Part shown: in pieces, positions 1 through 64,000 of the stretch
How positions within the stretch are numbered: position 1 is the stretch's first letter
Layout: each line of letters begins with the position of its first letter
Virus record (IMG/VR): IMGVR_UViG_3300030294_000005
Span: 172,185-236,184 of that record
Direction: 5' to 3' (one strand)
Length of the DNA stretch: 64,000 nt
Program-made: the position numbers and the translations under genes
Notes under the pieces: generated by a model
Database searches by the model: none
What the model was told of the DNA's origin: nothing
What the model saw: the letters and a program-made list of their open reading frames with translations, nothing else

Positions 1-887
1 TACCACAAGGCGACTTTAAAATCATAATAACAAATAATAATTATTTAAAGAAGATATCGCCCAATGATTCTATTGGTAATTTAAAAGGTGATTCAGTAAG
101 ATCAATAATAAAAGTTAAAAATACTGAAAATATTTTACTGTTTGATGAACAAGGAAAAGTATTTAAATTGCCTGTTTGCAAAATACCATTATCTGAGATG
201 CACGGTAATGGGGTAGATATAAGGATGATTATAAAGAATCTAACCTCTAATATTTCTACAGTAATGTATGAACCTATATTGAAAGATATTACAAATAAGA
301 CTAGAAAACATTTCATTGTAATACTTACAAATGAAGGAAATATAAAGAGATTAGATATAGAAGATTTCCTATCTGTACCACCAAGCGGAATTCTATATGT
401 TAAATTAGATAAAAGTGATTTTGTTAGAGATATATCTATAGTTCCAGACAAGCATGATATTATAGTATATTCTAAATCAAAGGCATTAAGATTTAATATA
501 GAAGATGTTCCTCATCAGAAAAGAAATACAAAAGGTTCAAGAGCAATGGCTGCAGATGTTGTTGATGGATTATCATTAATAAAATCAAATACATCAGATG
601 TAGTAGTTATAACTAAATTAGGTAGAATAAATAAATTTAGTATAGCAGCTTTACCAATATTGGAAAGAGGAAAAGCTGGTTCTAAAGTTATTAAATTATC
701 AAAAGAAGATGAGATACACAATATATTTAATGTGAATAATAATGATATAGTTAGAATAGTTACCGAGACTGGTATTCATGATATAACTGTATCTGAATTA
801 CAAGATGGTAGTAGTATAAGTGCTGGTAATAAAATGATACCTAGTAGAGAGACAATATTTAAATCTTATATAAAGAAGAAAGAATAG
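1..887 (+). CDS. gyrA: DNA gyrase/topoisomerase II subunit A, C-terminal beta-pinwheel (5'-truncated by window edge)
   Basis: Frame is open from position 3. Repeated pinwheel blades (LLFDEQGKVFK, LTNEGNIKR, ITKLGRINKF) and GyrA-box-like QKRNTKGS and LERGKAGS. Confidence 0.85.
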   Translation, partial: PQGDFKIIITNNNYLKKISPNDSIGNLKGDSVRSIIKVKNTENILLFDEQGKVFKLPVCKIPLSEMHGNGVDIRMIIKNLTSNISTVMYEPILKDITNKTRKHFIVILTNEGNIKRLDIEDFLSVPPSGILYVKLDKSDFVRDISIVPDKHDIIVYSKSKALRFNIEDVPHQKRNTKGSRAMAADVVDGLSLIKSNTSDVVVITKLGRINKFSIAALPILERGKAGSKVIKLSKEDEIHNIFNVNNNDIVRIVTETGIHDITVSELQDGSSISAGNKMIPSRETIFKSYIKKKE

Positions 888-906
888 AGCAATTGCTCTA
901 TTCTTT
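879..906 (+). terminator. Intrinsic terminator (palindrome aaagaatagagcaattgctctattcttt followed by T tract)
   Basis: Perfect inverted repeat over the gyrA stop, followed by a T-rich run. Confidence 0.7.
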
Positions 907-923
907 TTATTTGATGGGGGTCA

Positions 924-1202
924 ATGATGAAAAGTAATATTATAGTTAATAAGATTATGGATGTTATTAAAAAATATATAGATAAACCAAATGTTGGGCA
1001 ATTATATTATGGAGAGAGTACAAATGTAGTACGTATATCATTAGAAAATACATCAGTAGCATTTATAATAACAAGTCCTAAGCATATAATAACCCATGTG
1101 GATCTTTGCTACCAGAATTGTTTGATTAAGAAATATATAAAAAGAGATTCAATTAATGATTTAATTAAAGAATTATCTGCTTTTGTAGGACAAGATATAT
1201 AA
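924..1202 (+). CDS. hypothetical protein
   Basis: ORF with GGGGG RBS, followed by a bidirectional hairpin. Confidence 0.6.
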   Translation: MMKSNIIVNKIMDVIKKYIDKPNVGQLYYGESTNVVRISLENTSVAFIITSPKHIITHVDLCYQNCLIKKYIKRDSINDLIKELSAFVGQDI

Positions 1203-1207
1203 AAAAG

Positions 1208-1233
1208 AAAGAATAGGATCTCTCCTATTCTTT
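1208..1233. terminator. Bidirectional terminator between convergent genes
   Basis: aaagaatagga-tctc-tcctattcttt with A/T tracts on both sides. Confidence 0.7.
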
Positions 1234-2556
1234 TTTATATTTTTTAGCAGCATCTTCATATTGTTGATGATTATCTATAGTATCTACTAGATCTCTTACA
1301 TCTCCACCAACTAATCTATATACTGTTGCACAATATATTCTAGATACAAGGTATGGATCTTTTATACTATTTTTTATTTTATTTTGAGCTGGACTAAGCA
1401 TATTATCTTCTAACCCTTTTTGTAAATCTTCAATATCTGATAATATACATTCTTTCACATGTGGATCTAAATCATTTTTTTCTACTTCTTTTTGTAGATA
1501 TTTTATTTGTTGATCTATTCTACTAGGGGTATTTGGATGACAATCAAATCCAGTAAGAATAACTTCCATTGGTAAAATCATTAATTTATAAAAATTAGAT
1601 ATTAATGGCATCTTTTCTATAACTCCATTAGTTATACTACCACCTGATGAGAATGTCATCTTAGTTAATGCTGAACCTAACTCAGATCCATATCCATATA
1701 TTGTTGCAAAATTATCAGATACCTTTTCCCCATTATATCCTAAATATGTAGATAATATTTTTAATGGAGTCATCTCTTTTAGTTGGCCGACTAAAATTAA
1801 TGGTAAAATGCTAATCATTGATATGCTATTAAATACAAATAAAAAAAATACTTTAAGATTACCAGTTTCAGTAATCATAACATCTATACCATTAACAACA
1901 CCTAATAAAAAATCAAATATTTTTGGAGCATCCTTATTCTTTTTTTTAAAGTGGGTGCTAAATCCTATAAATATTTGATTCAATATTGGGATTGATAATA
2001 TTCCTTCACCCAATGATTTAATAAATATCATAGGTGCAAGAATAAATAAAATAACTTGTTCAATTAAATGAGCTATATAAACAATTTGTTGTAATACATA
2101 AAAAACTGTGCTACGTCTGTCTATATTATAAGAAAAACTATGACCAATTTCATGTAATAATATAGCTAATACTTCTTCATCAGAAAATTTTTTATTTAAT
2201 AATAATCCAGTACTTATACATACTAGGGTAGTATACCCATTTTCAGATTTAAATTTAAACCCACTATTAGTAGCATCCATACTTTTTCCAGGAGTAAGTC
2301 CTATTGGTAATGTATATGCTTGATCATATATATCGTTTACTACATACAGGGTAAATGATTTAAATCCAAATTCCTTTTCTATCATCCTATTAAAATTTAA
2401 TAATTCTGGATCTATATTTATTTTAGTACTAAATGTAATATTATTATTTATAAATTGATTTCTAAATTTTGAAAATTGAGTCTGTATTTTTAATATATTT
2501 TTTGTCTTTCCAAAATACACCTCCTCTATAATTTTAGGAATTTTATATATACCCAT
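1225..2556 (-). CDS. Zinc metallopeptidase (M48-like HExxH), probably virion/membrane associated
   Basis: LLHEIGH motif, downstream ExxSDxFAxxYGYG and HPxxxxRI motifs, hydrophobic segments; upstream AACA-N6-TA promoter. Confidence 0.7.
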   Translation of the reverse strand: MGIYKIPKIIEEVYFGKTKNILKIQTQFSKFRNQFINNNITFSTKINIDPELLNFNRMIEKEFGFKSFTLYVVNDIYDQAYTLPIGLTPGKSMDATNSGFKFKSENGYTTLVCISTGLLLNKKFSDEEVLAILLHEIGHSFSYNIDRRSTVFYVLQQIVYIAHLIEQVILFILAPMIFIKSLGEGILSIPILNQIFIGFSTHFKKKNKDAPKIFDFLLGVVNGIDVMITETGNLKVFFLFVFNSISMISILPLILVGQLKEMTPLKILSTYLGYNGEKVSDNFATIYGYGSELGSALTKMTFSSGGSITNGVIEKMPLISNFYKLMILPMEVILTGFDCHPNTPSRIDQQIKYLQKEVEKNDLDPHVKECILSDIEDLQKGLEDNMLSPAQNKIKNSIKDPYLVSRIYCATVYRLVGGDVRDLVDTIDNHQQYEDAAKKYKKE

Positions 2557-2584
2557 TATAATGCCTCCTTTTAATTATAATTCT

Positions 2585-2596
2585 TATTTATATGTT
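2585..2596 (-). promoter_or_regulatory. AACA-N6-TA (AR9-type non-virion RNAP) promoter
   Basis: Minus strand AACAtataaaTA about 30 nt upstream of the ATG at 2556. Confidence 0.65.
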
Positions 2597-2627
2597 TAAG
2601 AATAAATTTGTTATATTCAAATTATTC

Positions 2628-2640
2628 AATTATATACTAT
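2628..2640 (+). promoter_or_regulatory. Putative early (virion RNAP) promoter AATTATATA(C)TAT
   Basis: One-mismatch copy of the recurrent AATTATATATTAT motif, upstream of the small ORF at 2689. Confidence 0.6.
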
Positions 2641-2688
2641 AGATATGAATAAAAAAATAATAAAAATTTTAAGGAGTTGTATTAAAAA

Positions 2689-2928
2689 ATGTTAAGCACT
2701 TTGACAGCAATAAGCAATTTAAATATATATCATGAGATTAGTCATAAAGGATCTTATGTAGACGTAGTTGTAGGAGAATGTAAAAACATAAAGATAAAAG
2801 TATTCCAAAAATTCTATAATGTATCTGTAAAAGGTAATGAAAAATGTGTAAGTAGAAATTATGCACATGATCATAATTTTGTAGAAGCAATAATAGAAAT
2901 GGAAAAACTTGCATCTATATGTTTATAA
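2689..2928 (+). CDS. small hypothetical (putative early) protein
   Basis: AAGGAG RBS; own promoter and terminator (about 2930-2956). Confidence 0.65.
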   Translation: MLSTLTAISNLNIYHEISHKGSYVDVVVGECKNIKIKVFQKFYNVSVKGNEKCVSRNYAHDHNFVEAIIEMEKLASICL

Positions 2929-2979
2929 TTAAATCAGTATGAAAAATACTGATTTATTTTTTTACATTTTTTATTTACA

Positions 2980-2991
2980 AACATATGAATA
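2980..2991 (+). promoter_or_regulatory. AACA-N6-TA promoter
   Basis: AACAtatgaaTA just upstream of the AGGAGG RBS of 3009. Confidence 0.65.
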
Positions 2992-3008
2992 AGTAAAAGG
3001 AGGTCATA

Positions 3009-4187
3009 ATGATGGAAGAAGATAAAGCAATATTAAAAGGTGTATATCCTATAATATCATCTAGTCTAGTAAAAAATACTACAAAATTTAAAAACTTAAT
3101 AGCTGGGTTCATAGAAAATCGTTCTAAAGATTTATTTGATACTGCTCCATGTAATAGACTACAATTTTTAAAAGATGATGTAGATAATTTTTATAAGGTA
3201 ATGAATATAACTGAAACTGATATAGAAGATGAGGTAAAGAAAACTTATTATTGGAAGATTGCTGATTTTAATCCAAGAGCTGCTAAAGATCCATTAACAG
3301 TAGCATTACTAAGTTGTGTAAGATATTTCTTTATAAAGAAAGATCAAAAGAATCTTGAATTAGCAATGATATATTTAGCTTTCTCTGGAAAGTTCTATCC
3401 AAGTATACATTCTGGATCATATCCAGTAGCTGCTCCTGAAGAAAACAGATATGTAATGGATTATGTTGTAAATGAAAAACTAACTAATAAATTTGATATA
3501 AAACGAGAGGGTAGTGTATTTGGAGCTATAAAAAGTATATGTTTAACATGGGTAGCTACTTATGATGATAGACTAAAATCATTTGATGATGAAGATATTG
3601 TATATTTAATACAACAACTTCATGGACGAATAAAATCATTTATGATAAATATTGCAGAAATATACTATGAGGTGTATAAGAATAAAGATAGTTATTTTGT
3701 ATATAATTCAGATAGTTTATCAGATGATAATTATCATATAGCAGATAATGATTCTTTAAAAATAGAAAGGCATGTTGAAAATACAATGTCTTATATATCA
3801 GGAACTGGTGTTGATTATAAGATATGTAAAATGTCATCTAATAGTAATGTAAAGACAGATGAGGTAAAAGAGATAATAGAAGCTGTCACCTCTAATAATA
3901 TAAATGTTGGAGAAGTAAAAGAATTAATTAGATTAATAATAACTCAATACTTCCTAATATCTAAAACTAAAGATGTAAGAGATGTTGATTTTATAACTAC
4001 GTCTATTGCAGCTAAACCAAATACTAAAGATAAGAATATACTAAGACAAAAACAAATAATAGAAAATTGGTTAGATAACAATTCTATAGCATATAGAAGA
4101 AGAAAATCTAGATTAGCGACTAAGAATAATTACTTTAAATCTATTCTCACTTACTTCACTATTCTTATTCACAATTCTAATAAATAG
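3009..4187 (+). CDS. hypothetical protein (same operon as virion RNAP beta fragment)
   Basis: 392-aa ORF with AGGAGG RBS; no recognised motif. Confidence 0.75.
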   Translation: MMEEDKAILKGVYPIISSSLVKNTTKFKNLIAGFIENRSKDLFDTAPCNRLQFLKDDVDNFYKVMNITETDIEDEVKKTYYWKIADFNPRAAKDPLTVALLSCVRYFFIKKDQKNLELAMIYLAFSGKFYPSIHSGSYPVAAPEENRYVMDYVVNEKLTNKFDIKREGSVFGAIKSICLTWVATYDDRLKSFDDEDIVYLIQQLHGRIKSFMINIAEIYYEVYKNKDSYFVYNSDSLSDDNYHIADNDSLKIERHVENTMSYISGTGVDYKICKMSSNSNVKTDEVKEIIEAVTSNNINVGEVKELIRLIITQYFLISKTKDVRDVDFITTSIAAKPNTKDKNILRQKQIIENWLDNNSIAYRRRKSRLATKNNYFKSILTYFTILIHNSNK

Positions 4188-4199
4188 GGGTTGGTATAA

Positions 4200-4496
4200 A
4201 TGCATTCAAATAAAATATTTACTATAAAAGAATTATCATTTAATTTACCAGACGATTTTAATGGAACAGTAACAGATGCATTAGAATTAATAGTTAAATA
4301 CAGAAAAAGTAAACTGGCTATTAATAATAGGATTGTTGGTCCTATATTAAAAACTGAGAAAGAACAACTAGAGGGTAAACCTACAATTGATCAATTATTA
4401 GAAAATAATACTAATAGATTATCATTTCAAATTGGTATTAGATTCTTTGAAAATGGCATATGGGTAGATAAAGTTGAAGATGAAAGGATGTTATAA
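4200..4496 (+). CDS. hypothetical protein
   Basis: ORF in operon context. Confidence 0.6.
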   Translation: MHSNKIFTIKELSFNLPDDFNGTVTDALELIVKYRKSKLAINNRIVGPILKTEKEQLEGKPTIDQLLENNTNRLSFQIGIRFFENGIWVDKVEDERML

Positions 4497-4498
4497 AA

Positions 4499-5230
4499 AT
4501 GGAATTAACTAATAAAAAAAGACAAGATGTTGAAAGTTTGATTTATAAAGTTTTTGATGCAGTCGATACTACTAAAACAAATAGTGAGCATTATAAAGGA
4601 ATCTTTTCTAAAATGAGTAATGATGAATTTATGAAATTTTGCAAATTAAGATTCCCATTTAAGTTTCATGTAAAACCTTTTGATATACAACCAACTATGA
4701 ATGAATGTAAAAATGCTTTAGATATATTAAAAGTACCTTTATTAGAAAAGGTGAGTCTTCCATACTTATATATAAATAAAGATGGTAAAGCAGTAAGTTC
4801 ACAAGAGTGCTTAGTTGGATATATTCATCTTAAAAAAGTTAAACAATTTATAACAAAGAAGAATTCTATGTCAACAGATATAGCTCAAAGAGATATGAAA
4901 ACTGGATTATTGACTGGAAAAGATAAAAATGGAAAAACATCAGATAGAGAAATGGAATCATTAGCTGTTATGGGATTAGAGAAATCTATTGATGAATTTT
5001 CAAGATCAAGAGCAGATTCTATGAAATCTAAAAACGTAATGTATAATACTATAAATACAGTAGGGCAGGTTAGTTTAGAAGATGTTCCTGTCGATAAAGA
5101 TGATTCACTTTCTAAAAATTTATTGAATGCATATTTGATAGGTAGTCATTTAAAAAGTAATTTAATTCTTCAAGACTACTATTTAATGTATACTTTAAAA
5201 AATAAAAAGGGATCATTAGAGCGTAAATAA
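4499..5230 (+). CDS. RNA polymerase beta subunit C-terminal fragment (probably virion RNAP)
   Basis: GYIHLKKVKQ...RDMKTG...NGKTSDREMESL aligns with RpoB C-terminal GY.Y..KL.H...GGQRFGEME. A second beta C-terminus exists at 12487, so this one belongs to a second RNAP. Confidence 0.75.
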   Translation: MELTNKKRQDVESLIYKVFDAVDTTKTNSEHYKGIFSKMSNDEFMKFCKLRFPFKFHVKPFDIQPTMNECKNALDILKVPLLEKVSLPYLYINKDGKAVSSQECLVGYIHLKKVKQFITKKNSMSTDIAQRDMKTGLLTGKDKNGKTSDREMESLAVMGLEKSIDEFSRSRADSMKSKNVMYNTINTVGQVSLEDVPVDKDDSLSKNLLNAYLIGSHLKSNLILQDYYLMYTLKNKKGSLERK

Positions 5231-5240
5231 AGATATTTAT

Positions 5241-5253
5241 AATTATATATTAT
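5241..5253 (+). promoter_or_regulatory. Putative early promoter AATTATATATTAT
   Basis: Exact motif; an AACA-N6-TA motif follows at 5306-5317. Confidence 0.6.
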
Positions 5254-5345
5254 ATAAATGATTATATATATTATATAAGCAATTATATAAATATACTATA
5301 TATATAACAATGAAATAAATAGTTTAATGAGGAGGTTGATACGAA

Positions 5346-5486
5346 ATGAACAAAACCGATGACAAACTTGGTTTTATTACTGAGGTTGGTGACCTAGGGC
5401 TTGGGTTCGATGAACTATCAAGCGAGGATAAAGACAAACTAAAAAAGATTAATACCGACAAAGAAGATAGTAAAGAGGATAAATAA
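5346..5486 (+). CDS. small acidic protein (46 aa; not in ORF track)
   Basis: GAGGAGG RBS; MNKTDDKLGFITEVGDLGLGFDELSSEDK...; AACA-N6-TA promoter at 5306-5317. Confidence 0.6.
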   Translation: MNKTDDKLGFITEVGDLGLGFDELSSEDKDKLKKINTDKEDSKEDK

Positions 5487-5522
5487 TATCCTCTTTTCTA
5501 TAATAATTAGGGGGAATTCATT

Positions 5523-6281
5523 ATGAGAAAATTTGTAAAAATATATTTATTAACATTGGTAGTGTTCATTACTGTTATAAGCATAGTAGTATTACATTAC
5601 GAAACTAAGGTAACAGCAATAAACACGAGCAACAAAATTTATGTAGAAAAATTAAATTCTACTCATAAAGAAGAAATTTTAAAATACGAAACATATGAAT
5701 ATTTATATAATGATAACATGACACAACTAGCTCAAGAGCAAGTAAAATATAAAGAGCTTAAAGCAGATTATGATTCTTTTAAAAGTAATGTAGCATTTAC
5801 TAAACTTAGCCAGACATATTCGAGAGGCGGAGCAGATGATGATTTAACTAAATTTAGTCCAATAACAACAGATGAACTCAATGCGTGGATAAAAGCTAAA
5901 GCTCCAGCAAATTCACCATTTATAGGAAAAGGAGATTCATTTATATTGGCTTCAAAAGATACAGGATTAGATCCTAAATATATAGTAGCCCATGCAGCAT
6001 TAGAATCAGGATGGGGGACTTCTAGTTTAGCAAAAAGTAAAAATAACTTCTATGGAATAGGAGCGTTTAATTCGTCTCCAAATTCAGCATATAACTTTGA
6101 TACAGTACGAGATGGAATAGTATCTGGTGCTAAATGGATTTATGATAACTACATCAGTGAAGGGCAAAATACATTAGAGAAAATGATTTATGGACATAAA
6201 GCCTATTGTGTGACAAACGCAGGCGTTCCAGATTCGGAATGGATTACTAAAGTGGGAAGTATCATGGTACGAGATTATTAA
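5523..6281 (+). CDS. Secreted/membrane-anchored peptidoglycan hydrolase (GH73 glucosaminidase)
   Basis: N-terminal hydrophobic signal/anchor, coiled coil, SRGG linker, AALESGWGTS and NNFYGIGA GH73 motifs. Confidence 0.85.
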   Translation: MRKFVKIYLLTLVVFITVISIVVLHYETKVTAINTSNKIYVEKLNSTHKEEILKYETYEYLYNDNMTQLAQEQVKYKELKADYDSFKSNVAFTKLSQTYSRGGADDDLTKFSPITTDELNAWIKAKAPANSPFIGKGDSFILASKDTGLDPKYIVAHAALESGWGTSSLAKSKNNFYGIGAFNSSPNSAYNFDTVRDGIVSGAKWIYDNYISEGQNTLEKMIYGHKAYCVTNAGVPDSEWITKVGSIMVRDY

Positions 6282-6369
6282 TTATATAATAATAAACTAA
6301 AATATGCATTAAAAACAAATAATACACAACAATTATTAAAATATAATATATTAAAGGGAGAGGATTAAT

Positions 6370-7572
6370 TTGCGTACACGTATAATAGGATTAGGTGCTG
6401 CTGGAAATAAAGCTGCAATAGCAGTTATAGAAAAAAGCATACTCAGTAAAGAGGAAGTATTATTATTCAATAGTACCATCAAGGATGTACCCGACGCTTG
6501 GAGAAGTATAGCAATACAATTTACAAATGTTAGTAGAGGCGGATGTGGTAAAGAACGACAAGCTGGAAAAGATTTATGTTTAGAATTTCTAGGTTCCGAA
6601 AGGGTCAAGCAATTGGATTCGTTTATTCAAGATGGTGAAGATAATCTAATAATAATAGTATCCTCTTCTGAGGGCGGCACTGGTTCTGGTTCTTCTGCAA
6701 TTATGGCTCAATATATCAAAGATGTTCTAGGTGCAAATGTTATGCCATTTGTATTTGATGGATTTGAGGAAGATAGCAGAGGATTACAAAATACAATAGA
6801 ATACTTTAAAGATATGCAGGATAAATATATTATTCAGGCAATATCCAATAAGAAATTCTTAGATGGTCCAAATAAATTTAAAGCTGAGAAAGCAGCTAAT
6901 GATGAATTTGCAAGACGTGTTTCAATAATAAATGGTAGTATGCTAATTGATTCAGATCAGAATATTGATGAAACTGATTTGTATAAAGTAGTAACAACTG
7001 CTGGATTTATGACTGTAGGATATACTGAGTTAAATAAAATAAAGAATATAGCTCAGTTTAATACAGTATTAACAGAATGTATTGATAATGATAAATCATT
7101 AGACATATCAACTAAATCTGCAAAAAGAATTGCAGTAATAATCAATGCAAAAGAAGAAACAAAAGATTCAATAGATTTTTCATTTAGTGTATTAAAAGAA
7201 AAATTTGGTAGCCCATATGAAATATTTACTCATGCTCAGTTTGATGAAAGTCAACCAGAATATGTAGCATTCATAGTTTCTGGATTGGAACTACCGATTG
7301 ATGATGTACAAGAAGTTTATGAAAAATATAAAAAAGAATCTGAAAAAGTTTCAAAAAGAAAAGATGGTTTCTTTGAAGCTGCATCTAAATTAAAAGGAAA
7401 TGAAATTGATGCAATGTTTAATTTAGAAGTTCCATCAAAAGAAGTTACTACAGATAGATCTAAATTTCTAAATACATTCAAGAAAAATATAAAAACTGAA
7501 ACTGTTCCTAACAAGGAAATTGATGCTAGTATAACTGATGTAAAAAATAATCAGTTTATTACTAAATACTAA
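6370..7572 (+). CDS. Tubulin/FtsZ-family GTPase (PhuZ/TubZ-like)
   Basis: IGLGAAGNK glycine loop, GGCGK, GGTGSG tubulin signature, NIDETD T7-like loop, flexible C-terminal tail; TTG start with GGAGAGG RBS. Confidence 0.9.
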   Translation: MRTRIIGLGAAGNKAAIAVIEKSILSKEEVLLFNSTIKDVPDAWRSIAIQFTNVSRGGCGKERQAGKDLCLEFLGSERVKQLDSFIQDGEDNLIIIVSSSEGGTGSGSSAIMAQYIKDVLGANVMPFVFDGFEEDSRGLQNTIEYFKDMQDKYIIQAISNKKFLDGPNKFKAEKAANDEFARRVSIINGSMLIDSDQNIDETDLYKVVTTAGFMTVGYTELNKIKNIAQFNTVLTECIDNDKSLDISTKSAKRIAVIINAKEETKDSIDFSFSVLKEKFGSPYEIFTHAQFDESQPEYVAFIVSGLELPIDDVQEVYEKYKKESEKVSKRKDGFFEAASKLKGNEIDAMFNLEVPSKEVTTDRSKFLNTFKKNIKTETVPNKEIDASITDVKNNQFITKY

Positions 7573-7589
7573 AAATTGGAGGTGTTATC

Positions 7590-8483
7590 TTGTTAGATAG
7601 TTTTATGAATGATTTAGAAAATAAGAAAACAGAAACTACATTAGTAGATATAAATATAATGGATACACCGATATTTAATATACAAGTACTATATGATAAG
7701 TTATCTAATATAGATAAAGTGTCAGATAAAGAATTGTATTCTTTATTAAAGATAGGATATAAAGATTTACTAAAAGATATCTTTAATAAAGATACACCAT
7801 TATATTTAACATTGTTAACAAATTCAAAATTTATTACAATATTTATACAGGTCTTGAGTTCAGAAATTCTTGACTATGATTGTAAAGTATATTGTAATAA
7901 GATAGCATATGATTATCTTACATTGTCAGAAAATAAAGATAAGTACATTCAACAGTTGTACTACACTTTATCTAAAGTTGTTAATCGAGGAATAATTCCT
8001 GGGCTATTGGGCCTTGGGATACAAGAAGATTTAGCATCTTATATAGCATTGGCAAGGTACTCATCATTAAAAGAAATGATAAATGTAGAAAGAGTTAATT
8101 TCATAATCATCTCTTCTTCCAAAGAACATGTTATGGCAGAACAGATGATAGTATGGATATATGAAAAATTATTTGATAGAGTTACTCCTTTATTTGAAGG
8201 AGTTATGTTCGATATTCTTACGGAGGATGATGAAGATAATTATACTGATAACATGCTAGAGACGTATTCTACGATCTCTCTAGCTGTATTAGATATAATG
8301 AATAATCTTCCATCCCAGGATATCAGGAAAGTCCTGATATCCTATGTAGGAGACTACGAACTAGTTTATAGAAAGCCAAATCAAAAAACAACAAGATTTT
8401 CTATGGACTCTTTATCAACTGATTATTCAAGAATAAATCAAGCAATAGAAGATTTAAAACTAGAAACAATCTATGTTCCTTAG
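7590..8483 (+). CDS. hypothetical helical protein co-transcribed with tubulin
   Basis: GGAGGTG RBS with TTG start, 17 nt after the tubulin stop; terminator at about 8496-8519. Confidence 0.7.
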   Translation: MLDSFMNDLENKKTETTLVDINIMDTPIFNIQVLYDKLSNIDKVSDKELYSLLKIGYKDLLKDIFNKDTPLYLTLLTNSKFITIFIQVLSSEILDYDCKVYCNKIAYDYLTLSENKDKYIQQLYYTLSKVVNRGIIPGLLGLGIQEDLASYIALARYSSLKEMINVERVNFIIISSSKEHVMAEQMIVWIYEKLFDRVTPLFEGVMFDILTEDDEDNYTDNMLETYSTISLAVLDIMNNLPSQDIRKVLISYVGDYELVYRKPNQKTTRFSMDSLSTDYSRINQAIEDLKLETIYVP

Positions 8484-8495
8484 GGATGAATTTAG

Positions 8496-8519
8496 TATAA
8501 GAGGCTGCAGCCTCTTATA
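8496..8519 (+). terminator. Intrinsic terminator closing the tubulin operon
   Basis: tataagaggctgcagcctcttata followed by a T tract. Confidence 0.75.
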
Positions 8520-8558
8520 TTTTTTTATATTAAAATTATAAATAGGAGATGTATTAAT

Positions 8559-8948
8559 ATGATTGAAAAGAAAATAATAAGAGTAGGAAAACCAACAAAA
8601 CTATCAGAACCTAATTTAAATGGAATATTATATGAACCAATATCTTTAAAGAATGCAATAAATACTTTTTTAAAAAATGAAGATCATATACCTAATGTTG
8701 TAGTTTTAGATTCTAGCTATGATTCTTTTAAAGATAATGAATATTATACTATAGACTTAAATAAAACATTAGGATATTGTATTGATATTGCTGATGATTA
8801 TATAGAAATACTAATAGATGATTACTATTCTTTTATTAGTAAATTTAAAAATCCAATAGCAATGCTTAGATTAGTAGGCGAGAGAGGTAATAATGTCGGC
8901 GAATTTAATGTTAAAAAAATAATAGCTATAGATATAAGGGAGAAATAA
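8559..8948 (+). CDS. hypothetical protein
   Basis: AGGAG RBS; 129-aa ORF. Confidence 0.65.
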   Translation: MIEKKIIRVGKPTKLSEPNLNGILYEPISLKNAINTFLKNEDHIPNVVVLDSSYDSFKDNEYYTIDLNKTLGYCIDIADDYIEILIDDYYSFISKFKNPIAMLRLVGERGNNVGEFNVKKIIAIDIREK

Positions 8949-8950
8949 AT

Positions 8951-9214
8951 ATGAAAATGAAAAATATATTTAAAACATTAAGTGGCAGACCTAAAAATGG
9001 AAATATAACAGAAACTATTAGACCTCTTATATTTTATCCACAATTACTATTCTGTATAATAACAATGTTCTTAGGATTCAGTAGCACATATCCAATAGAA
9101 AAACTTATGTTTTCTGTTGGTTCAATTGCTTTAGCTTGGCAATTAGGCTGGGGTATGAGTATAGAAAGATTTATAAAATCTGAAAAAAATAAAGATGACC
9201 TAACATCTAAATAG
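8951..9214 (+). CDS. small membrane protein (2 predicted TM segments)
   Basis: Hydrophobic stretches PLIFYPQLLFCIITMFLGF and LMFSVGSIALAWQLGWGM. Confidence 0.6.
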   Translation: MKMKNIFKTLSGRPKNGNITETIRPLIFYPQLLFCIITMFLGFSSTYPIEKLMFSVGSIALAWQLGWGMSIERFIKSEKNKDDLTSK

Positions 9215-9216
9215 AG

Positions 9217-9471
9217 GTGATAAATATGATGTTATGGGAAGAAGAAATTATTAAAAAAATAAGAGATAATGTATATTCAAAAGCTATAATACAATCTAGA
9301 ATTGGTACTGTAGTTAATATAACATCAATGCTTATATATAATCGTTATGTGTTTGAAAAAAAAGCAACAATATCTAAAATATTTTATCATATATTATCAG
9401 ATATAATGCATGATAAAAAATATAGGGGGAGTTTGAGTTTAAATGAAACTATTATACAACGGAATACATAG
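9217..9471 (+). CDS. hypothetical protein
   Basis: GAGGTG RBS (probable ATG at 9226). Confidence 0.55.
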   Translation: MINMMLWEEEIIKKIRDNVYSKAIIQSRIGTVVNITSMLIYNRYVFEKKATISKIFYHILSDIMHDKKYRGSLSLNETIIQRNT

Positions 9472-9772
9472 AAGAGTTGGATTTATAGTCCAACATTCTG
9501 GTGGATATAATCGTGAATATCATATAACTAAAATGTCTGAAAGATTAGATATAGATAGAGATACATTAGCTATGCTTTTTAAAGAAGCTTCAAAAAGTAA
9601 CATATTACAATATATTGATTTATTAGAAACAGGAGTTCCTATAGAGAAAGTATTTAGTATGGTAGATAATGATAATAGAATAGCACATGAAAGAATGATA
9701 AGATTTATGGCTTATACTTCAAAATATTTTACAGCATTTAATTATCTAGATAAAGGTAGGGGATATCTATGA
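9443..9772 (+). CDS. hypothetical protein
   Basis: GGGGAG RBS; overlaps its neighbours. Confidence 0.6.
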   Translation: MKLLYNGIHRRVGFIVQHSGGYNREYHITKMSERLDIDRDTLAMLFKEASKSNILQYIDLLETGVPIEKVFSMVDNDNRIAHERMIRFMAYTSKYFTAFNYLDKGRGYL

Positions 9773-9879
9773 TTATAGGATTGATGATAACTGGAGTTTT
9801 CTTATTTTTAATATTAGATGCTTCAGAAAAGTCAGGTAAAGCATATTTAGAATATCTTAAAAATAATCCAGATGAGTAA
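9769..9879 (+). CDS. small membrane peptide (36 aa; not in ORF track)
   Basis: ATGA coupling with the upstream stop; MIIGLMITGVFLFLILD... hydrophobic N-terminus. Confidence 0.5.
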   Translation: MIIGLMITGVFLFLILDASEKSGKAYLEYLKNNPDE

Positions 9880-9891
9880 GGAGAATTAATT

Positions 9892-10158
9892 ATGAAAGAG
9901 GATATTAAAGAATTATTAATAGAGAATGAAGAATTACGTAAATTATATAATATTGATGTTATTTTCAAAAAATGTATTGATGTTGCAGATAAAACTAATA
10001 TGAATATTAAAGAAGCTTTAATCTTTACTTTAATTAAAGTATTTGAAGTTAAGAAAATATTATATGATAATATGATTAAGATTACTTTAGAATCTAATTT
10101 AAAATTTAAATTAGATAAGGATGCTAAATTTGTAAAATTAGAAGAGGAGAGTAAATAG
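9892..10158 (+). CDS. hypothetical protein
   Basis: AAGGAG RBS. Confidence 0.6.
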   Translation: MKEDIKELLIENEELRKLYNIDVIFKKCIDVADKTNMNIKEALIFTLIKVFEVKKILYDNMIKITLESNLKFKLDKDAKFVKLEEESK

Positions 10159-10746
10159 ATGAAGATAGATTATGCTACTATAATGATTATATTAACCATT
10201 ATTCTAGTTCCTATAATAGTTCCTACATTAATTTTATGGTTAACCCATATAACTATGACCAAAGATTATTCTGAGAAATGGGCTTGGGGTAGTTTTAAGT
10301 CATTTAAAATTCAATTTGAAAAAAGTAATATGAAAAAAAATGAGTATCCTTTAGGAGGATACTCTAGCGGATTTGATTGTAAATGTGAATTTAATTTAGG
10401 TATTATAAAATTTAATTATATAGGAATGTTACTCAATCCTATAGATTATATTAGAGCTGCATTGTATATCAAATCATTACCTAAAACTATACCTGATACT
10501 TTTGATTGGGAAGAATTTAAAAAGGTATATTATATTATACTTATTAAAGATCATGAGCATCCTAAATATATACAGGTTTTAGATAATGGATATTTAATAA
10601 CACCAGAGATTTGTGATTCTACAAGATATACTTATAAGTATGATGCCGAAAAAGAATTAGATATAGTATCAGAAATATTTAAAAATAGAACATTTGAAAT
10701 AATGGATATAGATGGATATCTTAGTAGAGTGGATAGTTCGATATAA
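10159..10746 (+). CDS. hypothetical membrane-anchored protein
   Basis: N-terminal TM segment; terminator at about 10745-10768. Confidence 0.6.
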   Translation: MKIDYATIMIILTIILVPIIVPTLILWLTHITMTKDYSEKWAWGSFKSFKIQFEKSNMKKNEYPLGGYSSGFDCKCEFNLGIIKFNYIGMLLNPIDYIRAALYIKSLPKTIPDTFDWEEFKKVYYIILIKDHEHPKYIQVLDNGYLITPEICDSTRYTYKYDAEKELDIVSEIFKNRTFEIMDIDGYLSRVDSSI

Positions 10747-10787
10747 AATGGGTTATTCAACCCATTTTTATTTTTTATTATAATGAT

Positions 10788-10799
10788 AACTATTAAATA
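10788..10799 (+). promoter_or_regulatory. AACT-N6-TA promoter variant upstream of the RecA operon
   Basis: AACTattaaaTA between terminator and RBS. Confidence 0.5.
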
Positions 10800-10825
10800 A
10801 CCAATATATTTAGGAGGGATATAAT

Positions 10826-11131
10826 ATGAGTAATAATTCAGATCTTGAAACAGTTACTATGGAATTAATAGAATCTGACAAACTTACAAAAAATAGTAAT
10901 GTCTATCCAGCTTCAATTTTAGATAATAATAAAGAACTTCATTCTATAATAACACCTGTTATTACAAAACATAATATAGAAAAGTTATTTATACTAAATA
11001 AAGATTCTGTTAAAGATATTGAAGATATTAAAAATATCTTAGACTTTATTATTAAAACATTAAATATACGATCAGGTGATGGAACTACATTATATGGTTT
11101 AAGTGAAATAATACAATATTTAAAACAATAA
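10826..11131 (+). CDS. hypothetical protein
   Basis: AGGAGG RBS. Confidence 0.6.
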   Translation: MSNNSDLETVTMELIESDKLTKNSNVYPASILDNNKELHSIITPVITKHNIEKLFILNKDSVKDIEDIKNILDFIIKTLNIRSGDGTTLYGLSEIIQYLKQ

Positions 11132-11145
11132 AGGAGGAAATATAT

Positions 11146-12396
11146 ATGCCATCATTATTAGCAGAGAATTTTAGAACGGCAGTTTCTAAACTCAAAGATT
11201 ATCGTATGAAAGTTGAAACAGAACATTCTGTAGGATATTCTACAGGATTTTTAAGTTTTGATTTTACTAATGGTACAGTTGTTCATGTAAACTCAAAGGA
11301 AAAGAAATTCGATTATTATTCTATAGGAATTACAGATGGGTCTATGGTAATGGTAATAGGAAGAGCTGGTTGCGGTAAAACTACATGGGTAGTACAAGCG
11401 GCTGCAAATATTATAAGAGCTTTCAAAACATCATGCATATTTCATGATGATATTGAAGGTGGTATAAATGATTCAAGAACTGAATTACTTACAAAATTTC
11501 ATGGAGATGAATTAAAAGATAAATATATTCATAGGAATACTGGTATAACAGCAGAAAACTTCTATGAAAGAATAAAGATAGTTCATGATATGAAAATTAA
11601 TAATAGATCTGATTATGAATATGATACAGGTCTTTATGATAGTTCAGGAAATAGAATATTTAAACTAGATCCTACAGTATATATATTAGATTCTTTAGCA
11701 TTATTAATGCCAGAGCAGTATACAACTGAGGACGAATTATCTGGACAGATGTCTGCTACATCAACAGCTAGAGCCAATGCTAGTATCTTTAAGAGAATAG
11801 TTCCAATGCTAAAATCTGCAAATATAATTTTATTTGTAATTAATCATATAAATCAAAAGATTGAGATAAGTGCATTCTCTAGAACTAAATCTCAAGTTAG
11901 TTATTTAAAACAGGGTGAAACACTTCCAGGAGGAAATGCTCCAATCTATTTAGCTAATAATATGATAAGAGTAGATGATCATAGTAAGTTAAAAGAATCA
12001 GAAGGTTTTGGTATTGCTGGAACATTAGTAGACTTTACTTTAGTTAAATCAAGAACTAATAGAGCTGGTAGTGTTGCTACCTTAGTATTTGATCAAGAAA
12101 ATGGTTACGATGAAGAGTTATCATTATTCTTCCTATTAAAAGAAGCAGGTAAGATTAATGGTGCAGGAGTTGGTTTATACTTAGGAGATAGAAATGATGT
12201 TAAGTTCTCACAGAAGAGCTTTAAAGATAAGATAGCCAAACATGATGATATAAAACAATTATTTATGGAAGAAGTAATAGTAGTATTAAAAGGAATATTA
12301 GAAAGTCAAGGATCTAATAATAGTGAAACAGAAACCCGTTCTGATTTAGAATTGACCGATACTATTCTAAATATGATAAATGAAGAAGCAGCTTAA
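11146..12396 (+). CDS. RecA/UvsX-like recombinase
   Basis: STGFLSFD N-terminal motif, Walker A GRAGCGKTT, DIEGG, Walker B ILDSLALL, FVINHI, LPGGNA, VKSR. Confidence 0.9.
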   Translation: MPSLLAENFRTAVSKLKDYRMKVETEHSVGYSTGFLSFDFTNGTVVHVNSKEKKFDYYSIGITDGSMVMVIGRAGCGKTTWVVQAAANIIRAFKTSCIFHDDIEGGINDSRTELLTKFHGDELKDKYIHRNTGITAENFYERIKIVHDMKINNRSDYEYDTGLYDSSGNRIFKLDPTVYILDSLALLMPEQYTTEDELSGQMSATSTARANASIFKRIVPMLKSANIILFVINHINQKIEISAFSRTKSQVSYLKQGETLPGGNAPIYLANNMIRVDDHSKLKESEGFGIAGTLVDFTLVKSRTNRAGSVATLVFDQENGYDEELSLFFLLKEAGKINGAGVGLYLGDRNDVKFSQKSFKDKIAKHDDIKQLFMEEVIVVLKGILESQGSNNSETETRSDLELTDTILNMINEEAA

Positions 12397-12406
12397 AAAA
12401 ATAGAT

Positions 12407-12419
12407 AATCATATATTAT
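12407..12419 (+). promoter_or_regulatory. Putative early promoter AATCATATATTAT upstream of nvRNAP beta-C
   Basis: One-mismatch motif followed by a hairpin at about 12420-12452. Confidence 0.6.
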
Positions 12420-12486
12420 ATATCTGATAGAAGTTATGAATCTATCAGATATTTACATATTCTTAGTGTGAAGGGATGATTATGAT

Positions 12487-14670
12487 ATGGCAGATCCAAG
12501 TTTAATTAATAACGTTTTAGAAGCAGGAAAAAGATTAACATCAAAAGAACAAATGTTAGGTAAAGGATTGAATATGCCTTTTAACGCTCTAAATTCAGGA
12601 GCAAGAAAAATAATGTTTTCTACACAGATGGATCATCGTGTAGATTTGTTTAACCCAGAAGCCCCATTAATAAGCACGGGGTATGAAAATAGATTTGGTG
12701 AATATACATCTTCTTTTATCAAATCTGATAGTAGATATATGGTAATTGCTAAGATAGAAAAATTCTCTCATCTTCCAGGGCATCATTATTATTTAGTGTT
12801 AAAGAAGTTTGATAGTGATGAATATGAAATTATTGAGAGAGTAATGTATGAGCATGTTACTGAAGCTTACGGATATCTATATAATACAAAATATATGGAT
12901 CATCTAAAGATTGGAAGTATAGTAGAAACTAATGATGTTATACGAAAAAGCACATCATATGATGAATATGATAATAGAATGGATGGGGTTAATTTAATAA
13001 CAACATATCTATCTAATGAAGATACAAAAGAAGATGGAATTGTAGTAGCAAGGTCTGTAACTGAAAAGTTAGCATGTCCATTAATTAAGACTATCCAAAT
13101 AATAATCAATGATAATGATATACCACTTAATATGTATGGCGATGATAATATATATAAAATAATGCCAGATATAGGAGAGAGCATAAAGAAGGGTATATTG
13201 TGTGCTATGAGAAGAGAGAAAAAAGAAGAATCATTATTTAATCAATCTCTTCAACATCTTCAATCATTAATGATGTCAGATGATAAGTTTATAGCAAAAG
13301 GACAAATTATAGATATAGATGTATACTGTAATAATCCTGAGATATTAAAAGAATCATACTATGCTACACAAATAAAATATTATAGTGATAATAGTTTTAG
13401 ATTTATGAATGATATTGTAAATGTTATTAAACCTATAATAGAAGATAATGTTAATAAGTGTAGTTATGAATTACAGAAAATATATTATGATTGTAAGAAG
13501 ATAGTAGTAGATGGGAAGAAGTATATAAAAGATAAACCATTCTCTAATACTATAATAAATATAACTATATTAGAGAAGAGTGTATTAGCAGTAGGAGATA
13601 AGATATCTAATAGATATGGTGGTAAAGGAGTAGTTTCTAAGATAAGAGAAGATGATCTAATGCCATTATTAAAAGATACAGGTGAGAGGGTTGAAGTAAT
13701 ATTTAATTCAGCAACATGTATAAATAGAGAAAATATAGGTCAATTATTTGAGACATCGCTAAACGATATATCTAATAAATTACTTCATTATATGGAGAAT
13801 GTATTAGATACAGATGAATGTAATGAGATGTATAGAGATTTGGTTTATTTAACTAATAGGGAACAAGGCGAGAAGGTAGATGAATTATTATCTAGATTAT
13901 CTCCTGAAGAACAGCATTATTTCTTTGACTCTGTAATATCAGATAGTGGCATAATGCTTAGTATGAAACCTATAAGTGATCCAATGAATATTGATATGCT
14001 GTCTGCAATATATGATAAATTTCCTTATATAAAACAGCATAAGGTAACAGTGCCACAAAGGGATTCTAATGGTAATGTAAGATATCTAGAAACTAGAAGA
14101 AGATTGACTTGTGGAAAACAATATATCTATAGATTAAAACAATATGCTGAAGAAAAGTTTAGTGCGACTTCACTTTCTTCAACAAATATAAGAAATGAAA
14201 ATAGTAGAAGCTCTGCTAAAAAATCTTATAAAACAATATTTACAAAAACTCCAATAAGATTTGGAGAAATGGAATCTGGAAACTTATTACATCTTGGTGC
14301 AGAAAATGTAGTTATTAACTTATTACTATATTCCGCATCTCCTAAAGGAAGAAGACTTGCTGAAGAATTATTAATTGGTAATCCGTTTGATATAAATGTT
14401 AAATTGGACGACCAATCTACAAATAGAGGTGTTGAAATTCTTAATGCATATTTATTAACAATGGGATTAAGAATAGAATTTGTAAAAACACAAAAAACTA
14501 AAAAAGCACCTATTAAGTTTACACCTATTATAGTTCCAGCAAATAGAACTCCAATACGATTTGTTAATCCAGATGATAAGATGATTAAAGAGTATCTAGA
14601 TAATTTTGGTAAGAAATCAAAATCACCTATTAAATTTGTTCCAATATCATTTGTAGGAAGGACTGATTAA
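12487..14670 (+). CDS. Non-virion RNA polymerase beta subunit, C-terminal half
   Basis: NSGARKIMFSTQ, EDGIVV, GDKISNRYGGKGVVS, RENIGQLFE, YIYRLKQ, PIRFGEME. Confidence 0.92.
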   Translation: MADPSLINNVLEAGKRLTSKEQMLGKGLNMPFNALNSGARKIMFSTQMDHRVDLFNPEAPLISTGYENRFGEYTSSFIKSDSRYMVIAKIEKFSHLPGHHYYLVLKKFDSDEYEIIERVMYEHVTEAYGYLYNTKYMDHLKIGSIVETNDVIRKSTSYDEYDNRMDGVNLITTYLSNEDTKEDGIVVARSVTEKLACPLIKTIQIIINDNDIPLNMYGDDNIYKIMPDIGESIKKGILCAMRREKKEESLFNQSLQHLQSLMMSDDKFIAKGQIIDIDVYCNNPEILKESYYATQIKYYSDNSFRFMNDIVNVIKPIIEDNVNKCSYELQKIYYDCKKIVVDGKKYIKDKPFSNTIINITILEKSVLAVGDKISNRYGGKGVVSKIREDDLMPLLKDTGERVEVIFNSATCINRENIGQLFETSLNDISNKLLHYMENVLDTDECNEMYRDLVYLTNREQGEKVDELLSRLSPEEQHYFFDSVISDSGIMLSMKPISDPMNIDMLSAIYDKFPYIKQHKVTVPQRDSNGNVRYLETRRRLTCGKQYIYRLKQYAEEKFSATSLSSTNIRNENSRSSAKKSYKTIFTKTPIRFGEMESGNLLHLGAENVVINLLLYSASPKGRRLAEELLIGNPFDINVKLDDQSTNRGVEILNAYLLTMGLRIEFVKTQKTKKAPIKFTPIIVPANRTPIRFVNPDDKMIKEYLDNFGKKSKSPIKFVPISFVGRTD

Positions 14671-14671
14671 A

Positions 14672-16960
14672 ATGAATGACATAATAAGGAAAGTTTTAGA
14701 TGAAGTAAGACAAGGGAATAAAACTTTTCTTACTGATTTAGAAACTATGAGTAAGATAAACTCATATGTAGAAATGGTAATAAAATCAAATACACATTCC
14801 AATGATGATATAGAAAATATGAAAGGTATGTTAGAGATTTCTAACATACTTTTTAATAACACAGATAGAGATTTTATATTATTAGAGGATGGGGTATATG
14901 ATTTATTAATTGAAAAATGTAAAAAATATGATCCAAATTATTTAGTAGGAGCAAAACCTGTTTATTTTGCTCCTACAAATAATGACTCATTGACTAAACT
15001 AAAATCAAAAGTTATAAGATTTGTTGATCAAGATAAGATAGATGATATGTTATATGGAAATGATATATTCAAATATGAAGAAATAAAAAGAACTGATATA
15101 TTGAAGAGTCCAATAACATTTAAGAATACTGATGTGATAGCTAAGAGAGTAGTAAATACAAAACATAACTATCCAAAATTAGTAGGGACTTTAGATAAGG
15201 GTAAATTTGTATTAAGTTCTCAAGCAAAAGAAAAAGGTGTATATGATGATAATAATGTAAAAATATTAGAAAGGGATTTCTTTAAGAAACATATAGATGA
15301 TGGAATCTTAGATCCAAATAGAAAGTTCTATATAGTTGCAGAATTAAAATATGATGGAATTTCTGTTGAAGGAGATGTTACAAATCAGATAGAAGGAGGA
15401 AGAACTAGAGGAGATACAAATGAAGATATTGCAGCTGACCTAACTCCTATATTAAGAGGTTATAGATTTAGATATGCTCCAATGATAGATGAAGCTTTTG
15501 GGATGAAATTTGAAGCTATAATGACTCATAATAATTTAGCAAAATATAATGTAATCAAACAGAAAGATTATAAGAATTGTAGAACTGCTATCTCTGGATT
15601 ATTTGCATCGTCTGATGCTCCACAGTTTAGAGACTTTATAACATTAGTACCTTTAGCAACTTCTATAGAAGACATTGATAGACTTTCTGAAATAGAATTT
15701 ATGAATAAGTATTACAATTCTGGAGAAAGATTAAGATATTCAGTATTGTATGGTAACTATGTAGATATACTATTTCAGATAAAGAAATTTGTAGAAGAGG
15801 CAGAATATCTTAGACCATATATGCCTTTCATGTATGATGGAGTAGTGATATCTTATATAGAACCAGATCTCATAGATAAACTTGGAAGAGTAAATTCTGT
15901 TAATAAATATTCAATGGCAGTAAAATTTAATCCACTTAAGAAACAAGCAATATTTATAGAATACAGATATACCGTAGGCCAAGATGGTGTAATAACTCCT
16001 ATGATTTATTATACTGCAGTAGAGTTTTATGGCACAACACACAATCATTCTTCTGGTCATTCATATGAAAGATTTAGAACTTTGGCTTTAAGAAAAGGTG
16101 ATATAATAGATGTAGAATATGTGAATGATGTTATGCCATATGTATCAAAACCAGATAATTCACATAATCTAGAAAATACAAATCCAGTTGAAGTATTTCC
16201 TACAAAATGTCCTTCATGCGGAATAGTGCTAGAAATATCTGAATCAGGTAAATCTGCATTATGTTCTAATATGGCATGTAAGCAAAGAAATATAGCTAGA
16301 ATAGTGAGTATGTTAAAGAAATTAAATGTTAAAGATTTCTCAGATGCTTATTTGTTACAGATAGGTAAATATACATTATCGGATATGATGAATCTATCTG
16401 TAGATGAAATACAATTCTTAGGAGAGATTACTTCACAAAAGTTTATAGAAAGAATGAATCAATTAAAATTACAACCTATATATGATTATAAGATTATAGG
16501 AAGTCTTGGATTTACAGATATAGGTGTTAGAAAATGGAAGTTAATATTAAATAAATATACATTAGATGAGATACTATCTTTTACAGAAGAGCAACTAAGA
16601 GATGCTTTATTAAATATAAAAGGTATAGGTCCAGCTACTGTAGATACTATAGTATCAGAATTTAAATTCTTTAAGGCAGATATAGATACTATACTTAAGA
16701 TGCCTAATATACTAAAGTCTAAAGGAGTTAAGTCGGGTAAGTCTATAAGATTTACTGGATTTAGAAATGAAGAATTAGTAAATACTTTAAATGATATGGG
16801 ATATGATGCAAATGGAGATAGTGGTGTTACAAAATCAACAGATATATTATTAGTTCCATTTGAAGGTTACACTAGTCCTAAGACAGTTAAAGCATCAGCT
16901 AATAATATTATGATAATTCCTATAAATGATTTTACTAATAATATGGATAAGTATTTATAA
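14672..16960 (+). CDS. ligA: NAD-dependent DNA ligase
   Basis: ELKYDG adenylation motif, TRGD, DGVV, AVKF, VGQDGVITP, Cys4 Zn finger, HhH KGIGPA, BRCT-like IRFTG. Confidence 0.93.
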   Translation: MNDIIRKVLDEVRQGNKTFLTDLETMSKINSYVEMVIKSNTHSNDDIENMKGMLEISNILFNNTDRDFILLEDGVYDLLIEKCKKYDPNYLVGAKPVYFAPTNNDSLTKLKSKVIRFVDQDKIDDMLYGNDIFKYEEIKRTDILKSPITFKNTDVIAKRVVNTKHNYPKLVGTLDKGKFVLSSQAKEKGVYDDNNVKILERDFFKKHIDDGILDPNRKFYIVAELKYDGISVEGDVTNQIEGGRTRGDTNEDIAADLTPILRGYRFRYAPMIDEAFGMKFEAIMTHNNLAKYNVIKQKDYKNCRTAISGLFASSDAPQFRDFITLVPLATSIEDIDRLSEIEFMNKYYNSGERLRYSVLYGNYVDILFQIKKFVEEAEYLRPYMPFMYDGVVISYIEPDLIDKLGRVNSVNKYSMAVKFNPLKKQAIFIEYRYTVGQDGVITPMIYYTAVEFYGTTHNHSSGHSYERFRTLALRKGDIIDVEYVNDVMPYVSKPDNSHNLENTNPVEVFPTKCPSCGIVLEISESGKSALCSNMACKQRNIARIVSMLKKLNVKDFSDAYLLQIGKYTLSDMMNLSVDEIQFLGEITSQKFIERMNQLKLQPIYDYKIIGSLGFTDIGVRKWKLILNKYTLDEILSFTEEQLRDALLNIKGIGPATVDTIVSEFKFFKADIDTILKMPNILKSKGVKSGKSIRFTGFRNEELVNTLNDMGYDANGDSGVTKSTDILLVPFEGYTSPKTVKASANNIMIIPINDFTNNMDKYL

Positions 16961-16976
16961 AAAAGGAGGTGTATTA

Positions 16977-17303
16977 ATGGATTATAAAAAGGCAAGTGAA
17001 ATATTAACACAAGCTATTAATTATGACGAAGAAGGCAGAGTAGGAAAAGATAATTGGATATTAGGAACAGAAGATATTGAGGTTATTAAAATAGCAATTG
17101 AAGCACTTAAAAAATCAAAAGAGATATCAATATCAGATGCAATGAATATAATTAAAAATGCTTTAAAAGAAGATAAAACAGAAGGTAGTTATTATTATTC
17201 ATGGCAAAGTAATATTGCTTGTTCAATCATGGATAATTCAAATTTAGAGCATGATAAAGCTAATGAAATATCTATCAAATTTTTAGAATCGTTGATAAGA
17301 TAG
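16977..17303 (+). CDS. hypothetical protein
   Basis: AGGAGGT RBS places the start at MDYKK (16977) rather than 16926. Confidence 0.6.
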   Translation: MDYKKASEILTQAINYDEEGRVGKDNWILGTEDIEVIKIAIEALKKSKEISISDAMNIIKNALKEDKTEGSYYYSWQSNIACSIMDNSNLEHDKANEISIKFLESLIR

Positions 17304-17352
17304 TATATATTTTATGGTAAATATCTATAAAAAAGTGGAGGAAAGATATTAA

Positions 17353-17493
17353 ATGGGTGGTAGATATGAGGTCAGATTTGAAGACAAAAAACAGTTAGAT
17401 GGTTATATGTCAACATATACAAATAGTTGGTTTGAGTTTATGAAATTAAGGCTTATTAAAAAAGTAATTTATTATAAGGTTTTTATTTCATAA
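17353..17493 (+). CDS. small hypothetical protein (46 aa; not in ORF track)
   Basis: GGAGG RBS; MGGRYEVRFEDKK...KKVIYYKVFIS. Confidence 0.55.
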   Translation: MGGRYEVRFEDKKQLDGYMSTYTNSWFEFMKLRLIKKVIYYKVFIS

Positions 17494-17566
17494 TTCGAAT
17501 ATATTATAAAGTATAATAAACTTATTGATTGGGAATAAGTACTATTTATAAATTTACAAACTATTA

Positions 17567-17590
17567 AACATAATTATAATTATATATTAT
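17567..17590 (+). promoter_or_regulatory. Overlapping AACA-N6-TA and AATTATATATTAT promoters
   Basis: AACAtaattaTA at 17567-17578 and AATTATATATTAT at 17578-17590. Confidence 0.6.
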
Positions 17591-17631
17591 TATTATGTAT
17601 AAAAATAATATTATAAATTTCAAGGAGGAAT

Positions 17632-18228
17632 TTGATTATGAATTTTAACGAATCTACAATACCAATGATTTATGCACAGAAGATGGGTGAAGCAGACCTC
17701 GATTGGGATGCTAATTGGACAAGAAAAATTTATGAAGTTGTAGTAACAGGAATATCTGACTTTTTGGCTTTAGCTAAAAGTAAAAATAATAAGGTTGCAG
17801 TTGCAGTAAGGGATCTAAAAGGTAATTTCTTAATGGGTGCTATCGTAGAATATCATAGTAATGAGAATGAAGATATGCCAGGAAATTGGTCATATGAGTT
17901 TTCATTTGATGAGAAAGATTTGGAAGGGGCTACAGTATACTTAACTACTGATACACAGTTCCAGAAACAGTTATCGGCAACAGCTTATAACCTTCATAGG
18001 ATTCAGTTTGAGATGGAAATACACATAGAAACCATTATTGAATTATGCGTTTCTATATTAAAGCAATGGCTTGATATGAATGCTAAAGAAGCTGAAGAAG
18101 TAAACATAGAGCTTATTGGTTATTTTGTAGCATCTGTTGCAATTGAAAATGGAGAAAAAGTAATAGCTATTATACCTGATGGAGCAATGAAACGTCTTAT
18201 TAAAGATGATGCAGCTCTAGAGGAGTAA
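17632..18228 (+). CDS. hypothetical acidic protein
   Basis: AAGGAGG RBS; first gene of the nvRNAP beta-N operon. Confidence 0.75.
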   Translation: MIMNFNESTIPMIYAQKMGEADLDWDANWTRKIYEVVVTGISDFLALAKSKNNKVAVAVRDLKGNFLMGAIVEYHSNENEDMPGNWSYEFSFDEKDLEGATVYLTTDTQFQKQLSATAYNLHRIQFEMEIHIETIIELCVSILKQWLDMNAKEAEEVNIELIGYFVASVAIENGEKVIAIIPDGAMKRLIKDDAALEE

Positions 18229-18241
18229 TAATTAAACTCGT

Positions 18242-18916
18242 ATGTTTTTGCATACGAGTTTATTTTTAATAAAAAGGTGGATGATTATATATATGGACAA
18301 AGCGAGAATAAATAATAAAATATATGATATCATTACTGATGACGAATATAAGAATAATAAGAATTTGTATGATCCTTCATTCACTGCAATAAAGAAAGAA
18401 GGAACAATATATCCGTTAAGAAAAAAGAAAGATACAAGTCCAGGGTACTATGATTTAGGAGTAATAGGATTTTATGTTTCTCCATCAGATGATGAAAAAG
18501 ATTTATATAATAGTATAAATAGTATAAACTTTTCTGACTCTAAATCTATTAAAGATATAATAGAGAAGAGTGATAACTTAAAAGAAATTGAAAAAGATAT
18601 ATTAACTACAGCAGATAATATATTTATTCCTAAGATAAAAGAAAACGATGAACCTGAAATGATTGCACTTAAGGAGTCAGTCATTTCTAAGAATATAGAC
18701 ATTGGTAATTACGAACATAGGTTTGGAGGAAAATATAATAATGATATCAGAATTTTTCAAGACAATAGTATAACTTTATTTAAGTTAAAGAAATTTGCTG
18801 ATGCATTAGACTTGAAGTGTACATTAACAATAGAAGATAAAAATCCAGATGTTGCAAATCCTATGAATAGAGCTGTGACAGTTGTATTAAACGATGGAGA
18901 TGATATTGATGAATGA
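18242..18916 (+). CDS. hypothetical protein (possible C-terminal HTH-like segment)
   Basis: Real start probably MDKAR (about 18293); ITLFKLKKFADALDL resembles the end of an Xre-type HTH. Confidence 0.6.
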   Translation: MFLHTSLFLIKRWMIIYMDKARINNKIYDIITDDEYKNNKNLYDPSFTAIKKEGTIYPLRKKKDTSPGYYDLGVIGFYVSPSDDEKDLYNSINSINFSDSKSIKDIIEKSDNLKEIEKDILTTADNIFIPKIKENDEPEMIALKESVISKNIDIGNYEHRFGGKYNNDIRIFQDNSITLFKLKKFADALDLKCTLTIEDKNPDVANPMNRAVTVVLNDGDDIDE

Positions 18917-20642
18917 TGACATAACTCAAAGAAATTTCATCAAATATTTTACTGATGAAAATAGAGAACATTTTAATGAACAATTATTTTATAGAAATGA
19001 AGATGATATAATAGAAGATATTAAGAAGGTTATATTATCATGTCAGAGAAGCAGATACTTTGTTTTAAGAGTTCATCAATTTAAAGTAGTAGATGATTAT
19101 AATGAGATTATGCAAATCTTATATAATTATGAAGAAAATCTAAATAGGAACAAGACTAAGAAGAGAGATAATCAATATGATTTTGTAGACTTAAAAGTTA
19201 CAGATATGAAATTATTGATAGTGACTTATTATATAGAAGCTAAAGAAAAATTTGAATATGTTGATGTCATTATAGCAGTTCCTAGAATAGTTAATAAGTA
19301 TTACTTTAGAATATCTGGAAATATATATTCAGCATTGTTTCAGTTAGTAGAGAGTACTTATAATAGTTCAACTTCAGCAGCTTCAAGAAAAGATAATATT
19401 ACATTAAAAACAATATTTATGCCTATTAGAATATATAGAAATAATGTATCCTTATTGACAACTTCTAATGAGGATGTAAAATGTGTATTCTATACAATAA
19501 GAGTATTTAATAAATCTTTCAATTCAGTAAAGCCATTCTTAGCAAGAGGTGGATTTTATAATGGTATGGCATATTTAGGATTGAAGTATATTTCAATAAC
19601 AGAAACAGATCCTAATGATAAAGATTTATATACTTTTGAAAAACATGGCCTATTTGTAAGTGTACCGAGATATATATTTGATAGTGATGCATATACACAA
19701 TCGTTTGTATATGGATTAATTGCCGCAATAAATAAAGAATGCACATATTCAAATATATTCTCTAAATACTATTGGCTTAAAATGTTAGGTGAAGATTTTA
19801 ATAATTCTAGTGTGGATAAAGGAGTATCAATATTAGATTCTTTAGAGTCAGTATATGATATATTGACAAAAGAAAGTCTTCATCTTCCAGAATATCAGAA
19901 ACAAAATATTTATGATATTCTAAAATGGTTATTAAGAGAATTTTCAAATCTAAAATCTAAAGATAATTTAGATGTTACTGTAAAAAGAATAAGGTTCTCA
20001 GAATATATTGCATCGCTGTATGCAATGAAACTATCTACTGGTATCTATAGAATATCGGATAATAGAAGGAAGAATATAAACATAGATAGTATAAAGAGAA
20101 TAATAAGAATACCACCTATGTATCTTATAAGTGCAATAACTAAATGTAATTTAGTAAACTATAGAAATTTGGTTAATGATTTAGATTCTACTTTAGCTTT
20201 AAAATATTCTAGAAAAGGTATTTCTGGAATGGGAGATCAGAGTAGTAAATCAGTACCTAAAATATACAGATATATAGATTCGTCTAGTATAGGTATATTT
20301 GATTTAGATGATTCACCTAAATCCGACCCAGGAATATCTGGTACAATAAGTCCATTAGTTAAATTAAGTAATTGGTCTTTTTCAGATTATAGTGAACCAA
20401 ATGAATGGGAAGCTGGATTTAAAGATTTGACAAAGAACTATAAAGCATTAGTTGGTAAGAAAGAAGTAATAACTCTTCAAAAAGAATTATTAGATATAGA
20501 AAATGAAGAGTTAGAAAATATAGTAGATGACTCTATATATGCTGTAAAAGAATTAATGTCAGCTATAAGATTTATAGAAGATGATGTTATTGAAGATACA
20601 GACATAGATCCTAATATGGTTGAAGAGGAGGATTTATTATAA
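18894..20642 (+). CDS. Non-virion RNA polymerase beta subunit, N-terminal half
   Basis: AVPRIVNKYYFRISG (cf. RpoB IP....GTFIING), KYSRKGISG, YRYIDSS..G..DLDDSPKSDPGISG (cf. RDVHP.HYGR.CP.ETPEGPNIGL). Confidence 0.82.
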   Translation: MEMILMNDDITQRNFIKYFTDENREHFNEQLFYRNEDDIIEDIKKVILSCQRSRYFVLRVHQFKVVDDYNEIMQILYNYEENLNRNKTKKRDNQYDFVDLKVTDMKLLIVTYYIEAKEKFEYVDVIIAVPRIVNKYYFRISGNIYSALFQLVESTYNSSTSAASRKDNITLKTIFMPIRIYRNNVSLLTTSNEDVKCVFYTIRVFNKSFNSVKPFLARGGFYNGMAYLGLKYISITETDPNDKDLYTFEKHGLFVSVPRYIFDSDAYTQSFVYGLIAAINKECTYSNIFSKYYWLKMLGEDFNNSSVDKGVSILDSLESVYDILTKESLHLPEYQKQNIYDILKWLLREFSNLKSKDNLDVTVKRIRFSEYIASLYAMKLSTGIYRISDNRRKNINIDSIKRIIRIPPMYLISAITKCNLVNYRNLVNDLDSTLALKYSRKGISGMGDQSSKSVPKIYRYIDSSSIGIFDLDDSPKSDPGISGTISPLVKLSNWSFSDYSEPNEWEAGFKDLTKNYKALVGKKEVITLQKELLDIENEELENIVDDSIYAVKELMSAIRFIEDDVIEDTDIDPNMVEEEDLL

Positions 20643-20643
20643 A

Positions 20644-20868
20644 ATGATAAAATATTTTATATTTTCAAGAGAACAATTAAACATGAAAAGAAACGTCGCT
20701 AAAAAGATAAGCCAGGAATATACACCTGGCTCTGTATTTATGGGAAATAAACCAAAAGAATTTACTGATATGATAGATGACCCGAAGTTAGCAAAGTTCT
20801 CCGATTCTATTGTAATTATCAGTGGTGATCCAACTACTATTAAATATAAAGCAGGAAGTGATTTCTAA
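20644..20868 (+). CDS. hypothetical protein
   Basis: GGAGG RBS, start at MIKYF. Confidence 0.6.
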   Translation: MIKYFIFSREQLNMKRNVAKKISQEYTPGSVFMGNKPKEFTDMIDDPKLAKFSDSIVIISGDPTTIKYKAGSDF

Positions 20869-21173
20869 TGTGTAAGAAAGTTATATCAATACTTGGTCCT
20901 ACTGAATGCCCACATTGTCACTCTGCTTTAGTGCTATATAGGGAACAAACAACATCAGTTGGTTTAGATAAAAATGGAAATGGTATACCAACTGATAATA
21001 ATATGTTTGAATATGAGGAAGTATTAAAATGTGAAAATTGTTTTAGTAAATTTCCATGTATACAATTATCTAATGGTAGATATACAATCTATACTGATTT
21101 ACAGATGAGACTAGATATATATAGAACTGTAGCAAGTATAAATAGAGTAAGAAGTCCATTTATAAGGAGTTGA
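20868..21173 (+). CDS. Zn-ribbon protein
   Basis: CPHC ... CENC. Confidence 0.65.
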   Translation: MCKKVISILGPTECPHCHSALVLYREQTTSVGLDKNGNGIPTDNNMFEYEEVLKCENCFSKFPCIQLSNGRYTIYTDLQMRLDIYRTVASINRVRSPFIRS

Positions 21174-21177
21174 TTAA

Positions 21178-21780
21178 ATGAATATAGAATTTAAAACTAT
21201 GTTTAATGTAATATATGGTAGATTGTTTGGAGACTTTCAAGCTTTAACAACTGAGATTCATCCAGATATATTAAAAATAATAAAAGTTACTCATGGTAAA
21301 ACATTGGATGGAAAAATGTTTTCATTAAAACTTGAGAATGGTGTAGATATTTATATAATAAAAGAATTAAATTCTTTTATATATATGAATAGTCTGTTCG
21401 TAGATAATAAAAGATCTGTGGTATGTAGTATACCATATGACTTATATAATTACGATCAAAAAGAAATAGTAAAAATAATTAAATCGCTATACACATATAT
21501 TTGTAATCAATTGATTACAAAACCAGGAGATACATTATATAATAAAATTACAAGTATAGCTCCCACAATATTAACATTTCATACATTAAGACATGTATGT
21601 GAAGATTTAGAAATAGTTGATTTTATAGATAATGATGATAACTTTAAAGAAATAACGGTAGAAGTTTTATATGATTCATTAGACTATTCTATAAATGAAC
21701 TATTAGATTACTGTGGAATATTTGCAATCTGTACTGAGAAAATAGAAAAAGAAGTTAATGATGAAGATAAAGACGATTAG
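21178..21780 (+). CDS. hypothetical protein
   Basis: AAGGAG RBS; operonic. Confidence 0.65.
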   Translation: MNIEFKTMFNVIYGRLFGDFQALTTEIHPDILKIIKVTHGKTLDGKMFSLKLENGVDIYIIKELNSFIYMNSLFVDNKRSVVCSIPYDLYNYDQKEIVKIIKSLYTYICNQLITKPGDTLYNKITSIAPTILTFHTLRHVCEDLEIVDFIDNDDNFKEITVEVLYDSLDYSINELLDYCGIFAICTEKIEKEVNDEDKDD

Positions 21781-22051
21781 TTTTAAGCGTCAAGATCATT
21801 GTGTAAAATGTAATGCAGATAGATCCATAGAGCTATATGATATATATGATAAACCAATAAATTATTCATATTTTCTAGATAGATTAAATAGCGTAAGTTT
21901 AGATAGTTTTAATCGACGAGAGTTATCTTATATGCAATGCAAAAAATGTGGTGTTGTATATGATATAACTTGGGAGAATAAAATACCAGAACCATTGATT
22001 AATAAGAATACACTATTCATATTTTTGAATAGTGTATTTAAAAAAATATAA
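21758..22051 (+). CDS. Zn-finger protein
   Basis: CVKC ... CKKC; N-terminal KTISF. Confidence 0.65.
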   Translation: MMKIKTISFKRQDHCVKCNADRSIELYDIYDKPINYSYFLDRLNSVSLDSFNRRELSYMQCKKCGVVYDITWENKIPEPLINKNTLFIFLNSVFKKI

Positions 22052-22067
22052 ATACTAGGAGGATAAT

Positions 22068-22376
22068 ATGATTAATTGTTTAACAAATAGTCAACTATTA
22101 AAGATGGCAGAAATTAATGAAAAAAATAAAGTAATTGATAAAAAGATAAATGATAATATAAATAAAAAAGTAAATTTTCTTAAGAAAAAACGTCCACATC
22201 TAACTGAATTTGAATTAAGTGAATATAGATTAGAATTGATAAGTGAGTCAAAACCTATAAAGATACTTAAAGAAGAGCTTGAATTTAACACTCATATCAT
22301 AGAATGTTTTAAATGTAGAAATAAATTAATTAGTATGATTGGAGAAGATGAAGTAAAACTTATTTTATTAAAATAA
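22068..22376 (+). CDS. hypothetical protein
   Basis: AGGAGG RBS; terminator at about 22378-22405. Confidence 0.6.
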   Translation: MINCLTNSQLLKMAEINEKNKVIDKKINDNINKKVNFLKKKRPHLTEFELSEYRLELISESKPIKILKEELEFNTHIIECFKCRNKLISMIGEDEVKLILLK

Positions 22377-22422
22377 TAAATAGGAGAGATTACTCTCCTA
22401 TTTTATTTTTTATTCTTATTAT

Positions 22423-22434
22423 AACTTTATAGTA
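22423..22434 (+). promoter_or_regulatory. AACT-N6-TA promoter variant upstream of SbcC
   Basis: AACTttatagTA just before the GGGAGG RBS. Confidence 0.5.
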
Positions 22435-22450
22435 AGGGAGGTGATTACTT

Positions 22451-25156
22451 ATGAAAATATTATATATTAAATTAATCAATTATATTGGAATATATAATGG
22501 ATTAGGATTAAATGAAATAGAGATAGATTTATCACCAAGTATGTATAAGACTGTAATAATACGAGGAAAGAATGGAAGTGGAAAATCTACATTATTTAAT
22601 GCATTAAATCCTATGTATGATTCAAATGATAATTTTATACCAAAATTAGAAGCTCATAAATATATAACTATATTAAATGATAATATTATTTATAAGATTC
22701 ACTTTATTCATCCAGTTAAACAGAATGGAGAAAGAGATACAACTAAAGCATATATTAAAAAATATTATAATAATGAAATTGAAGATTTAAATGATAATGG
22801 AAACGTATCTAGTTTTAAAGAAATATTATATAATGAACTTTCATTAGATAATAACTTCTTAGCTTTAAGTAGTTTAGGATCTGAGAATAAAGGTTTAGCT
22901 GATAAGAAACCTATGGAAAGAAAGAAGTCTGTCATTTCTATAATAAGTTCATTAGTAGTATATAATGATATATATAAAACATTAACAAAAAGAACATCAA
23001 TATTTAAAGCAATGATAAACAATCTGACTAGTAAGATAGATAATATAGGTGATGAAGATAAGATTAAAGCATCATTAATATCTATAGAAACTAGATTAAA
23101 TAATCTTATGAGTGAAAAGGATAATATCATAGAAGGATTGTCATCTTGTAAATCTACTGTAAAATTAATAGATCCAAACAATACTATACAAAATACTTAT
23201 AATCAAATATATAGTGGAATCAATAACTATAATACTATGTATACAAGTATAACAAATTCAGTAAATAAATATTATAATATATTAAAATTAGAAGAGTCGA
23301 TTAGTTATAACGATGTGATAAATCGTTATAATATAACTAAAGAAAATTTAGACAAGCTATCTACTAATGTGCAAATAATGGAATCAAATATATCCATTCT
23401 ATTAAATGAACGTGAAAATATATTATCAGATATGCAAACTAAAAAACAAAAATTAAACTCATTAGAATCTGTTGGTGCTATAGAAGATATCAAATCTAGT
23501 ATTTCTATATATGAAGATGATATTAGAAAGTATAAAGATATAATATATAAGATAGGATTAACTGATATGAACATTTCTAGAGATGAATATATATTAGCCC
23601 TAAATACATTAATGGATATTAAGAATACAATAAGTATATTCAAATCTAATTTAAATTTAAGTACAATAGAGAGATCTATTAATTATATAAGAAATAATGA
23701 CTTTCCTAATATAGACAAATTGGATAATGATATAATTAATATTAATGCTCTTATAAGAGAACAAGAAATATTATATCAGAAGTTTTCTACAATTAAAGAG
23801 ATATCAGAGAAGATACAATTACGTCCATTAGGATGTAAAATAAATGATTGTCTATTTATTAAAGATTCATTAGAAGCATTGGAACAGAAGCCTGATCAAA
23901 ATCTTATTATAATAAATAAATTACTATTAAAATATAATAAGTTATTAAAATCTAAAACAGAAGAAAAAGTATCAACAAGAGATATCATAGAGTGTATAAA
24001 CTATTTGAATACAGTATTAAGATCTATAGATATAAATAGTAAAATATTTAGAAAGCTTAAGATAGGACAAGAGTTTTGTGATAAAGATAAAGTACTAACT
24101 ATGATTTTAAATGGTTATAATTTTGATATAATTGATGAGTTATATAAATATATAGACTATGCTAATGTAATAGATGAGTATAGGTCTAAGACTAATTTAC
24201 TTATTCAATTAAAAAGTGATCTTAATATTTATAATAGTAAGCATGATATAATACAAGATCTATCTGATGACATAAATAAAATGAGAATAAAAGTAAATGA
24301 TATGACTGATAATATATCAAATATAAAAAGTAATATAGATGATTATAAAACCAAATATTCTATTTTGAATATAGCTATAGATAATTATAATGTCTTGATA
24401 AAAAATCTTAATGATAAATTAAATATAGAATCTAAAAAGATTGAATTGATATCACAATTTAATGCAATAAAATCTAGTATGATATCAATAAAGCAATCAC
24501 TAGATAATATTCAGGAATACAACTCTAAACTTGAAAAGACTAATAATGAAATAACCCCACTAATAGAGGACAGAGATAAATTAAAATATGGATTAACTAT
24601 GCTAGTCGAATATAAGAAAGAGTTAATTATATATAATGCAAAATATGAAAAGATTGAATATATTAAAAAACAATCATCTCCTAATAAAGGAATACAGACT
24701 TTATTTATGGAGTTATATATGAATAAAATACTAAGTATGTCTAATGAGTTACTATCATTATTATTTGATGGAGAATATATATTATGTCCATTTATAATTA
24801 ATGAAAATGAATTTAGAATACCATGTAGGGGTACTGGATTACAAAATGATGATATAAGTTCTACATCATGTTCTCAAAAAGCTATGATGGGGTTAGTAAT
24901 AAATGCATCTCTATTATGCCAAGCATCTACTAAATATAATATATTAAAATTAGATGAGTTAGATGCAGGATTGGATACTAGTAATAGATTACAGTTTCTA
25001 TATACATTAGATAGGATATCTGACATATTAAATATAGAACAGACTTTTATGATAACTCATAATACTGAGGTAGACTTGAGTACTTGTGATATTATACAAC
25101 TTAAGAAAGTTGATGGAGAATCTATTTCTGATAATAATATTTTATATGAATACTAA
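22451..25156 (+). CDS. sbcC: SbcC/Rad50-like SMC-family ATPase
   Basis: Walker A GKNGSGKS, long coiled coil with central CKINDC hook, degenerate signature SSTSCSQ, Walker B/D-loop LDELDAGLD, ITH. Confidence 0.88.
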   Translation: MKILYIKLINYIGIYNGLGLNEIEIDLSPSMYKTVIIRGKNGSGKSTLFNALNPMYDSNDNFIPKLEAHKYITILNDNIIYKIHFIHPVKQNGERDTTKAYIKKYYNNEIEDLNDNGNVSSFKEILYNELSLDNNFLALSSLGSENKGLADKKPMERKKSVISIISSLVVYNDIYKTLTKRTSIFKAMINNLTSKIDNIGDEDKIKASLISIETRLNNLMSEKDNIIEGLSSCKSTVKLIDPNNTIQNTYNQIYSGINNYNTMYTSITNSVNKYYNILKLEESISYNDVINRYNITKENLDKLSTNVQIMESNISILLNERENILSDMQTKKQKLNSLESVGAIEDIKSSISIYEDDIRKYKDIIYKIGLTDMNISRDEYILALNTLMDIKNTISIFKSNLNLSTIERSINYIRNNDFPNIDKLDNDIININALIREQEILYQKFSTIKEISEKIQLRPLGCKINDCLFIKDSLEALEQKPDQNLIIINKLLLKYNKLLKSKTEEKVSTRDIIECINYLNTVLRSIDINSKIFRKLKIGQEFCDKDKVLTMILNGYNFDIIDELYKYIDYANVIDEYRSKTNLLIQLKSDLNIYNSKHDIIQDLSDDINKMRIKVNDMTDNISNIKSNIDDYKTKYSILNIAIDNYNVLIKNLNDKLNIESKKIELISQFNAIKSSMISIKQSLDNIQEYNSKLEKTNNEITPLIEDRDKLKYGLTMLVEYKKELIIYNAKYEKIEYIKKQSSPNKGIQTLFMELYMNKILSMSNELLSLLFDGEYILCPFIINENEFRIPCRGTGLQNDDISSTSCSQKAMMGLVINASLLCQASTKYNILKLDELDAGLDTSNRLQFLYTLDRISDILNIEQTFMITHNTEVDLSTCDIIQLKKVDGESISDNNILYEY

Positions 25157-25243
25157 CTAGTATGTAAATAATACCCTCTTAATTGTCGAAAGGCATTAAT
25201 ATATATATACCGTATGGGTTCCATACGGTATATTTAATGTTGT

Positions 25244-25274
25244 TTTTAATTATATATTATAATAATGAATAAAA
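25244..25274 (+). promoter_or_regulatory. Putative early promoter, 31-bp copy 1
   Basis: ttttaattatatattataataatgaataaaa, identical to 25927-25957. Confidence 0.65.
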
Positions 25275-25299
25275 TAATAATTTAGGAGATGTTAAAATA

Positions 25300-25692
25300 A
25301 TGGAAATATCAAATAAAAAAATATTAGATTTAGTATTTCATTGCGATACTGAGATACGTGATTTAATAAAATCATTCAAATATAACTTATATTTAGGTAA
25401 TAGCCAACGTAGTATTATTGGTGATGATGGTACTATTATTAAAGATAATAATATATTTAATATAGAAAGGATAATACCTCTTAAAATAGTTAATGCTAAT
25501 TCTATAAATTTTACTGCTATTCAATTAGAATCGGATGAAATACATATTCCAAGAATTGATGTAGATTTTGAATATTTTGATGAATTTATAATTGAAATTA
25601 TAAATAATGAAGCAGCAATATATATTAGATTTTTCAATGCTAAAGAATTAATAAGAGATGATAAACAATATTTATTTAAATTTACATTATAA
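25300..25692 (+). CDS. hypothetical (putative early) protein
   Basis: AGGAG RBS. Confidence 0.65.
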   Translation: MEISNKKILDLVFHCDTEIRDLIKSFKYNLYLGNSQRSIIGDDGTIIKDNNIFNIERIIPLKIVNANSINFTAIQLESDEIHIPRIDVDFEYFDEFIIEIINNEAAIYIRFFNAKELIRDDKQYLFKFTL

Positions 25693-25734
25693 AAATAATA
25701 ATTTAAAAGATACTAAAATATAGGAGATGATTTT

Positions 25735-25899
25735 ATGACCTATATTGCTTATTCTGATAAACTCATATTTATATTAAACGATAATAATACACTATTCGGT
25801 GTAAGTAGTAACAAGATAAAATCTATTCCTTTAGCTAAAGTTATAACTATTAGCGAGATGGATAAGATATGGAAATATAAAAATAGATTGACAAAGTAA
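25735..25899 (+). CDS. small hypothetical protein (54 aa; not in ORF track)
   Basis: AGGAG RBS; MTYIAYSDKLIFIL... Confidence 0.5.
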   Translation: MTYIAYSDKLIFILNDNNTLFGVSSNKIKSIPLAKVITISEMDKIWKYKNRLTK

Positions 25900-25926
25900 C
25901 TACGGTTACTTTGTTTAATTTAATCA

Positions 25927-25957
25927 TTTTAATTATATATTATAATAATGAATAAAA
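25927..25957 (+). promoter_or_regulatory. Putative early promoter, 31-bp copy 2
   Basis: Identical to 25244-25274. Confidence 0.65.
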
Positions 25958-26017
25958 GTTAGTAGTAAATCTATATTCAATAAAATTATAAACTACTAAA
26001 GAAAGGATGATAGAAAA

Positions 26018-26476
26018 ATGGTTAAACAAATATCAATATTAAAAGTAGTAAAGAATTATATCAAATATAAGAAGGATACTATAATGTGTGATGGGTTTGA
26101 GATAATAAAAATATCTCAAGTTATGCATAATTCCCATGATACCAATAGAATAAGTTTTAATGATAGAGAATTTGATTTATATACATCACTTACTAATCCA
26201 GTTATAAAAGTAGTTATAAAAGAAATTGAAACAAATAAAATTATTACTATACTTATAGATTTGGTTGCTGATTGGATTAACTTAACTCCTTATATTGAAG
26301 CTGGATTTAAATTAGATTTTGTTGATAGATTATGTCAACTAGTATCTGATCTAAAAGGAAGAGAACAATGCTTGTTTGAAGATACCCAATTAGTAAAGAG
26401 TTTTAAGTATGATAAAAATGATATCTCTAAGCATATTTTATTAAATGATAAAGTATTTAATGAAATAATAAAATAA
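26018..26476 (+). CDS. hypothetical (putative early) protein
   Basis: AAGGA RBS. Confidence 0.65.
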   Translation: MVKQISILKVVKNYIKYKKDTIMCDGFEIIKISQVMHNSHDTNRISFNDREFDLYTSLTNPVIKVVIKEIETNKIITILIDLVADWINLTPYIEAGFKLDFVDRLCQLVSDLKGREQCLFEDTQLVKSFKYDKNDISKHILLNDKVFNEIIK

Positions 26477-26502
26477 ATATTATAATTTGGAGGTAATTCA
26501 GA

Positions 26503-26721
26503 ATGGAAAGAGATACCCTAATATACGATAAAGGAAAATTAATGTGTGTAGCAAAAATAGATACTACCCCAGTTGGAAATGAAGTAACTAAATTAATTAA
26601 AGTTAATATTAATGATTAACTCTATTATGTTTTATATATGCTTGATATGGATTATGGAATAATAGTTTCTGAAAAGACTGCTATGGAATGTAGGGGAATA
26701 GTAGAGGTGATTAAATTATGA
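26503..26721 (+). pseudogene. small gene with in-frame TAA at 26617-26619
   Basis: GGAGGT RBS; frame continues past the TAA to a TGA overlapping the next ATG (ATGA). Confidence 0.45.
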
Positions 26722-27047
26722 AGAAAATAATATCATTTATAAATAATGGAGGAAAAGAAATTATGACAAAAGGTCATCCAAGGTGGGATGAATTTTGTAA
26801 GAGATTAAAAGGAAGTGAAGGTTGTAATTTTAGATATGATGAAAATGGTAAACTTATATGGAATTGTGGTGGTGGAGAAGATAAATCATTTGCAATAAAA
26901 ATTCTTGAAACCATGCCAGAAATAGATATTCAAAGGAGTATTGAATATTTTGAGACTAGTGGTGGATGGTGTGATTGTGAAATAATTTTAAATGTTATGG
27001 GATTAATAAAGTTTTTATATACTGACCCAAGTAAATTTATTATATAA
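26718..27047 (+). CDS. DUF2695-like protein
   Basis: GGWCDCEIILN motif. Confidence 0.65.
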   Translation: MKKIISFINNGGKEIMTKGHPRWDEFCKRLKGSEGCNFRYDENGKLIWNCGGGEDKSFAIKILETMPEIDIQRSIEYFETSGGWCDCEIILNVMGLIKFLYTDPSKFII

Positions 27048-27090
27048 AACATAAAATAAAGTAGAGATTTCTCTCTACTTTATTATTTTT

Positions 27091-28026
27091 TTAATATTGT
27101 GATACGTCTGGATTATCAATAACAACTAACTTATAAGTTTGATCTAGATTAGTATTTCTAGCAATACCATTCCTTACATCAATAGATGTATCGTTTAAGA
27201 ACATAGGATCTGGTCTATCAGCCCCAGGAATTGATTCTCCTGTTTGTGTATTTATAACATCAAACTTTCTTTCACCAGTAGTAGAATTGTATAATACTAC
27301 AGTTTTTATATTAGGATTTTCCATCATTAACATTTTATTTACAGATGGATTCATAGTATAACCTTGATTATTTTGGTACATATCTGTACCCATTACTCCA
27401 CTATTCAACAACGTAAGTTCATTTTGTGAAGGTGGATTATATGCATTAGGAGTATTATAAGTACCAACTGGTGTAGAGATGTATGCATTGTACATATCCA
27501 TTATTCTCTTATCATCATCTTGATCTGCATCACCCATTTTAAGATCTTTTATTCTCTTAATTTCTAAGTTATGGCAATCAGTTATCGTTTTATTTATTTC
27601 TCTTATTGCTGTAACTTTAGTAGTTATTAGTGATGACATTGTATTAGTAAGTAAAGTCATATAATCATATTTTCTTTTTAGTGTTTTAGATTGTCTTATC
27701 AGATCTAATTCACCTTTCATTTCTGATTGTAGTGTATCAATCTGAACTATAGAATTTTTTAACAATCCTTCTGTTTCATCATAACTATCTCTATATGGTT
27801 CAGCTGTTTGATACATAGGTAAATCTTTACCACTATCTCCTGTTAATAATTCTTGACCATCTACAAGTTTCTTCCTAGGTCTACCCCTTTTCTTTTTTTC
27901 ATCATCTGGTATATAATCTATTGGCAATGAAGATTGTTTACTTGTAAAAAAATCTACGTTAATTATACTTGGAACATTATGATCTAGTCCTGAATCATCA
28001 AAACTTATTATTTTTTGCATATTCAT
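27091..28026 (-). CDS. hypothetical protein with AT-hook and coiled coil
   Basis: KKRGRPRKK AT-hook; N-terminal KIISF; AACA-N6-TA promoter at 28048-28059 (-). Confidence 0.7.
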   Translation of the reverse strand: MNMQKIISFDDSGLDHNVPSIINVDFFTSKQSSLPIDYIPDDEKKKRGRPRKKLVDGQELLTGDSGKDLPMYQTAEPYRDSYDETEGLLKNSIVQIDTLQSEMKGELDLIRQSKTLKRKYDYMTLLTNTMSSLITTKVTAIREINKTITDCHNLEIKRIKDLKMGDADQDDDKRIMDMYNAYISTPVGTYNTPNAYNPPSQNELTLLNSGVMGTDMYQNNQGYTMNPSVNKMLMMENPNIKTVVLYNSTTGERKFDVINTQTGESIPGADRPDPMFLNDTSIDVRNGIARNTNLDQTYKLVVIDNPDVSQY

Positions 28027-28116
28027 TAACCTCCCTATTTAGTCTATTATACCTTTGTTAATATTTTAAATATATATACCATATCTTGATAGTATATTAT
28101 TTTTTATTTATAGAAT

Positions 28117-28128
28117 AACATATAAATA
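28117..28128 (+). promoter_or_regulatory. AACA-N6-TA promoter upstream of DNA polymerase part 1
   Basis: AACAtataaaTA. Confidence 0.6.
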
Positions 28129-28162
28129 ATACATAATTGTACCTGAGTAGGTACTTATAGGA

Positions 28163-30091
28163 GTGATTGATATGATTAAAAATTATCCAGCTGGGAGCAA
28201 TTTAACAATATTAAATACAATATATTTATATCCTACAAAAGACGAAAATGATAAATGGTCAAAAGATAAATTACTTATAATATTTAAAGATAATGTTACA
28301 GGAGAAAAACATTATGAAGAAATAGAAACTCCTGATTATGAATTTTATATGGCAAAATCAGATGAGTTTATAGATCATAATTTATTATTTATTGAAAAGG
28401 ATAAAGTTGATAAAATATCCACTCCATATAATTCTTTAGCTAAGAAGGTTGCTGAATTAACAGGTAATACAGAATTTTATTATGATAATATAAGAAATGG
28501 GAATAGATATGCAAATAATAAATTGTATACCCATCCTAAAATATTTATGGCAGATCAAAATATAGAAGATCATTATAGATTTAGATTTTCTAATACTTAT
28601 CAAAATCCTATAATACAAGTATCTAAAGCATTCTTTGATATAGAAGTGGATACTATTAAAATGAGAGGAGATTTTCCAGATATGGGAGAATGCCCAATCA
28701 ATGCTATAAGTGTAATTAGTGAAGTTACAAATAAAGTATATATATTTTTATTAAGAAATAAAGAAAATCCATTAATACAAGAATTCGAAGATTCAATTGA
28801 TGATGAATTATTTAAAGAATTAAAAGAATTTGTTAAAGCTAATGTTGGTGGATGGAAGAATGAAAAAAGAGCAGGCTTAGATGAGTTAGATTATGAATTT
28901 ATGTTTTATGATGAAGAAATAAAATTAATTCAAGATTTATTTATATTATTTAATACAACTAAACCAGATTTTATATTAGTTTGGAATATGGCATTTGATA
29001 TGACATATATTATAGAAAGAATAAAGATGCTAGGATATAACCCAGAAGATATAATATGTCATCCAGATTTTAAAACTAGAACTGCACAATATTATAAAGA
29101 TACTAGAAATGAGAATGATTTTAGTAAAAGAGGAGATAGTGCAATAATTAGTTCTTATTCGGTATATATGGATCAACTAATTAGTTTTGCATCTAGAAGA
29201 AGGGGACAACATGCTTATCCAGATTATAAACTTGATACAATAGGTAATATAATTGCTGATGTTGGTAAATTAGATTATTCTGATATAACAACAAGTATAT
29301 CAAAATTACCATATTTAAATTATAAAGTATTTGTATTCTATAATATTATGGATACAATTGTTCAGAAATGTATAGAGAATAAAACTGCAGATGTAGAATA
29401 TGCATTCAATAAATGTTTAATAAATAATACTAGATATAGTAAATGTCATAGACAAACTATATATCTTGTAAATAGAGGTGTAAAAGAATTTTATAAAGAT
29501 GATTTCATTATGGGATGTAATAATAATAAATATAATGAAAAATCAGAGAAGTTTCCTGGAGCATTTGTTGCAGATCCTAGTAAAGTAGATGCGTATGGTA
29601 AAATAAAAATAGCAGGTAATCCTATTAATGTAATGAATAATCTTGATGATTTTGATTATAAAGCTCTATATCCAAGTCTAATGAGAGAATTTAATATGGC
29701 ACCTAATACTCAGATTGGTATTATCAATATACCAAATCAAATATATAATAATGAGAATAGATTTAATAGAGAAATATATAGTAGAGGTTCTGCTTTTATA
29801 GAAGATTTACAGTCTCAAGTTTATCTAGAATTCTGTACAAGATGGTTACATTTTGCAGATTATGGATCATTATATAAAGATGTTATAGAATACTTTACAA
29901 CTGAAGCTAACCCAGGAAGAGCATTGAAATGGTATAATGATAAAAATCAGCAAGTAGTATTAAGATTTATTAACAATAATGCTAAACAAAAAGTTATATC
30001 ATTTAATACAAATGATAAACAAAGAATAATAGATTTTAATTATATTCATGATTTTACTACTGTTAATGATCATTTTCAAAGGAGATGCTAA
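28163..30091 (+). CDS. Split family-B DNA polymerase, part 1 (3'-5' exonuclease + palm motif A)
   Basis: ExoI FDIEVD, ExoII WNMAFD, YKLDTIG, ExoIII YNIMD, FPGAFV, motif A DFDYKALYPSLM; motifs B and C are absent. Confidence 0.9.
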   Translation: MIDMIKNYPAGSNLTILNTIYLYPTKDENDKWSKDKLLIIFKDNVTGEKHYEEIETPDYEFYMAKSDEFIDHNLLFIEKDKVDKISTPYNSLAKKVAELTGNTEFYYDNIRNGNRYANNKLYTHPKIFMADQNIEDHYRFRFSNTYQNPIIQVSKAFFDIEVDTIKMRGDFPDMGECPINAISVISEVTNKVYIFLLRNKENPLIQEFEDSIDDELFKELKEFVKANVGGWKNEKRAGLDELDYEFMFYDEEIKLIQDLFILFNTTKPDFILVWNMAFDMTYIIERIKMLGYNPEDIICHPDFKTRTAQYYKDTRNENDFSKRGDSAIISSYSVYMDQLISFASRRRGQHAYPDYKLDTIGNIIADVGKLDYSDITTSISKLPYLNYKVFVFYNIMDTIVQKCIENKTADVEYAFNKCLINNTRYSKCHRQTIYLVNRGVKEFYKDDFIMGCNNNKYNEKSEKFPGAFVADPSKVDAYGKIKIAGNPINVMNNLDDFDYKALYPSLMREFNMAPNTQIGIINIPNQIYNNENRFNREIYSRGSAFIEDLQSQVYLEFCTRWLHFADYGSLYKDVIEYFTTEANPGRALKWYNDKNQQVVLRFINNNAKQKVISFNTNDKQRIIDFNYIHDFTTVNDHFQRRC

Positions 30092-30094
30092 ATA

Positions 30095-30646
30095 ATGACT
30101 AATGATGAAGTATTAGAATTGGTTGATATATGCAAGTTAATGAAAAGTGATTATGTAGTAATGCATGATAATATTGTAATGGGAAGTGATAGTAGTTTTG
30201 CATACTTTAAAAAATTAGAATTAGATCATCAACTTCCTAATATTGCAGTAAATATGCTAGATTTAAAAAATGAATTAATATTACTAACAGATACTCCTTC
30301 TGATGTACATTTATTTGATATAAATATATATAATAAATTATTAGATATGCATGATACTGTATTGAATATGAAATATATAAAAAATATATCATATGATAGT
30401 TTAGAAAAAGATACTGATTTTGAAGAAGCTTTGAGTTTAAAAACAGCACAGGGAATAAGATATATTGTAAAAGATAAGAAATATTTTATACCTATATATA
30501 ATGGATTACTTCCTGTTGTTAAAGCAGATAAGATTGATTTAGTTATATATGATTTAAATACTTATAGCTTTCTATGTAAGTTTATAATTCATAAAAAGAA
30601 AAAAATGAGTATAGAACTGTATTTATTATGTATGCATATGTGTTGA
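30095..30646 (+). CDS. hypothetical protein co-transcribed with DNA polymerase (candidate clamp/processivity-like)
   Basis: Directly downstream of pol part 1; IVMGSDSSFAYFKKLEL weakly recalls PCNA QAMDSSHV; function speculative. Confidence 0.6.
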   Translation: MTNDEVLELVDICKLMKSDYVVMHDNIVMGSDSSFAYFKKLELDHQLPNIAVNMLDLKNELILLTDTPSDVHLFDINIYNKLLDMHDTVLNMKYIKNISYDSLEKDTDFEEALSLKTAQGIRYIVKDKKYFIPIYNGLLPVVKADKIDLVIYDLNTYSFLCKFIIHKKKKMSIELYLLCMHMC

Positions 30647-30700
30647 GAGATATATACAGTATGGCTTAGCCATACTGTATATGTTTGTTTTTATAACTAG

Positions 30701-30712
30701 AACATAATATTA
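30701..30712 (+). promoter_or_regulatory. AACA-N6-TA promoter of portal gene
   Basis: AACAtaatatTA after the terminator at about 30652-30682. Confidence 0.7.
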
Positions 30713-30736
30713 ATTTAAAAATAGGAGGAATGTTCT

Positions 30737-32995
30737 ATGGAAAATAATAGAAGAAAGCAGCAACAACCAAAAAAGAAAAAGTCAAGTATAAATAGATTGG
30801 CAACATCAGTTCAGAATAACATACAGAAATTATATAAAAACACGTATTTTACTGAACCAGAAAATTATAACGATTTAAATAATATAAAAACCAGTATAGA
30901 TACGAATATAGATAATATAATATCTAACAATATGGATTCTGTAGGTATACCCAATATATCAAAATTATATTCTAGAATACAAATGAAAGACGGTAAAGAT
31001 ACTTCTAAAGATGGTACAATGAGAGAGATAGAGACTCTATTTAACGATCCTACTGTAACAGATGGTATCCTTTCAAGTTATGCACAAAATAAGTATATTA
31101 AAGAATTAGATGAGGAGATAGATCTTATATGTAAGTATATGCCACAGTTAGAAGATGCATTAGATGCAAAAAAGGATAATGTATTAGCAGCAGATCATTT
31201 TTCTAAAGATTTTATTAATGTAGAAAATAAAACAAACATAGATCAAGATGTAACATTTTTAGAAAGAATTGATGAGTTGAAAGCAACATATAATCTATTA
31301 GAGCTGTTTGAAACTATATATGATAAGACTGCTCACTATGGTGAACAATTTATATATATTGTTCCATATAAAAAAGTATTAGGAAAGTTAATGGATGCAA
31401 AAGCTGGGCATAGTAATGGAGCAATTATTACAAATGAAACAGCAAGATTAGCTAATAATGGAATAATAAGATCATGTATAGATGGTGTTAATAGAACCAT
31501 AGTTACTGAAGGCGTAAAAGGTGCAGAACCCATAACTCCTACTGAAATAGGCGGAGGTACTGAAGGAAAATTAAATGTTGAATTAAATATTAGTGGAGTA
31601 TTAGAATCTGCAATAAATGAATATAAATCAGTATCTAATATATATAGAAATAAGAATACTAGTAATAGTAAATTATCAAAAACAATAAATGGTGATGATT
31701 TATCATTTGAAGGTTCAGAAGCTTCTGATGGCATAACTACTAGTACTGTTGATGGTGTCGATACTAATAAAGAACGTTCTAAAATAGATGTTCCAGGTTG
31801 TATCATTAAAAAATTAAAAAGAGAAAATGTTGTTCCTCTTTATGTAGATGAGTTATGTCTAGGTTATTATTATTTTGAATATGACCAAGGAGATATATTT
31901 TCTAATAGTGGAACAATGAGTGATCCAATGATGTCTTTAAAATCAGGTAAGTTTGCTGTAAGTCAAGAAGATTCTAAGAAAGATGAAATGATAAAATTTG
32001 TATCATCTAAATTATCTAGTTTTATAGATAGCAAATTTATAAATACAAATCAAGATTTAAGAAAAGAAATATATATGATCTTAAAACATAATGATTTGTT
32101 TAATGTAGATATACAGAATCAATTGAAAGTAACATTCGTTCCTCCAGAAGATATGGTTCATATGTATTTTCAAAAAGAAGAACAAACGCATAGAGGATTA
32201 TCTGATTTAGACAGATCATTACTTCCTGCAAAATTATATACTTCGTTATATGTAACAAATACAATAGGTGTTCTGACTCGTGGGCAAGATAAAAGAGTTT
32301 ACTATGTAAAACAGAATATAGATTCTAATATATCTCAAACACTTCTAAACACTATTAATCAGATAAAGAAATCTAACTTTGGTGCAAGAGAATTATCTAG
32401 TGTAAAGAATATTCTAAATATAACTGGTAGATATAATGATTATGTTATACCAATGGGTCCTACTGGAGACGCACCTATACAATTTGAAGTAATGCAAGGA
32501 CAGAATATAGATACTAAACCAGAACTGATGAATACATTAGAGCAGATGGCTATTAATGGCACTGATGTTCCATATGAATTTATTCAAGCAAGACAGACTG
32601 TTGATTATGCTGTAAGATTGACCATGTCTAATGGTAAATTCTTACGTAAAGTATTTAAAAGACAAGCTGTAGTACAAAAATTCTATAGTAGAATACTTAC
32701 TACAATTTATAATGCAGAATATATGGCTGATGAAGAAATATCTGTTTCATTACCACCACCAGCATTCTTAAATATAACAAATACAAATCAAATGATGCAG
32801 AATACTACTGAGTATGTTGAGAGTATAGTTGAGATGGAAGCTGGAGATGAAGAAGATGATGTAAAAGCAGAATTTAGACAGAAGTTAAAGAGATACTACT
32901 TATCTACTTATTTAGATCTAAAGATTATAGGCGAGATAAAAGAAAAAGCAGTATTAAAAGTAGAAACAAAAAGAAAAAAAGAAGCAACGGCATAA
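30737..32995 (+). CDS. Portal protein (T4 gp20-like)
   Basis: HYGEQFIYI, GLSDLDRSLLPAKLY, TRGQDKRVYYV (cf. R.P.RRVFYID), DYVIP; adjacent to tail genes. Confidence 0.8.
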   Translation: MENNRRKQQQPKKKKSSINRLATSVQNNIQKLYKNTYFTEPENYNDLNNIKTSIDTNIDNIISNNMDSVGIPNISKLYSRIQMKDGKDTSKDGTMREIETLFNDPTVTDGILSSYAQNKYIKELDEEIDLICKYMPQLEDALDAKKDNVLAADHFSKDFINVENKTNIDQDVTFLERIDELKATYNLLELFETIYDKTAHYGEQFIYIVPYKKVLGKLMDAKAGHSNGAIITNETARLANNGIIRSCIDGVNRTIVTEGVKGAEPITPTEIGGGTEGKLNVELNISGVLESAINEYKSVSNIYRNKNTSNSKLSKTINGDDLSFEGSEASDGITTSTVDGVDTNKERSKIDVPGCIIKKLKRENVVPLYVDELCLGYYYFEYDQGDIFSNSGTMSDPMMSLKSGKFAVSQEDSKKDEMIKFVSSKLSSFIDSKFINTNQDLRKEIYMILKHNDLFNVDIQNQLKVTFVPPEDMVHMYFQKEEQTHRGLSDLDRSLLPAKLYTSLYVTNTIGVLTRGQDKRVYYVKQNIDSNISQTLLNTINQIKKSNFGARELSSVKNILNITGRYNDYVIPMGPTGDAPIQFEVMQGQNIDTKPELMNTLEQMAINGTDVPYEFIQARQTVDYAVRLTMSNGKFLRKVFKRQAVVQKFYSRILTTIYNAEYMADEEISVSLPPPAFLNITNTNQMMQNTTEYVESIVEMEAGDEEDDVKAEFRQKLKRYYLSTYLDLKIIGEIKEKAVLKVETKRKKEATA

Positions 32996-33006
32996 ATGAC
33001 AAAATT

Positions 33007-33034
33007 TAGACTATACTCATATGAGTATAGTCTA
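33007..33034. terminator. Bidirectional terminator (perfect palindrome)
   Basis: tagactatactcatatgagtatagtcta between convergent portal and tail tube genes. Confidence 0.75.
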
Positions 33035-33043
33035 TTTATTTGT

Positions 33044-33841
33044 TTAAAAATTCTTAGGTAAATTAGCAGTATTCTTTGGCATTGTATATCCAAAGTCAAC
33101 TGATTGTTTAACCAATCTCTTAGACAATGGAGTAGTATCAGTGTTGTTCATATAATCCAAATAAGCTTTTGCTTTTGCATTAACGTCATCACTAACTACT
33201 GGGAAGCAATTGAATTCTGCTGTTACTTCTTTAACTTCAATTGTTCCTTTTTCAGATTCAAATATACTTGTCTCTGCTTTAGTAGGTTGGCAATTAAGTA
33301 ATAGATAAGCTCTTTCTATCTTTGTTACTGAGTTATCAGTAACGAAATATAACATTGTAAATACTTCGTTCTCATAACCAGGCTCTAATGTGCCATCATC
33401 TATTAAACCATGATAAGTTTTTATCTGAGTCCTTGGATCTTTTAATCCTTTTAAATACAATTCATGTAATCTAGTGATTGGAGTAGCTGCTTTTTCAAAG
33501 AATCTCATAGATACTGTGGATGCAGATTGTTCAGTTACTTTTGATATAATATTAAGATTTGATATACCATTAGTTAGTTCAATCGTATCAACAGTTATAT
33601 CCTCTAAGCCATTCAATCCTCTAAATTCATTTTCTAATATATGAACATAATTATTTAATAATGTATTATACCCACTATTAACTACTGCTAGTTTTTCAAG
33701 AAAAACTGGGGTAGCTGCTACTACTAAGAATGAATAGCCAGATTCAAATAAATTATATTCTTTTAAATTACCAAAATCAGTAACTCCTCTCATCAGAGTG
33801 GATGTAGTATAGTCTTTAATAACCGAAAGATCTTGAAACAT
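33044..33841 (-). CDS. Putative tail tube protein
   Basis: Immediately downstream of the sheath gene; size and beta-rich composition fit. Confidence 0.65.
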   Translation of the reverse strand: MFQDLSVIKDYTTSTLMRGVTDFGNLKEYNLFESGYSFLVVAATPVFLEKLAVVNSGYNTLLNNYVHILENEFRGLNGLEDITVDTIELTNGISNLNIISKVTEQSASTVSMRFFEKAATPITRLHELYLKGLKDPRTQIKTYHGLIDDGTLEPGYENEVFTMLYFVTDNSVTKIERAYLLLNCQPTKAETSIFESEKGTIEVKEVTAEFNCFPVVSDDVNAKAKAYLDYMNNTDTTPLSKRLVKQSVDFGYTMPKNTANLPKNF

Positions 33842-33868
33842 AAATTTTACCTCCTTTTGTTAATTTTT

Positions 33869-35701
33869 TTATTGTATTGCAAATAACTTAAAGTATTCTG
33901 TTTGTACAAAATCTTTAAATGAAACTTCAATTACTGCATAGTATATCTTATTCATTAGCATATCTGGATCTGCAGTATAAGTCATCTTTAAAGTTTTAAA
34001 GTTAGCAGTATATTTATCTAAAACTGTTTGTACATCTCTTCGATAAGTTTCAAGATCATCACCATCTATAAAGCTATATCTAATCTTTGGACATTTTGTT
34101 CTAACAGCTTTTACAACTTCTTGTATAGCTAAGATATTATTAAGAAATGATAATTGAGTAAAGTCATCTTGAGACGTATATAAAGTCTCTATGGTCAATA
34201 TATCATCATAATAAGAAACATAGTTAACTCTATTATCACCTAAAATTTGTTTCTGATTTTCAGCAGGAGTAACTTTAGGGATATAATTTACAGTACCAGC
34301 TATAGCTTCAGGAATTACTGCATTATACAGTTGGCCGGCAAATGGTCTATTTCTACCTAACTTAAAGTGATTTATTAATAATCTTGCAATACTATATCCT
34401 ATTGTAACTGGAATTTGCTTTTTAGTATATGGATCTATGATATCATATGAAACACCATAGGTATGGCAATACTTATTCTTAAATAGATCTTTACTAGTTG
34501 CTAATATATCTTCCATTGTAGTAAGTCCTAATCCTAAATCTCTGAAATAAGATTCATCCTCTCTAAATGCAGTTAAATTTTCAATTGCATGTTTTACATT
34601 TGTAGGATAGTTAGCATCTACAATAGCATCTATTTTATATTTATCAACATCATAAATATCATCAGTATAAGTACCATCGAATACTTCAATTACTTTTGCT
34701 TCCCATTCAGGCTTACCGAAAGGAGCTGTAGCAAATGCACCATTAACACCATTGTCTAATGATATACCATATATATATGATAAATTGAATCCAGTAATAT
34801 CTGTAGGATCTGTATCTATATTAATTAAGTCAGAGAGATCTCTTTCTTTACAAAATATTAAATCAGATGCAGCACAGTAGTCTACAGTATTTCCACTTAT
34901 CAAAGCTACTTTATTAATAAGTAGATTATAATTATCATCAAATGAAATAGCATTGATTTGATTTGAAGTATTAACCATGTTTTGAAGTGATTTATTTACA
35001 CCAAGTTCTATAATATCTGGATTTAATGTAAAAACAATTGACTCCAATACAACATCGTTTTCTAAAACTTCTAATGAATATTTTATATACTTTAGATATT
35101 TGCTATCATCATATAATGGTGAAATTCTAAACTTTTTATTACTAATACCTCTACCATTATCAGCTATAACACCTAAAGGATAAATACCTCCATCAACTAA
35201 TGTATCATCTAATGAACTATTTATAACTGCTGCTGCTGATTGTATAGTCTTAACCCCAGTTACCGATTTGCACTCAAATTTAATATTACATACATCTATC
35301 ATCAATGGTGTATTACCATCGACTAAAGTTGTTTCTACACCAGCAGGTGTTTTATAAAGTAAGTCACCAGCACTGTTTTTCTTTTGAACTGTAACTTTTG
35401 ATAAGTTAGCTACAACAGCAATATTAGCTAATGTTGAATCATCTGCTACTACTCTTTTTACTAATAGTTTTCCACCACCATCTATTATTGAAGCTGCTTG
35501 TAGTAATGGTTGACCATGCCTTGCATAAGATATATTTTCGCCATATAGACTGTAGAAAGCAGGCCCTTCTACTGATCTTAAATCCTCAGGTCCCTTGTCT
35601 GAACTTATTACTGTTAAAAACAATGGTTTTACTGTAGTCTGTGGAGTTATTTCCACTGCCTTTGAATTATCAATTATTTCAAATATAGTTGTAGGAATCA
35701 T
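33869..35701 (-). CDS. Contractile tail sheath protein
   Basis: FYSLYGENISYARHGQ...LLVKRVV N-terminus; sheath-like C-terminus (RVNY, QLSFLNN, YYAVIEVSF); AACA-N6-TA promoter at 35752-35763 (-). Confidence 0.8.
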   Translation of the reverse strand: MIPTTIFEIIDNSKAVEITPQTTVKPLFLTVISSDKGPEDLRSVEGPAFYSLYGENISYARHGQPLLQAASIIDGGGKLLVKRVVADDSTLANIAVVANLSKVTVQKKNSAGDLLYKTPAGVETTLVDGNTPLMIDVCNIKFECKSVTGVKTIQSAAAVINSSLDDTLVDGGIYPLGVIADNGRGISNKKFRISPLYDDSKYLKYIKYSLEVLENDVVLESIVFTLNPDIIELGVNKSLQNMVNTSNQINAISFDDNYNLLINKVALISGNTVDYCAASDLIFCKERDLSDLINIDTDPTDITGFNLSYIYGISLDNGVNGAFATAPFGKPEWEAKVIEVFDGTYTDDIYDVDKYKIDAIVDANYPTNVKHAIENLTAFREDESYFRDLGLGLTTMEDILATSKDLFKNKYCHTYGVSYDIIDPYTKKQIPVTIGYSIARLLINHFKLGRNRPFAGQLYNAVIPEAIAGTVNYIPKVTPAENQKQILGDNRVNYVSYYDDILTIETLYTSQDDFTQLSFLNNILAIQEVVKAVRTKCPKIRYSFIDGDDLETYRRDVQTVLDKYTANFKTLKMTYTADPDMLMNKIYYAVIEVSFKDFVQTEYFKLFAIQ

Positions 35702-35770
35702 AAAAATTTACCTCCTTTTTCTAACATTATTTTTTTAATTATGATATGCTTTACTCATATGTTATTTTTC

Positions 35771-36493
35771 TTACTTAGTGAATAACACTTCCAATGGAGA
35801 ATACGTATCGTTTTTGTTTATTATAGCATTGACAACTGCCTCATCCCAATTTTCACTAGTTATAGATGTAAACGGGCTAACCATCTGAGGTACTTGTTTT
35901 ATATTTATTGTAGTATAATTTGTCATATCAGTTATATTTGTATGTCGAAATAATACTTGTTTATTTTTAGGATCTCTACATACTTCTGATACAATCATAC
36001 CAAATTCTTGCATAGTTATTCCATAATTTTCTCCATTCAATGTTATATTTTCTATAAAATATTTATGAAGTTTATCATATGGGATTGTTGTAGGTAATTG
36101 ACCAGTTTTAAATAATCTAAGAAACTGTTCTGCATTTTCTATAGACTGCGGTACTTTTACAGATACTACAACCTTATTATCTTTTTTAAATTTTAATAAT
36201 CTATAATCTTGAACTTCAGAGTATTTCGTTAATTGAAGTTGTTTACCTTTTTCTATAACATATGGACTACATAAAAACATGGTTGGAAAGTTAAATGGTT
36301 TTAATCCAGATGATTTTCCATTCTCATCTAATATAGTATAATCGAATACTCCTAATAAACTTACATATTCTCCTATAACCTCTGCTATATCTTTTTCAAA
36401 ATATATCTCAGGAACATAAAAAACTATTTCTCCAGAATTATTAAATAGTAACGATTCGCCATCTCTTTTTAAAAATTTAGGTATATCATACAT
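35771..36493 (-). CDS. RNA polymerase beta' extreme C-terminal fragment (probably virion RNAP)
   Basis: FGMIVSEVCRD and SPFTSITSENWDEAVVNAII parallel RpoC HIEVIVRQM and [20 protein letters not shown]; AACA-N6-TA promoter at 36511-36522 (-). Confidence 0.6.
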   Translation of the reverse strand: MYDIPKFLKRDGESLLFNNSGEIVFYVPEIYFEKDIAEVIGEYVSLLGVFDYTILDENGKSSGLKPFNFPTMFLCSPYVIEKGKQLQLTKYSEVQDYRLLKFKKDNKVVVSVKVPQSIENAEQFLRLFKTGQLPTTIPYDKLHKYFIENITLNGENYGITMQEFGMIVSEVCRDPKNKQVLFRHTNITDMTNYTTINIKQVPQMVSPFTSITSENWDEAVVNAIINKNDTYSPLEVLFTK

Positions 36494-36569
36494 ATCAATC
36501 TCTCCTTTCTTATTAAATTGTTATAATATAAAAAATATAAGAGTTCAACATACGTTGAACTCTTTTTTA

Positions 36570-36836
36570 TTATAATTTATTAGTTTCTTTTTTTATAAGT
36601 GATGTTGCAAAAATTGTTATAGCACCTATGATTAATGCTGATTGAATAGAATTAATATATAACGATGCTACACAAATTACAGAAAATACAGCTACTTTTA
36701 ATAAACTAATACATGCATGTGCATGATTATTATATACTAATCCAATAAAAGCTATTGCTAAGAATATGATTGAAATAAATAAAGAATATACAAATAGATA
36801 TACCTTTAAAATTGTAAGTATAGCAGTTCCAATCAT
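36570..36836 (-). CDS. small membrane protein (3 TM)
   Basis: Almost entirely hydrophobic. Confidence 0.55.
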   Translation of the reverse strand: MIGTAILTILKVYLFVYSLFISIIFLAIAFIGLVYNNHAHACISLLKVAVFSVICVASLYINSIQSALIIGAITIFATSLIKKETNKL

Positions 36837-36840
36837 TATA

Positions 36841-37140
36841 TTATACTATAGGAGTTGTATCTACTATTTTAGATATAGCTCTTATTTTATCTATTTGAAT
36901 TTTTATCACTTTACTACTATATTTATCAGAATTATCTAATACTAATGAGCATCCATCCATATCAATATTTACAATTTTGCATTGTATAGATATTAAAACA
37001 CTATCTTCAACATATGATACATTAATTAAATCTCCTTCTTGAATTGATACTATAGTGCCAGTACCATCTTCATAAGTTATATCTATTTCATCTATTATTT
37101 TAAAATTATTTGTTATGGATAGAATGTTCATATTCATCAA
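36841..37140 (-). CDS. hypothetical protein
   Basis: Operonic ORF. Confidence 0.6.
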   Translation of the reverse strand: MMNMNILSITNNFKIIDEIDITYEDGTGTIVSIQEGDLINVSYVEDSVLISIQCKIVNIDMDGCSLVLDNSDKYSSKVIKIQIDKIRAISKIVDTTPIV

Positions 37141-38284
37141 CCTCTTTCATTAATTTTATTGTACTTAATAGATTGTTAAGAATTTCTGCTCCAAAAACAG
37201 ATATATCTAAATCAAGATATTTTAATAATAATATATTTTGTATTGTATAATACATGAATGTATGTTCTCCAACATCATTTGGAGACATGGGCTGACATAC
37301 TTTACAGATAATGATTATGAATTTCTTTATATCATCATCTGATATATTATAATTTTTCACTACTTCAGGAATAGTTTTTTCTATTAGTCTTATATCTTTA
37401 ATCTTAAATTTAGAATCTTCGTATTTAAGATTAAACTCGTTAACAATTCTTTTATATCTAGATAAATCTTTACTAATCTTTCTTCTAATTAATTCATTAT
37501 TATTTAAAGCATCTTTAATAGTTATAAAACTATATGAATCTATGAATGCAGCTGATACTTTTCTAAGAAGATTTGCTTTATCTGGAAATCCACTCTCTTC
37601 TAATTTATCAGCTTTCTTAGGAAGTTCTATTTCCATATTTGATTTTAAATTATCATTATACATTTCAGAAAAGCTAGGTATTTGGAGTTCCTTCTGAAGA
37701 GCTTTCTGTAAATCAACAAATTCTTTATCAACATACATATCTCTTATAAAATGATCTAGTACATTTTTTGCAGTGCTATTAATAGTTGACATATTTGGAC
37801 CATTTAATTCTTTTACTATTAATTGAATCATATTTGGTAATTCATGATAAATATTAAATTTTTCTCCAGCTCTGAATCTTGTAACTATAGTAAATAATTT
37901 ACTAGCATCTTCATCAGATAAACCATATGATTTTAAACTATCAGTACTGTTACCTATATTAGCAGTTTTTTCATCAAATATTGTTTCCGTTAAAGATCTA
38001 CTATATACATCATCTGGTGCAGCAACTCCAGATGCTTTACCTGTTCTAGGATCTATTTCTACATATCTTTCAGATTCAATAACTTTCTTATCTACTACAT
38101 TATAAGGATAAGGCTTGTCCTCTGTATTTTCAGGAATTCCAACATATGACTTTTCAGGAATAGCATCTTCTTTAGATGTAGTGATGATACCATCCAATAT
38201 ATCTGACATGTAACTTCTATTTTCTGCTAAAACCTCCGCTAACTGTTCTAGTTGTTCATCATTTAATATTTCTTTATTATCCAT
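37106..38284 (-). CDS. hypothetical protein
   Basis: 392-aa ORF, GGGAG RBS. Confidence 0.7.
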   Translation of the reverse strand: MDNKEILNDEQLEQLAEVLAENRSYMSDILDGIITTSKEDAIPEKSYVGIPENTEDKPYPYNVVDKKVIESERYVEIDPRTGKASGVAAPDDVYSRSLTETIFDEKTANIGNSTDSLKSYGLSDEDASKLFTIVTRFRAGEKFNIYHELPNMIQLIVKELNGPNMSTINSTAKNVLDHFIRDMYVDKEFVDLQKALQKELQIPSFSEMYNDNLKSNMEIELPKKADKLEESGFPDKANLLRKVSAAFIDSYSFITIKDALNNNELIRRKISKDLSRYKRIVNEFNLKYEDSKFKIKDIRLIEKTIPEVVKNYNISDDDIKKFIIIICKVCQPMSPNDVGEHTFMYYTIQNILLLKYLDLDISVFGAEILNNLLSTIKLMKEVDEYEHSIHNK

Positions 38285-38297
38285 TTTAATCGCTCCC

Positions 38298-39083
38298 TTA
38301 TTTTACGTTTGATATATCTATATCTTCATCTATAGATAAACTTTGAATTTGTAATCTGATATTAGTTAATAATGTTGGTCTTAATTGTCCTTGAATCAAT
38401 GGACCATAAGTATATCTAAAGAAATCATTTATTGGAACACATATATCATTTAAATACTTTATAATATTCTTATCTTGATATATCATAGATAATATATTAT
38501 AGAATGGAATATCGAATACACAAATATTAGCAATTACATAATCTATATTAGCGTTTATAATAGCTAATTTAGAATTCTTATATAATTTTTTAGAATAGAT
38601 TGTACTGCTATCTTTATTCTTTTTATAATCAGCAAGATGTAATGATTCATATAAACTATTTTTTTCTTTTACTATATAATTAGAAAAGAATGTTACAAGA
38701 TTATTAGAAAAATTAGATACTAGAAAATCATATAAATAATATGCAGCAGAATATGGATCTGTTATATTATTACCATTTATTGATACTCCACAATCATTTG
38801 CTAATATTGATAATATTTGGTTATATGTTTCTAGTCTTACAGCTTCTATCTGTACACTATTTTCAGGAAAGGTAGCTTTTGCTTGTTTAAATCTAGCTTC
38901 AAATGATGCTGGTATATTTACCATAGTAGTTGTAAAAAATCCACATCTACTGTTAATATTATCTTTTATTATATCGAATATAAAATCAGAATTAAAATGA
39001 GATAATATATCTGATACTTCACCCTCAAGTCCTATATTATATGAATTTAGATTTGCTGTCATTATTCCCATAATTAAAATCAC
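38298..39083 (-). CDS. hypothetical (probably late) protein
   Basis: AACA-N6-TA at 39171-39182 (-). Confidence 0.7.
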   Translation of the reverse strand: MILIMGIMTANLNSYNIGLEGEVSDILSHFNSDFIFDIIKDNINSRCGFFTTTMVNIPASFEARFKQAKATFPENSVQIEAVRLETYNQILSILANDCGVSINGNNITDPYSAAYYLYDFLVSNFSNNLVTFFSNYIVKEKNSLYESLHLADYKKNKDSSTIYSKKLYKNSKLAIINANIDYVIANICVFDIPFYNILSMIYQDKNIIKYLNDICVPINDFFRYTYGPLIQGQLRPTLLTNIRLQIQSLSIDEDIDISNVK

Positions 39084-39231
39084 CCCTTATAATTTTTTAT
39101 TAAAATCTTATATTATATATAAGATATTATATTTTTAAAATATTAATGAATTAATACCCTCCCTTTATATTATTCTTGTGTTATGTATGATATAAAAAAC
39201 TATTATAGGGGTTACCCTATAATAGTATTGA

Positions 39232-39924
39232 TTATTTAGTTTTATATCTTTTTATTTGAAAATTACTATACAGTTTATCTATTGGTTTAAATGTTTCAGT
39301 TCCTATAGTAACTGATGTAATCAAATCTGTAACATTTGTAAATCCATACAATTCTATATCAGCTTTATTAGGTACAGTTCCACCAGATAGTACCAATGGG
39401 ATATATACTTTATTAGTCGCATCATAATAAGTTGATTTAATAGAATAGTAGCTATTAGATTGTTTTATTAAAAAGTATCCATTATTATATGGTTTTAAAG
39501 TTCCATTACTATATATATCAATACAATCAAAAAATAAAAATCCAGCACTTGTACCAGCATGTTTAATACTTACATTATGTTGACCAGATGTTAATACTGG
39601 ACTTTCATAATAACAAACATGTCCGCCTATATAGGCATTAGGTGCTGATGCATTATATAATATACTGTCAATAGTTATATTTAAATTCTGATTTCTACCA
39701 TCTATATAACATTGATTTAGAAGTCTGAATTGGCTTCCTATAAAATTAAATTTTACATATGAATCTAAAGTGGATGTAACTGTACTTATATAATTTCCAT
39801 TTAAAAAATTTGTAGTATCTCCATTTGATCCAGCTACCATATTAATATATGAGATATTAGCATCAGTATTATCATATCTTAACCAACTAGTTGGTACACT
39901 TGCATAATTAGTTCCTACTGGCAT
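39232..39924 (-). CDS. Putative carbohydrate-binding/adhesin protein with C-terminal module shared with the RCC1 protein
   Basis: W.RYDNTD.NISY...FNFIGSQFRL...D.IDI jelly-roll-like N-terminus; C-terminal ~80 aa paralogous to 39942..41288. Confidence 0.65.
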   Translation of the reverse strand: MPVGTNYASVPTSWLRYDNTDANISYINMVAGSNGDTTNFLNGNYISTVTSTLDSYVKFNFIGSQFRLLNQCYIDGRNQNLNITIDSILYNASAPNAYIGGHVCYYESPVLTSGQHNVSIKHAGTSAGFLFFDCIDIYSNGTLKPYNNGYFLIKQSNSYYSIKSTYYDATNKVYIPLVLSGGTVPNKADIELYGFTNVTDLITSVTIGTETFKPIDKLYSNFQIKRYKTK

Positions 39925-39941
39925 TTATATCACCCACCATA

Positions 39942-41288
39942 TTATTTAGATTTATACATTTTTATTTGAAAATTATTATTAATTTTATCTATTGGTTTAA
40001 ATGTTTCAGTTCCTATAGTTGTTGATGTAATTAAATCACTAATACTATTAAATCCATATAACTCTATATCAGCTTTATTAGGAAGTGATCCTCCTGATAA
40101 TGTTAATGGAAAGTAATTATTATTACTATAATATGCTGATTTAATACTATAGTAATTATTATATTGATATATTAAATATTTTATAATAATATTATTTAAT
40201 ATATCCCATGCAGAGGTTACATTGCTTAAACTAGGTATTATAAATAAAGTTAATTGATTTCCTCCAACAGTTACACTATTACCACATTGCCCATAACTAT
40301 TATCTCCTACTGTTTTTACTGTACCATCATTTAATAAGAATACTGTATATCCACTTCCACATGTTATCTGTTTTACATTACTAAGACTTGGTATTACATA
40401 TAAAGTTAATTGATTAGTAGGAGTTATAGATCCAGTACCACATTGTCCAGTACCATTATTTCCTACTGTTCTTACTGTACCATCATTTAATAAAAACACT
40501 GAATGATTAGTACCACATGCTATTGATTTTACATTAGTTAGACTTGGTATTGTAAATAAAGTTAATTGTGAAGAGGTAATAGTTCCAGTACCACATTGTC
40601 CACTACTATTCAGTCCTATTGTTTTTACAGTACCGTCATTTAATAAAAATACTGTATGACTATCTCCACATATTACTTGTTTTACATTACTTAATCCAGG
40701 TATAGTATATAAAGTTAATTGTGGAGAGGTAGTATTACCAGTTCCACATTGTCCATAATCATTCCTTCCTACTGCTTTTACAGTACCATCATTTAATAAA
40801 AATACTGTATGACTATTACCACATGCTACTTGCTTAATATTAGTTAAACTAGGTATAGTATATAGAGTTAATTGTGGTGTGGTTTTAGTACCAGTACCAC
40901 ATTGCCCATTATCATTAGATCCTATTGTTTTTACAGTACCATCATTTAATAAAAATACTGTATGCATATATCCACATATTACTTGTTTTACATTACTTAA
41001 TCCAGGTATAGTATATAGGGTTAATTGTGGAGAGGTAATATTACCAGTTCCACATTGACCATTACGATTATCACCTACTGCTTTTACTGTACCATCATTT
41101 AATAAAAATACTGTATGTACAGCACCACATGATATTTGTTTTACGTTAGTTAAATTTAGTATATTATATAAAGTTAATTGATTACTAGGAGTTATAGATC
41201 CAGTACCACATTGCCCATAACTATTAAACCCTATAGTTCTTACTGTATTATCATTTAATAAAAATGCTGAATGAATATTTAAACCCAT
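39942..41288 (-). CDS. RCC1/BLIP-II repeat beta-propeller protein
   Basis: Seven ~52-aa repeats HTVFLLNDGTVK.VG.N..GQCGTG...QLTLY.IP.L.NVKQ..CG. Confidence 0.9.
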   Translation of the reverse strand: MGLNIHSAFLLNDNTVRTIGFNSYGQCGTGSITPSNQLTLYNILNLTNVKQISCGAVHTVFLLNDGTVKAVGDNRNGQCGTGNITSPQLTLYTIPGLSNVKQVICGYMHTVFLLNDGTVKTIGSNDNGQCGTGTKTTPQLTLYTIPSLTNIKQVACGNSHTVFLLNDGTVKAVGRNDYGQCGTGNTTSPQLTLYTIPGLSNVKQVICGDSHTVFLLNDGTVKTIGLNSSGQCGTGTITSSQLTLFTIPSLTNVKSIACGTNHSVFLLNDGTVRTVGNNGTGQCGTGSITPTNQLTLYVIPSLSNVKQITCGSGYTVFLLNDGTVKTVGDNSYGQCGNSVTVGGNQLTLFIIPSLSNVTSAWDILNNIIIKYLIYQYNNYYSIKSAYYSNNNYFPLTLSGGSLPNKADIELYGFNSISDLITSTTIGTETFKPIDKINNNFQIKMYKSK

Positions 41289-41304
41289 AATTAATCATCT
41301 CCAA

Positions 41305-43437
41305 TTATTTATAAAAATCATCAAATATACTATTTGGTATTTTATATTGTACTGTTGCTGACACATTTGGATCATTAAATTTTTTCTTATATGTTTCCCT
41401 TCCTAATCTAGTAGATAATAAAGCTTCCATAGCTTTTTCATCATCTTCATATTCACGTTTCATCCAATCTTCATACATCATAGATTTATCTGATTTTAGA
41501 AATTCTAACTGTTCTTTTACTTCAGCTGGAGATTCATCATCCATTACTGATATATCTTCCATTATATTACTATATTGATCTTCTAATGATTCATAACTTT
41601 CATCTATATCTTCATCTGTTTTTATTGAGGCTTTTTGAAGTCCCCAACGTTCCATAACTTCTTTACCTTCATACCAAATATATAGTGCCATTAAATATGC
41701 AAATATTTGATCATCATGTCCAGTAGACACATGCTCTATTCTACCATTTCTTTTTACTTCTAAAGTTTCTAATTCTTGAAATATTATTGGAGATATAAAT
41801 TTATCTTTATGATATTCCATTCTTTCTCTTAGAATCTGCATAAGTAAATCTCTTACGCCCTTAGTAGAATCTAGTCCGTATATTTTTGTCTTTTGAGTTT
41901 TTCTTATAGTGTTGGCTCCTACTGTTCTTTCTTCTATAACTTTATCTTTTATTTCAAAAAATAAATTTTTCTTAATTGATGTAGTTATTAGTTTAGATAA
42001 AACAGATGAACCAAACCCACCATTACGTTCTATATTTACTATAGCATTTTGTAGATGGTTGGTTACTAATTGATATATAACTTTAGCTAAATCAACCGTA
42101 CTTATAAAATTACAATTAAGATCTGCAACAACTGCAGTAGTTCTAGAATCTAATACTGATATAGCTGATGAATCTCGGTTAAACCCTCCAGATACATCGA
42201 CACCTATTAATGGTGGATATCTTTTTATATCTCTTATCTCTTCATAAATATTAAATACATATTTATTTAAGAACATAATTTGACTTATAGGTTCTTTAAT
42301 TAATGCTTTTACAACATCTAAATCTTCTTTTCTGAATGGAGAATTGTTAGCAGTTTTAGCCCATTCAAGAAGTACCTCTCTTCTAATCTCTGGCCATTTT
42401 CTCTGCATATCTATAACCATTGATTTAAACCAATCTTCACCTAATCCTAATTGTTGATATGAATATTTTATATATACAAATGAAGAATTTGTATTTGCCG
42501 CAATTAATTCTTGTAATTTATCATATTCTAAGTCATACCATAATTCAGAAAATTGAGAAGCATCTTCCTTCATTTGATATGCAAATGTACCTTCATCTGT
42601 TGTTAAATCACCTGGAGTTGTAGTAATAAGAATACCATATGGTGCTCCATTTCGTTTAGCATTCATAGATGCTGTCTTAAATGCAGGAACAGCTGCTAGA
42701 TATAATGTTTCATTGAATGGTACAAATGCCCACTCTTCTAAATGTACTCTTGCTATAGACATACCTCTACCTAGTCCATTAGCAGATACTTTATTTCTTG
42801 CTGCTGGTAACGTTTTAATTCTGTTACCATTTAATGAATGTTGTAAAGACTCTACAGTATTAGTAGCTCTTACTTTTTTACCATCTCTACCATAAGTTTC
42901 TGCCATTTGTAAATAAGTAGGTAGAGCATCTCTATAATCTTTCAATCTTTGTAGATTTAGTTTTGAGTCATCATGTTTCTTATTAATCATTATACTTTCG
43001 CTATTTACACTACCGAAATTATATTCCCATAATAAACGTGCAATAACAGCAACAGTTTTACCCTGCTGCCTTGGTATCTCATAGAATATATTCATATTCA
43101 TAGCTACACAGAAATTAAATGCTAAGTTACCACGATGCATTTTATATTGAACGCCTGATCCTTTTATTCCACCTTGATCTGGTATTCTTATAACTTCTCT
43201 TAGAAAGTACCAATAATTATTTATAACTTCTCTCATTATCTTTGATTTCATAAATTCATTTAATCTAGGATCTCTAGGATCTACTCCTGCTAAATCTGGA
43301 TCTATTAATACTAAAAAGAATCTATTATTCTTTACTTTTTTAGCTTTAAGAAAATTATGCATATCTAGAAATGAGCTATTTGAAGTACTCATTTGATAGT
43401 ATATCTTTTTTGGATAGACCATACTATTATCTATCAT
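41305..43437 (-). CDS. Terminase large subunit
   Basis: Walker A PRQQGKT, Walker B HLEEWAF, ITTTP motif III, nuclease IGVDVSGG and HDDQIFA; AACA-N6-TA at 43458-43469 (-). Confidence 0.9.
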   Translation of the reverse strand: MIDNSMVYPKKIYYQMSTSNSSFLDMHNFLKAKKVKNNRFFLVLIDPDLAGVDPRDPRLNEFMKSKIMREVINNYWYFLREVIRIPDQGGIKGSGVQYKMHRGNLAFNFCVAMNMNIFYEIPRQQGKTVAVIARLLWEYNFGSVNSESIMINKKHDDSKLNLQRLKDYRDALPTYLQMAETYGRDGKKVRATNTVESLQHSLNGNRIKTLPAARNKVSANGLGRGMSIARVHLEEWAFVPFNETLYLAAVPAFKTASMNAKRNGAPYGILITTTPGDLTTDEGTFAYQMKEDASQFSELWYDLEYDKLQELIAANTNSSFVYIKYSYQQLGLGEDWFKSMVIDMQRKWPEIRREVLLEWAKTANNSPFRKEDLDVVKALIKEPISQIMFLNKYVFNIYEEIRDIKRYPPLIGVDVSGGFNRDSSAISVLDSRTTAVVADLNCNFISTVDLAKVIYQLVTNHLQNAIVNIERNGGFGSSVLSKLITTSIKKNLFFEIKDKVIEERTVGANTIRKTQKTKIYGLDSTKGVRDLLMQILRERMEYHKDKFISPIIFQELETLEVKRNGRIEHVSTGHDDQIFAYLMALYIWYEGKEVMERWGLQKASIKTDEDIDESYESLEDQYSNIMEDISVMDDESPAEVKEQLEFLKSDKSMMYEDWMKREYEDDEKAMEALLSTRLGRETYKKKFNDPNVSATVQYKIPNSIFDDFYK

Positions 43438-43528
43438 ATTAAACTCACCTCCTATATTATTTATATGTTTAAGCTAATAAAAGAGATGAATACAATTAAA
43501 TAATATATATTTATAATTTTAACAAAAT

Positions 43529-43560
43529 ATAGACTATATAGCAATTGCTATATAGTCTAT
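43529..43560. repeat. 32-bp perfect palindrome (probable minus-strand terminator)
   Basis: atagactatatagcaattgctatatagtctat. Confidence 0.85.
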
Positions 43561-43705
43561 GATAATAATATAATATCGTAAAAATCTACCCCCTGAGTTT
43601 TTTAATAACATTCAAATTTCTAATTTATTAAATATATAATTTATAATAAATAATTTAAATTAATTTTATGTTATGTGGACAATCTATTTTAAATATAAAA
43701 AATAA

Positions 43706-43728
43706 AGACACCTAGAAAACTAGGTGTC
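43706..43728 (-). terminator. Intrinsic terminator of the 43738 operon
   Basis: gacacctag-aaaa-ctaggtgtc with a T tract on the minus strand. Confidence 0.75.
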
Positions 43729-43737
43729 AAAATTCTA

Positions 43738-45351
43738 TTATAATATAAATACATATCCAGTAGTAGTTGCCTTAGGAGCAATATCTATTTCTCCTGAGAA
43801 TGCTATAATAGCAGAATCGCTATTGTTAAGATTAATTTCACCATCAATTGTTTTATATGTCAGTACTGCTGGTTCTATTTCTCCAATACCAATAGTCATA
43901 CTATTTGATATAGTTTTTATATCAGTTTCACTACTAAATTCAGACTTACTATTTTGAGTTATGATATTAGTATTGCCATTGAATGTTAATGATTTATTAT
44001 ATTGTACTAATATTTCACCACTAAATTCAGACTTACTATTTTGAGTTATGATATTAATATTGCCATTGAATGTTAATGATTTATTATATTGTACTAATAT
44101 TTCACCAGCATATGGAACCTCTCTACTTTCAGGAGGAATATTAATTTCTCCATTATAATTTAATGAACTATTATATTCTACTAGTATTTCTCCACTAAAT
44201 TCAGATTGATTATTTTGGTTGATTATATTAATTTTTCCATTATAATCTAATGAATCATTAAGTTGTACTAATATTTCTCCACTAAATTCAGATTTACTAT
44301 TTTGGGTTATAATATTAATTTCATCATGATGCCCTAATGAACTAGTTCTCTGTACTATTATATCTGCATTATATTCTATTTGTCTATTTTCATTAATTAC
44401 ATTTATCTCACCAGCATATTTTGTATTACTACGTACACTTGGTAAAATATCATTAAGTACTGAACTTATTAAACCATCATGAACAGGAACGTATATTTCT
44501 CCATTATAATTAATATTCTGACTACATTGTATATTTATTTCTCCACCGTATGAAATTTGTCTATTTTGATTAATTATATTAATCTCACCAGGAGAGTACA
44601 AGTTTCTAGTGCCACTTTCTACAAATATTTCTCCATTAAATTCTTTATTTCTTATACAGATAGGATATATTTCACCATATACTTCATTAATTCCTACATT
44701 CTGATTATCTATATAATAATTTACTTCAATATATGGAGCATCAATTCCTTCTTTACTAGTAAAAATTACAGGTTCAGAATTAACAGAAGATATTGTATAA
44801 GCTCTATCAACTAATTTAGAATTGGTATACCAGTCTATAACACCACTACTTACATCTTTAGTTGAATATCCAGAGACGTTATCTAATTGCTGCGTAAATA
44901 ACTTTTCACCAATACTAGGTGCATTTAGATATGTCAATCCTATTTCAAAATAATCATCAGTTGTTCTATATAAATCAATACTATTTTGATTGGTATAATT
45001 CTGTTTAAATATATTAAAGTTAGCTGATTCTATAACAGAATTTGCTGGAAGATCTTTTAATGAGAATGACATATATGCTGCATACCTATTACTATTTACT
45101 ATTAAAGGTTGTGCCTTACCAAAATTTAATACTGGATTATTAGAATCCGTATATGAATCTTTAGTTGGATATATTTTTTTTGTATATATAGTTGGAAGAG
45201 CTATACTAATTCTTGCCGTACCTACATTAGATGGTCTAATATATACATCTCCAGAGTAACTTTCATTTGAATAAATACTTGGTAATATTTCTCCATTCAT
45301 TGCTTCAATCATAGCTCTAATGTCTATTCTTATTAATGCTGAATTACTCAA
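43738..45351 (-). CDS. Structural protein with DNRLRE-like domain and GEI repeats
   Basis: PTKDSY...NFG...YMSFSL..LP...SANF DNRLRE-like domain, then many 14-15-aa GE-I repeats. Confidence 0.7.
   Translation of the reverse strand: MSNSALIRIDIRAMIEAMNGEILPSIYSNESYSGDVYIRPSNVGTARISIALPTIYTKKIYPTKDSYTDSNNPVLNFGKAQPLIVNSNRYAAYMSFSLKDLPANSVIESANFNIFKQNYTNQNSIDLYRTTDDYFEIGLTYLNAPSIGEKLFTQQLDNVSGYSTKDVSSGVIDWYTNSKLVDRAYTISSVNSEPVIFTSKEGIDAPYIEVNYYIDNQNVGINEVYGEIYPICIRNKEFNGEIFVESGTRNLYSPGEINIINQNRQISYGGEINIQCSQNINYNGEIYVPVHDGLISSVLNDILPSVRSNTKYAGEINVINENRQIEYNADIIVQRTSSLGHHDEINIITQNSKSEFSGEILVQLNDSLDYNGKINIINQNNQSEFSGEILVEYNSSLNYNGEINIPPESREVPYAGEILVQYNKSLTFNGNINIITQNSKSEFSGEILVQYNKSLTFNGNTNIITQNSKSEFSSETDIKTISNSMTIGIGEIEPAVLTYKTIDGEINLNNSDSAIIAFSGEIDIAPKATTTGYVFIL
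43932..44310 (-). repeat. ~87-bp tandem coding repeats
   Basis: ctaaattcagacttactattttgagttatgatatta...tgtactaatatttcacc repeated nearly exactly, with degenerate copies beyond. Confidence 0.75.
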
Positions 45352-45391
45352 TTTATTTCACCTCTCCATTGTATTGGAATTTTTATTAGCA

Positions 45392-47215
45392 TTATTCCAC
45401 TGTTATTTTTAATAGGGTTTCACCTGTTTTTTGAACATGCCTATCCAGATCTATTCTTATATAGAAATTGTATTGATCTTTATTATTTAACGTATATGGA
45501 ATTACTATTTGTTTAGCTTTATTAAATGGTGTTAATGATGGACTTATGTTCATATCAATACCATCATAAACAGTATCTTCTGAAACTTTTAATGTTACAT
45601 TACCAATTGCATCACCAGTATGATTCTCTAATACAACAAGTTTTGGAGTTGTTATACTACCAGCTATATATTTACCTAATTCAATATATTTTAGCAAATT
45701 CCCTGTATCTGTAGTATAATAATTACCATTTTCATCTTTAAATAATAATCCTTTATAAGTACCAAGTACAGTAGAAGTTATAACTAATTTGCCTTGATAT
45801 TGATCCACAACTTCCAGTTTTATCTCATTGTTGAGGCCATATTTTAAATCAGAACTGTTCCAAGAGAAATATATTACTCTAGGGCAGGCTTGATAATCTG
45901 TATATCCAGTTGCTGGATATTTTTGAATACCATTTATAAATATTCTGTATGCTAATGCATCATTATTAGAATCATTTATTACTGCTTGTAATGAAAAATC
46001 TCCACATACATAACTTGTTTGAATAGGAGCAGAGTTTACAAATTGTAAATTTACAACATTACTATCTCTTAAAGCTCCTCTTTGATCTCGTGTTTGAATC
46101 TTTATAGCATTATTCCCTAATTTAAAATTACTATTAGTATAAGAATGAGATATATTTGTTTTATTACTTACAGTAATCCAACCTGTAGCAGGAGTATTCT
46201 GTATATAATCTGTATCACTATCAGCTTTAATCATAACCTTATAATCTATTGTATCTCCCTCATTATCATGCAAATATGCAGTTAATGTTGTTCCTTCACT
46301 ATGAATTTGTGATAACGATAATGCTAAAGTATCAATGATTGCTGCTTCATTCGCTGCAAAGACACCTGTTATTTTTGATATTAATATACCATCAATAGTA
46401 TTATTACTATCTAGATATACTTTAATAAATAATCTTTCTTCAAAAGCACTTGTATGAAATTTTACATATTCATTAACAGTCAAAGCCTCTACTTGAGCTT
46501 CAGTCATCTTAAAATCAGATGACCAACTTGTACCATTATATCCTACAAACGTTATTCCATCTTTTGAAATTTGAACTGTTTTAGTAGAATGAACATTTGC
46601 ATTTATAGTTAAAGTATTAGCTACATCATCAATTGTAAATGAGTTTATTAAATCATACTTAGTTTTATCCACAGCAAATGAATATTCTAAATAATCAGTT
46701 AAATCAACAGGAGTAAGAGTTGCTACAACTATACTTTTTGCAACAGTACCATCAGTACTACCATCAATTGTAATAGTTGATAATTTAGCTTTTCCTAAAG
46801 TAGGTAATTCAGTTAATACTTCTGCTGTACTTGATCCTGGAGCTAAATTAATTCCTACTCCAGTTGTTATTACAGCATTGTTTACTATAGTAGATGTATC
46901 GTATTCCATTCTTCTAATTATAGTAAATAGATCTCTATCCTCATAATACATAGGATATGTCCAATTTACTACACCAGCTGCAGAATCAGTTAATACTATT
47001 TTTATAGTTCCACCAGCTGATAAAACTATATCTTGACTTACTGAATATGGTGTAGCAGTTAAACTATTTTCATTTAATAATACACTATCTAAATATATTT
47101 GGTATTTTGTAGTTAAACTTGTAGAACTATTGACATTAAACATAAATCTTATTGTTGATCCACCAACTCCAACATACGTTTTAGATAAGAATATATTTGA
47201 TAAACTTGCTGCCAT
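45392..47215 (-). CDS. Putative virion structural protein (Ig-like, beta-rich)
   Basis: Beta-rich; D.EGD...Y and TRDQRG Ig-like motifs; lies in the tail cluster. Confidence 0.6.
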   Translation of the reverse strand: MAASLSNIFLSKTYVGVGGSTIRFMFNVNSSTSLTTKYQIYLDSVLLNENSLTATPYSVSQDIVLSAGGTIKIVLTDSAAGVVNWTYPMYYEDRDLFTIIRRMEYDTSTIVNNAVITTGVGINLAPGSSTAEVLTELPTLGKAKLSTITIDGSTDGTVAKSIVVATLTPVDLTDYLEYSFAVDKTKYDLINSFTIDDVANTLTINANVHSTKTVQISKDGITFVGYNGTSWSSDFKMTEAQVEALTVNEYVKFHTSAFEERLFIKVYLDSNNTIDGILISKITGVFAANEAAIIDTLALSLSQIHSEGTTLTAYLHDNEGDTIDYKVMIKADSDTDYIQNTPATGWITVSNKTNISHSYTNSNFKLGNNAIKIQTRDQRGALRDSNVVNLQFVNSAPIQTSYVCGDFSLQAVINDSNNDALAYRIFINGIQKYPATGYTDYQACPRVIYFSWNSSDLKYGLNNEIKLEVVDQYQGKLVITSTVLGTYKGLLFKDENGNYYTTDTGNLLKYIELGKYIAGSITTPKLVVLENHTGDAIGNVTLKVSEDTVYDGIDMNISPSLTPFNKAKQIVIPYTLNNKDQYNFYIRIDLDRHVQKTGETLLKITVE

Positions 47216-47242
47216 ATTATATCACTCCTTTGTTTACATATT

Positions 47243-47815
47243 TTATACAACTATCCAATTTATAGTAGAAGTTTGTTTATTAGTAAGACTTAGAAATTGT
47301 TTGGTATAAAGTTCATCATTTCTAATAATAAATAAATTACCAGAAGTATCGTTGTCTGAACTTATGCTAATATCTATATTTATTTTTCCATCTAATGGAA
47401 TATGGATTATAATTTTTAAATTAAAGTTATTTAATTTAATTTTATATCCAAAATTATAACTTTTAATAGATGATTGCCCTTGCTCTCTTCCTATTAAAAC
47501 AGTCTCAGCTGATTTATAACTAATGCAATCGTTATAGATATTTCCTGTATCTGTTAATTTAATTTCATTATTATTTTCATCTTTAAACATAAATGATAAC
47601 TTTCTACCACATATATCAAATATACCAGTAGCTACATCATATGTCATTATCATATCCATGCCTATCATACCAAAGCATTTTAATATATCTTTTTTAATAT
47701 CATTAAATTCATTAAATTTATTATCATACTCATAAAAATACTCATCATTATTATATTGTGCAACCCATACGAATAATCTTGAGTCTATTGGTGATTTAGT
47801 TAAAATGTTATCCAT
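47243..47815 (-). CDS. hypothetical protein
   Basis: GGAGAGG RBS. Confidence 0.65.
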   Translation of the reverse strand: MDNILTKSPIDSRLFVWVAQYNNDEYFYEYDNKFNEFNDIKKDILKCFGMIGMDMIMTYDVATGIFDICGRKLSFMFKDENNNEIKLTDTGNIYNDCISYKSAETVLIGREQGQSSIKSYNFGYKIKLNNFNLKIIIHIPLDGKINIDISISSDNDTSGNLFIIRNDELYTKQFLSLTNKQTSTINWIVV

Positions 47816-47895
47816 GTTATCCCTCTCCTAATATCTTAGTATAAAACAAAAACATCTCATATAAATGAGATGCTTTGTTTTTTTAATTATAAATT

Positions 47896-48918
47896 TTAGG
47901 TAAAATTATAAGTTATAACTAATTTCCACTGTCTTAAACCTTGAGCAACGCCAGTTGCTGGTGGTCTCATGTAAAAATTCAACTTATCAAAGTTACTATC
48001 ATCAGTTAATAAAGCAGTATTAACTCCACCAAGGATTTCTCCAATAGCAGCTGCACTGTTTATAGCTTTTAATGGTAAATTATATTCAGTTGTAAGATGA
48101 GTAGTTGCATTAGTATCAACACCTAAGTTTGTAAAAGTAGCATCTGATTCATTCTTTATGAATGCCCATTTGTCAGTTACAACATCAGAGGTAATACCAC
48201 CAGTTTCATCTCTTAGATAAATCTTTGCATCTGTAATTTTACTTACAATATCAGTTGCTGGATTACCTACTAGCATTTCAGTCATAATAGCACTGACACC
48301 TGTAGTATTTGGAGTAAACTTAAATATACCTTTTACTAGAAGATCTTTTGATTTAAAAGATAATATAGTATTTCTTACAGTTACACCATCAAATTTTACA
48401 GCTGGTATTACTGTAGCTACCCAACCTGCTGAGAACCCACTATCTAAAGTTAAGGTATCTTTAATAGCAGCAGCTACAAGATCAGTATCAGTATTAACTG
48501 CAAGTGTTACAACATAGTTAACCCCATCTAACTCTATAGAAGTGTCTCCTGCAATAGCACATCCTGATGCAATTTCAAGATCAATAACAGCATTAGTTTT
48601 TCTGTTATTCCATACCATAAATTTAAGTATATCACTTGATTCACCAGATTTTACATTATATCTTACAATCATTTGGACAACAGTACCAGTACCTAGTCCT
48701 GCACCACTTGCTGTAAAAATCGTTCCTGCTGTACTATTCGCTGCACCTACTAAAGTAAAATCAGTAGTTCCAGGTGTAACTATTTTATACTTAGTACCAG
48801 CCACTAAACCTGTAGCTACGATTGAAAGTCCAAATTCAACTGTTTCAGTTGCTCTCCATTTTCTCAATGGTTCTACATTATTTGCATCCATTAATATAAT
48901 TTTTGGTTCTGCACTCAT
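47896..48918 (-). CDS. Putative structural/tail appendage protein
   Basis: Thr/Ala/Gly-rich; own AACA-N6-TA at 48947-48958 (-) and terminator at about 47851-47872. Confidence 0.65.
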   Translation of the reverse strand: MSAEPKIILMDANNVEPLRKWRATETVEFGLSIVATGLVAGTKYKIVTPGTTDFTLVGAANSTAGTIFTASGAGLGTGTVVQMIVRYNVKSGESSDILKFMVWNNRKTNAVIDLEIASGCAIAGDTSIELDGVNYVVTLAVNTDTDLVAAAIKDTLTLDSGFSAGWVATVIPAVKFDGVTVRNTILSFKSKDLLVKGIFKFTPNTTGVSAIMTEMLVGNPATDIVSKITDAKIYLRDETGGITSDVVTDKWAFIKNESDATFTNLGVDTNATTHLTTEYNLPLKAINSAAAIGEILGGVNTALLTDDSNFDKLNFYMRPPATGVAQGLRQWKLVITYNFT

Positions 48919-48937
48919 ATTATTATTCCTCCTTTTA

Positions 48938-49411
48938 TTATATCATTATTTCAATGTTAAGAGTTAAAGAAGATATATTCACATTATTATTTAGAATATT
49001 TATTCTAAATATATCTTTTATATCTACAATATCATTTGATAACGTATAGGTTTGTTTACTTGGATCATTATTTAAAGTTAATTTTTCAGATAATATGCTA
49101 GTCCAAGTATTTAACAGTCTATCTGATTCACTCGCCTTCTCTACATCAATAATTATATCATCAGTTGTAGCAGCTTTATATATAGCATATATAGATTTTA
49201 TTTTTCCACCATATATAAATTGGCATTCATAATCTTGTACCCCTTGTCCTACATCTTTAAGAACAAAGTATATAACTTTAGATGCTACAGTATCTATTTT
49301 ATCTTTTATGCTTATAATTTCTGTGCCATCATATGATACATTTTTAGCATCCATTAATTTAAATTTACCATTATTCTTTTGAATTATTTTTGAAATTACT
49401 GGTATAGCCAA
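48938..49411 (-). CDS. tail fibre-associated protein (paralog of 50945..51163 N-terminus)
   Basis: MAIPVISKI.QKNN..FKLMDAKNVSYDGTE shared. Confidence 0.65.
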   Translation of the reverse strand: MAIPVISKIIQKNNGKFKLMDAKNVSYDGTEIISIKDKIDTVASKVIYFVLKDVGQGVQDYECQFIYGGKIKSIYAIYKAATTDDIIIDVEKASESDRLLNTWTSILSEKLTLNNDPSKQTYTLSNDIVDIKDIFRINILNNNVNISSLTLNIEIMI

Positions 49412-49430
49412 TTAAATACACCTCCTATTA

Positions 49431-50159
49431 TTACTGAATTTCTACACTTGTATCCCCTAGAGCAATGTTATCAGATCTATATACATCATAGTCTTCAGTA
49501 TATCCATTTATATTAGTAAATGAAATAGTGCTGACTTGTGCAAAACCTCCATCAAATCCTCCAACTTTAAAAGCCACAGTACCTAATCGAGAAGGAATAC
49601 AATAATAAATATATTGATCTGATAAAGCATCAACTGTTATAGTTCTTGATTTTGTATTACTTAATTCTTTCACCAAAGAACTTATAAGAGCATTATTATA
49701 AGTTGTCGATGATGAAGTACCATAATAAATTCCATTTAAGAATTGAACAAGCATACTATGTGTCTTTGTATCTCCACCTTCATATGGGACCGCTGATAAT
49801 GTAAATGTTTTATCACTACTTATTGCTGTAGTATAATTGTAAGCTCTAAGATCTACATTAAGAGGAATGTTCTCAAATTTTTGTGAGAATGGAGTTTTAT
49901 TATATGCCCATGAAAAATTAATAGAATCTATTGTTATTCCAAGTTCTATTGTGGATGCATCAGAAGATAAACTCATAGTAAATGGATTTGACATATTATT
50001 TACTATGAGTGTTAATTCATTTAATTGTGTAAGTAATGCAGTAAATTTTTCTTCAGTTGTTTTTCCTTGTTCATCATATACATCTGAAGTTGTTGTTACA
50101 GGATGTATTTCTATCCAAGCTGTACCGTCCCAATACTTTTGTAATATAGTTTTTGCCAT
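49431..50159 (-). CDS. tail fibre-related protein (C-terminal domain paralogous to 51180..52613)
   Basis: Shared NGIYYG...YIYYCIPSRLG...VGGF.GG...YRSDN. Confidence 0.65.
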   Translation of the reverse strand: MAKTILQKYWDGTAWIEIHPVTTTSDVYDEQGKTTEEKFTALLTQLNELTLIVNNMSNPFTMSLSSDASTIELGITIDSINFSWAYNKTPFSQKFENIPLNVDLRAYNYTTAISSDKTFTLSAVPYEGGDTKTHSMLVQFLNGIYYGTSSSTTYNNALISSLVKELSNTKSRTITVDALSDQYIYYCIPSRLGTVAFKVGGFDGGFAQVSTISFTNINGYTEDYDVYRSDNIALGDTSVEIQ

Positions 50160-50187
50160 ACGGAAATCACCTCGATAAAATTATTTT

Positions 50188-50901
50188 TTATACAATCTCT
50201 TCAAACCAAACATCACCAATTTGTTGAGTAGTTGGTTCAACTGTTCCAATAGTGATATTAGTTTTTGAAGACCAACTAGCTTTTTGAATTACAGTAACAA
50301 ATTGTTTAACATCAGATTCTACAATATCTATAGCAGCATGTGTATGATCAGTTGGATCAAATTTTAATGGTTTATCAATAATATTTGCCCATTCTAATTT
50401 AACATTTGCCCAATCTGCATCGGCCATAATAACCCAAGCAGCACCATCATAAATATAAGTATCTCCAGTAACAGTTTCAAAACATCTATCAGCTTCTAAT
50501 GTTCCAGTAAGTGCTAATCTTGCAACACTATCTGCAACTACAAATACTCTAGCTTTATTACCATCTGGATATTGTGCTATTAATAATTTTCCATTAACGT
50601 CCAAAGAAGCATAGCCATTAGCAGCTCCTTTATTTGCAACATTCTCAGGAGTAAATCCAATAGCAGCAACTACAGCAGCATTAGTTATCTCAGCTTTAAT
50701 AGAATCAGTAATACCAGCTAATTTAGCTTTTTCTTCATTAGTATAATCATTAACTGAAAGACCCTTTCCAGTTACTTTATCAACTTTAGTAAGTAATAAA
50801 TCCGTAAGTCCTATTACGTTTTCTGGTTTAGTCTCTGGGAAAATAACATCATACCCACCTACACCATTTTTAATTTTTAAACGAATATTCTTATCTGACA
50901 T
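50188..50901 (-). CDS. tail fibre protein
   Basis: KVDKVTGKGLSVNDYT, GFTPENVANKGAANGYASLDVNGKL, W.NI.DKP and HTH motifs typical of Firmicute phage fibres. Confidence 0.7.
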   Translation of the reverse strand: MSDKNIRLKIKNGVGGYDVIFPETKPENVIGLTDLLLTKVDKVTGKGLSVNDYTNEEKAKLAGITDSIKAEITNAAVVAAIGFTPENVANKGAANGYASLDVNGKLLIAQYPDGNKARVFVVADSVARLALTGTLEADRCFETVTGDTYIYDGAAWVIMADADWANVKLEWANIIDKPLKFDPTDHTHAAIDIVESDVKQFVTVIQKASWSSKTNITIGTVEPTTQQIGDVWFEEIV

Positions 50902-50944
50902 AATACATTACTTCCTTTTTTTAAATTTTTTATTATAAAAATCT

Positions 50945-51163
50945 TTATAAACTTTCTATCCAGATATCACCAACATTTTGAGTAGTAGGTTCTGAATCAC
51001 TTACTATAACATTTGCACTTAGTTCTATTTTGTTACTTATTTCGTCTACTTTATCTTTTACACTTAATCCTTCTGTGCCATCATATGATACATTTTTAGC
51101 ATCCATTAATTTAAATGTCATATTATTTTTTTGAGTTATTTTTGAAATTACTGGTATAGCCAT
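50945..51163 (-). CDS. small tail fibre-associated protein
   Basis: Chimera of the 48938 N-terminus and the 50188 C-terminus (EPTTQ..GD.W). Confidence 0.65.
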   Translation of the reverse strand: MAIPVISKITQKNNMTFKLMDAKNVSYDGTEGLSVKDKVDEISNKIELSANVIVSDSEPTTQNVGDIWIESL

Positions 51164-51179
51164 TTAAACTGATACCTCC

Positions 51180-52613
51180 TTAAGCAATATTTATAGTTGT
51201 TGAACCTAATCCAGCATTATCAGATCTGTATATATCATAGCTTTCAGTAAATCCATTTGCATTTGTAAATTGAATAGTACTTACTAATCCTAATCCACCT
51301 TCAAAGCCACCAACAGTAAATGTAATAGCTCCCAATCTAGATGGAATACAATAATAGATATAATCTGTTTCACCAGCAGCGTTAACATTTATTGTTCTTC
51401 CTTTTGTATCACTTAATACTTTTGTTAAAGATTTTACAAGAGTATTATCATAACTTACTGATGAAGAAACTCCATAATAAATTCCATTAAAGAATTTAAT
51501 ACTTGCTGTTGATGTTTTAACACTACTATCTGGTGCAACAGCCGATAATGTAAATGTTTTATTAGTTGATACAGGGGTAGTATAAGTTTTAGTTCTCAAA
51601 GCATTATCTAATGTTGTTCCTTCAAATTGTTGTGATGTTGGTACACCACCAGCATAACTCCATGTAAAGATAATAGAATTAATAATAGTTCCAGCTTCAG
51701 CTATAGATACGTTTGCAACTAAACTAGCTGTAAATGGAGTAGAAGGAATACCACCTATTATTATTAATATAGATGCTATTTGAGTTCTTATATAATTCAA
51801 TTGTGAATTAAGATCAGTTATAGCTGATCCATCAGCTTTGTTACCTATAGTTGCTACCGCATTTTTATCATCTATAGTATAATCATTAGCTGAAAGACCT
51901 TTCCCAGCTACTTTATCAACCTTGTTACCTATAGTTGCTACTGCATTTTTATCTTGGGTTGCATAATCATTAGTTGAAAGACCTTTTCCAGCTACTTTAT
52001 CAACCTTATTTTCAATATTAACATCAACAGTAATACCATCTATAAGTTCTTGTAATGCTGCAATATCGGCTTGATTTGGAATAGCTATTACTCCAGTAGC
52101 TCCACCAACATATAAACGTTTTTCATCATTAACTACTGCAGGCTCACCTACTGCTAATGTAGGAAGATCAGCTTTTGCCCCTCTTCTAAATTTAATAGTA
52201 GCACCTGTTTTATCAGTAAATACTTTACCATCAACTAATGTTACTGTACCTCCACCACCACCACCATTATTAGCAATGTATGTTTTGATAGCATTACCAG
52301 TTACAAGACCTGGAGAATCCTTAGCATCCAATATACCTGATATAAATGGAAAAGAATCTGGTTTACCATTATATGGATCTGGAATAGGATCTTCTCCTGT
52401 AGTATTATCTTTTTTATAATTAGATAGAGTTAATTTTAGTCTTTTATCAGCACTTAATATTTCTAATACCGTAGCCTTTTCTAATATACAAGAAAGTATA
52501 TCTTCTAGAGATAGTCTTATTGAAAATACAGAACTATATATAGGCTTTGATAAATTTCTTAACTGCTTATCAGTTATTACATCTACATTTTTATAAATAA
52601 TAACAGCACTCAT
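51180..52613 (-). CDS. tail fibre protein (Mtd/hyaluronidase-like N-terminal motif, KVDK repeats)
   Basis: IKFRRGAKADLPTLAVGEPA, two KVDKVAGKGLS.NDY repeats; AACA-N6-TA at 52639-52650 (-). Confidence 0.7.
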   Translation of the reverse strand: MSAVIIYKNVDVITDKQLRNLSKPIYSSVFSIRLSLEDILSCILEKATVLEILSADKRLKLTLSNYKKDNTTGEDPIPDPYNGKPDSFPFISGILDAKDSPGLVTGNAIKTYIANNGGGGGGTVTLVDGKVFTDKTGATIKFRRGAKADLPTLAVGEPAVVNDEKRLYVGGATGVIAIPNQADIAALQELIDGITVDVNIENKVDKVAGKGLSTNDYATQDKNAVATIGNKVDKVAGKGLSANDYTIDDKNAVATIGNKADGSAITDLNSQLNYIRTQIASILIIIGGIPSTPFTASLVANVSIAEAGTIINSIIFTWSYAGGVPTSQQFEGTTLDNALRTKTYTTPVSTNKTFTLSAVAPDSSVKTSTASIKFFNGIYYGVSSSVSYDNTLVKSLTKVLSDTKGRTINVNAAGETDYIYYCIPSRLGAITFTVGGFEGGLGLVSTIQFTNANGFTESYDIYRSDNAGLGSTTINIA

Positions 52614-52711
52614 TAATATTACACCTCCTATTTGTTTTTATATATTTGTTAAAACATATTTGACAAAAAGGCAAAATAACTGTAGAGTTAACTACAGTTA
52701 TTTATTTTAAA

Positions 52712-55042
52712 TTAGCATTTATTCCATCCACAATTATAGCATTGAATACATCCAGATACATGGTCTAGTTTTGTTCCACATTCAGGACATATATTTTTTT
52801 GTAAAGCTTCAGTCATAGATAACTTCTTTTCTTTTATTTTATTTTTTTCTTCATCTGTTTTTTTATGCTTTATTATAATATCAGAATCAGAACCTTTATT
52901 TTTCATTTCCATTTCTAATATTCTAGCCATAGCATCTGGACATGAAAGTCCATCTAATTCTTTTCCATTATGTTGACAAGCAGCACATGTTATTCCTTTC
53001 AATTGATCTACAGCATCTTCTACAGAAACTCCTCTTCTAAAAGCTAATGAAGTCATTCTACTTAATGCCTCAACATTAGCTTTACATAATCCATTTTTTA
53101 TATTTACAAATGTTTCAACTACTTGATTATTATCTGGATTTTTATTTAAAGTCATATAGAATGTACCACATCCTGATCTAGCAGAATAAGTATTACCTGA
53201 TAATCTTCTTCCAAAATCTTTTCTAGATTTTTTAATAAACTTTTCTTTTTCAACTTTAGGTTCTTCCAATGAAGTAGTTAATGTTTGACCTTCTCTACAT
53301 CCATCTCTATATACAGTTAATCCTTTACATCCTGTTTTCCAACCTAGTTCTATTATAGAAGATATCTCTTTTACAGTTGCAGAATTAGCAAAGTTTATAG
53401 TTTTGCTTATTGATAAATCAACATATTTTTGAAATTCAGCAACTACATACACATGATCTTCTGGAGATATATCATGTGCTGTAACAAATAGATCCTGCAT
53501 ATCTAACGGTATCTCATCAATACCAACACATGAACCATGATTATCTGCAACTTTCTTTAATATTTGATCATTGAATAATCCTCTATTTCTTAATTCACGT
53601 TCAAATATTGAATTTGTATAGAAGTATATATTTCCATTATTAGTTTTTCTATAATATGCTAAAGCAAATTCAGGTTCTATCCCACCAGATACTCCAGCTA
53701 AAGCTGATAATGTACCATTTGGGGCTATAGATATTAGATTAGAGTTTCTTATTTTTATGCCTTTCTTAGCCCAGACACTACCTTCCCATTTAGGATATAC
53801 ACCTCTAGTTATAGCAAGTTCAACAGATGATTCAACACTATTAGATTCTATTCCTTTCATTAATTGATCTATGAAAGCAATACATTCTGGATTATTTCCA
53901 TATCTTATACCCAAATTATATAATGCAGATCCAAATCCCATAACCCCTAATCCTATAGGTCTCAAATCTTCTGTCATTTGTTGTATTTCTGCTAATGGTA
54001 ATTTATTTGTAGCTACCATATCATCAAGCCATCTTATAGCATTTTTTGTATATTTAAAGAATTCTTCAAATTTAAACATATGATTATCATCAATAAATTC
54101 AACCATATTTATACTTGCTAAATTACAACTTGTCCAAGGAATATTAGAAAATTCATTACATGGATTAGTAAATACCCTTCTTCCTATATGAGGGTTTTTA
54201 TTAGCTCTATCCATAGTATCTTGATAATTAAATCCTGGATCACCTATCTTCCAAGCAGCCTCATCTATAAATTTCTTTAAATCTCTAGCTCTAACTGTTT
54301 CATATACTTTTATAGGATATCCTTTGCCTTTCCAAGCGTCTAAATCTCCATCCCATTCAGCATCATATATTACTTTATCCATATGCTCATAATCAGGAAA
54401 TACTAAATCCCATGGTTCATCATTCTCTACTTTTTTCATAAATTCATCAGACAATGATACTGATATATTCATTAATGTAAATTCAGTAGGTAAAGCGTTA
54501 ACCTTTAAATTTATAAAATCTTTTATATTTGGATGCCACATATCCATATTTATTTTTATAGCACCACGTTTTGAATAGTTTGCAATAGTCATTGCAGATG
54601 CTGCTTCATTATATACTCTCATAAAGTATGTTGGTCCACAACTATATCCATTACTCTTCTCAACTCTTGCACTCTTTGGTCTTAATACTGATATATTAGC
54701 AACGCCGACTCCACCACTTTTTTGAAATATCTTTGCCATTTTTGCTACAGCTCCAAATACACTCTCTATATTATCTCTAATATCAATTATAAAACATGAA
54801 CTATATTGACCTGGATCTTCTGGATTTGCATTTATTAAACAAGGTGAACTAAATATAAATTTCATATTTATCATTGCATCATAAATTTCTTTTTGAGCAA
54901 TTATAGCATCTTCTTTAGTTAATTCTCCTTGTGATATCGTTTTAGAAACTCTATCTGCAATATCTTCCCACGTTGTTTCCCCATCTCTAAAATATCTTTT
55001 CTCTTCTAATATTTTTAGTCCATTTTCAGTTATCTGTCCCAT
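52712..55042 (-). CDS. nrdJ: Class II (adenosylcobalamin-dependent) ribonucleotide reductase
   Basis: FSSPCL, SSCF, SGGVG, TNPCNEF, CNLASIN, RPIGLG, IAPNGT, YRDG; C-terminal SCPD domain and Zn ribbon; no beta subunit gene nearby. Confidence 0.9.
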   Translation of the reverse strand: MGQITENGLKILEEKRYFRDGETTWEDIADRVSKTISQGELTKEDAIIAQKEIYDAMINMKFIFSSPCLINANPEDPGQYSSCFIIDIRDNIESVFGAVAKMAKIFQKSGGVGVANISVLRPKSARVEKSNGYSCGPTYFMRVYNEAASAMTIANYSKRGAIKINMDMWHPNIKDFINLKVNALPTEFTLMNISVSLSDEFMKKVENDEPWDLVFPDYEHMDKVIYDAEWDGDLDAWKGKGYPIKVYETVRARDLKKFIDEAAWKIGDPGFNYQDTMDRANKNPHIGRRVFTNPCNEFSNIPWTSCNLASINMVEFIDDNHMFKFEEFFKYTKNAIRWLDDMVATNKLPLAEIQQMTEDLRPIGLGVMGFGSALYNLGIRYGNNPECIAFIDQLMKGIESNSVESSVELAITRGVYPKWEGSVWAKKGIKIRNSNLISIAPNGTLSALAGVSGGIEPEFALAYYRKTNNGNIYFYTNSIFERELRNRGLFNDQILKKVADNHGSCVGIDEIPLDMQDLFVTAHDISPEDHVYVVAEFQKYVDLSISKTINFANSATVKEISSIIELGWKTGCKGLTVYRDGCREGQTLTTSLEEPKVEKEKFIKKSRKDFGRRLSGNTYSARSGCGTFYMTLNKNPDNNQVVETFVNIKNGLCKANVEALSRMTSLAFRRGVSVEDAVDQLKGITCAACQHNGKELDGLSCPDAMARILEMEMKNKGSDSDIIIKHKKTDEEKNKIKEKKLSMTEALQKNICPECGTKLDHVSGCIQCYNCGWNKC

Positions 55043-55074
55043 ATATAAATCTCCTTTGTTGGTAAATTTTTCTT

Positions 55075-55086
55075 TATCTATAAGTT
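55075..55086 (-). promoter_or_regulatory. AACT-N6-TA promoter variant upstream of nrdJ
   Basis: Minus strand AACTtatagaTA. Confidence 0.5.
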
Positions 55087-55136
55087 ATAATATTTTTATT
55101 TAACTAGCATATTTATAAAAAATAAAACTAGTGCAG

Positions 55137-55340
55137 TTATACACTAGTTTCTTTTGATAATAGGAGCAGGAGTTCATCTTGCTTCTTTTCTAATATAATT
55201 TCTGCTTCTTTACAAGACTTTACTATATTATCAACTGTATCATTTTGTTTTAAATCTCGCTTATATATCTCACTTGATAATCTTGATTGTGCCATTAATT
55301 CTATAGTTTTATCCATTATATCATTACTTTGTTTACTCAT
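55137..55340 (-). CDS. small hypothetical (putative early) protein
   Basis: GGGGG RBS; AATTATATATTAT at 55368-55380 (-). Confidence 0.6.
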   Translation of the reverse strand: MSKQSNDIMDKTIELMAQSRLSSEIYKRDLKQNDTVDNIVKSCKEAEIILEKKQDELLLLLSKETSV

Positions 55341-55394
55341 TTTAATACCCCCTAATTATATATATCTATAATATATAATTATTAAAATATCAAA

Positions 55395-55955
55395 TTACAA
55401 AATAATTTGATCATTAAAATATTTATTAGATAAGACTTCTACAGGAATAAATATTATTCTAAATGGAATATCTATACCTAATATGTAATCAGTTCTATCT
55501 TGTAATGAATTGAAAATTTTAATGTATATATCTTCTTTAAGATTAAAATCTTTTATAAAAGATTCTTTCTGTATTTTTTCTTTATTTAAATTATAATAAA
55601 GAGTTTTTGTAGATATTATTAGTGCACTTTTTAGTTCAAAATCCTCTAGCTTTTTTATAGTTTCTAATCTTACTTTTTTGCCATACTCTTCATCAACATA
55701 TTTTATACAAGCCATTTTATAATAATCTTCTTCAGCAATTGATACCATATCATCAATCAAACCTTCTAACAGCAATTTATAAAATACTATAGGAGTATGG
55801 ACATAAATCTCTGCAACATTAACGCCATTAAAAGATATAACCTTATACTCTTTTTCAATTTCTTCATTAATACCATAACTATGATTTATTTCTTTAATCC
55901 GCTGTCCTAACCCTTCTATTTTTACATACTGTTCAATTTCCATCATATTAATCAA
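55395..55955 (-). CDS. hypothetical (putative early) protein
   Basis: AAGGAG RBS; GATTATATATTAT at 55991-56003 (-). Confidence 0.65.
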   Translation of the reverse strand: MINMMEIEQYVKIEGLGQRIKEINHSYGINEEIEKEYKVISFNGVNVAEIYVHTPIVFYKLLLEGLIDDMVSIAEEDYYKMACIKYVDEEYGKKVRLETIKKLEDFELKSALIISTKTLYYNLNKEKIQKESFIKDFNLKEDIYIKIFNSLQDRTDYILGIDIPFRIIFIPVEVLSNKYFNDQIIL

Positions 55956-56074
55956 TCTCCTTTATAATAATATATTTTATTTACATTATTATAATATATA
56001 ATCATTATATTTATTAATTATAAAAAATAAAAAATCAGAGTAATAGCAATTAGCTATTACTCTATTAATTTGTT

Positions 56075-56488
56075 TTACTTTCTAAAGAAAGCTACAGGTA
56101 GTTTTTGTTTTAAATAAGCCTTCTGGCCTAACTTAGCAGCTTGAGTTGCTTTCATACTATACTTAGCAGTTATCTTTTCTAATAGTTCTCTTTCTTTAAT
56201 TCTATTCTTAGTTAATTGAGTGAATAGAATATCATCACTATCTTTAGCTAACTGTAATGCAGCCATTTTCAATCTTCTTGATAAATCATCCTCTTTGGAT
56301 AATCTTACAAGAGTCTTTCTAGAAATGATTCCACCCTCTTCTAAAGCTACAGCTTCTTGAGATTCTAAGAATTCTTTCTTTCTTTCATCTGGAAGTCTTG
56401 AAAGTTCATCATATATATAGCTTTCTGTTAATTCATTTGGATTCTTTAAATCATTCGTCATTGATCCAGTAGCACCGAAAATATTCAT
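56075..56488 (-). CDS. hypothetical late protein (possibly virion-internal)
   Basis: Strong RBS, own AACA-N6-TA (56519-56530) and terminator (about 56037-56063). Confidence 0.7.
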   Translation of the reverse strand: MNIFGATGSMTNDLKNPNELTESYIYDELSRLPDERKKEFLESQEAVALEEGGIISRKTLVRLSKEDDLSRRLKMAALQLAKDSDDILFTQLTKNRIKERELLEKITAKYSMKATQAAKLGQKAYLKQKLPVAFFRK

Positions 56489-56558
56489 ATTAATATTCCT
56501 CCTTAAATTTTAGTATATTAATATGATGTTATTTTATATAAAGAAAAATACATTTATA

Positions 56559-56954
56559 TTATTCTTTTTTATCAAACGATATTACTTTAAGCTTCATTTC
56601 CTCAATACCTTTTTCTATCATAGTATCAAAATTAATAAATTTTACATCTTTATTTGATATTAGAAATGCACTAGCATCTAAAGAGTTTAATTTTTCACTA
56701 CCTATTTCTTTTACTACTAAGATTTCATCATCTAATAAAAGTTTTTGAATACTAGTTATAACTTTAAGATCATCATCATCAGATTGTAAATCTATTATTC
56801 CATCACAAGAAAACATAGCTTTTGAACTATCATCAATATCTCTTCCAAATATAATAATATTACTAGACGGTATAGATTCTACAAGTTCTATATATGCATC
56901 TATATCTTTAACACCTACAGAATTTGATAAAGTTTTTCCATAATAATCAGCCAT
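56559..56954 (-). CDS. hypothetical protein
   Basis: AAGGAG RBS; C-terminal KVISF. Confidence 0.65.
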   Translation of the reverse strand: MADYYGKTLSNSVGVKDIDAYIELVESIPSSNIIIFGRDIDDSSKAMFSCDGIIDLQSDDDDLKVITSIQKLLLDDEILVVKEIGSEKLNSLDASAFLISNKDVKFINFDTMIEKGIEEMKLKVISFDKKE

Positions 56955-56978
56955 TTAAATCACTACTCCTTAAAATTT

Positions 56979-57731
56979 TTATTTAAATTTAATTGTTCCA
57001 TCTTCATATTGTACACAATAATCAGCAGTTAATACTTGTTTCCATTTCTCTTTGCTATTCTTTAATTTATTAAATTCAAATACATATACATTATCTGCTG
57101 CCCATTCACATAAATCATCTAAAGTTAAAAATACTGAAGATATAGGCTGCTCTAATTCCCATAATTGATAACCATCTCCTATTGGCGGATCATATTGTTT
57201 ACATTCATCATATAATTTTCTAATTTCATCAGAATACCACGCTTCACCTTCTCCATCACAATAAGAGCATATTCCAAATACTCCAAGTCTCATTGCCCTA
57301 GTTTTTACACAAATTATTCTATTAGTCGTGTCATGTCCAAATCCTATTTTTGCCCAAACATTAACTTCATTTGCAGTTGGTATATAACCATTATTAAAAG
57401 GTAACCAAGAATTTCCACCTTCTTTAATTTTTTGTTTTATAATTTCTTTTTGTTCATTATTTATTGCAACTCTAGTAAAATCCCATAATCTATTTGCATT
57501 TAATAATGCTTGAACTTCGTCTTGTTCTAAATTATATTGCCATCCTTCTATAATCTTACCATTATCAGAATAGGTATACCACTCTTTATTTAATTTCATA
57601 GTTGCTTCATTAAATCCTGATCCATTACACGCTTTACATTCTATACTTTTATATGGATTTATATAACCTTTCCAAGTTTGGTTTAATGGATATTTAAAAT
57701 CCATTGGAACTCTTTTTAATGATTTTCCCAT
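56979..57731 (-). CDS. hypothetical protein with split DnaJ-type Zn finger
   Basis: CKACNGSG ... CSYCDGEG; AATTATATATTAT at 57769-57781 (-). Confidence 0.65.
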   Translation of the reverse strand: MGKSLKRVPMDFKYPLNQTWKGYINPYKSIECKACNGSGFNEATMKLNKEWYTYSDNGKIIEGWQYNLEQDEVQALLNANRLWDFTRVAINNEQKEIIKQKIKEGGNSWLPFNNGYIPTANEVNVWAKIGFGHDTTNRIICVKTRAMRLGVFGICSYCDGEGEAWYSDEIRKLYDECKQYDPPIGDGYQLWELEQPISSVFLTLDDLCEWAADNVYVFEFNKLKNSKEKWKQVLTADYCVQYEDGTIKFK

Positions 57732-57845
57732 TTATATTTCCTCCTTTATTTTTATTTTATTCATTTCTATAATATATAATTAAAATAGATATTAGTAAAA
57801 AAATATATAATTCACAACATTAAAATAAAGAAAAGTATTAGGAGT

Positions 57846-58274
57846 GTGTTATATATGAAGAATATGGAAGATTTAGAGATTGTTAAAAGGTATAAAGATA
57901 CTGCTACTAGAATGATACATTTATCTTTTCCAACATTATCTAGTGTAGAATTGAATGATGCTATCAACTATTCTATTTTAAAAAGATGTAAAAACTCAGA
58001 AGCTATTATAGAGAATAATTATCAAAATAAAAATATAAATACTACAGTATTAGAAATGGCAGAATACATACTTACTAGAGAACCAATAATTACAGCATTT
58101 GGAGTTTTATTTAAGAAGCATGGAACAGTGCCTAACCCTCTAGCAAAGATGATTCAATCATTTATGGATGGTAGAGGAATTCATAAAAATGAGATGTTTA
58201 AATATCCAAAAGGATCAGAAGAGTTTGAAAAATATAATTTATTACAATTACTAGATAAATTAGATGCTAACGCT
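57846..58274 (+). CDS. Split family-B DNA polymerase part 2, exon 1
   Basis: Ends [10 protein letters not shown], the first half of motif B (K...N..YG); AACA-N6-TA at 57816-57827. Confidence 0.85.
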
Positions 58275-59567
58275 TAAATATGAGGTGCGTTATACAGTAA
58301 TGTATAATTGAAAACTCTGTGAACTGCTGGGAGTCCCTAAGAGCTTAATATACTACAACGTGATCTGTAAAGATGAGCGTGAATGTGGTCGAAAGACAGA
58401 AAGAAATATTAAGATAAGGTATGGTGAGAATCCTAACTCTTATAAACAATGGGTAATCATAGCAGCCAAGCTGCCAATTATAATAAAAGATGATATATCA
58501 CTAACTTTATATTTATTAAGAGGTGATATTAATGAAAATTATTAGTTTTTTAAATAAAGAAGACGAAATGCCTATATATTGGTATAAATTAAACTGTGAT
58601 AATATTAAGGATAATTTATATGAAATATCAGAAACATCTGAAATTAGATCTGCTAAAACAAAGAAAATATTAAAACAAAGAAATCATAAATCTAGAAGTA
58701 GTAGTTATAAAGACATAGCATTAAGTACAAATATTATTAAAGGTAAAAGTTTTTTAGTTCATAGATTAGTAGCTAAAACTTTCATTCCTAATCCATACAA
58801 TAAACCTGAAGTAAATCATAAAAATTATGATACAAAGAAAAACTATTGTGATAATTTAGAATGGATGACACATAAAGAAAATGTAGAATATTCTAAAAAT
58901 AATATAAAAAGAGGAGAAGATAATATAAATTCATCTTTAACAAATGATCAGGTTTATAAAATATGTAATATGCTACAAGAAAATAAATCTTATAGTGAAA
59001 TATTATTTAATATAGGAATGGAAGATAGTGATAATAATAGAGATACTGTAGGTAATATTAAACGAGGTATAACTTATAAAAATATATCTAAACAATTTAA
59101 CTTATCTAATGCTAATGCAAAATCTTCTAAATATGATATAAATACAATTAGAGATATATGTAGATATATATTTAATGGATATGACTATATAAAAATAGCA
59201 GAATTAATAAATGAGGATATTTCAGATATAAATAAAAAGAAATCATTTTATGAATTTATTCGTCTTATTAAAAATAGAAAAAATTATAAAGATATATCAT
59301 CTGAATATAATTGGTAGAAGGTTCAACGACTATCGAAAGCTATAAATCCATAAGAACTATTAATTTAGCAGGGTTGAAAATAAGGTATAGTAATGTATAC
59401 ACGAAGTGAGTAGAGTACACTAGAAGTCTAGTGGAAGTGCAGAGCGTCCTAGTAAAATAGGATGAAGATATAGTCTCTTCTTCGTATGAAAGTACGAGCA
59501 TTCTAAATAAATGATATATAGTGAGAGTATAATATTCATTATACAACGACTATATAGTAAGATTAAG
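58275..59567 (+). mobile_element. Group I self-splicing intron in DNA polymerase motif B
   Basis: 5' exon ends in U and pairs aacgcu/ggugcguu (P1); core elements gaactgctggga, gttcaacgacta (59321) and gaagatatagtct (59464); terminal G at 59567; splicing restores KLDANA|LYGSIG in frame. Confidence 0.9.
58532..59317 (+). CDS. Intron-encoded HNH homing endonuclease (NUMOD4/HNH type)
   Basis: YEISETSEIRS, VHRLVAKTFIPNP, VNHKN..KKN...NLEWMT..EN; GAGGTG RBS. Confidence 0.9.
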   Translation: MKIISFLNKEDEMPIYWYKLNCDNIKDNLYEISETSEIRSAKTKKILKQRNHKSRSSSYKDIALSTNIIKGKSFLVHRLVAKTFIPNPYNKPEVNHKNYDTKKNYCDNLEWMTHKENVEYSKNNIKRGEDNINSSLTNDQVYKICNMLQENKSYSEILFNIGMEDSDNNRDTVGNIKRGITYKNISKQFNLSNANAKSSKYDINTIRDICRYIFNGYDYIKIAELINEDISDINKKKSFYEFIRLIKNRKNYKDISSEYNW

Positions 59568-61241
59568 TTATATGGATCAATTGGTCAAGTATCTTGCTTA
59601 TATTATAATGTTAATATTGCATCATCTGTTACAGTTCAAGGTAGATCATGTATATCAACAGCAATGCTTCAATTTGAAATGTTTCTAGCAAATAATTCTA
59701 ATTTTGGATCTCTTAATGAAGTAATTACATTTATAGATAATATAGTTACTGAAAAAAGAGAATATTCTGATAGATTAATATTAGATAATGATATAACTAT
59801 GACTGAAAGTTTTAATAAGGTAATGATGACTTGTGGATTTGATTATATACCATCAGAGGAAGATCTATTAATAGTATGGGAAATATTTGGTAGATTAAAA
59901 CAAGAAGACTGGAATAGATTATATTATAAGAATAATCTATATGATTTTGTAAATAATAGATCTATGACAAATGCATTAATTTATATATTAACAGAATTAC
60001 ATGAACCATTCTTAGATCCAAATGATGTACCATCAGAAATAAAAGTAGAGTTAGATGAATTTTTATCATTTCTAAAAGAATACGTTTATTATTCATATCA
60101 GATAATAGATAGATTAGATAAAGCAGAAAATATGATAAGAAAAGTAGTAGCTCTAGGAGATACTGATTCAAATATAGTTTCATTAGATGCATGGTATAGA
60201 TTTACATTAGATAAAGTAGTGGACATACCAATGGCTATTAAAAAGAAAAAATTAAAAGCAATTTCTTTTTTAGAAACTGATGAATTCGGAGATTCTGATA
60301 AATTAAAAGTAATAGATTTTGTTGAAGATGATAGAGATTATGATTTTAAGAATGATGAGATTATAAGTATTCATAAAAGTATGAATGTATTAAGTATTAT
60401 CCCTCAAGAAGGAGTAAGATATTCTATAATAAATATTATGGCATATTGTCTATATAAATTAATTAATGACTACATGTGTAAATATACACAGAATTCTAAT
60501 TCATATGATCCAAAGAAAAAATGTTTACTTATTATGAAAAACGAATATTTATTTAAACGTGTATTATTAACCCTTGCTAAGAAGAATTATGCAACAATTC
60601 AAGAATTACAAGAAGGTAAATTCTTAAATGGATTATTAGATATAAAAGGATTGCCTATAGCTAAAACTACATTAAATATTAAGACTCAAGAAAAGCTACA
60701 AGAGATTTTATTTGAAGATGTATTAAATTCAGATGAGATAGATCAATTAAGAGTTTTAAAAGATTTAGCTAAAGTAGAGAAAGAAATATTTGATTCTTTA
60801 TTAAGTAAGAATAAAGAATATTATAAACCATTAACTATAAAGTCTATGAATAGTTATGATGATCCATTTAGATTAAGTGGAATAAAAGCAAGTTATGTTT
60901 GGAATGTATTAAGATATGATAATATAGCAGCTATTGATTTAGAAGTTAGAAATAATATAGATGTTATAAAAGTTGATATAACTCAAAAGAATGTAGAAAA
61001 GATAAAAGAATTATATCCAGATGTTTATGATAAAATAATACCATTACTTAAAGAAAAACCTTTTATAAAAGGAATAACAGCAATGGCAGTCCCAAAGAAT
61101 AGCGAGTTACCAGATTGGACATTAGAGTTTATAGATTATCCAACAATAATAAATGATAATCTTAAGAACTTTCCATTAGAGTCTATTGGATTATGTAAAA
61201 TGAATGATACAAATAATTATAGTAATATATTAAAACTATAA
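59568..61241 (+). CDS. Split family-B DNA polymerase part 2, exon 2
   Basis: LYGSIG, VTVQGR, motif C GDTDS, MKNEY, KKNYA, IKGL. Confidence 0.9.
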   Translation, partial: LYGSIGQVSCLYYNVNIASSVTVQGRSCISTAMLQFEMFLANNSNFGSLNEVITFIDNIVTEKREYSDRLILDNDITMTESFNKVMMTCGFDYIPSEEDLLIVWEIFGRLKQEDWNRLYYKNNLYDFVNNRSMTNALIYILTELHEPFLDPNDVPSEIKVELDEFLSFLKEYVYYSYQIIDRLDKAENMIRKVVALGDTDSNIVSLDAWYRFTLDKVVDIPMAIKKKKLKAISFLETDEFGDSDKLKVIDFVEDDRDYDFKNDEIISIHKSMNVLSIIPQEGVRYSIINIMAYCLYKLINDYMCKYTQNSNSYDPKKKCLLIMKNEYLFKRVLLTLAKKNYATIQELQEGKFLNGLLDIKGLPIAKTTLNIKTQEKLQEILFEDVLNSDEIDQLRVLKDLAKVEKEIFDSLLSKNKEYYKPLTIKSMNSYDDPFRLSGIKASYVWNVLRYDNIAAIDLEVRNNIDVIKVDITQKNVEKIKELYPDVYDKIIPLLKEKPFIKGITAMAVPKNSELPDWTLEFIDYPTIINDNLKNFPLESIGLCKMNDTNNYSNILKL

Positions 61242-61246
61242 AAAAT

Positions 61247-61272
61247 AAAGCTGAGATTAATTTCTCAGCTTT
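61247..61272 (+). terminator. Terminator after DNA polymerase part 2
   Basis: aaagctgaga-ttaatt-tctcagcttt. Confidence 0.65.
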
Positions 61273-61374
61273 AATTATGCTATTATAAAAAGTTTTTTAT
61301 AAATATAAACAATCCTTCTAGGAACATAGAAAAAGTATTTCTATTTTAACATTATAATAGGGGGGTGATATTTT

Positions 61375-61536
61375 ATGAAAGATAAAATAGATGATACTGA
61401 ATGTCCAAAATGCAAATCTACCAATACTGAAACTATAGATATATTATATAATGAAGAACTTAGACATTGTAAAGAATGCGGCTCTAAATACCAAGTACGC
61501 TATATACGTGTTGCCTATTGTACTAAGTTACTATAG
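61375..61536 (+). CDS. small Zn-ribbon protein (53 aa; not in ORF track)
   Basis: CPKC...CKEC; GGGGGTG RBS; AACA-N6-TA at 61348-61359. Confidence 0.65.
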   Translation: MKDKIDDTECPKCKSTNTETIDILYNEELRHCKECGSKYQVRYIRVAYCTKLL

Positions 61537-61561
61537 TACAGTAACTACTAATATTATTTCT

Positions 61562-61574
61562 AATTATATATTAT
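61562..61574 (+). promoter_or_regulatory. Putative early promoter upstream of nvRNAP beta' operon
   Basis: AATTATATATTAT exact. Confidence 0.6.
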
Positions 61575-61617
61575 TATATTGTAAGAATTAATGTATAATT
61601 AATGAAAGGAGATAAAT

Positions 61618-61887
61618 ATGATAATAGGAATCAGCGGTGCTGGTAGAACAGGTATGCTAATAAATAAATTATTAAAAGAATCCTATATAGATCCTAATGT
61701 ACAAAAACAATTAATAGATGGAGCTGAGGAATCAGTATGTTTAGCGGATGAGGCTGAAGAAGAATATTCACTTATTATGAAAGATGAATTTTTATTTAAA
61801 CGTGTAGTATCGACTGATACTAAGAAGAATCATGTAATAACTAAAGAAGATAAAGTTTTATATAATAATGATATTAATATAAAATAG
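61618..61887 (+). CDS. small protein containing a copy of a DNA polymerase segment
   Basis: LIMKDEFLFKRVVSTDTKKNH matches pol LIMKNEYLFKRVLLTLAKKNY. Confidence 0.55.
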   Translation: MIIGISGAGRTGMLINKLLKESYIDPNVQKQLIDGAEESVCLADEAEEEYSLIMKDEFLFKRVVSTDTKKNHVITKEDKVLYNNDINIK

Positions 61888-61908
61888 ACTAAAAGAGGAG
61901 CGTTTTAA

Positions 61909-63975
61909 ATGTTAGAAAATCTTAATAACTATGGTCCTTATGCAGAATTGGTAAAGAATAAAAAGATGAAAGTTTATACAAAGGATTTTAATAAAGATAA
62001 TATAGATAATCACTTCTTTTGGATATTAAATATATTTAGAGATGGGATTGAAACTGATGAAGTTCAAAAAGCTTTTGTAAATGTTGAATTTAATAATGCT
62101 GTAAATATAGATTTAACTTTACAAGATTTACTCTTTAATGTACTTATGTGGGATATAATAGTTAAATCAGATATGATAATAGAACCAAAGCATTTATTCT
62201 TTGGAAAATCTATAACACAAAATAGTATTAAGAAATATGTTGATGTATATTTCTTAGAAGAGAAAAGAAAATCTACATCTAATATAAAACTAAATAACAT
62301 GATAGATGATATGATGTTTAAATGGTGTTATATAGATGAGTTTAACGGCTATCTATCAAATACAATAAATTTAGAAGACTTCATTAAACTAATGAAAGAG
62401 AATAGTGAATTCAATAGATTAATACATGCAGATTTAACTGGTACTCCAGTTGAAGAAGTAAAAGCAGTAGGAATGGAATATGCTAATAAGATGATAGATA
62501 TAATACAAAAATCAGATCATTGTTTAGCAGATTTCTTTAATGCTGGCGAAGGTGTAAATCCAAAACAATTTAAAGAAGTAGCAATCAATATAGGAACTAA
62601 ACCAGATGGTAGAGGTGGGGTATATCCTACATTGATAAATACGAACTTTTTAACTGGTGGAGTAAATGATACATTATCATTCTTTATAGAAGAGTCTGGT
62701 GGTAGAGTTGCACAGATTATAGTAGAAGGTAATGTAGGTATTTCAGGATACTTTGCAAGATTGTTAGGACTTAATAATATAGATACTATAATGTATCCAG
62801 ATCATAATTATGTGTGCGATACTAAGAATTTTGAAGAAATATTTATAACTAATGCAATAGTGCAGTCTAAATTTGAAAATAGATATTATAGACTTAGTCC
62901 TAATGGACAAGAATATCTATTGAAAAATACTACCAAAGATCTAGTTGGAAAGAAAATATATCTACGTTCCCCAATGACTTGTGCTTCACATGCTTCAGGT
63001 CATGGGATATGTTATAGATGTTATGGAGATTTAGCATATACAAATAATGATATCAATATAGGAAAAATAGCAGCAGAAGAAGTATCTTCTACACTTACTG
63101 GAAGAATGCTTCAAGCTAAACATCTATTAGAATCTGCAGTAAAAGTATTTAAGTGGCCAGCTGAATTTAATAGATTCTTTGATTTAGATTATGATATTAT
63201 AAAAGTAACTTCAGACGATTCTGTAAACTTAAATAATTATAAATTATTAATAGATAATATTAGTTTGCAAAGTGAATATGAAGATGTAGAATATAATGAA
63301 TACGTTACTAAATTTGAAGTATTATCACCTACTGGTGAAATATTTAATATCCATACTCAAGATGCTGATGAACTTTATATAACATCTGAGTTGAATACAA
63401 TAATAAGAGATAAAGCTACTGAGATAGATGGAAAGGTAGCAGTAGATTTTAAAGATTTATATGAAGCTCCATTGTTTATATTAGAGATTCAGAATTATGA
63501 TCTATCAGCTACATTAAAAGCAATAAAAGATATTATTGATAAAACCGATATAACAAACAACTTAAACAGAAATGATATCCTACAACGATTAGTAGAGACG
63601 TTTATAGAGGGTGGAATCAATGTAATGTCCATTCATGGTGAAGTAATATTAAGTAATCAATTAAGAAATGTAGATAATATATTAGAAAAGCCAGAATGGA
63701 AATATCCAAATGAACCATACAATCTATTGACATTAAAACAATCACTATCAAATAATCCATCTATTATAGTATCATTATCATATGAAGGATTATCGAAAAT
63801 GTTATATAATCCTTTGACTTATAGAAAGAACAAACCTTCCTTTATGGATTTATTCTTCATGAAACGCCCCTCAGCCTATCTATCTGGTAAGGATGCGGTT
63901 AAAAAATATAAAGATGATGGATATATAGAAAAAGATAATAAGAAAGTTATAAGATTTGTAGAAGATCCTAAATAA
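61909..63975 (+). CDS. Non-virion RNA polymerase beta' subunit, C-terminal half
   Basis: Bridge helix GGR...SGYFARLL, Zn site RSPMTC...GICYRCYG, trigger loop IGKIAAEEVSSTLTGRMLQAKH, HGEVILSNQLR. Confidence 0.9.
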   Translation: MLENLNNYGPYAELVKNKKMKVYTKDFNKDNIDNHFFWILNIFRDGIETDEVQKAFVNVEFNNAVNIDLTLQDLLFNVLMWDIIVKSDMIIEPKHLFFGKSITQNSIKKYVDVYFLEEKRKSTSNIKLNNMIDDMMFKWCYIDEFNGYLSNTINLEDFIKLMKENSEFNRLIHADLTGTPVEEVKAVGMEYANKMIDIIQKSDHCLADFFNAGEGVNPKQFKEVAINIGTKPDGRGGVYPTLINTNFLTGGVNDTLSFFIEESGGRVAQIIVEGNVGISGYFARLLGLNNIDTIMYPDHNYVCDTKNFEEIFITNAIVQSKFENRYYRLSPNGQEYLLKNTTKDLVGKKIYLRSPMTCASHASGHGICYRCYGDLAYTNNDINIGKIAAEEVSSTLTGRMLQAKHLLESAVKVFKWPAEFNRFFDLDYDIIKVTSDDSVNLNNYKLLIDNISLQSEYEDVEYNEYVTKFEVLSPTGEIFNIHTQDADELYITSELNTIIRDKATEIDGKVAVDFKDLYEAPLFILEIQNYDLSATLKAIKDIIDKTDITNNLNRNDILQRLVETFIEGGINVMSIHGEVILSNQLRNVDNILEKPEWKYPNEPYNLLTLKQSLSNNPSIIVSLSYEGLSKMLYNPLTYRKNKPSFMDLFFMKRPSAYLSGKDAVKKYKDDGYIEKDNKKVIRFVEDPK

Positions 63976-64000
63976 CAATGAAGGTGAATTAATTGGATAA

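Follow-up and report, generated by a model that had tools for sequence, protein, structure and literature searches.

A multi-copy array of a putative genome-wide docking tag at the C-terminus of a giant phage RNA polymerase subunit

[quoted passage not shown] The same motif is found on the ends of the DNA polymerase, helicases, ligase and other DNA enzymes of the phage, while each related phage uses its own version of it. This distribution points to an undescribed recruitment system, in which the tail may act as a multivalent copy of a lineage-specific docking or address tag. Literature searches found no description of such a tag.

The window analysed here is a stretch of 64,000 nucleotides, positions 172,185 to 236,184 of IMG/VR record IMGVR_UViG_3300030294_000005, within a 236-kb phage genome. 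The open reading frame at 12487-14670 (+) encodes 727 amino acids and ends in LNAYLLTMGLRIEF VKTQKTKKAPIKFTPIIVPANRTPIRFVNPDDKMIKEYLDNFGKKSKSPIKFVPISFVGRTD directly before the stop codon. It is the homolog of AR9 gp089, with 33% identity over residues 1-673 by tblastn, a Pfam RNA_pol_Rpb2_6 (PF00562) match at 4.7e-14 and 1472 metagenomic homologs, and the NRYGGKG and RFGEME motifs are invariant in 120 homologs. Homologs of AR9 gp105, gp270, gp154 and gp226, representing the partner subunits (beta-N, beta'-N, beta'-C and gp226-like), were found in the same genome by tblastn and mapped to the AR9 annotation. Given that the last clade-wide conserved columns are N653, Y655, G660, F665 and K667, the extension starts at about residue 666 (nt 14482). 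The tail, the copies of the motif elsewhere in the window and the genes that carry them are as follows.

12487-14670 (+), gene for the nvRNAP beta subunit, C-terminal half (AR9 gp089 homolog)
14482-14667 (+), C-terminal extension, residues 666-727, a tail predicted to be disordered that carries the tag array
14482-14508 (+), basic linker VKTQKTKKA; a KxPKK-type basic stretch follows the last beta element in most homologs
14509-14535 (+), unit 1, with cores PIKF (residues 675-678, nt 14509-14520) and the degenerate PIIV (680-683, nt 14524-14535), 5 residues apart
14551-14577 (+), unit 2, core PIRF (689-692, nt 14551-14562) followed by the acidic stretch VNPDD; its position-specific matrix (PSSM) score of 15.1 is the second highest in the genome
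14581-14616 (+), short predicted helix KMIKEYLDNFGK (699-710), part of a clade-wide DExFDPxY... acidic/helical spacer that is conserved regardless of the tag word
14626-14652 (+), unit 3, with cores PIKF (714-717, nt 14626-14637) and PISF (719-722, nt 14641-14652), 5 residues apart
15011-15121 (+), same tag in the N-terminal extension of the NAD-dependent DNA ligase (gene 14672-16960), KSKVIRFVDQD (residues 114-117) and KSPITFKNTD (residues 147-150); the ligase orthologs of all 5 compared genomes carry their own genome's word at the same place
20562-20573 (+), same tag near the C-terminus of the nvRNAP beta N-terminal half (gene 18894-20642, AR9 gp105 homolog), SAIRFIEDD; orthologs carry the local word in 4 of 5 genomes
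29993-30004 (+), tag-like VISF near the C-terminus of the DNA polymerase exonuclease/N part (gene 28163-30091, AR9 gp132 homolog); orthologs carry 1-3 copies of the local word at the C-terminus
58538-58549 (+), weak tag (MKIISFLN) of borderline score at the N-terminus of an HNH endonuclease (gene 58523-59317); other HNH genes in this genome and in G002, a genome used for comparison, carry clear copies
60258-60269 (+), tag-like KKLKAISFLETD in an internal stretch of the DNA polymerase catalytic part (gene 59511-61241, AR9 gp152 homolog); orthologs carry the local word internally
63946-63957 (+), same tag at the C-terminus of the nvRNAP beta' C-terminal half (gene 61909-63975, AR9 gp154 homolog), NKKVIRFVEDPK directly before the stop codon; its PSSM score of 15.8 is the highest in the genome

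From proteome composition, the probability of four or more PIxF in 62 amino acids is about 1e-10, and no other open reading frame in the window has more than one strict copy. AR9 and Staphylococcus phage SA1 have no equivalent of the extension. AlphaFold2 modelled it with a pLDDT of 40-55, no fold of its own and helix 699-710 as the only secondary structure, and a folded five-strand mini-domain was rejected because no sheet was predicted. In relatives, tandem pairs occur at the same places as units 1 and 3, giving a shared 2+1+2 layout, and the core dipeptide recurs 3 or more times in 96 of 119 tails. We also considered whether the tail could be a cis-acting extension that binds nascent RNA or DNA or packs on the polymerase surface, because it has a net charge of about +9 in this phage and the beta C-terminus of cellular polymerases generally lies close to beta'. 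However, the charge is not conserved (the tail of a related genome, G001, is net acidic), AlphaFold2 with 120 sequences gave no contact to the body, and this reading does not explain the genome-wide tag, making it very unlikely.

To see if the motif is specific to the polymerase, we counted it across the genome. [PV]I[KR]F occurs 15 times against 3.0+-1.6 in shuffles, and 10 of these copies lie within 30 amino acids of a protein terminus against 0.8+-0.9, while reversed and neighbouring motifs stay at background. A PSSM scan found 24 sites in 18 proteins, 18 of them terminal, and the tag reads roughly (K/R)x(P/V/A)I(K/R/S)F(V/I)(D/E) in this genome. It sits directly after Met1, directly before the stop, or in a disordered extension of three other nvRNAP subunits (beta-N, beta'-C and the gp226-like specificity subunit), and it also marks both DNA polymerase halves, the DnaB-like helicase, SbcD, an SF2 helicase, NAD ligase, RNase H, a Dam methylase and HNH homing endonucleases. 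By contrast, virion RNAP subunits, virion proteins, UvsX, primase, gyrase A/B, GroEL, a RecD-like helicase and beta'-N are untagged.

These results bear on the preliminary description of the tail, which had proposed an nvRNAP beta extension of four PI(K/R/S)F repeats acting as a multivalent, heptad-CTD-like tether. The identity of the gene, the nature of the roughly 60-residue tail as an add-on with no predicted fold, and its multivalency were supported. However, the heptad-CTD-like part was not supported, because the start-to-start spacing of the copies is 5, 9, 25 and 5 residues with no heptad or other constant period, the tail is on beta rather than beta', and neither the S/T-P context nor phospho-acceptor residues are conserved in relatives. 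Most importantly, the same word sits on about 17 other proteins, including the replisome. Small Zn-ribbon proteins of the operon could be factors landing on such a platform, but they carry the motif themselves rather than a reader domain. An RNAP-specific platform for transcription or RNA-processing factors is therefore very unlikely, and the tail behaves as a multivalent ligand for a shared receptor.

We next asked whether the word changes in concert across related phages, which keep the tail architecture but use other words (GMxY, PFxI, PMxF and PFIH among them). In a 5x5 matrix of tail word against genome with beta excluded, only the diagonal was enriched, with terminal observed/expected values of 25/7.0, 17/0.4, 22/2.8, 10/1.4 and 9/0.3. 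An unbiased search for gapped 4-mers in protein termini, again with beta excluded, returned the tail's word as the top hit in 4 genomes (p from 3.5e-7 to 1e-18) and found nothing in AR9, which also lacks the tail. Three more distant complete genomes use further words (IAxRV, DAV and KVMxY) on the same orthologs. Orthologous carriers are conserved across genomes, and mapping to AR9 names them.

A DNA-level element, such as a promoter or regulatory repeat for the abutting ligase gene, or chance was also considered, because the ligase ATG lies one base after the beta stop and short direct repeats are present. However, synonymous codons at the sites follow genome usage and nearly every 12-mer is distinct, indicating selection at the protein level. 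The DNA repeats in the tail are only 14-19 nt long and 79-89% identical, the sites are always in frame at protein ends, and the words differ between genomes while the protein positions stay the same, so that this explanation is contradicted by the data. Recent gene conversion was likewise rejected because the copies differ at synonymous sites.

Taken together, we favour, with somewhat better than even confidence, a reading in which the tail is an intrinsically disordered array of three units holding five cores of the phage's own terminal docking tag. That relatives keep the same client set but use a different word suggests that all copies are read by one fast-evolving, phage-encoded receptor. 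We infer that the tag may be an address and retention signal, bringing each tagged polypeptide to the site where phage DNA is replicated and transcribed, either a compartment or condensate-like factory or its gate, with the five copies on beta-C giving the large polymerase high avidity for that site. The separate tagging of four of the five nvRNAP subunits, the repeated carriage of the resident word by selfish HNH endonucleases and the fast diversification of the word favour an address tag over a mechanical tether. In addition, some genomes encode a tubulin/PhuZ-like gene, and a Whirly-fold protein with a ChmC-like layout (PMC11077065) is present in 34 of 36 genomes. However, everything rests on sequence statistics because no phage of this clade is cultured, AR9-type phages are not known to build a compartment, the tubulin gene is present in only some members, and several of the untagged enzymes (UvsX, primase, gyrase A/B, the RecD-like helicase and beta'-N) must also reach the DNA. 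No receptor was found: one complex prediction of tail residues 664-727 with three clade-specific, untagged proteins (the Whirly-fold 257-aa, 297-aa and 224-aa proteins) scored 0.07, which is not evidence either way, and differential genomics (core in 6 near-complete genomes, absent from AR9, untagged) left about 17 candidates. These three proteins have no match in cultured phages, atlas look-ups of the 224-aa and 297-aa proteins were uninformative, and only about 28 of 80 loci gave a clean automatic tag call, with few independent switches. A further and more tentative possibility is that these phages use the peptide as a linear password licensing proteins for access to a replication and transcription compartment or factory, with each lineage having its own password and resident homing endonucleases copying it; this would be the first sequence-encoded targeting signal for a phage-built organelle.

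If the address-tag reading holds, a 7-9-residue peptide predicts which proteins of a giant phage work on its DNA and gives a handle for finding the receptor that organises replication and late transcription. The concerted change of the word across about 20 proteins would be a rare natural case of a whole interactome re-coding its docking motif. For annotation, the tag already assigns unknown ORFs (small Zn-ribbon proteins, gp242-like, p255 and p142) to the DNA-transaction machinery.

Given that terminal tags are typical of degrons and chaperone signals, the tag could instead be recognised by a chaperone, assembly factor or protease controlling folding, assembly or turnover of the replication and transcription proteins. 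The genome (handle G000) encodes a GroEL homolog (G000 20971-22674, matching AR9 gp228) and an HExxH protein (G000 17112-18266). However, AR9 has the GroEL and protease homologs but no tag system, the clients are a functional class of DNA and RNA enzymes rather than a folding class, and five copies on one subunit fit a degron poorly, making this explanation unlikely.

A less favoured but still possible alternative, which we regard as doubtful, is a hub-binding motif of the clamp or SSB type that tethers clients to a DNA-bound processivity or maintenance hub, with the five copies on beta-C coupling late transcription to replicating DNA. One of the closest parallels is the T4 sliding clamp, in which a short hydrophobic terminal peptide is shared by the gp43 polymerase and by the RNAP-associated gp33 and gp55, all binding gp45. 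Clients with 1-3 tandem copies and the clade-specific Whirly-fold nucleic-acid binder would be compatible with such a hub. However, no hit for DnaN, T4 gp45, PCNA or clamp-loader AAA+ families (PF00712, PF02916, PF00705 and PF13177) was found in the 95%-complete genome, although a clamp recognisable only by fold, or the host clamp, is not excluded. In contrast to T4, the tag here is on RNAP subunits themselves in up to five copies and on about 18 proteins. Separate tags on four subunits of one enzyme are not needed for a tether, and HNH endonucleases are unusual clamp clients.

The PIP-box, the bacterial clamp-binding motif and the SSB C-terminal tip hub also involve a linear motif in disordered termini, and their clients (polymerase, ligase, RNase H, helicases, methylase and SbcCD) overlap strongly with the carriers here. 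The core pattern hydrophobic-x-hydrophobic-hydrophobic after P/G resembles QLxLF, but the consensus QL[SD]LF or Qxx[LIM]xx[FY][FY] is not matched. Known clamp motifs are conserved across phyla, whereas this word is replaced between phages whose beta subunits are 45-57% identical, and in the SSB system the peptide is on the hub rather than on the clients.

In selective import into the chimallivirus phage nucleus (ChmA shell, PicA/Imp1, ChmC/Imp6), the set of proteins that must reach the phage DNA is the same (helicase, ligase, RNase, nvRNAP subunits) while virion proteins stay out (PMC13282480), and recognition is fast-evolving. By contrast, chimallivirus import is reported to use surface patches and no terminal signals (PMC13282480), sequence searches of the genome found no homolog of chimallin (phiKZ gp54) or PicA/Imp1 (gp69), and hhalign of the Whirly family against phiKZ gp67 (ChmC) gave a probability of 0.8%, so that no homology is claimed. 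Cargo-targeting peptides of protein compartments (encapsulin cargo-loading peptides, microcompartment encapsulation peptides and the T4 capsid targeting sequence) are likewise short N- or C-terminal peptides, sometimes repeated, shared by all cargo of one shell. Here no shell was identified, the cargo are replication and transcription enzymes, and virion-packaged proteins such as vRNAP lack the tag. Finally, the tail resembles the RNA polymerase II CTD only in being a disordered multivalent tail on an RNAP subunit, and it differs in its position on beta, in having no fixed period or conserved phospho-sites, and in sharing its motif with many non-RNAP proteins.

[quoted passage not shown] The last clade-wide conserved columns (N653, Y655, G660, F665 and K667) are followed by 62 residues, VKTQKTKKAPIKFTPIIVPANRTPIRFVNPDDKMIKEYLDNFGKKSKSPIKFVPISFVGRTD. 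The four PI(K/R/S)F copies named in the preliminary description are positioned at residues 675, 689, 714 and 719, while a fifth, degenerate copy (PIIV) is at residue 680. Given the composition of the phage proteome, the probability of four or more PIxF in 62 residues is about 1e-10. By contrast, AR9 gp089 ends about 20 residues after the equivalent point in an acidic stretch without repeats, and the Staphylococcus phage SA1 protein likewise has only an acidic helical end. AlphaFold2 modeling with 120 homologs gave a well-modeled enzyme body, while the tail received a pLDDT of 40-55 with only one short helix (residues 699-710). The presence of the extension is therefore confirmed, and the tail is a lineage-specific, probably disordered add-on. 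However, the copies are spaced by 5, 9, 25 and 5 residues, and the tail is thus not a heptad array.

The protein has 1472 metagenomic homologs, and the best 120 of them are nearly all 712-778 aa in length, so they have a tail as well. Their tails share one layout, consisting of a basic linker, a tandem pair of cores, a single core followed by acidic residues and a 'DExFDPxY' helix, and a final tandem pair. The core word differs between homologs (PI, PV, VM, AI, PF, PG, GV, PL, AM, AF and others) but is the same in all copies within one protein. Among 119 tails, the hydrophobic core dipeptide recurs at least 3 times in 96 and at least 4 times in 59, with more than 25 different cores being found.

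To see if this word is private to the polymerase, we examined the 295 mechanically called ORFs of the 236,184-bp virus record in which the window lies. [PV]I[KR]F occurs 15 times against 3.0±1.6 in shuffled proteins, and ten copies lie within 30 residues of a protein end against 0.8±0.9, while the reversed motif and six neighboring motifs stay at background. A position matrix iterated from these sites found 24 sites in 18 proteins, 18 of them terminal. Many sites sit directly after Met1 (MEVIKF, MKIIKFVE and MRKVISFVN) or directly before the stop (KPIRFIE, RVIKFVI, NVIKFV and KKVIRFVEDPK). The carriers were named through Pfam/PHROGs and through mapping to the annotated AR9 genome, and those with coordinates in the window are the following.

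12487-14670 (+), nvRNAP beta-C, whose tail is described here
15011-15121, two copies in the N-terminal extension of the NAD ligase next door
18894-20642, nvRNAP beta-N (gp105 homolog)
28163-30091 and 59511-61241, the two halves of the family-B DNA polymerase
58523-59317 (+), an HNH homing endonuclease, with a weak copy of borderline score
61909-63975, nvRNAP beta'-C (gp154 homolog)

The further carriers are the gp226-like specificity subunit, the DnaB-like helicase, SbcD, an SF2 helicase, RNase H, a Dam methylase, other HNH endonucleases and several small proteins. The two genes of the family-B DNA polymerase are about 30 kb apart, as in AR9 (gp132 and gp152), and the catalytic part has an internal insertion that carries the tag. 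HNH homing endonucleases (window 58523-59317 (+); L002:128-955, L002 being a stretch of this phage genome, G000; and 93265-93936 and 172582-172896 of G002, a related genome) repeatedly carry the resident genome's tag at one end (KEKPIRFIE before the stop here, PFxI in G002), suggesting that selfish elements adopt the local word. By contrast, the virion RNAP subunits, virion proteins, terminase, UvsX, primase, gyrase A/B, a RecD-like helicase, SbcC, GroEL and nvRNAP beta'-N are untagged. Elsewhere in the genome, L002:14295-15236 encodes a 313-aa protein with a roughly 200-residue extremely acidic (pI 4.1), D/T/N-rich disordered N-terminal part and a helical C-terminal domain. It may be a scaffold-like protein. 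It lies just upstream of a 561-aa ORF that may be the major capsid protein, an assignment inferred only from the position of this ORF next to the AR9 gp118-like zincin gene.

Two further features were noted around the nvRNAP beta-N gene. A 224-aa ORF (window 18242-18916 (+)) with weak HTH-like features, whose end overlaps the start of the beta-N gene by 23 nt, is present in 78 of 80 related loci and absent from AR9 and cultured phages, and may be an nvRNAP-associated factor. Just downstream of the beta-N gene are small (92-129 aa) CPxC...CxxC zinc-ribbon proteins (window 20868-21173 and 21758-22051 (+)) with orthologs in the related genomes G001, G002, G004 and G005, and in relatives they carry the local tag 4-5 residues before the first Cys knuckle (for example MLKRGMIYLDANQCPNC).

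We then compared tail words across phages by using four related contigs fetched whole. With beta excluded, each tail's word is enriched at protein ends only in its own genome, the terminal observed/expected values being 25/7.0 for [PV]I.F, 17/0.4 for GM.Y, 22/2.8 for PF.[IV], 10/1.4 for PM.[FI] and 9/0.3 for PF[IV][RH], while off-diagonal cells of this word-by-genome comparison are near expectation. An unbiased scan of all gapped 4-mers in protein termini, again without beta, returned the tail's word as the top hit in four genomes (p from 3.5e-7 to 1e-18) but found nothing comparable in AR9. The extended consensus is 7-9 residues in length (LIRGMxY(D/E), xIINPFIHx(D/E), LY(C/T/Q)PFxI and LI(E/D)PMxF), and the carriers are the same ortholog groups in every genome, some with two or three tandem copies at roughly 10-residue spacing. 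Three more distant complete genomes (G023, G032 and G027) also have the system with yet other words. In G023 the word is I(A/V)xR(V/I)P, which is present three times at the DnaB C-terminus and also on the helicase, SbcD, polymerase, gp226-like protein, ligase and beta tail, while G032 uses (I/V)DA(V/I/M) and G027 uses K(K/E)V(M/I/L)x(Y/L). The C-termini of nvRNAP beta-N orthologs in G005, G023, G027 and G032 additionally carry a second conserved peptide, (G/S)(L/V)P(L/V)(D/E)GSGxIxYE before the stop, that is independent of the lineage-specific tag. Finally, neighbors of beta show the local word as well in the ±10 kb loci of 80 relatives.

Synonymous codons at the sites follow genome-wide usage and nearly every 12-mer is distinct, while DNA repeats inside the tail are only 14-19 nt in length and 79-89% identical, and the sites are always in frame at protein ends. 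A regulatory DNA repeat and recent gene conversion are therefore excluded. The ligase ATG starts one base after the beta-C stop (TAA A ATG, window 14668-14674). There is no intergenic promoter space, and the two genes are probably translationally coupled.

Given that about 20 proteins change their terminal word together, we infer that all must be read by one fast-evolving partner, which is most simply phage-encoded, and that the tail is thus a multivalent ligand for a shared receptor. The evidence is entirely computational, no phage of the clade being cultured, and the receptor, the binding and any compartment are inferences. Two models fit. In the first model, the word is an address or retention tag for the place where phage DNA is replicated and transcribed. 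This is favored by the separate tagging of four of the five nvRNAP subunits, by the resident word carried repeatedly by selfish HNH endonucleases, by its absence from virion-bound proteins including vRNAP, and by its password-like diversification. Some members also encode a tubulin/PhuZ-like protein. In the window this is a 400-aa protein (6370-7572 (+)) with a sub-threshold Pfam Tubulin/FtsZ GTPase match (2e-6; 28.5 bits, below the 33-bit gathering cut-off), which is present in G000, G001 and G002 but was not found by sequence in G005, AR9 or phiKZ. In addition, a 257-aa clade-wide protein (L002:19138-19911, outside the window), present in 34 of 36 related genomes and absent from GenBank phages, has an AlphaFold2 model with a Whirly/PUR fold, the best PDB neighbors of which are T. 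brucei MRP1/2 and plant WHY1/2. It has a G/N/S-rich disordered tail ending in an acidic tip, the same layout and the same structural neighbors as reported for the chimallivirus nucleus-associated RNA binder ChmC (PMC11077065). However, hhalign does not link this protein to phiKZ gp67, sequence searches found no chimallin or PicA homolog, UvsX, primase and gyrase are untagged, and chimalliviruses are reported to use no terminal signal (PMC13282480). By contrast, in the second model the word is a clamp- or SSB-type hub tether, as in T4 late transcription. The client list and the terminal position are in favor of this model, whereas sequence searches of the genome found no clamp and no clamp loader, and such a rate of motif turnover is unknown for clamp motifs. 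We tentatively rank the address tag above the hub tether.

We found no description of such a tag in the literature searched. Shared docking motifs are already known, but if the address-tag model is right, the tag would be a categorically new feature for phages. By every feature tested the tail is a member of the gp089 family, and it is not a CTD-like heptad array. Apart from demonstrated binding, the motif fits the definition of a short linear motif. With its receptor inferred, it would work like a PIP-box, a clamp-binding motif or a cargo-targeting peptide, but it fails the consensus and partner tests for each.

What the first reader, a model, noticed from the sequence alone, without database searches (positions are those of the whole stretch)
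30095..30646. Candidate divergent sliding clamp/hub protein right behind DNA polymerase part 1
A 183-aa protein encoded 3 nt after the polymerase gene whose tail carries three I/L-x-F motifs. The pattern helix-strand-IVMGSDSSFAYFKKLEL recalls the PCNA QAMDSSHVSLV and beta-clamp VATDGHRL segments, and the C-terminal half is rich in predicted beta-strands. The similarity is weak and judged by eye, but this is the natural candidate receptor for the shared motif.
Basis: inference. Interest (0 to 1): 0.6.

Follow-up and report, generated by a model that had tools for sequence, protein, structure and literature searches.

The report
Minimal clamp-fold partner of split polymerase
The 183-residue gene just after the first half of this jumbo phage's split DNA polymerase folds like a stripped-down DNA sliding clamp, in a phage group thought to lack one, and is the best candidate docking site for a short peptide tag that the phage's replication enzymes share.

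Summary
The ORF at 30095-30646 (+) is a real gene. It has an RBS, starts 3 nt after and in frame with the DNA polymerase N-terminal part (DNAP-N), and ends at an 18-bp terminator hairpin. Pfam, PHROGs, PDB profile and word searches found nothing. An exhaustive search found 229 unnamed relatives. All 42 related jumbo-phage loci have one; in 41 it follows DNAP-N directly. With that alignment AlphaFold2 gives pLDDT 93.8. Four structure libraries return DNA clamps almost exclusively: T4 gp45 Z 10.1, then 9-1-1, DnaN, PCNA and herpes UL44/UL42, then a drop to Z 3.9. So the clamp fold is confirmed, in a reduced form (10 strands, 4 helices). No canonical clamp or clamp loader was detected. The closest functional precedent is phiKZ/Goslar Rhc, a monomeric clamp-derived subunit of the same split polymerase type (October 2026 preprints). 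KVISF-type peptides occur 17 times against 1.3 expected, at termini of both polymerase halves, ligase, HNH nucleases, an RNAP subunit and an AT-hook protein. In four relatives (a fifth seen in passing) orthologues carry a different, lineage-specific motif at the same positions. That argues for a fast-evolving phage receptor. Binding to this protein is unproven (co-folding gave no verdict), and ring versus monomer is open.

The parts
30095..30646 (+). Gene for the 183-aa clamp-fold protein (P0001)
   Evidence: ORF and translation. AF2 model pLDDT 93.8, pTM 0.89. Clamp-only structural hits. Family of 229 clusters.
30080..30084 (+). Shine-Dalgarno-like AGGAG about 10 nt upstream of the ATG, inside the end of the DNAP-N gene
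   Evidence: Read directly from the sequence.
30648..30696 (+). Terminator-like hairpin (18-bp stem, 3-nt loop) plus T-run, closing the DNAP-N/clamp two-gene unit
   Evidence: 3 terminator-like sites in the region against 0.5 expected. None lies between DNAP-N and the clamp gene.
28163..30091 (+). DNAP-N: N-terminal part of the split B-family DNA polymerase (exonuclease plus palm motif A)
   Evidence: phrog_3011 E 4e-55. 31.6% identity to AR9 g132. Motif A DxxxLYPS at residue 498.
29954..30055 (+). DNAP-N tail with tandem short motifs VLRF, KVISF, RIIDF, IHDF (residues 598-631)
   Evidence: Relatives carry three tandem copies of their own lineage-specific motif at the same place, spaced about 9-15 residues apart.
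59511..61241 (+). DNAP-C: C-terminal part of the split polymerase (motif C GDTDS at residue 215), with an internal KVIDF at residues 266-270 (nt 60306-60320)
   Evidence: PF20286 divDNApol E 1.5e-25 and phrog_2927 E 1e-53. Motif positions. Orthologues carry their own lineage's motif in the equivalent region, 290-334 residues from the C-terminus.
27091..28026 (-). 311-aa AT-hook-containing protein transcribed divergently from DNAP-N, with KIISF at residues 5-9 (nt 28000-28014)
   Evidence: Orthologues in G002, G003 and G005 carry their own lineage's motif at the N-terminus, and the L005 orthologue starts MRVISF.
14672..16960 (+). NAD-dependent DNA ligase with KVIRF at residues 113-117 (nt 15008-15022)
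   Evidence: PF01653 and phrog_3869. The G003 orthologue has AFSY at the same residue 113.
61909..63975 (+). RNA polymerase beta-like subunit with KVIRF five residues from its C-terminus (nt 63943-63957)
   Evidence: phrog_3015 E 3e-46. The G002 orthologue has RPFV 12 residues from its C-terminus.
58523..59317 (+). HNH endonuclease with KIISF at residues 5-9
   Evidence: PF13392 and phrog_59. The G002 orthologue has KPFI at residue 15.
56559..56954 (-). 131-aa protein of unknown function with KVISF four residues from its C-terminus
   Evidence: No family match.
26718..27047 (+). 109-aa DUF2695 protein with KIISF at residues 3-7

Best explanation
P0001 is a minimal two-domain member of the DNA-clamp fold. 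It serves as an accessory, processivity-type subunit of this phage's split B-family DNA polymerase. It is co-transcribed and probably translationally coupled with DNAP-N. I infer that it sits on the polymerase near the palm insertion and thumb, and offers its helix-lined concave face to the duplex leaving the active site. This is how the clamp domain of phiKZ/Goslar Rhc and herpesvirus UL42 work, without a clamp loader and most likely without forming a closed ring. I further infer that it is the docking site for the lineage-specific terminal peptide (KVISF type here). That peptide is carried three to four times in the DNAP-N tail. It occurs once each on DNAP-C, DNA ligase, HNH nucleases, an RNAP beta-like subunit and an AT-hook protein here, and on an SF2 helicase in three relatives. 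This would make the protein the replisome's recruitment hub. Shown: gene reality, family, synteny, clamp fold, absence of detectable canonical clamp or loader, and the reality and co-variation of the motif. Inferred: polymerase binding, DNA binding, oligomeric state, and identity as the motif receptor.
For: Fold: AF2 with a 139-sequence alignment gives pLDDT 93.8 and pTM 0.89. In VIA-align against 48,161 PDB representatives, ranks 1-38 are all clamps or viral processivity factors: gp45 Z 10.1 (rmsd 3.6 over 164 residues), Rad1 9.3, DnaN 9.0, PCNA 8.9, UL44 6.6, UL42 6.2. The next hit is Z 3.9. The Foldseek PDB top 50 are all clamps. ESM Atlas gives TM 0.66-0.67 to gp45-family clusters. BFVD returns family members at TM 0.74-0.80, then phage clamps and chimallivirus 'ribonuclease H' proteins of 440-557 aa.

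Linkage to the polymerase: the gene follows DNAP-N directly in 41 of 42 related loci, with abutting or overlapping stop and start in most lineages. It is single-copy in six related genomes. The unit is closed by a terminator. One natural in-frame DNAP-N-clamp fusion of 817 aa exists.

No alternative clamp or loader: PF00712, PF00705, PF02916, PF09116 and PF13177 are absent. PF00004 gives only a weak P-loop hit in a 1205-aa ORF.

Precedent: phiKZ Rhc's clamp domain binds DNAP-C thumb, palm and palm insertion plus dsDNA as a monomer and boosts the split polymerase (PMC13648687; PMC13648698). DNAP-C here belongs to the same PF20286 type.

Hub: KVISF occurs 8 times against 0.11 expected, and the wider KVISF-type pattern 17 times against 1.3. 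Conservation is at the peptide level, because Ser, Val and Ile codons vary. A specificity matrix is diagonal across five genomes. Ten orthologous groups carry the motif at equivalent positions, several at the identical residue, with lineage-specific sequence. The clients are replication, repair and transcription enzymes. By analogy to phiKZ, the motifs on DNAP-N and DNAP-C would lie in or next to the parts (C-terminal end of DNAP-N, insertion in DNAP-C) that contact Rhc's clamp domain there.
Against: No sequence-level link to any clamp family or to the Rhc clamp domain was found. The PDB profile search gave 0 hits, and hhalign/hmmsearch were not significant. Homology therefore rests on structure alone. 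The protein is mildly acidic (pI 5.5; family median 6.6), unlike the strongly basic DNA face described for Rhc. No model coordinates were available, so I could not check a basic surface, a peptide groove or the oligomerisation strands. Polymerase binding is untested, because the one co-folding job was not informative. The best structural match (gp45) is a ring-forming trimer, and three tandem motif copies in every polymerase tail could hint at a trimer. The motif receptor could be another phage protein.
Confidence: 0.55

Rival explanations
1. P0001 is a true ring-forming sliding clamp, a gp45/PCNA-like homotrimer of two-domain protomers that encircles DNA. It would be loaded either by an unrecognised loader or by the polymerase itself, perhaps using the three tandem motif copies in the DNAP-N tail. 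The KVISF-type peptide would be its clamp-binding motif.
For: The best structural match is trimeric T4 gp45 over its whole length (Z 10.1; TM 0.66-0.67). The near-neutral to acidic pI resembles ring clamps. The client list of polymerase, ligase, helicase, nucleases and an RNAP subunit, with motifs at extreme termini, mirrors gp45, PCNA and beta-clamp client networks. The copy number of three in the DNAP-N tail is conserved across lineages.
Against: No AAA+ clamp loader is detectable. Only 10 strands are present against the 16-18 expected of a canonical two-domain clamp (my recollection of PCNA topology). Residues 64-75 form a loop where I would expect the last strands of domain 1, which in PCNA include an interface strand. 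The related split-polymerase phages use a monomeric clamp domain. A spacing of about 9-15 residues between motif copies is too short to span neighbouring pockets of a PCNA-sized ring (my geometric estimate).
Confidence: 0.25
2. P0001 is a polymerase accessory subunit only. The shared terminal motif is read by a different receptor, such as another phage hub protein, the host beta-clamp, or a factor that targets proteins to a replication compartment or virion.
For: No direct evidence ties the motif to P0001 (one search gave no verdict). All clients are DNA-acting proteins that would also share any DNA-compartment targeting signal. Three instances (QKVISF twice, QKIISF once) resemble the bacterial QxxLxF clamp-binding hexapeptide (my recollection).
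Against: The motif changes completely between related phages: KVISF, LFHKI, [KR]PF[IVT], AFSYI, KVWHY. That argues against a conserved host receptor such as DnaN. PBS1-type msRNAP phages lack chimallin, so a phage-nucleus import signal is unlikely (10.1101/2023.02.24.529968); I did not test this genome itself. The densest motif cluster lies directly upstream of the clamp gene, and in one contig it is fused to it.
Confidence: 0.3
3. P0001 is a clamp-fold protein whose main role is in transcription or repair rather than polymerase processivity. Examples are late-gene activation (as T4 gp45 does with gp33/gp55, or Goslar Rhc does for late genes) or a 9-1-1-like repair scaffold.
For: An RNAP beta-like subunit carries the motif at its C-terminus. 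Goslar Rhc's clamp domain is needed for late transcription independently of replication. 9-1-1 subunits score nearly as high as gp45.
Against: The near-universal operon with DNAP-N, and the triple motif on the polymerase tail, point first to the DNA polymerase.
Confidence: 0.1

Closest known systems
Rhc (RNase H-clamp; phiKZ gp155, Goslar gp190) of Chimalliviridae (bioRxiv October 2026; PMC13648687, PMC13648698)
   Same: It is a clamp-derived, Pfam-invisible domain serving the same type of split B-family polymerase (DNAP-N plus DNAP-C, PF20286) in msRNAP-encoding jumbo phages with no annotated sliding clamp or loader. Chimallivirus 'ribonuclease H' proteins appear among the structural hits.
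   Different: Rhc's clamp domain is about 280 aa, is fused to an N-terminal RNase HI, and is encoded away from the polymerase genes. P0001 is a stand-alone 183-aa protein in an operon with DNAP-N. RNase HI here is a separate 226-aa gene. No sequence similarity was detectable. No co-evolving terminal motif network came up in the parts of the Rhc papers I read.
Bacteriophage T4/RB69 gp45 sliding clamp
   Same: It is the best structural match (Z 10.1, 164 residues, rmsd 3.6 A; TM 0.66-0.67). It is a two-domain protomer. Its clients (polymerase, ligase, RNase H, transcription factors gp33/gp55) dock through short terminal peptides (established knowledge; the top hit 6drt is gp45 with a ligase peptide).
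   Different: gp45 is 228 aa, forms a trimeric ring and needs the gp44/62 loader. P0001 is 45 residues shorter with fewer strands. No loader is detectable, there is no Pfam gp45 signature, and its oligomeric state is unknown.
Herpesvirus processivity factors UL42 (monomer) and UL44 (C-shaped dimer)
   Same: They are clamp-fold proteins that bind their polymerase directly and hold DNA without a loader or closed ring. They are among the hits (Z 6.2-6.6).
   Different: They are larger (about 270-320 aa folded core), basic on the DNA-binding face, eukaryotic-virus proteins, and the structural match is weaker than to gp45, PCNA or DnaN.
PCNA PIP-box and bacterial beta-clamp binding-motif networks
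   Same: A short hydrophobic peptide at the extreme N- or C-termini of polymerase, ligase, helicase and nucleases. Three instances read Qxx[I]xF.
   Different: Here the motif is rewritten wholesale between related phages while keeping its positions. In each lineage examined, three or four tandem copies sit on the polymerase tail. The receptor is not demonstrated.

Membership tests
DNA clamp fold superfamily (PCNA / DnaN / gp45 / 9-1-1 / herpes processivity factors) | Two topologically similar alpha/beta domains per protomer, with four helices on the concave face and outer beta sheets | tested here: met
   The model has 4 helices and 10 strands at pLDDT 93.8. 164-171 of 183 residues superpose on whole two-domain clamps at Z 8-10. 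Ranks 1-38 are exclusively clamps, then Z drops to 3.9. TM is 0.66-0.67. The fold is reduced: fewer strands than canonical.
DNA clamp fold superfamily | Detectable sequence signature (Pfam PCNA_N, DNA_pol3_beta, DNA_PPF, gp45-slide_C, or a profile hit to solved clamps) | tested here: not met
   Pfam gave 0 families. The PDB profile search gave 0 hits at E <= 10. Genome scans with the four Pfam families were negative.
Ring-forming sliding clamps (gp45, PCNA, beta) | Head-to-tail oligomerisation into a closed ring around DNA | not testable with these tools
The secondary-structure count suggests missing strands, but the interface could not be inspected.
Ring-forming sliding clamps | A cognate AAA+ clamp loader encoded by the same genome (as in T4-like phages) or use of the host loader | tested here: not met
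   PF13177 gave no match. PF00004 gave only a 16.5-bit P-loop hit inside a 1205-aa ORF. The genome is estimated 95% complete. Divergent loaders cannot be excluded.
Ring-forming sliding clamps | A hydrophobic pocket that binds a terminal peptide of the polymerase | tested here: inconclusive
   Co-folding P0001 with DNAP-N residues 575-642 gave no verdict. This is evidence neither way.
Rhc-type clamp-derived polymerase subunit (Chimalliviridae) | Partnered with a split PF20286-type B-family polymerase in an msRNAP jumbo phage | tested here: met
   DNAP-N matches phrog_3011. DNAP-C matches PF20286 and phrog_2927. An RNAP beta-like subunit matches phrog_3015.
Rhc-type clamp-derived polymerase subunit | N-terminal RNase HI domain fused to the clamp domain | tested here: not met
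   P0001 begins directly with the first clamp helix. RNase HI is a separate 226-aa gene at G000:C1:117004-117684.
Rhc-type clamp-derived polymerase subunit | Sequence or closest-structure relationship to the Rhc clamp domain | tested here: inconclusive
   hhalign and hmmsearch against phiKZ gp155 were not significant. Chimallivirus RNase H proteins are hit in BFVD at E 1e-3 to 9e-3, no better than canonical clamps.
Rhc-type clamp-derived polymerase subunit | Binds DNAP-C thumb and palm insertion, binds dsDNA, and stimulates synthesis | not tested
   This needs a multi-chain prediction with DNA, or biochemistry. Only indirect support exists: operon, fusion and motif positions.

The most novel reading that the evidence does not exclude
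These AR9-related jumbo phages run a self-contained, loader-free clamp system. A minimal clamp-fold protein is recruited through a terminal beta-strand-like peptide. P0001 lacks the N-terminal strand that canonical clamps have before their first helix, so the peptide may fill that position. Every client (both polymerase halves, ligase, helicase, nucleases, RNAP subunit, AT-hook protein) carries the peptide. The peptide-receptor pair is rewritten in each phage lineage, giving mutually orthogonal replisome 'address codes'. The conserved triple copy on the polymerase tail would then assemble or retain several clamp protomers on DNA.
Probability: 0.2. Interest if true: 0.9.

Novelty: new variant of a known kind. 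Interest (0 to 1): 0.72.

Why it matters
Comparative genomics described phages with this type of split, divergent B-family polymerase as lacking a classical sliding clamp (PMC7824862). PBS1, AR9 and the Staphylococcus jumbo phages are the cultured relatives carrying that polymerase. In October 2026 a clamp-derived subunit fused to RNase H was shown for the nucleus-forming chimalliviruses. This finding supplies the likely counterpart for the non-chimallin branch. It is a large, unannotated family (at least 229 clusters) of unusually small clamp-fold proteins sitting in an operon with DNAP-N.

It comes with a genome-wide, lineage-specific peptide motif on the replication, repair and transcription enzymes. 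That motif makes the interaction network directly testable: peptide binding, motif swaps between lineages, and specificity of orthogonal pairs. If the receptor is this protein, the system is a natural example of rapid co-evolution of a clamp-binding motif with its clamp. It would also be a source of orthogonal protein-recruitment pairs.

Tried and rejected
- Pfam and PHROGs scans of P0001 gave nothing usable. The best PHROG hit had E 0.007 over 26 residues.
- tblastn against 50,697 phage records gave only chance hits. The word-index protein search found only the protein itself.
- Single-sequence AF2 (pLDDT 33) and the ESM Atlas model (pLDDT 0.35, spurious HAD-like neighbours) were useless and discarded.
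- The profile search of PDB sequences gave 0 hits.
- BLASTP, hhalign and hmmsearch --max against the positional analogues AR9 g131 and g129, Staphylococcus phage S6_0800 (and its 5-member family A3) and phiKZ Rhc were not significant. A profile scan of the AR9 and S6 genomes with A2 was empty. So I cannot say that AR9 g129, BpSp gp205 or MarsHill gp139 belong to this family. Unnamed BFVD hits of 255 and 259 aa have similar lengths to BpSp gp205 (255 aa) and MarsHill gp139 (260 aa), but the mapping is unverified.
- Complex prediction with P0001 plus DNAP-N residues 575-642 returned 'no answer'.
- I considered whether KVISF is a DNA element such as a promoter overlapping gene ends. I rejected this because Ser codons include TCA, TCT, TCG, AGT and AGC, Val and Ile codons vary, and the exact commonest DNA version occurs once.
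- I considered whether the motif is a phage-nucleus import signal. This is unlikely because PBS1-type phages lack chimallin. I did not test this genome itself.
- A search for RNAP-subunit orthologues by the search for related loci found only 6 close relatives and did not help. Whole relatives' genomes were fetched instead.
- The idea that the DNAP-N tail donates strands missing from the truncated clamp is not supported by any test. Clamp length and tail length show no clean trade-off across lineages.

Full report
**Context**

The window is the last 64 kb of a 236,184-bp IMG/VR jumbo-phage record, about 26% G+C and estimated 95% complete. Its DNA polymerase N-terminal part (DNAP-N, 28163-30091) is 31.6% identical to Bacillus phage AR9 g132. 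Gene order matches AR9, BpSp and the Staphylococcus jumbo phages: SbcC-like ATPase, small genes, DNAP-N, one to three small genes, portal, virion protein, tail sheath. The polymerase is split. Motif A lies in DNAP-N. Motif C (GDTDS) lies in a 576-aa protein at 59511-61241 that matches PF20286 'divergent family B DNA polymerase'.

- The 183-aa ORF (30095-30646) starts one codon after the DNAP-N stop, in the same frame, behind an AGGAG.
- An 18-bp-stem hairpin with a T-run follows at 30648-30696. No terminator separates it from DNAP-N, so the two genes look like one transcription unit.
- The DNAP-N tail carries VLRF, KVISF, RIIDF and IHDF between residues 599 and 631.

**Is it a gene, and does it have relatives?**

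Pfam, PHROGs, tblastn against phage records and the word-index search were blank. Using DNAP-N as bait I fetched 42 related viral loci. A jackhmmer run over their ORFs found a homologue in 41 of them, directly downstream of DNAP-N, usually abutting or overlapping its stop (29 distinct sequences, 173-292 aa). The 42nd phage has the gene elsewhere in its complete genome. Six related genomes each have one copy.

The exhaustive HMMER search found 229 representative clusters at E <= 1e-3, mostly 170-235 aa and all unnamed. One of these, an actinobacterial repeat protein, is a false positive. One 817-aa hit is an in-frame DNAP-N-homologue fusion on a single 4.4-kb metagenome contig. Because the two genes share a frame here, one stop-codon change would create such a fusion. 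This is weak evidence for a physical partnership.

**Fold**

Without an alignment the model was useless (pLDDT 33). With 139 relatives (A2) AlphaFold2 gave pLDDT 93.8 and pTM 0.89. The element order is:

- helix 3-16
- strands 20-24, 27-31, 38-42, 50-53
- helix 54-63
- a loop
- helix 76-90
- strand 97-100
- helix 107-113
- strands 122-126, 130-134, 146-153, 158-166, 172-180

Four independent libraries agree on a DNA clamp:

| Library | Result |
|---|---|
| Foldseek, PDB | Top 50 all clamps (T4 gp45, 9-1-1, PCNA, DnaN); E 2e-4 to 9e-3, probability about 1, but low Foldseek TM |
| VIA-align, 48,161 PDB representatives | Ranks 1-38 all clamps or viral processivity factors: gp45 Z 10.1 (164 residues, rmsd 3.6), Rad1 9.3, DnaN 9.0, PCNA 8.9, UL44 6.6, UL42 6.2; next hit Z 3.9 |
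| BFVD | Unnamed family members at TM 0.74-0.80, then phage sliding clamps and chimallivirus 'ribonuclease H' proteins of 440-557 aa |
| ESM Atlas | TM 0.66-0.67, rmsd 3.7-3.9 over 167-168 residues, to clusters carrying Pfam gp45-slide_C and DNA_PPF |

The alignments span whole two-domain clamps. So P0001 is a compact two-domain version with four helices but only about ten strands, against 16-18 in canonical protomers (my recollection of PCNA topology).

At the sequence level nothing links the family to known clamps.

**Ring or not?**

- The genome has no detectable canonical clamp (PF00712, PF00705, PF02916, PF09116) and no RFC- or delta-prime-type loader. PF13177 gave none, and PF00004 gave only a weak P-loop hit in a 1205-aa ORF.
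- Two preprints of October 2026 show that phiKZ and Goslar, which have the same split polymerase type, use Rhc. This protein is an RNase HI fused to a clamp-derived domain. The clamp domain acts as a monomer, binds the DNAP-C thumb, palm and palm insertion, binds the emerging duplex, and strongly stimulates synthesis. The authors liken it to herpes UL42 (PMC13648687; PMC13648698).
- Here RNase HI is a separate 226-aa gene, and the clamp-fold protein stands alone next to DNAP-N.

Taken together, I favour the non-ring accessory-subunit mechanism. The reasons are the missing loader, the reduced strand complement, the operon, the fusion and this precedent. The ring alternative is not excluded. gp45 is the best match, the pI is 5.5, and I could not inspect coordinates or run an oligomer prediction.

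**The shared motif**

KVISF occurs 8 times in the proteome against 0.11 expected. It ranks among the most enriched pentamers; the more frequent ones overlap one another in register, as paralogous repeats would. The wider pattern [KR][VI]I[SRD]F occurs 17 times against 1.3 expected, 11 of them near termini. Codons differ between instances (Ser TCA, TCT, TCG, AGT, AGC), so selection acts on the peptide and not the DNA.

Carriers in this genome are:

- the DNAP-N tail
- DNAP-C (internal, residue 266)
- NAD-dependent DNA ligase (residue 113)
- two HNH endonucleases
- an RNAP beta-like subunit (C-terminus)
- an AT-hook protein (N-terminus)
- several unknowns

Relatives' DNAP-N tails each carry three tandem copies of a different motif, spaced about 9-15 residues apart: LFHK[FI], [KR]PF[IV], R.MC, FM.R, GM.Y, AF[SI], KV..[YK].

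I fetched four relatives' genomes. Each lineage's motif is enriched only in its own genome, and off-diagonal counts are at background:

| Genome | Lineage motif | Observed | Expected |
|---|---|---|---|
| G001 | LFHK[IF] | 7 | 0.1 |
| G002 | [KR]PF[IVT] | 13 | 0.9 |
| G003 | AFS[YIV] | 10 | 1.3 |
| G005 | KV[WLMF][HRSN][YKR] | 7 | 1.5 |

These patterns were defined from the three tail copies, which are included in the counts.

Ten orthologous groups carry the motif at equivalent positions with lineage-specific sequence. Examples:

- Ligase residue 113 reads KVIRF here and AFSY in G003.
- DNAP-C carries KVIDF at residue 266 here and RPFV at residue 260 in G002.
- The AT-hook protein N-terminus reads KIISF, KPFT, AFSY or KVFNR depending on lineage.
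- An SF2 helicase C-terminus carries LFHKI in G001 and KPFT/RPFT in G002.

A sixth lineage repeats the pattern: NVITFH at the helicase C-terminus and DVITFH in the polymerase tail.

Such wholesale rewriting with conserved positions implies a phage-encoded, co-evolving receptor. It argues against the conserved host beta-clamp. PBS1-type phages lack chimallin, which makes a nucleus-import signal unlikely. The client list is the classic clamp client list, and the only clamp-fold protein found is P0001. By analogy to phiKZ, the motifs on the two polymerase halves would lie in or next to the segments that contact Rhc's clamp domain there.

This makes P0001 the leading candidate receptor. It is an inference, because the one co-folding job gave no verdict.

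**Verdict**

The clamp-fold interpretation is strongly supported at the structural level. The 'sliding ring' and 'motif receptor' parts remain inferences, with the receptor role now well motivated.

Relative to known systems this is a new variant. It is a stand-alone, minimal, sequence-orphan clamp-fold partner of the split polymerase in the non-chimallin msRNAP jumbo-phage branch, accompanied by a lineage-specific motif network. I found no description of that network in the literature searches.

Noticed in passing
window 29954-30055 (DNAP-N tail). Also 15008-15022, 28000-28014 (-), 58535-58549, 60306-60320 and 63943-63957. Relatives G001, G002, G003, G005 (loci L067-L103) and L016.: A genome-wide, lineage-specific short peptide motif sits at the termini of replication, repair and transcription proteins. 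It is KVISF-type here, and LFHKI, [KR]PF[IVT], AFSYI, KVWHY or VITFH in relatives. It keeps its position in ten orthologous groups while its sequence is rewritten. Enrichment is 5- to 70-fold over shuffles, only in the cognate genome.
   Followed up: yes
DNAP-N C-termini in L004-L045 (for example L009 residues 608, 621, 633; L024 residues 605, 620, 632): In each lineage checked, the polymerase tail carries three tandem copies of that lineage's motif, spaced about 9-15 residues apart; four similar strands occur in this window. AR9 (554 aa) and S6 (573 aa) DNAP-N lack this tail. The meaning of the conserved copy number is unexplained.
   Followed up: partly
L060:242-2695 (JGI 3300006217, 4.4-kb contig): An 817-aa ORF fuses DNAP-N in frame to a P0001 homologue. 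It was seen once. In the window the two genes share a frame and are separated by a stop codon plus one codon.
   Followed up: partly
G000:C1:117004-117684 (outside the window; L056): This is a stand-alone RNase HI of 226 aa with a roughly 78-residue C-terminal extension that contains NPIRF, a possible degenerate copy of the motif. Weak similarity to phiKZ Rhc (E 0.007) runs up to the VNP[IL] at the start of Rhc's linker. This is consistent with a fusion or fission relationship between RNase H and the clamp in the two phage branches.
   Followed up: partly
window 27091-28026 (-): A conserved 311-aa protein is encoded divergently from DNAP-N. It has the motif at its N-terminus, an AT-hook-like KKRGRPRKK at about residues 45-53, and a conserved C-terminus ending in Y. 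No family match was found. It may be a DNA-bound replisome component.
   Followed up: partly
L104 = G006:C1:210658-214293 (gene at 212158-212793, - strand): In one complete relative (243,964 bp, direct terminal repeats) the clamp-fold gene is not next to DNAP-N but about 150 kb away. So the operon link is near-universal, not absolute.
   Followed up: partly
L001:8627-9340 (AR9 g129), L002:7671-8450 (S6_0800), L058:4671-5453 (MarsHill gp139), L059:6041-6808 (BpSp gp205): Cultured relatives have an unannotated 238-260-aa gene between DNAP-N and the portal gene. Unnamed BFVD hits of 255 and 259 aa to my model have similar lengths to BpSp gp205 (255 aa) and MarsHill gp139 (260 aa). No sequence similarity to P0001's family was detectable, and I could not fold them.
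   Followed up: partly
whole proteome of G000: Other strongly over-represented pentamers (FLLND, VFLLN, LLNDG, GQCGT, KWGFI, QLTLY) suggest one or more paralogous repeat-protein families elsewhere in the genome.
   Followed up: no
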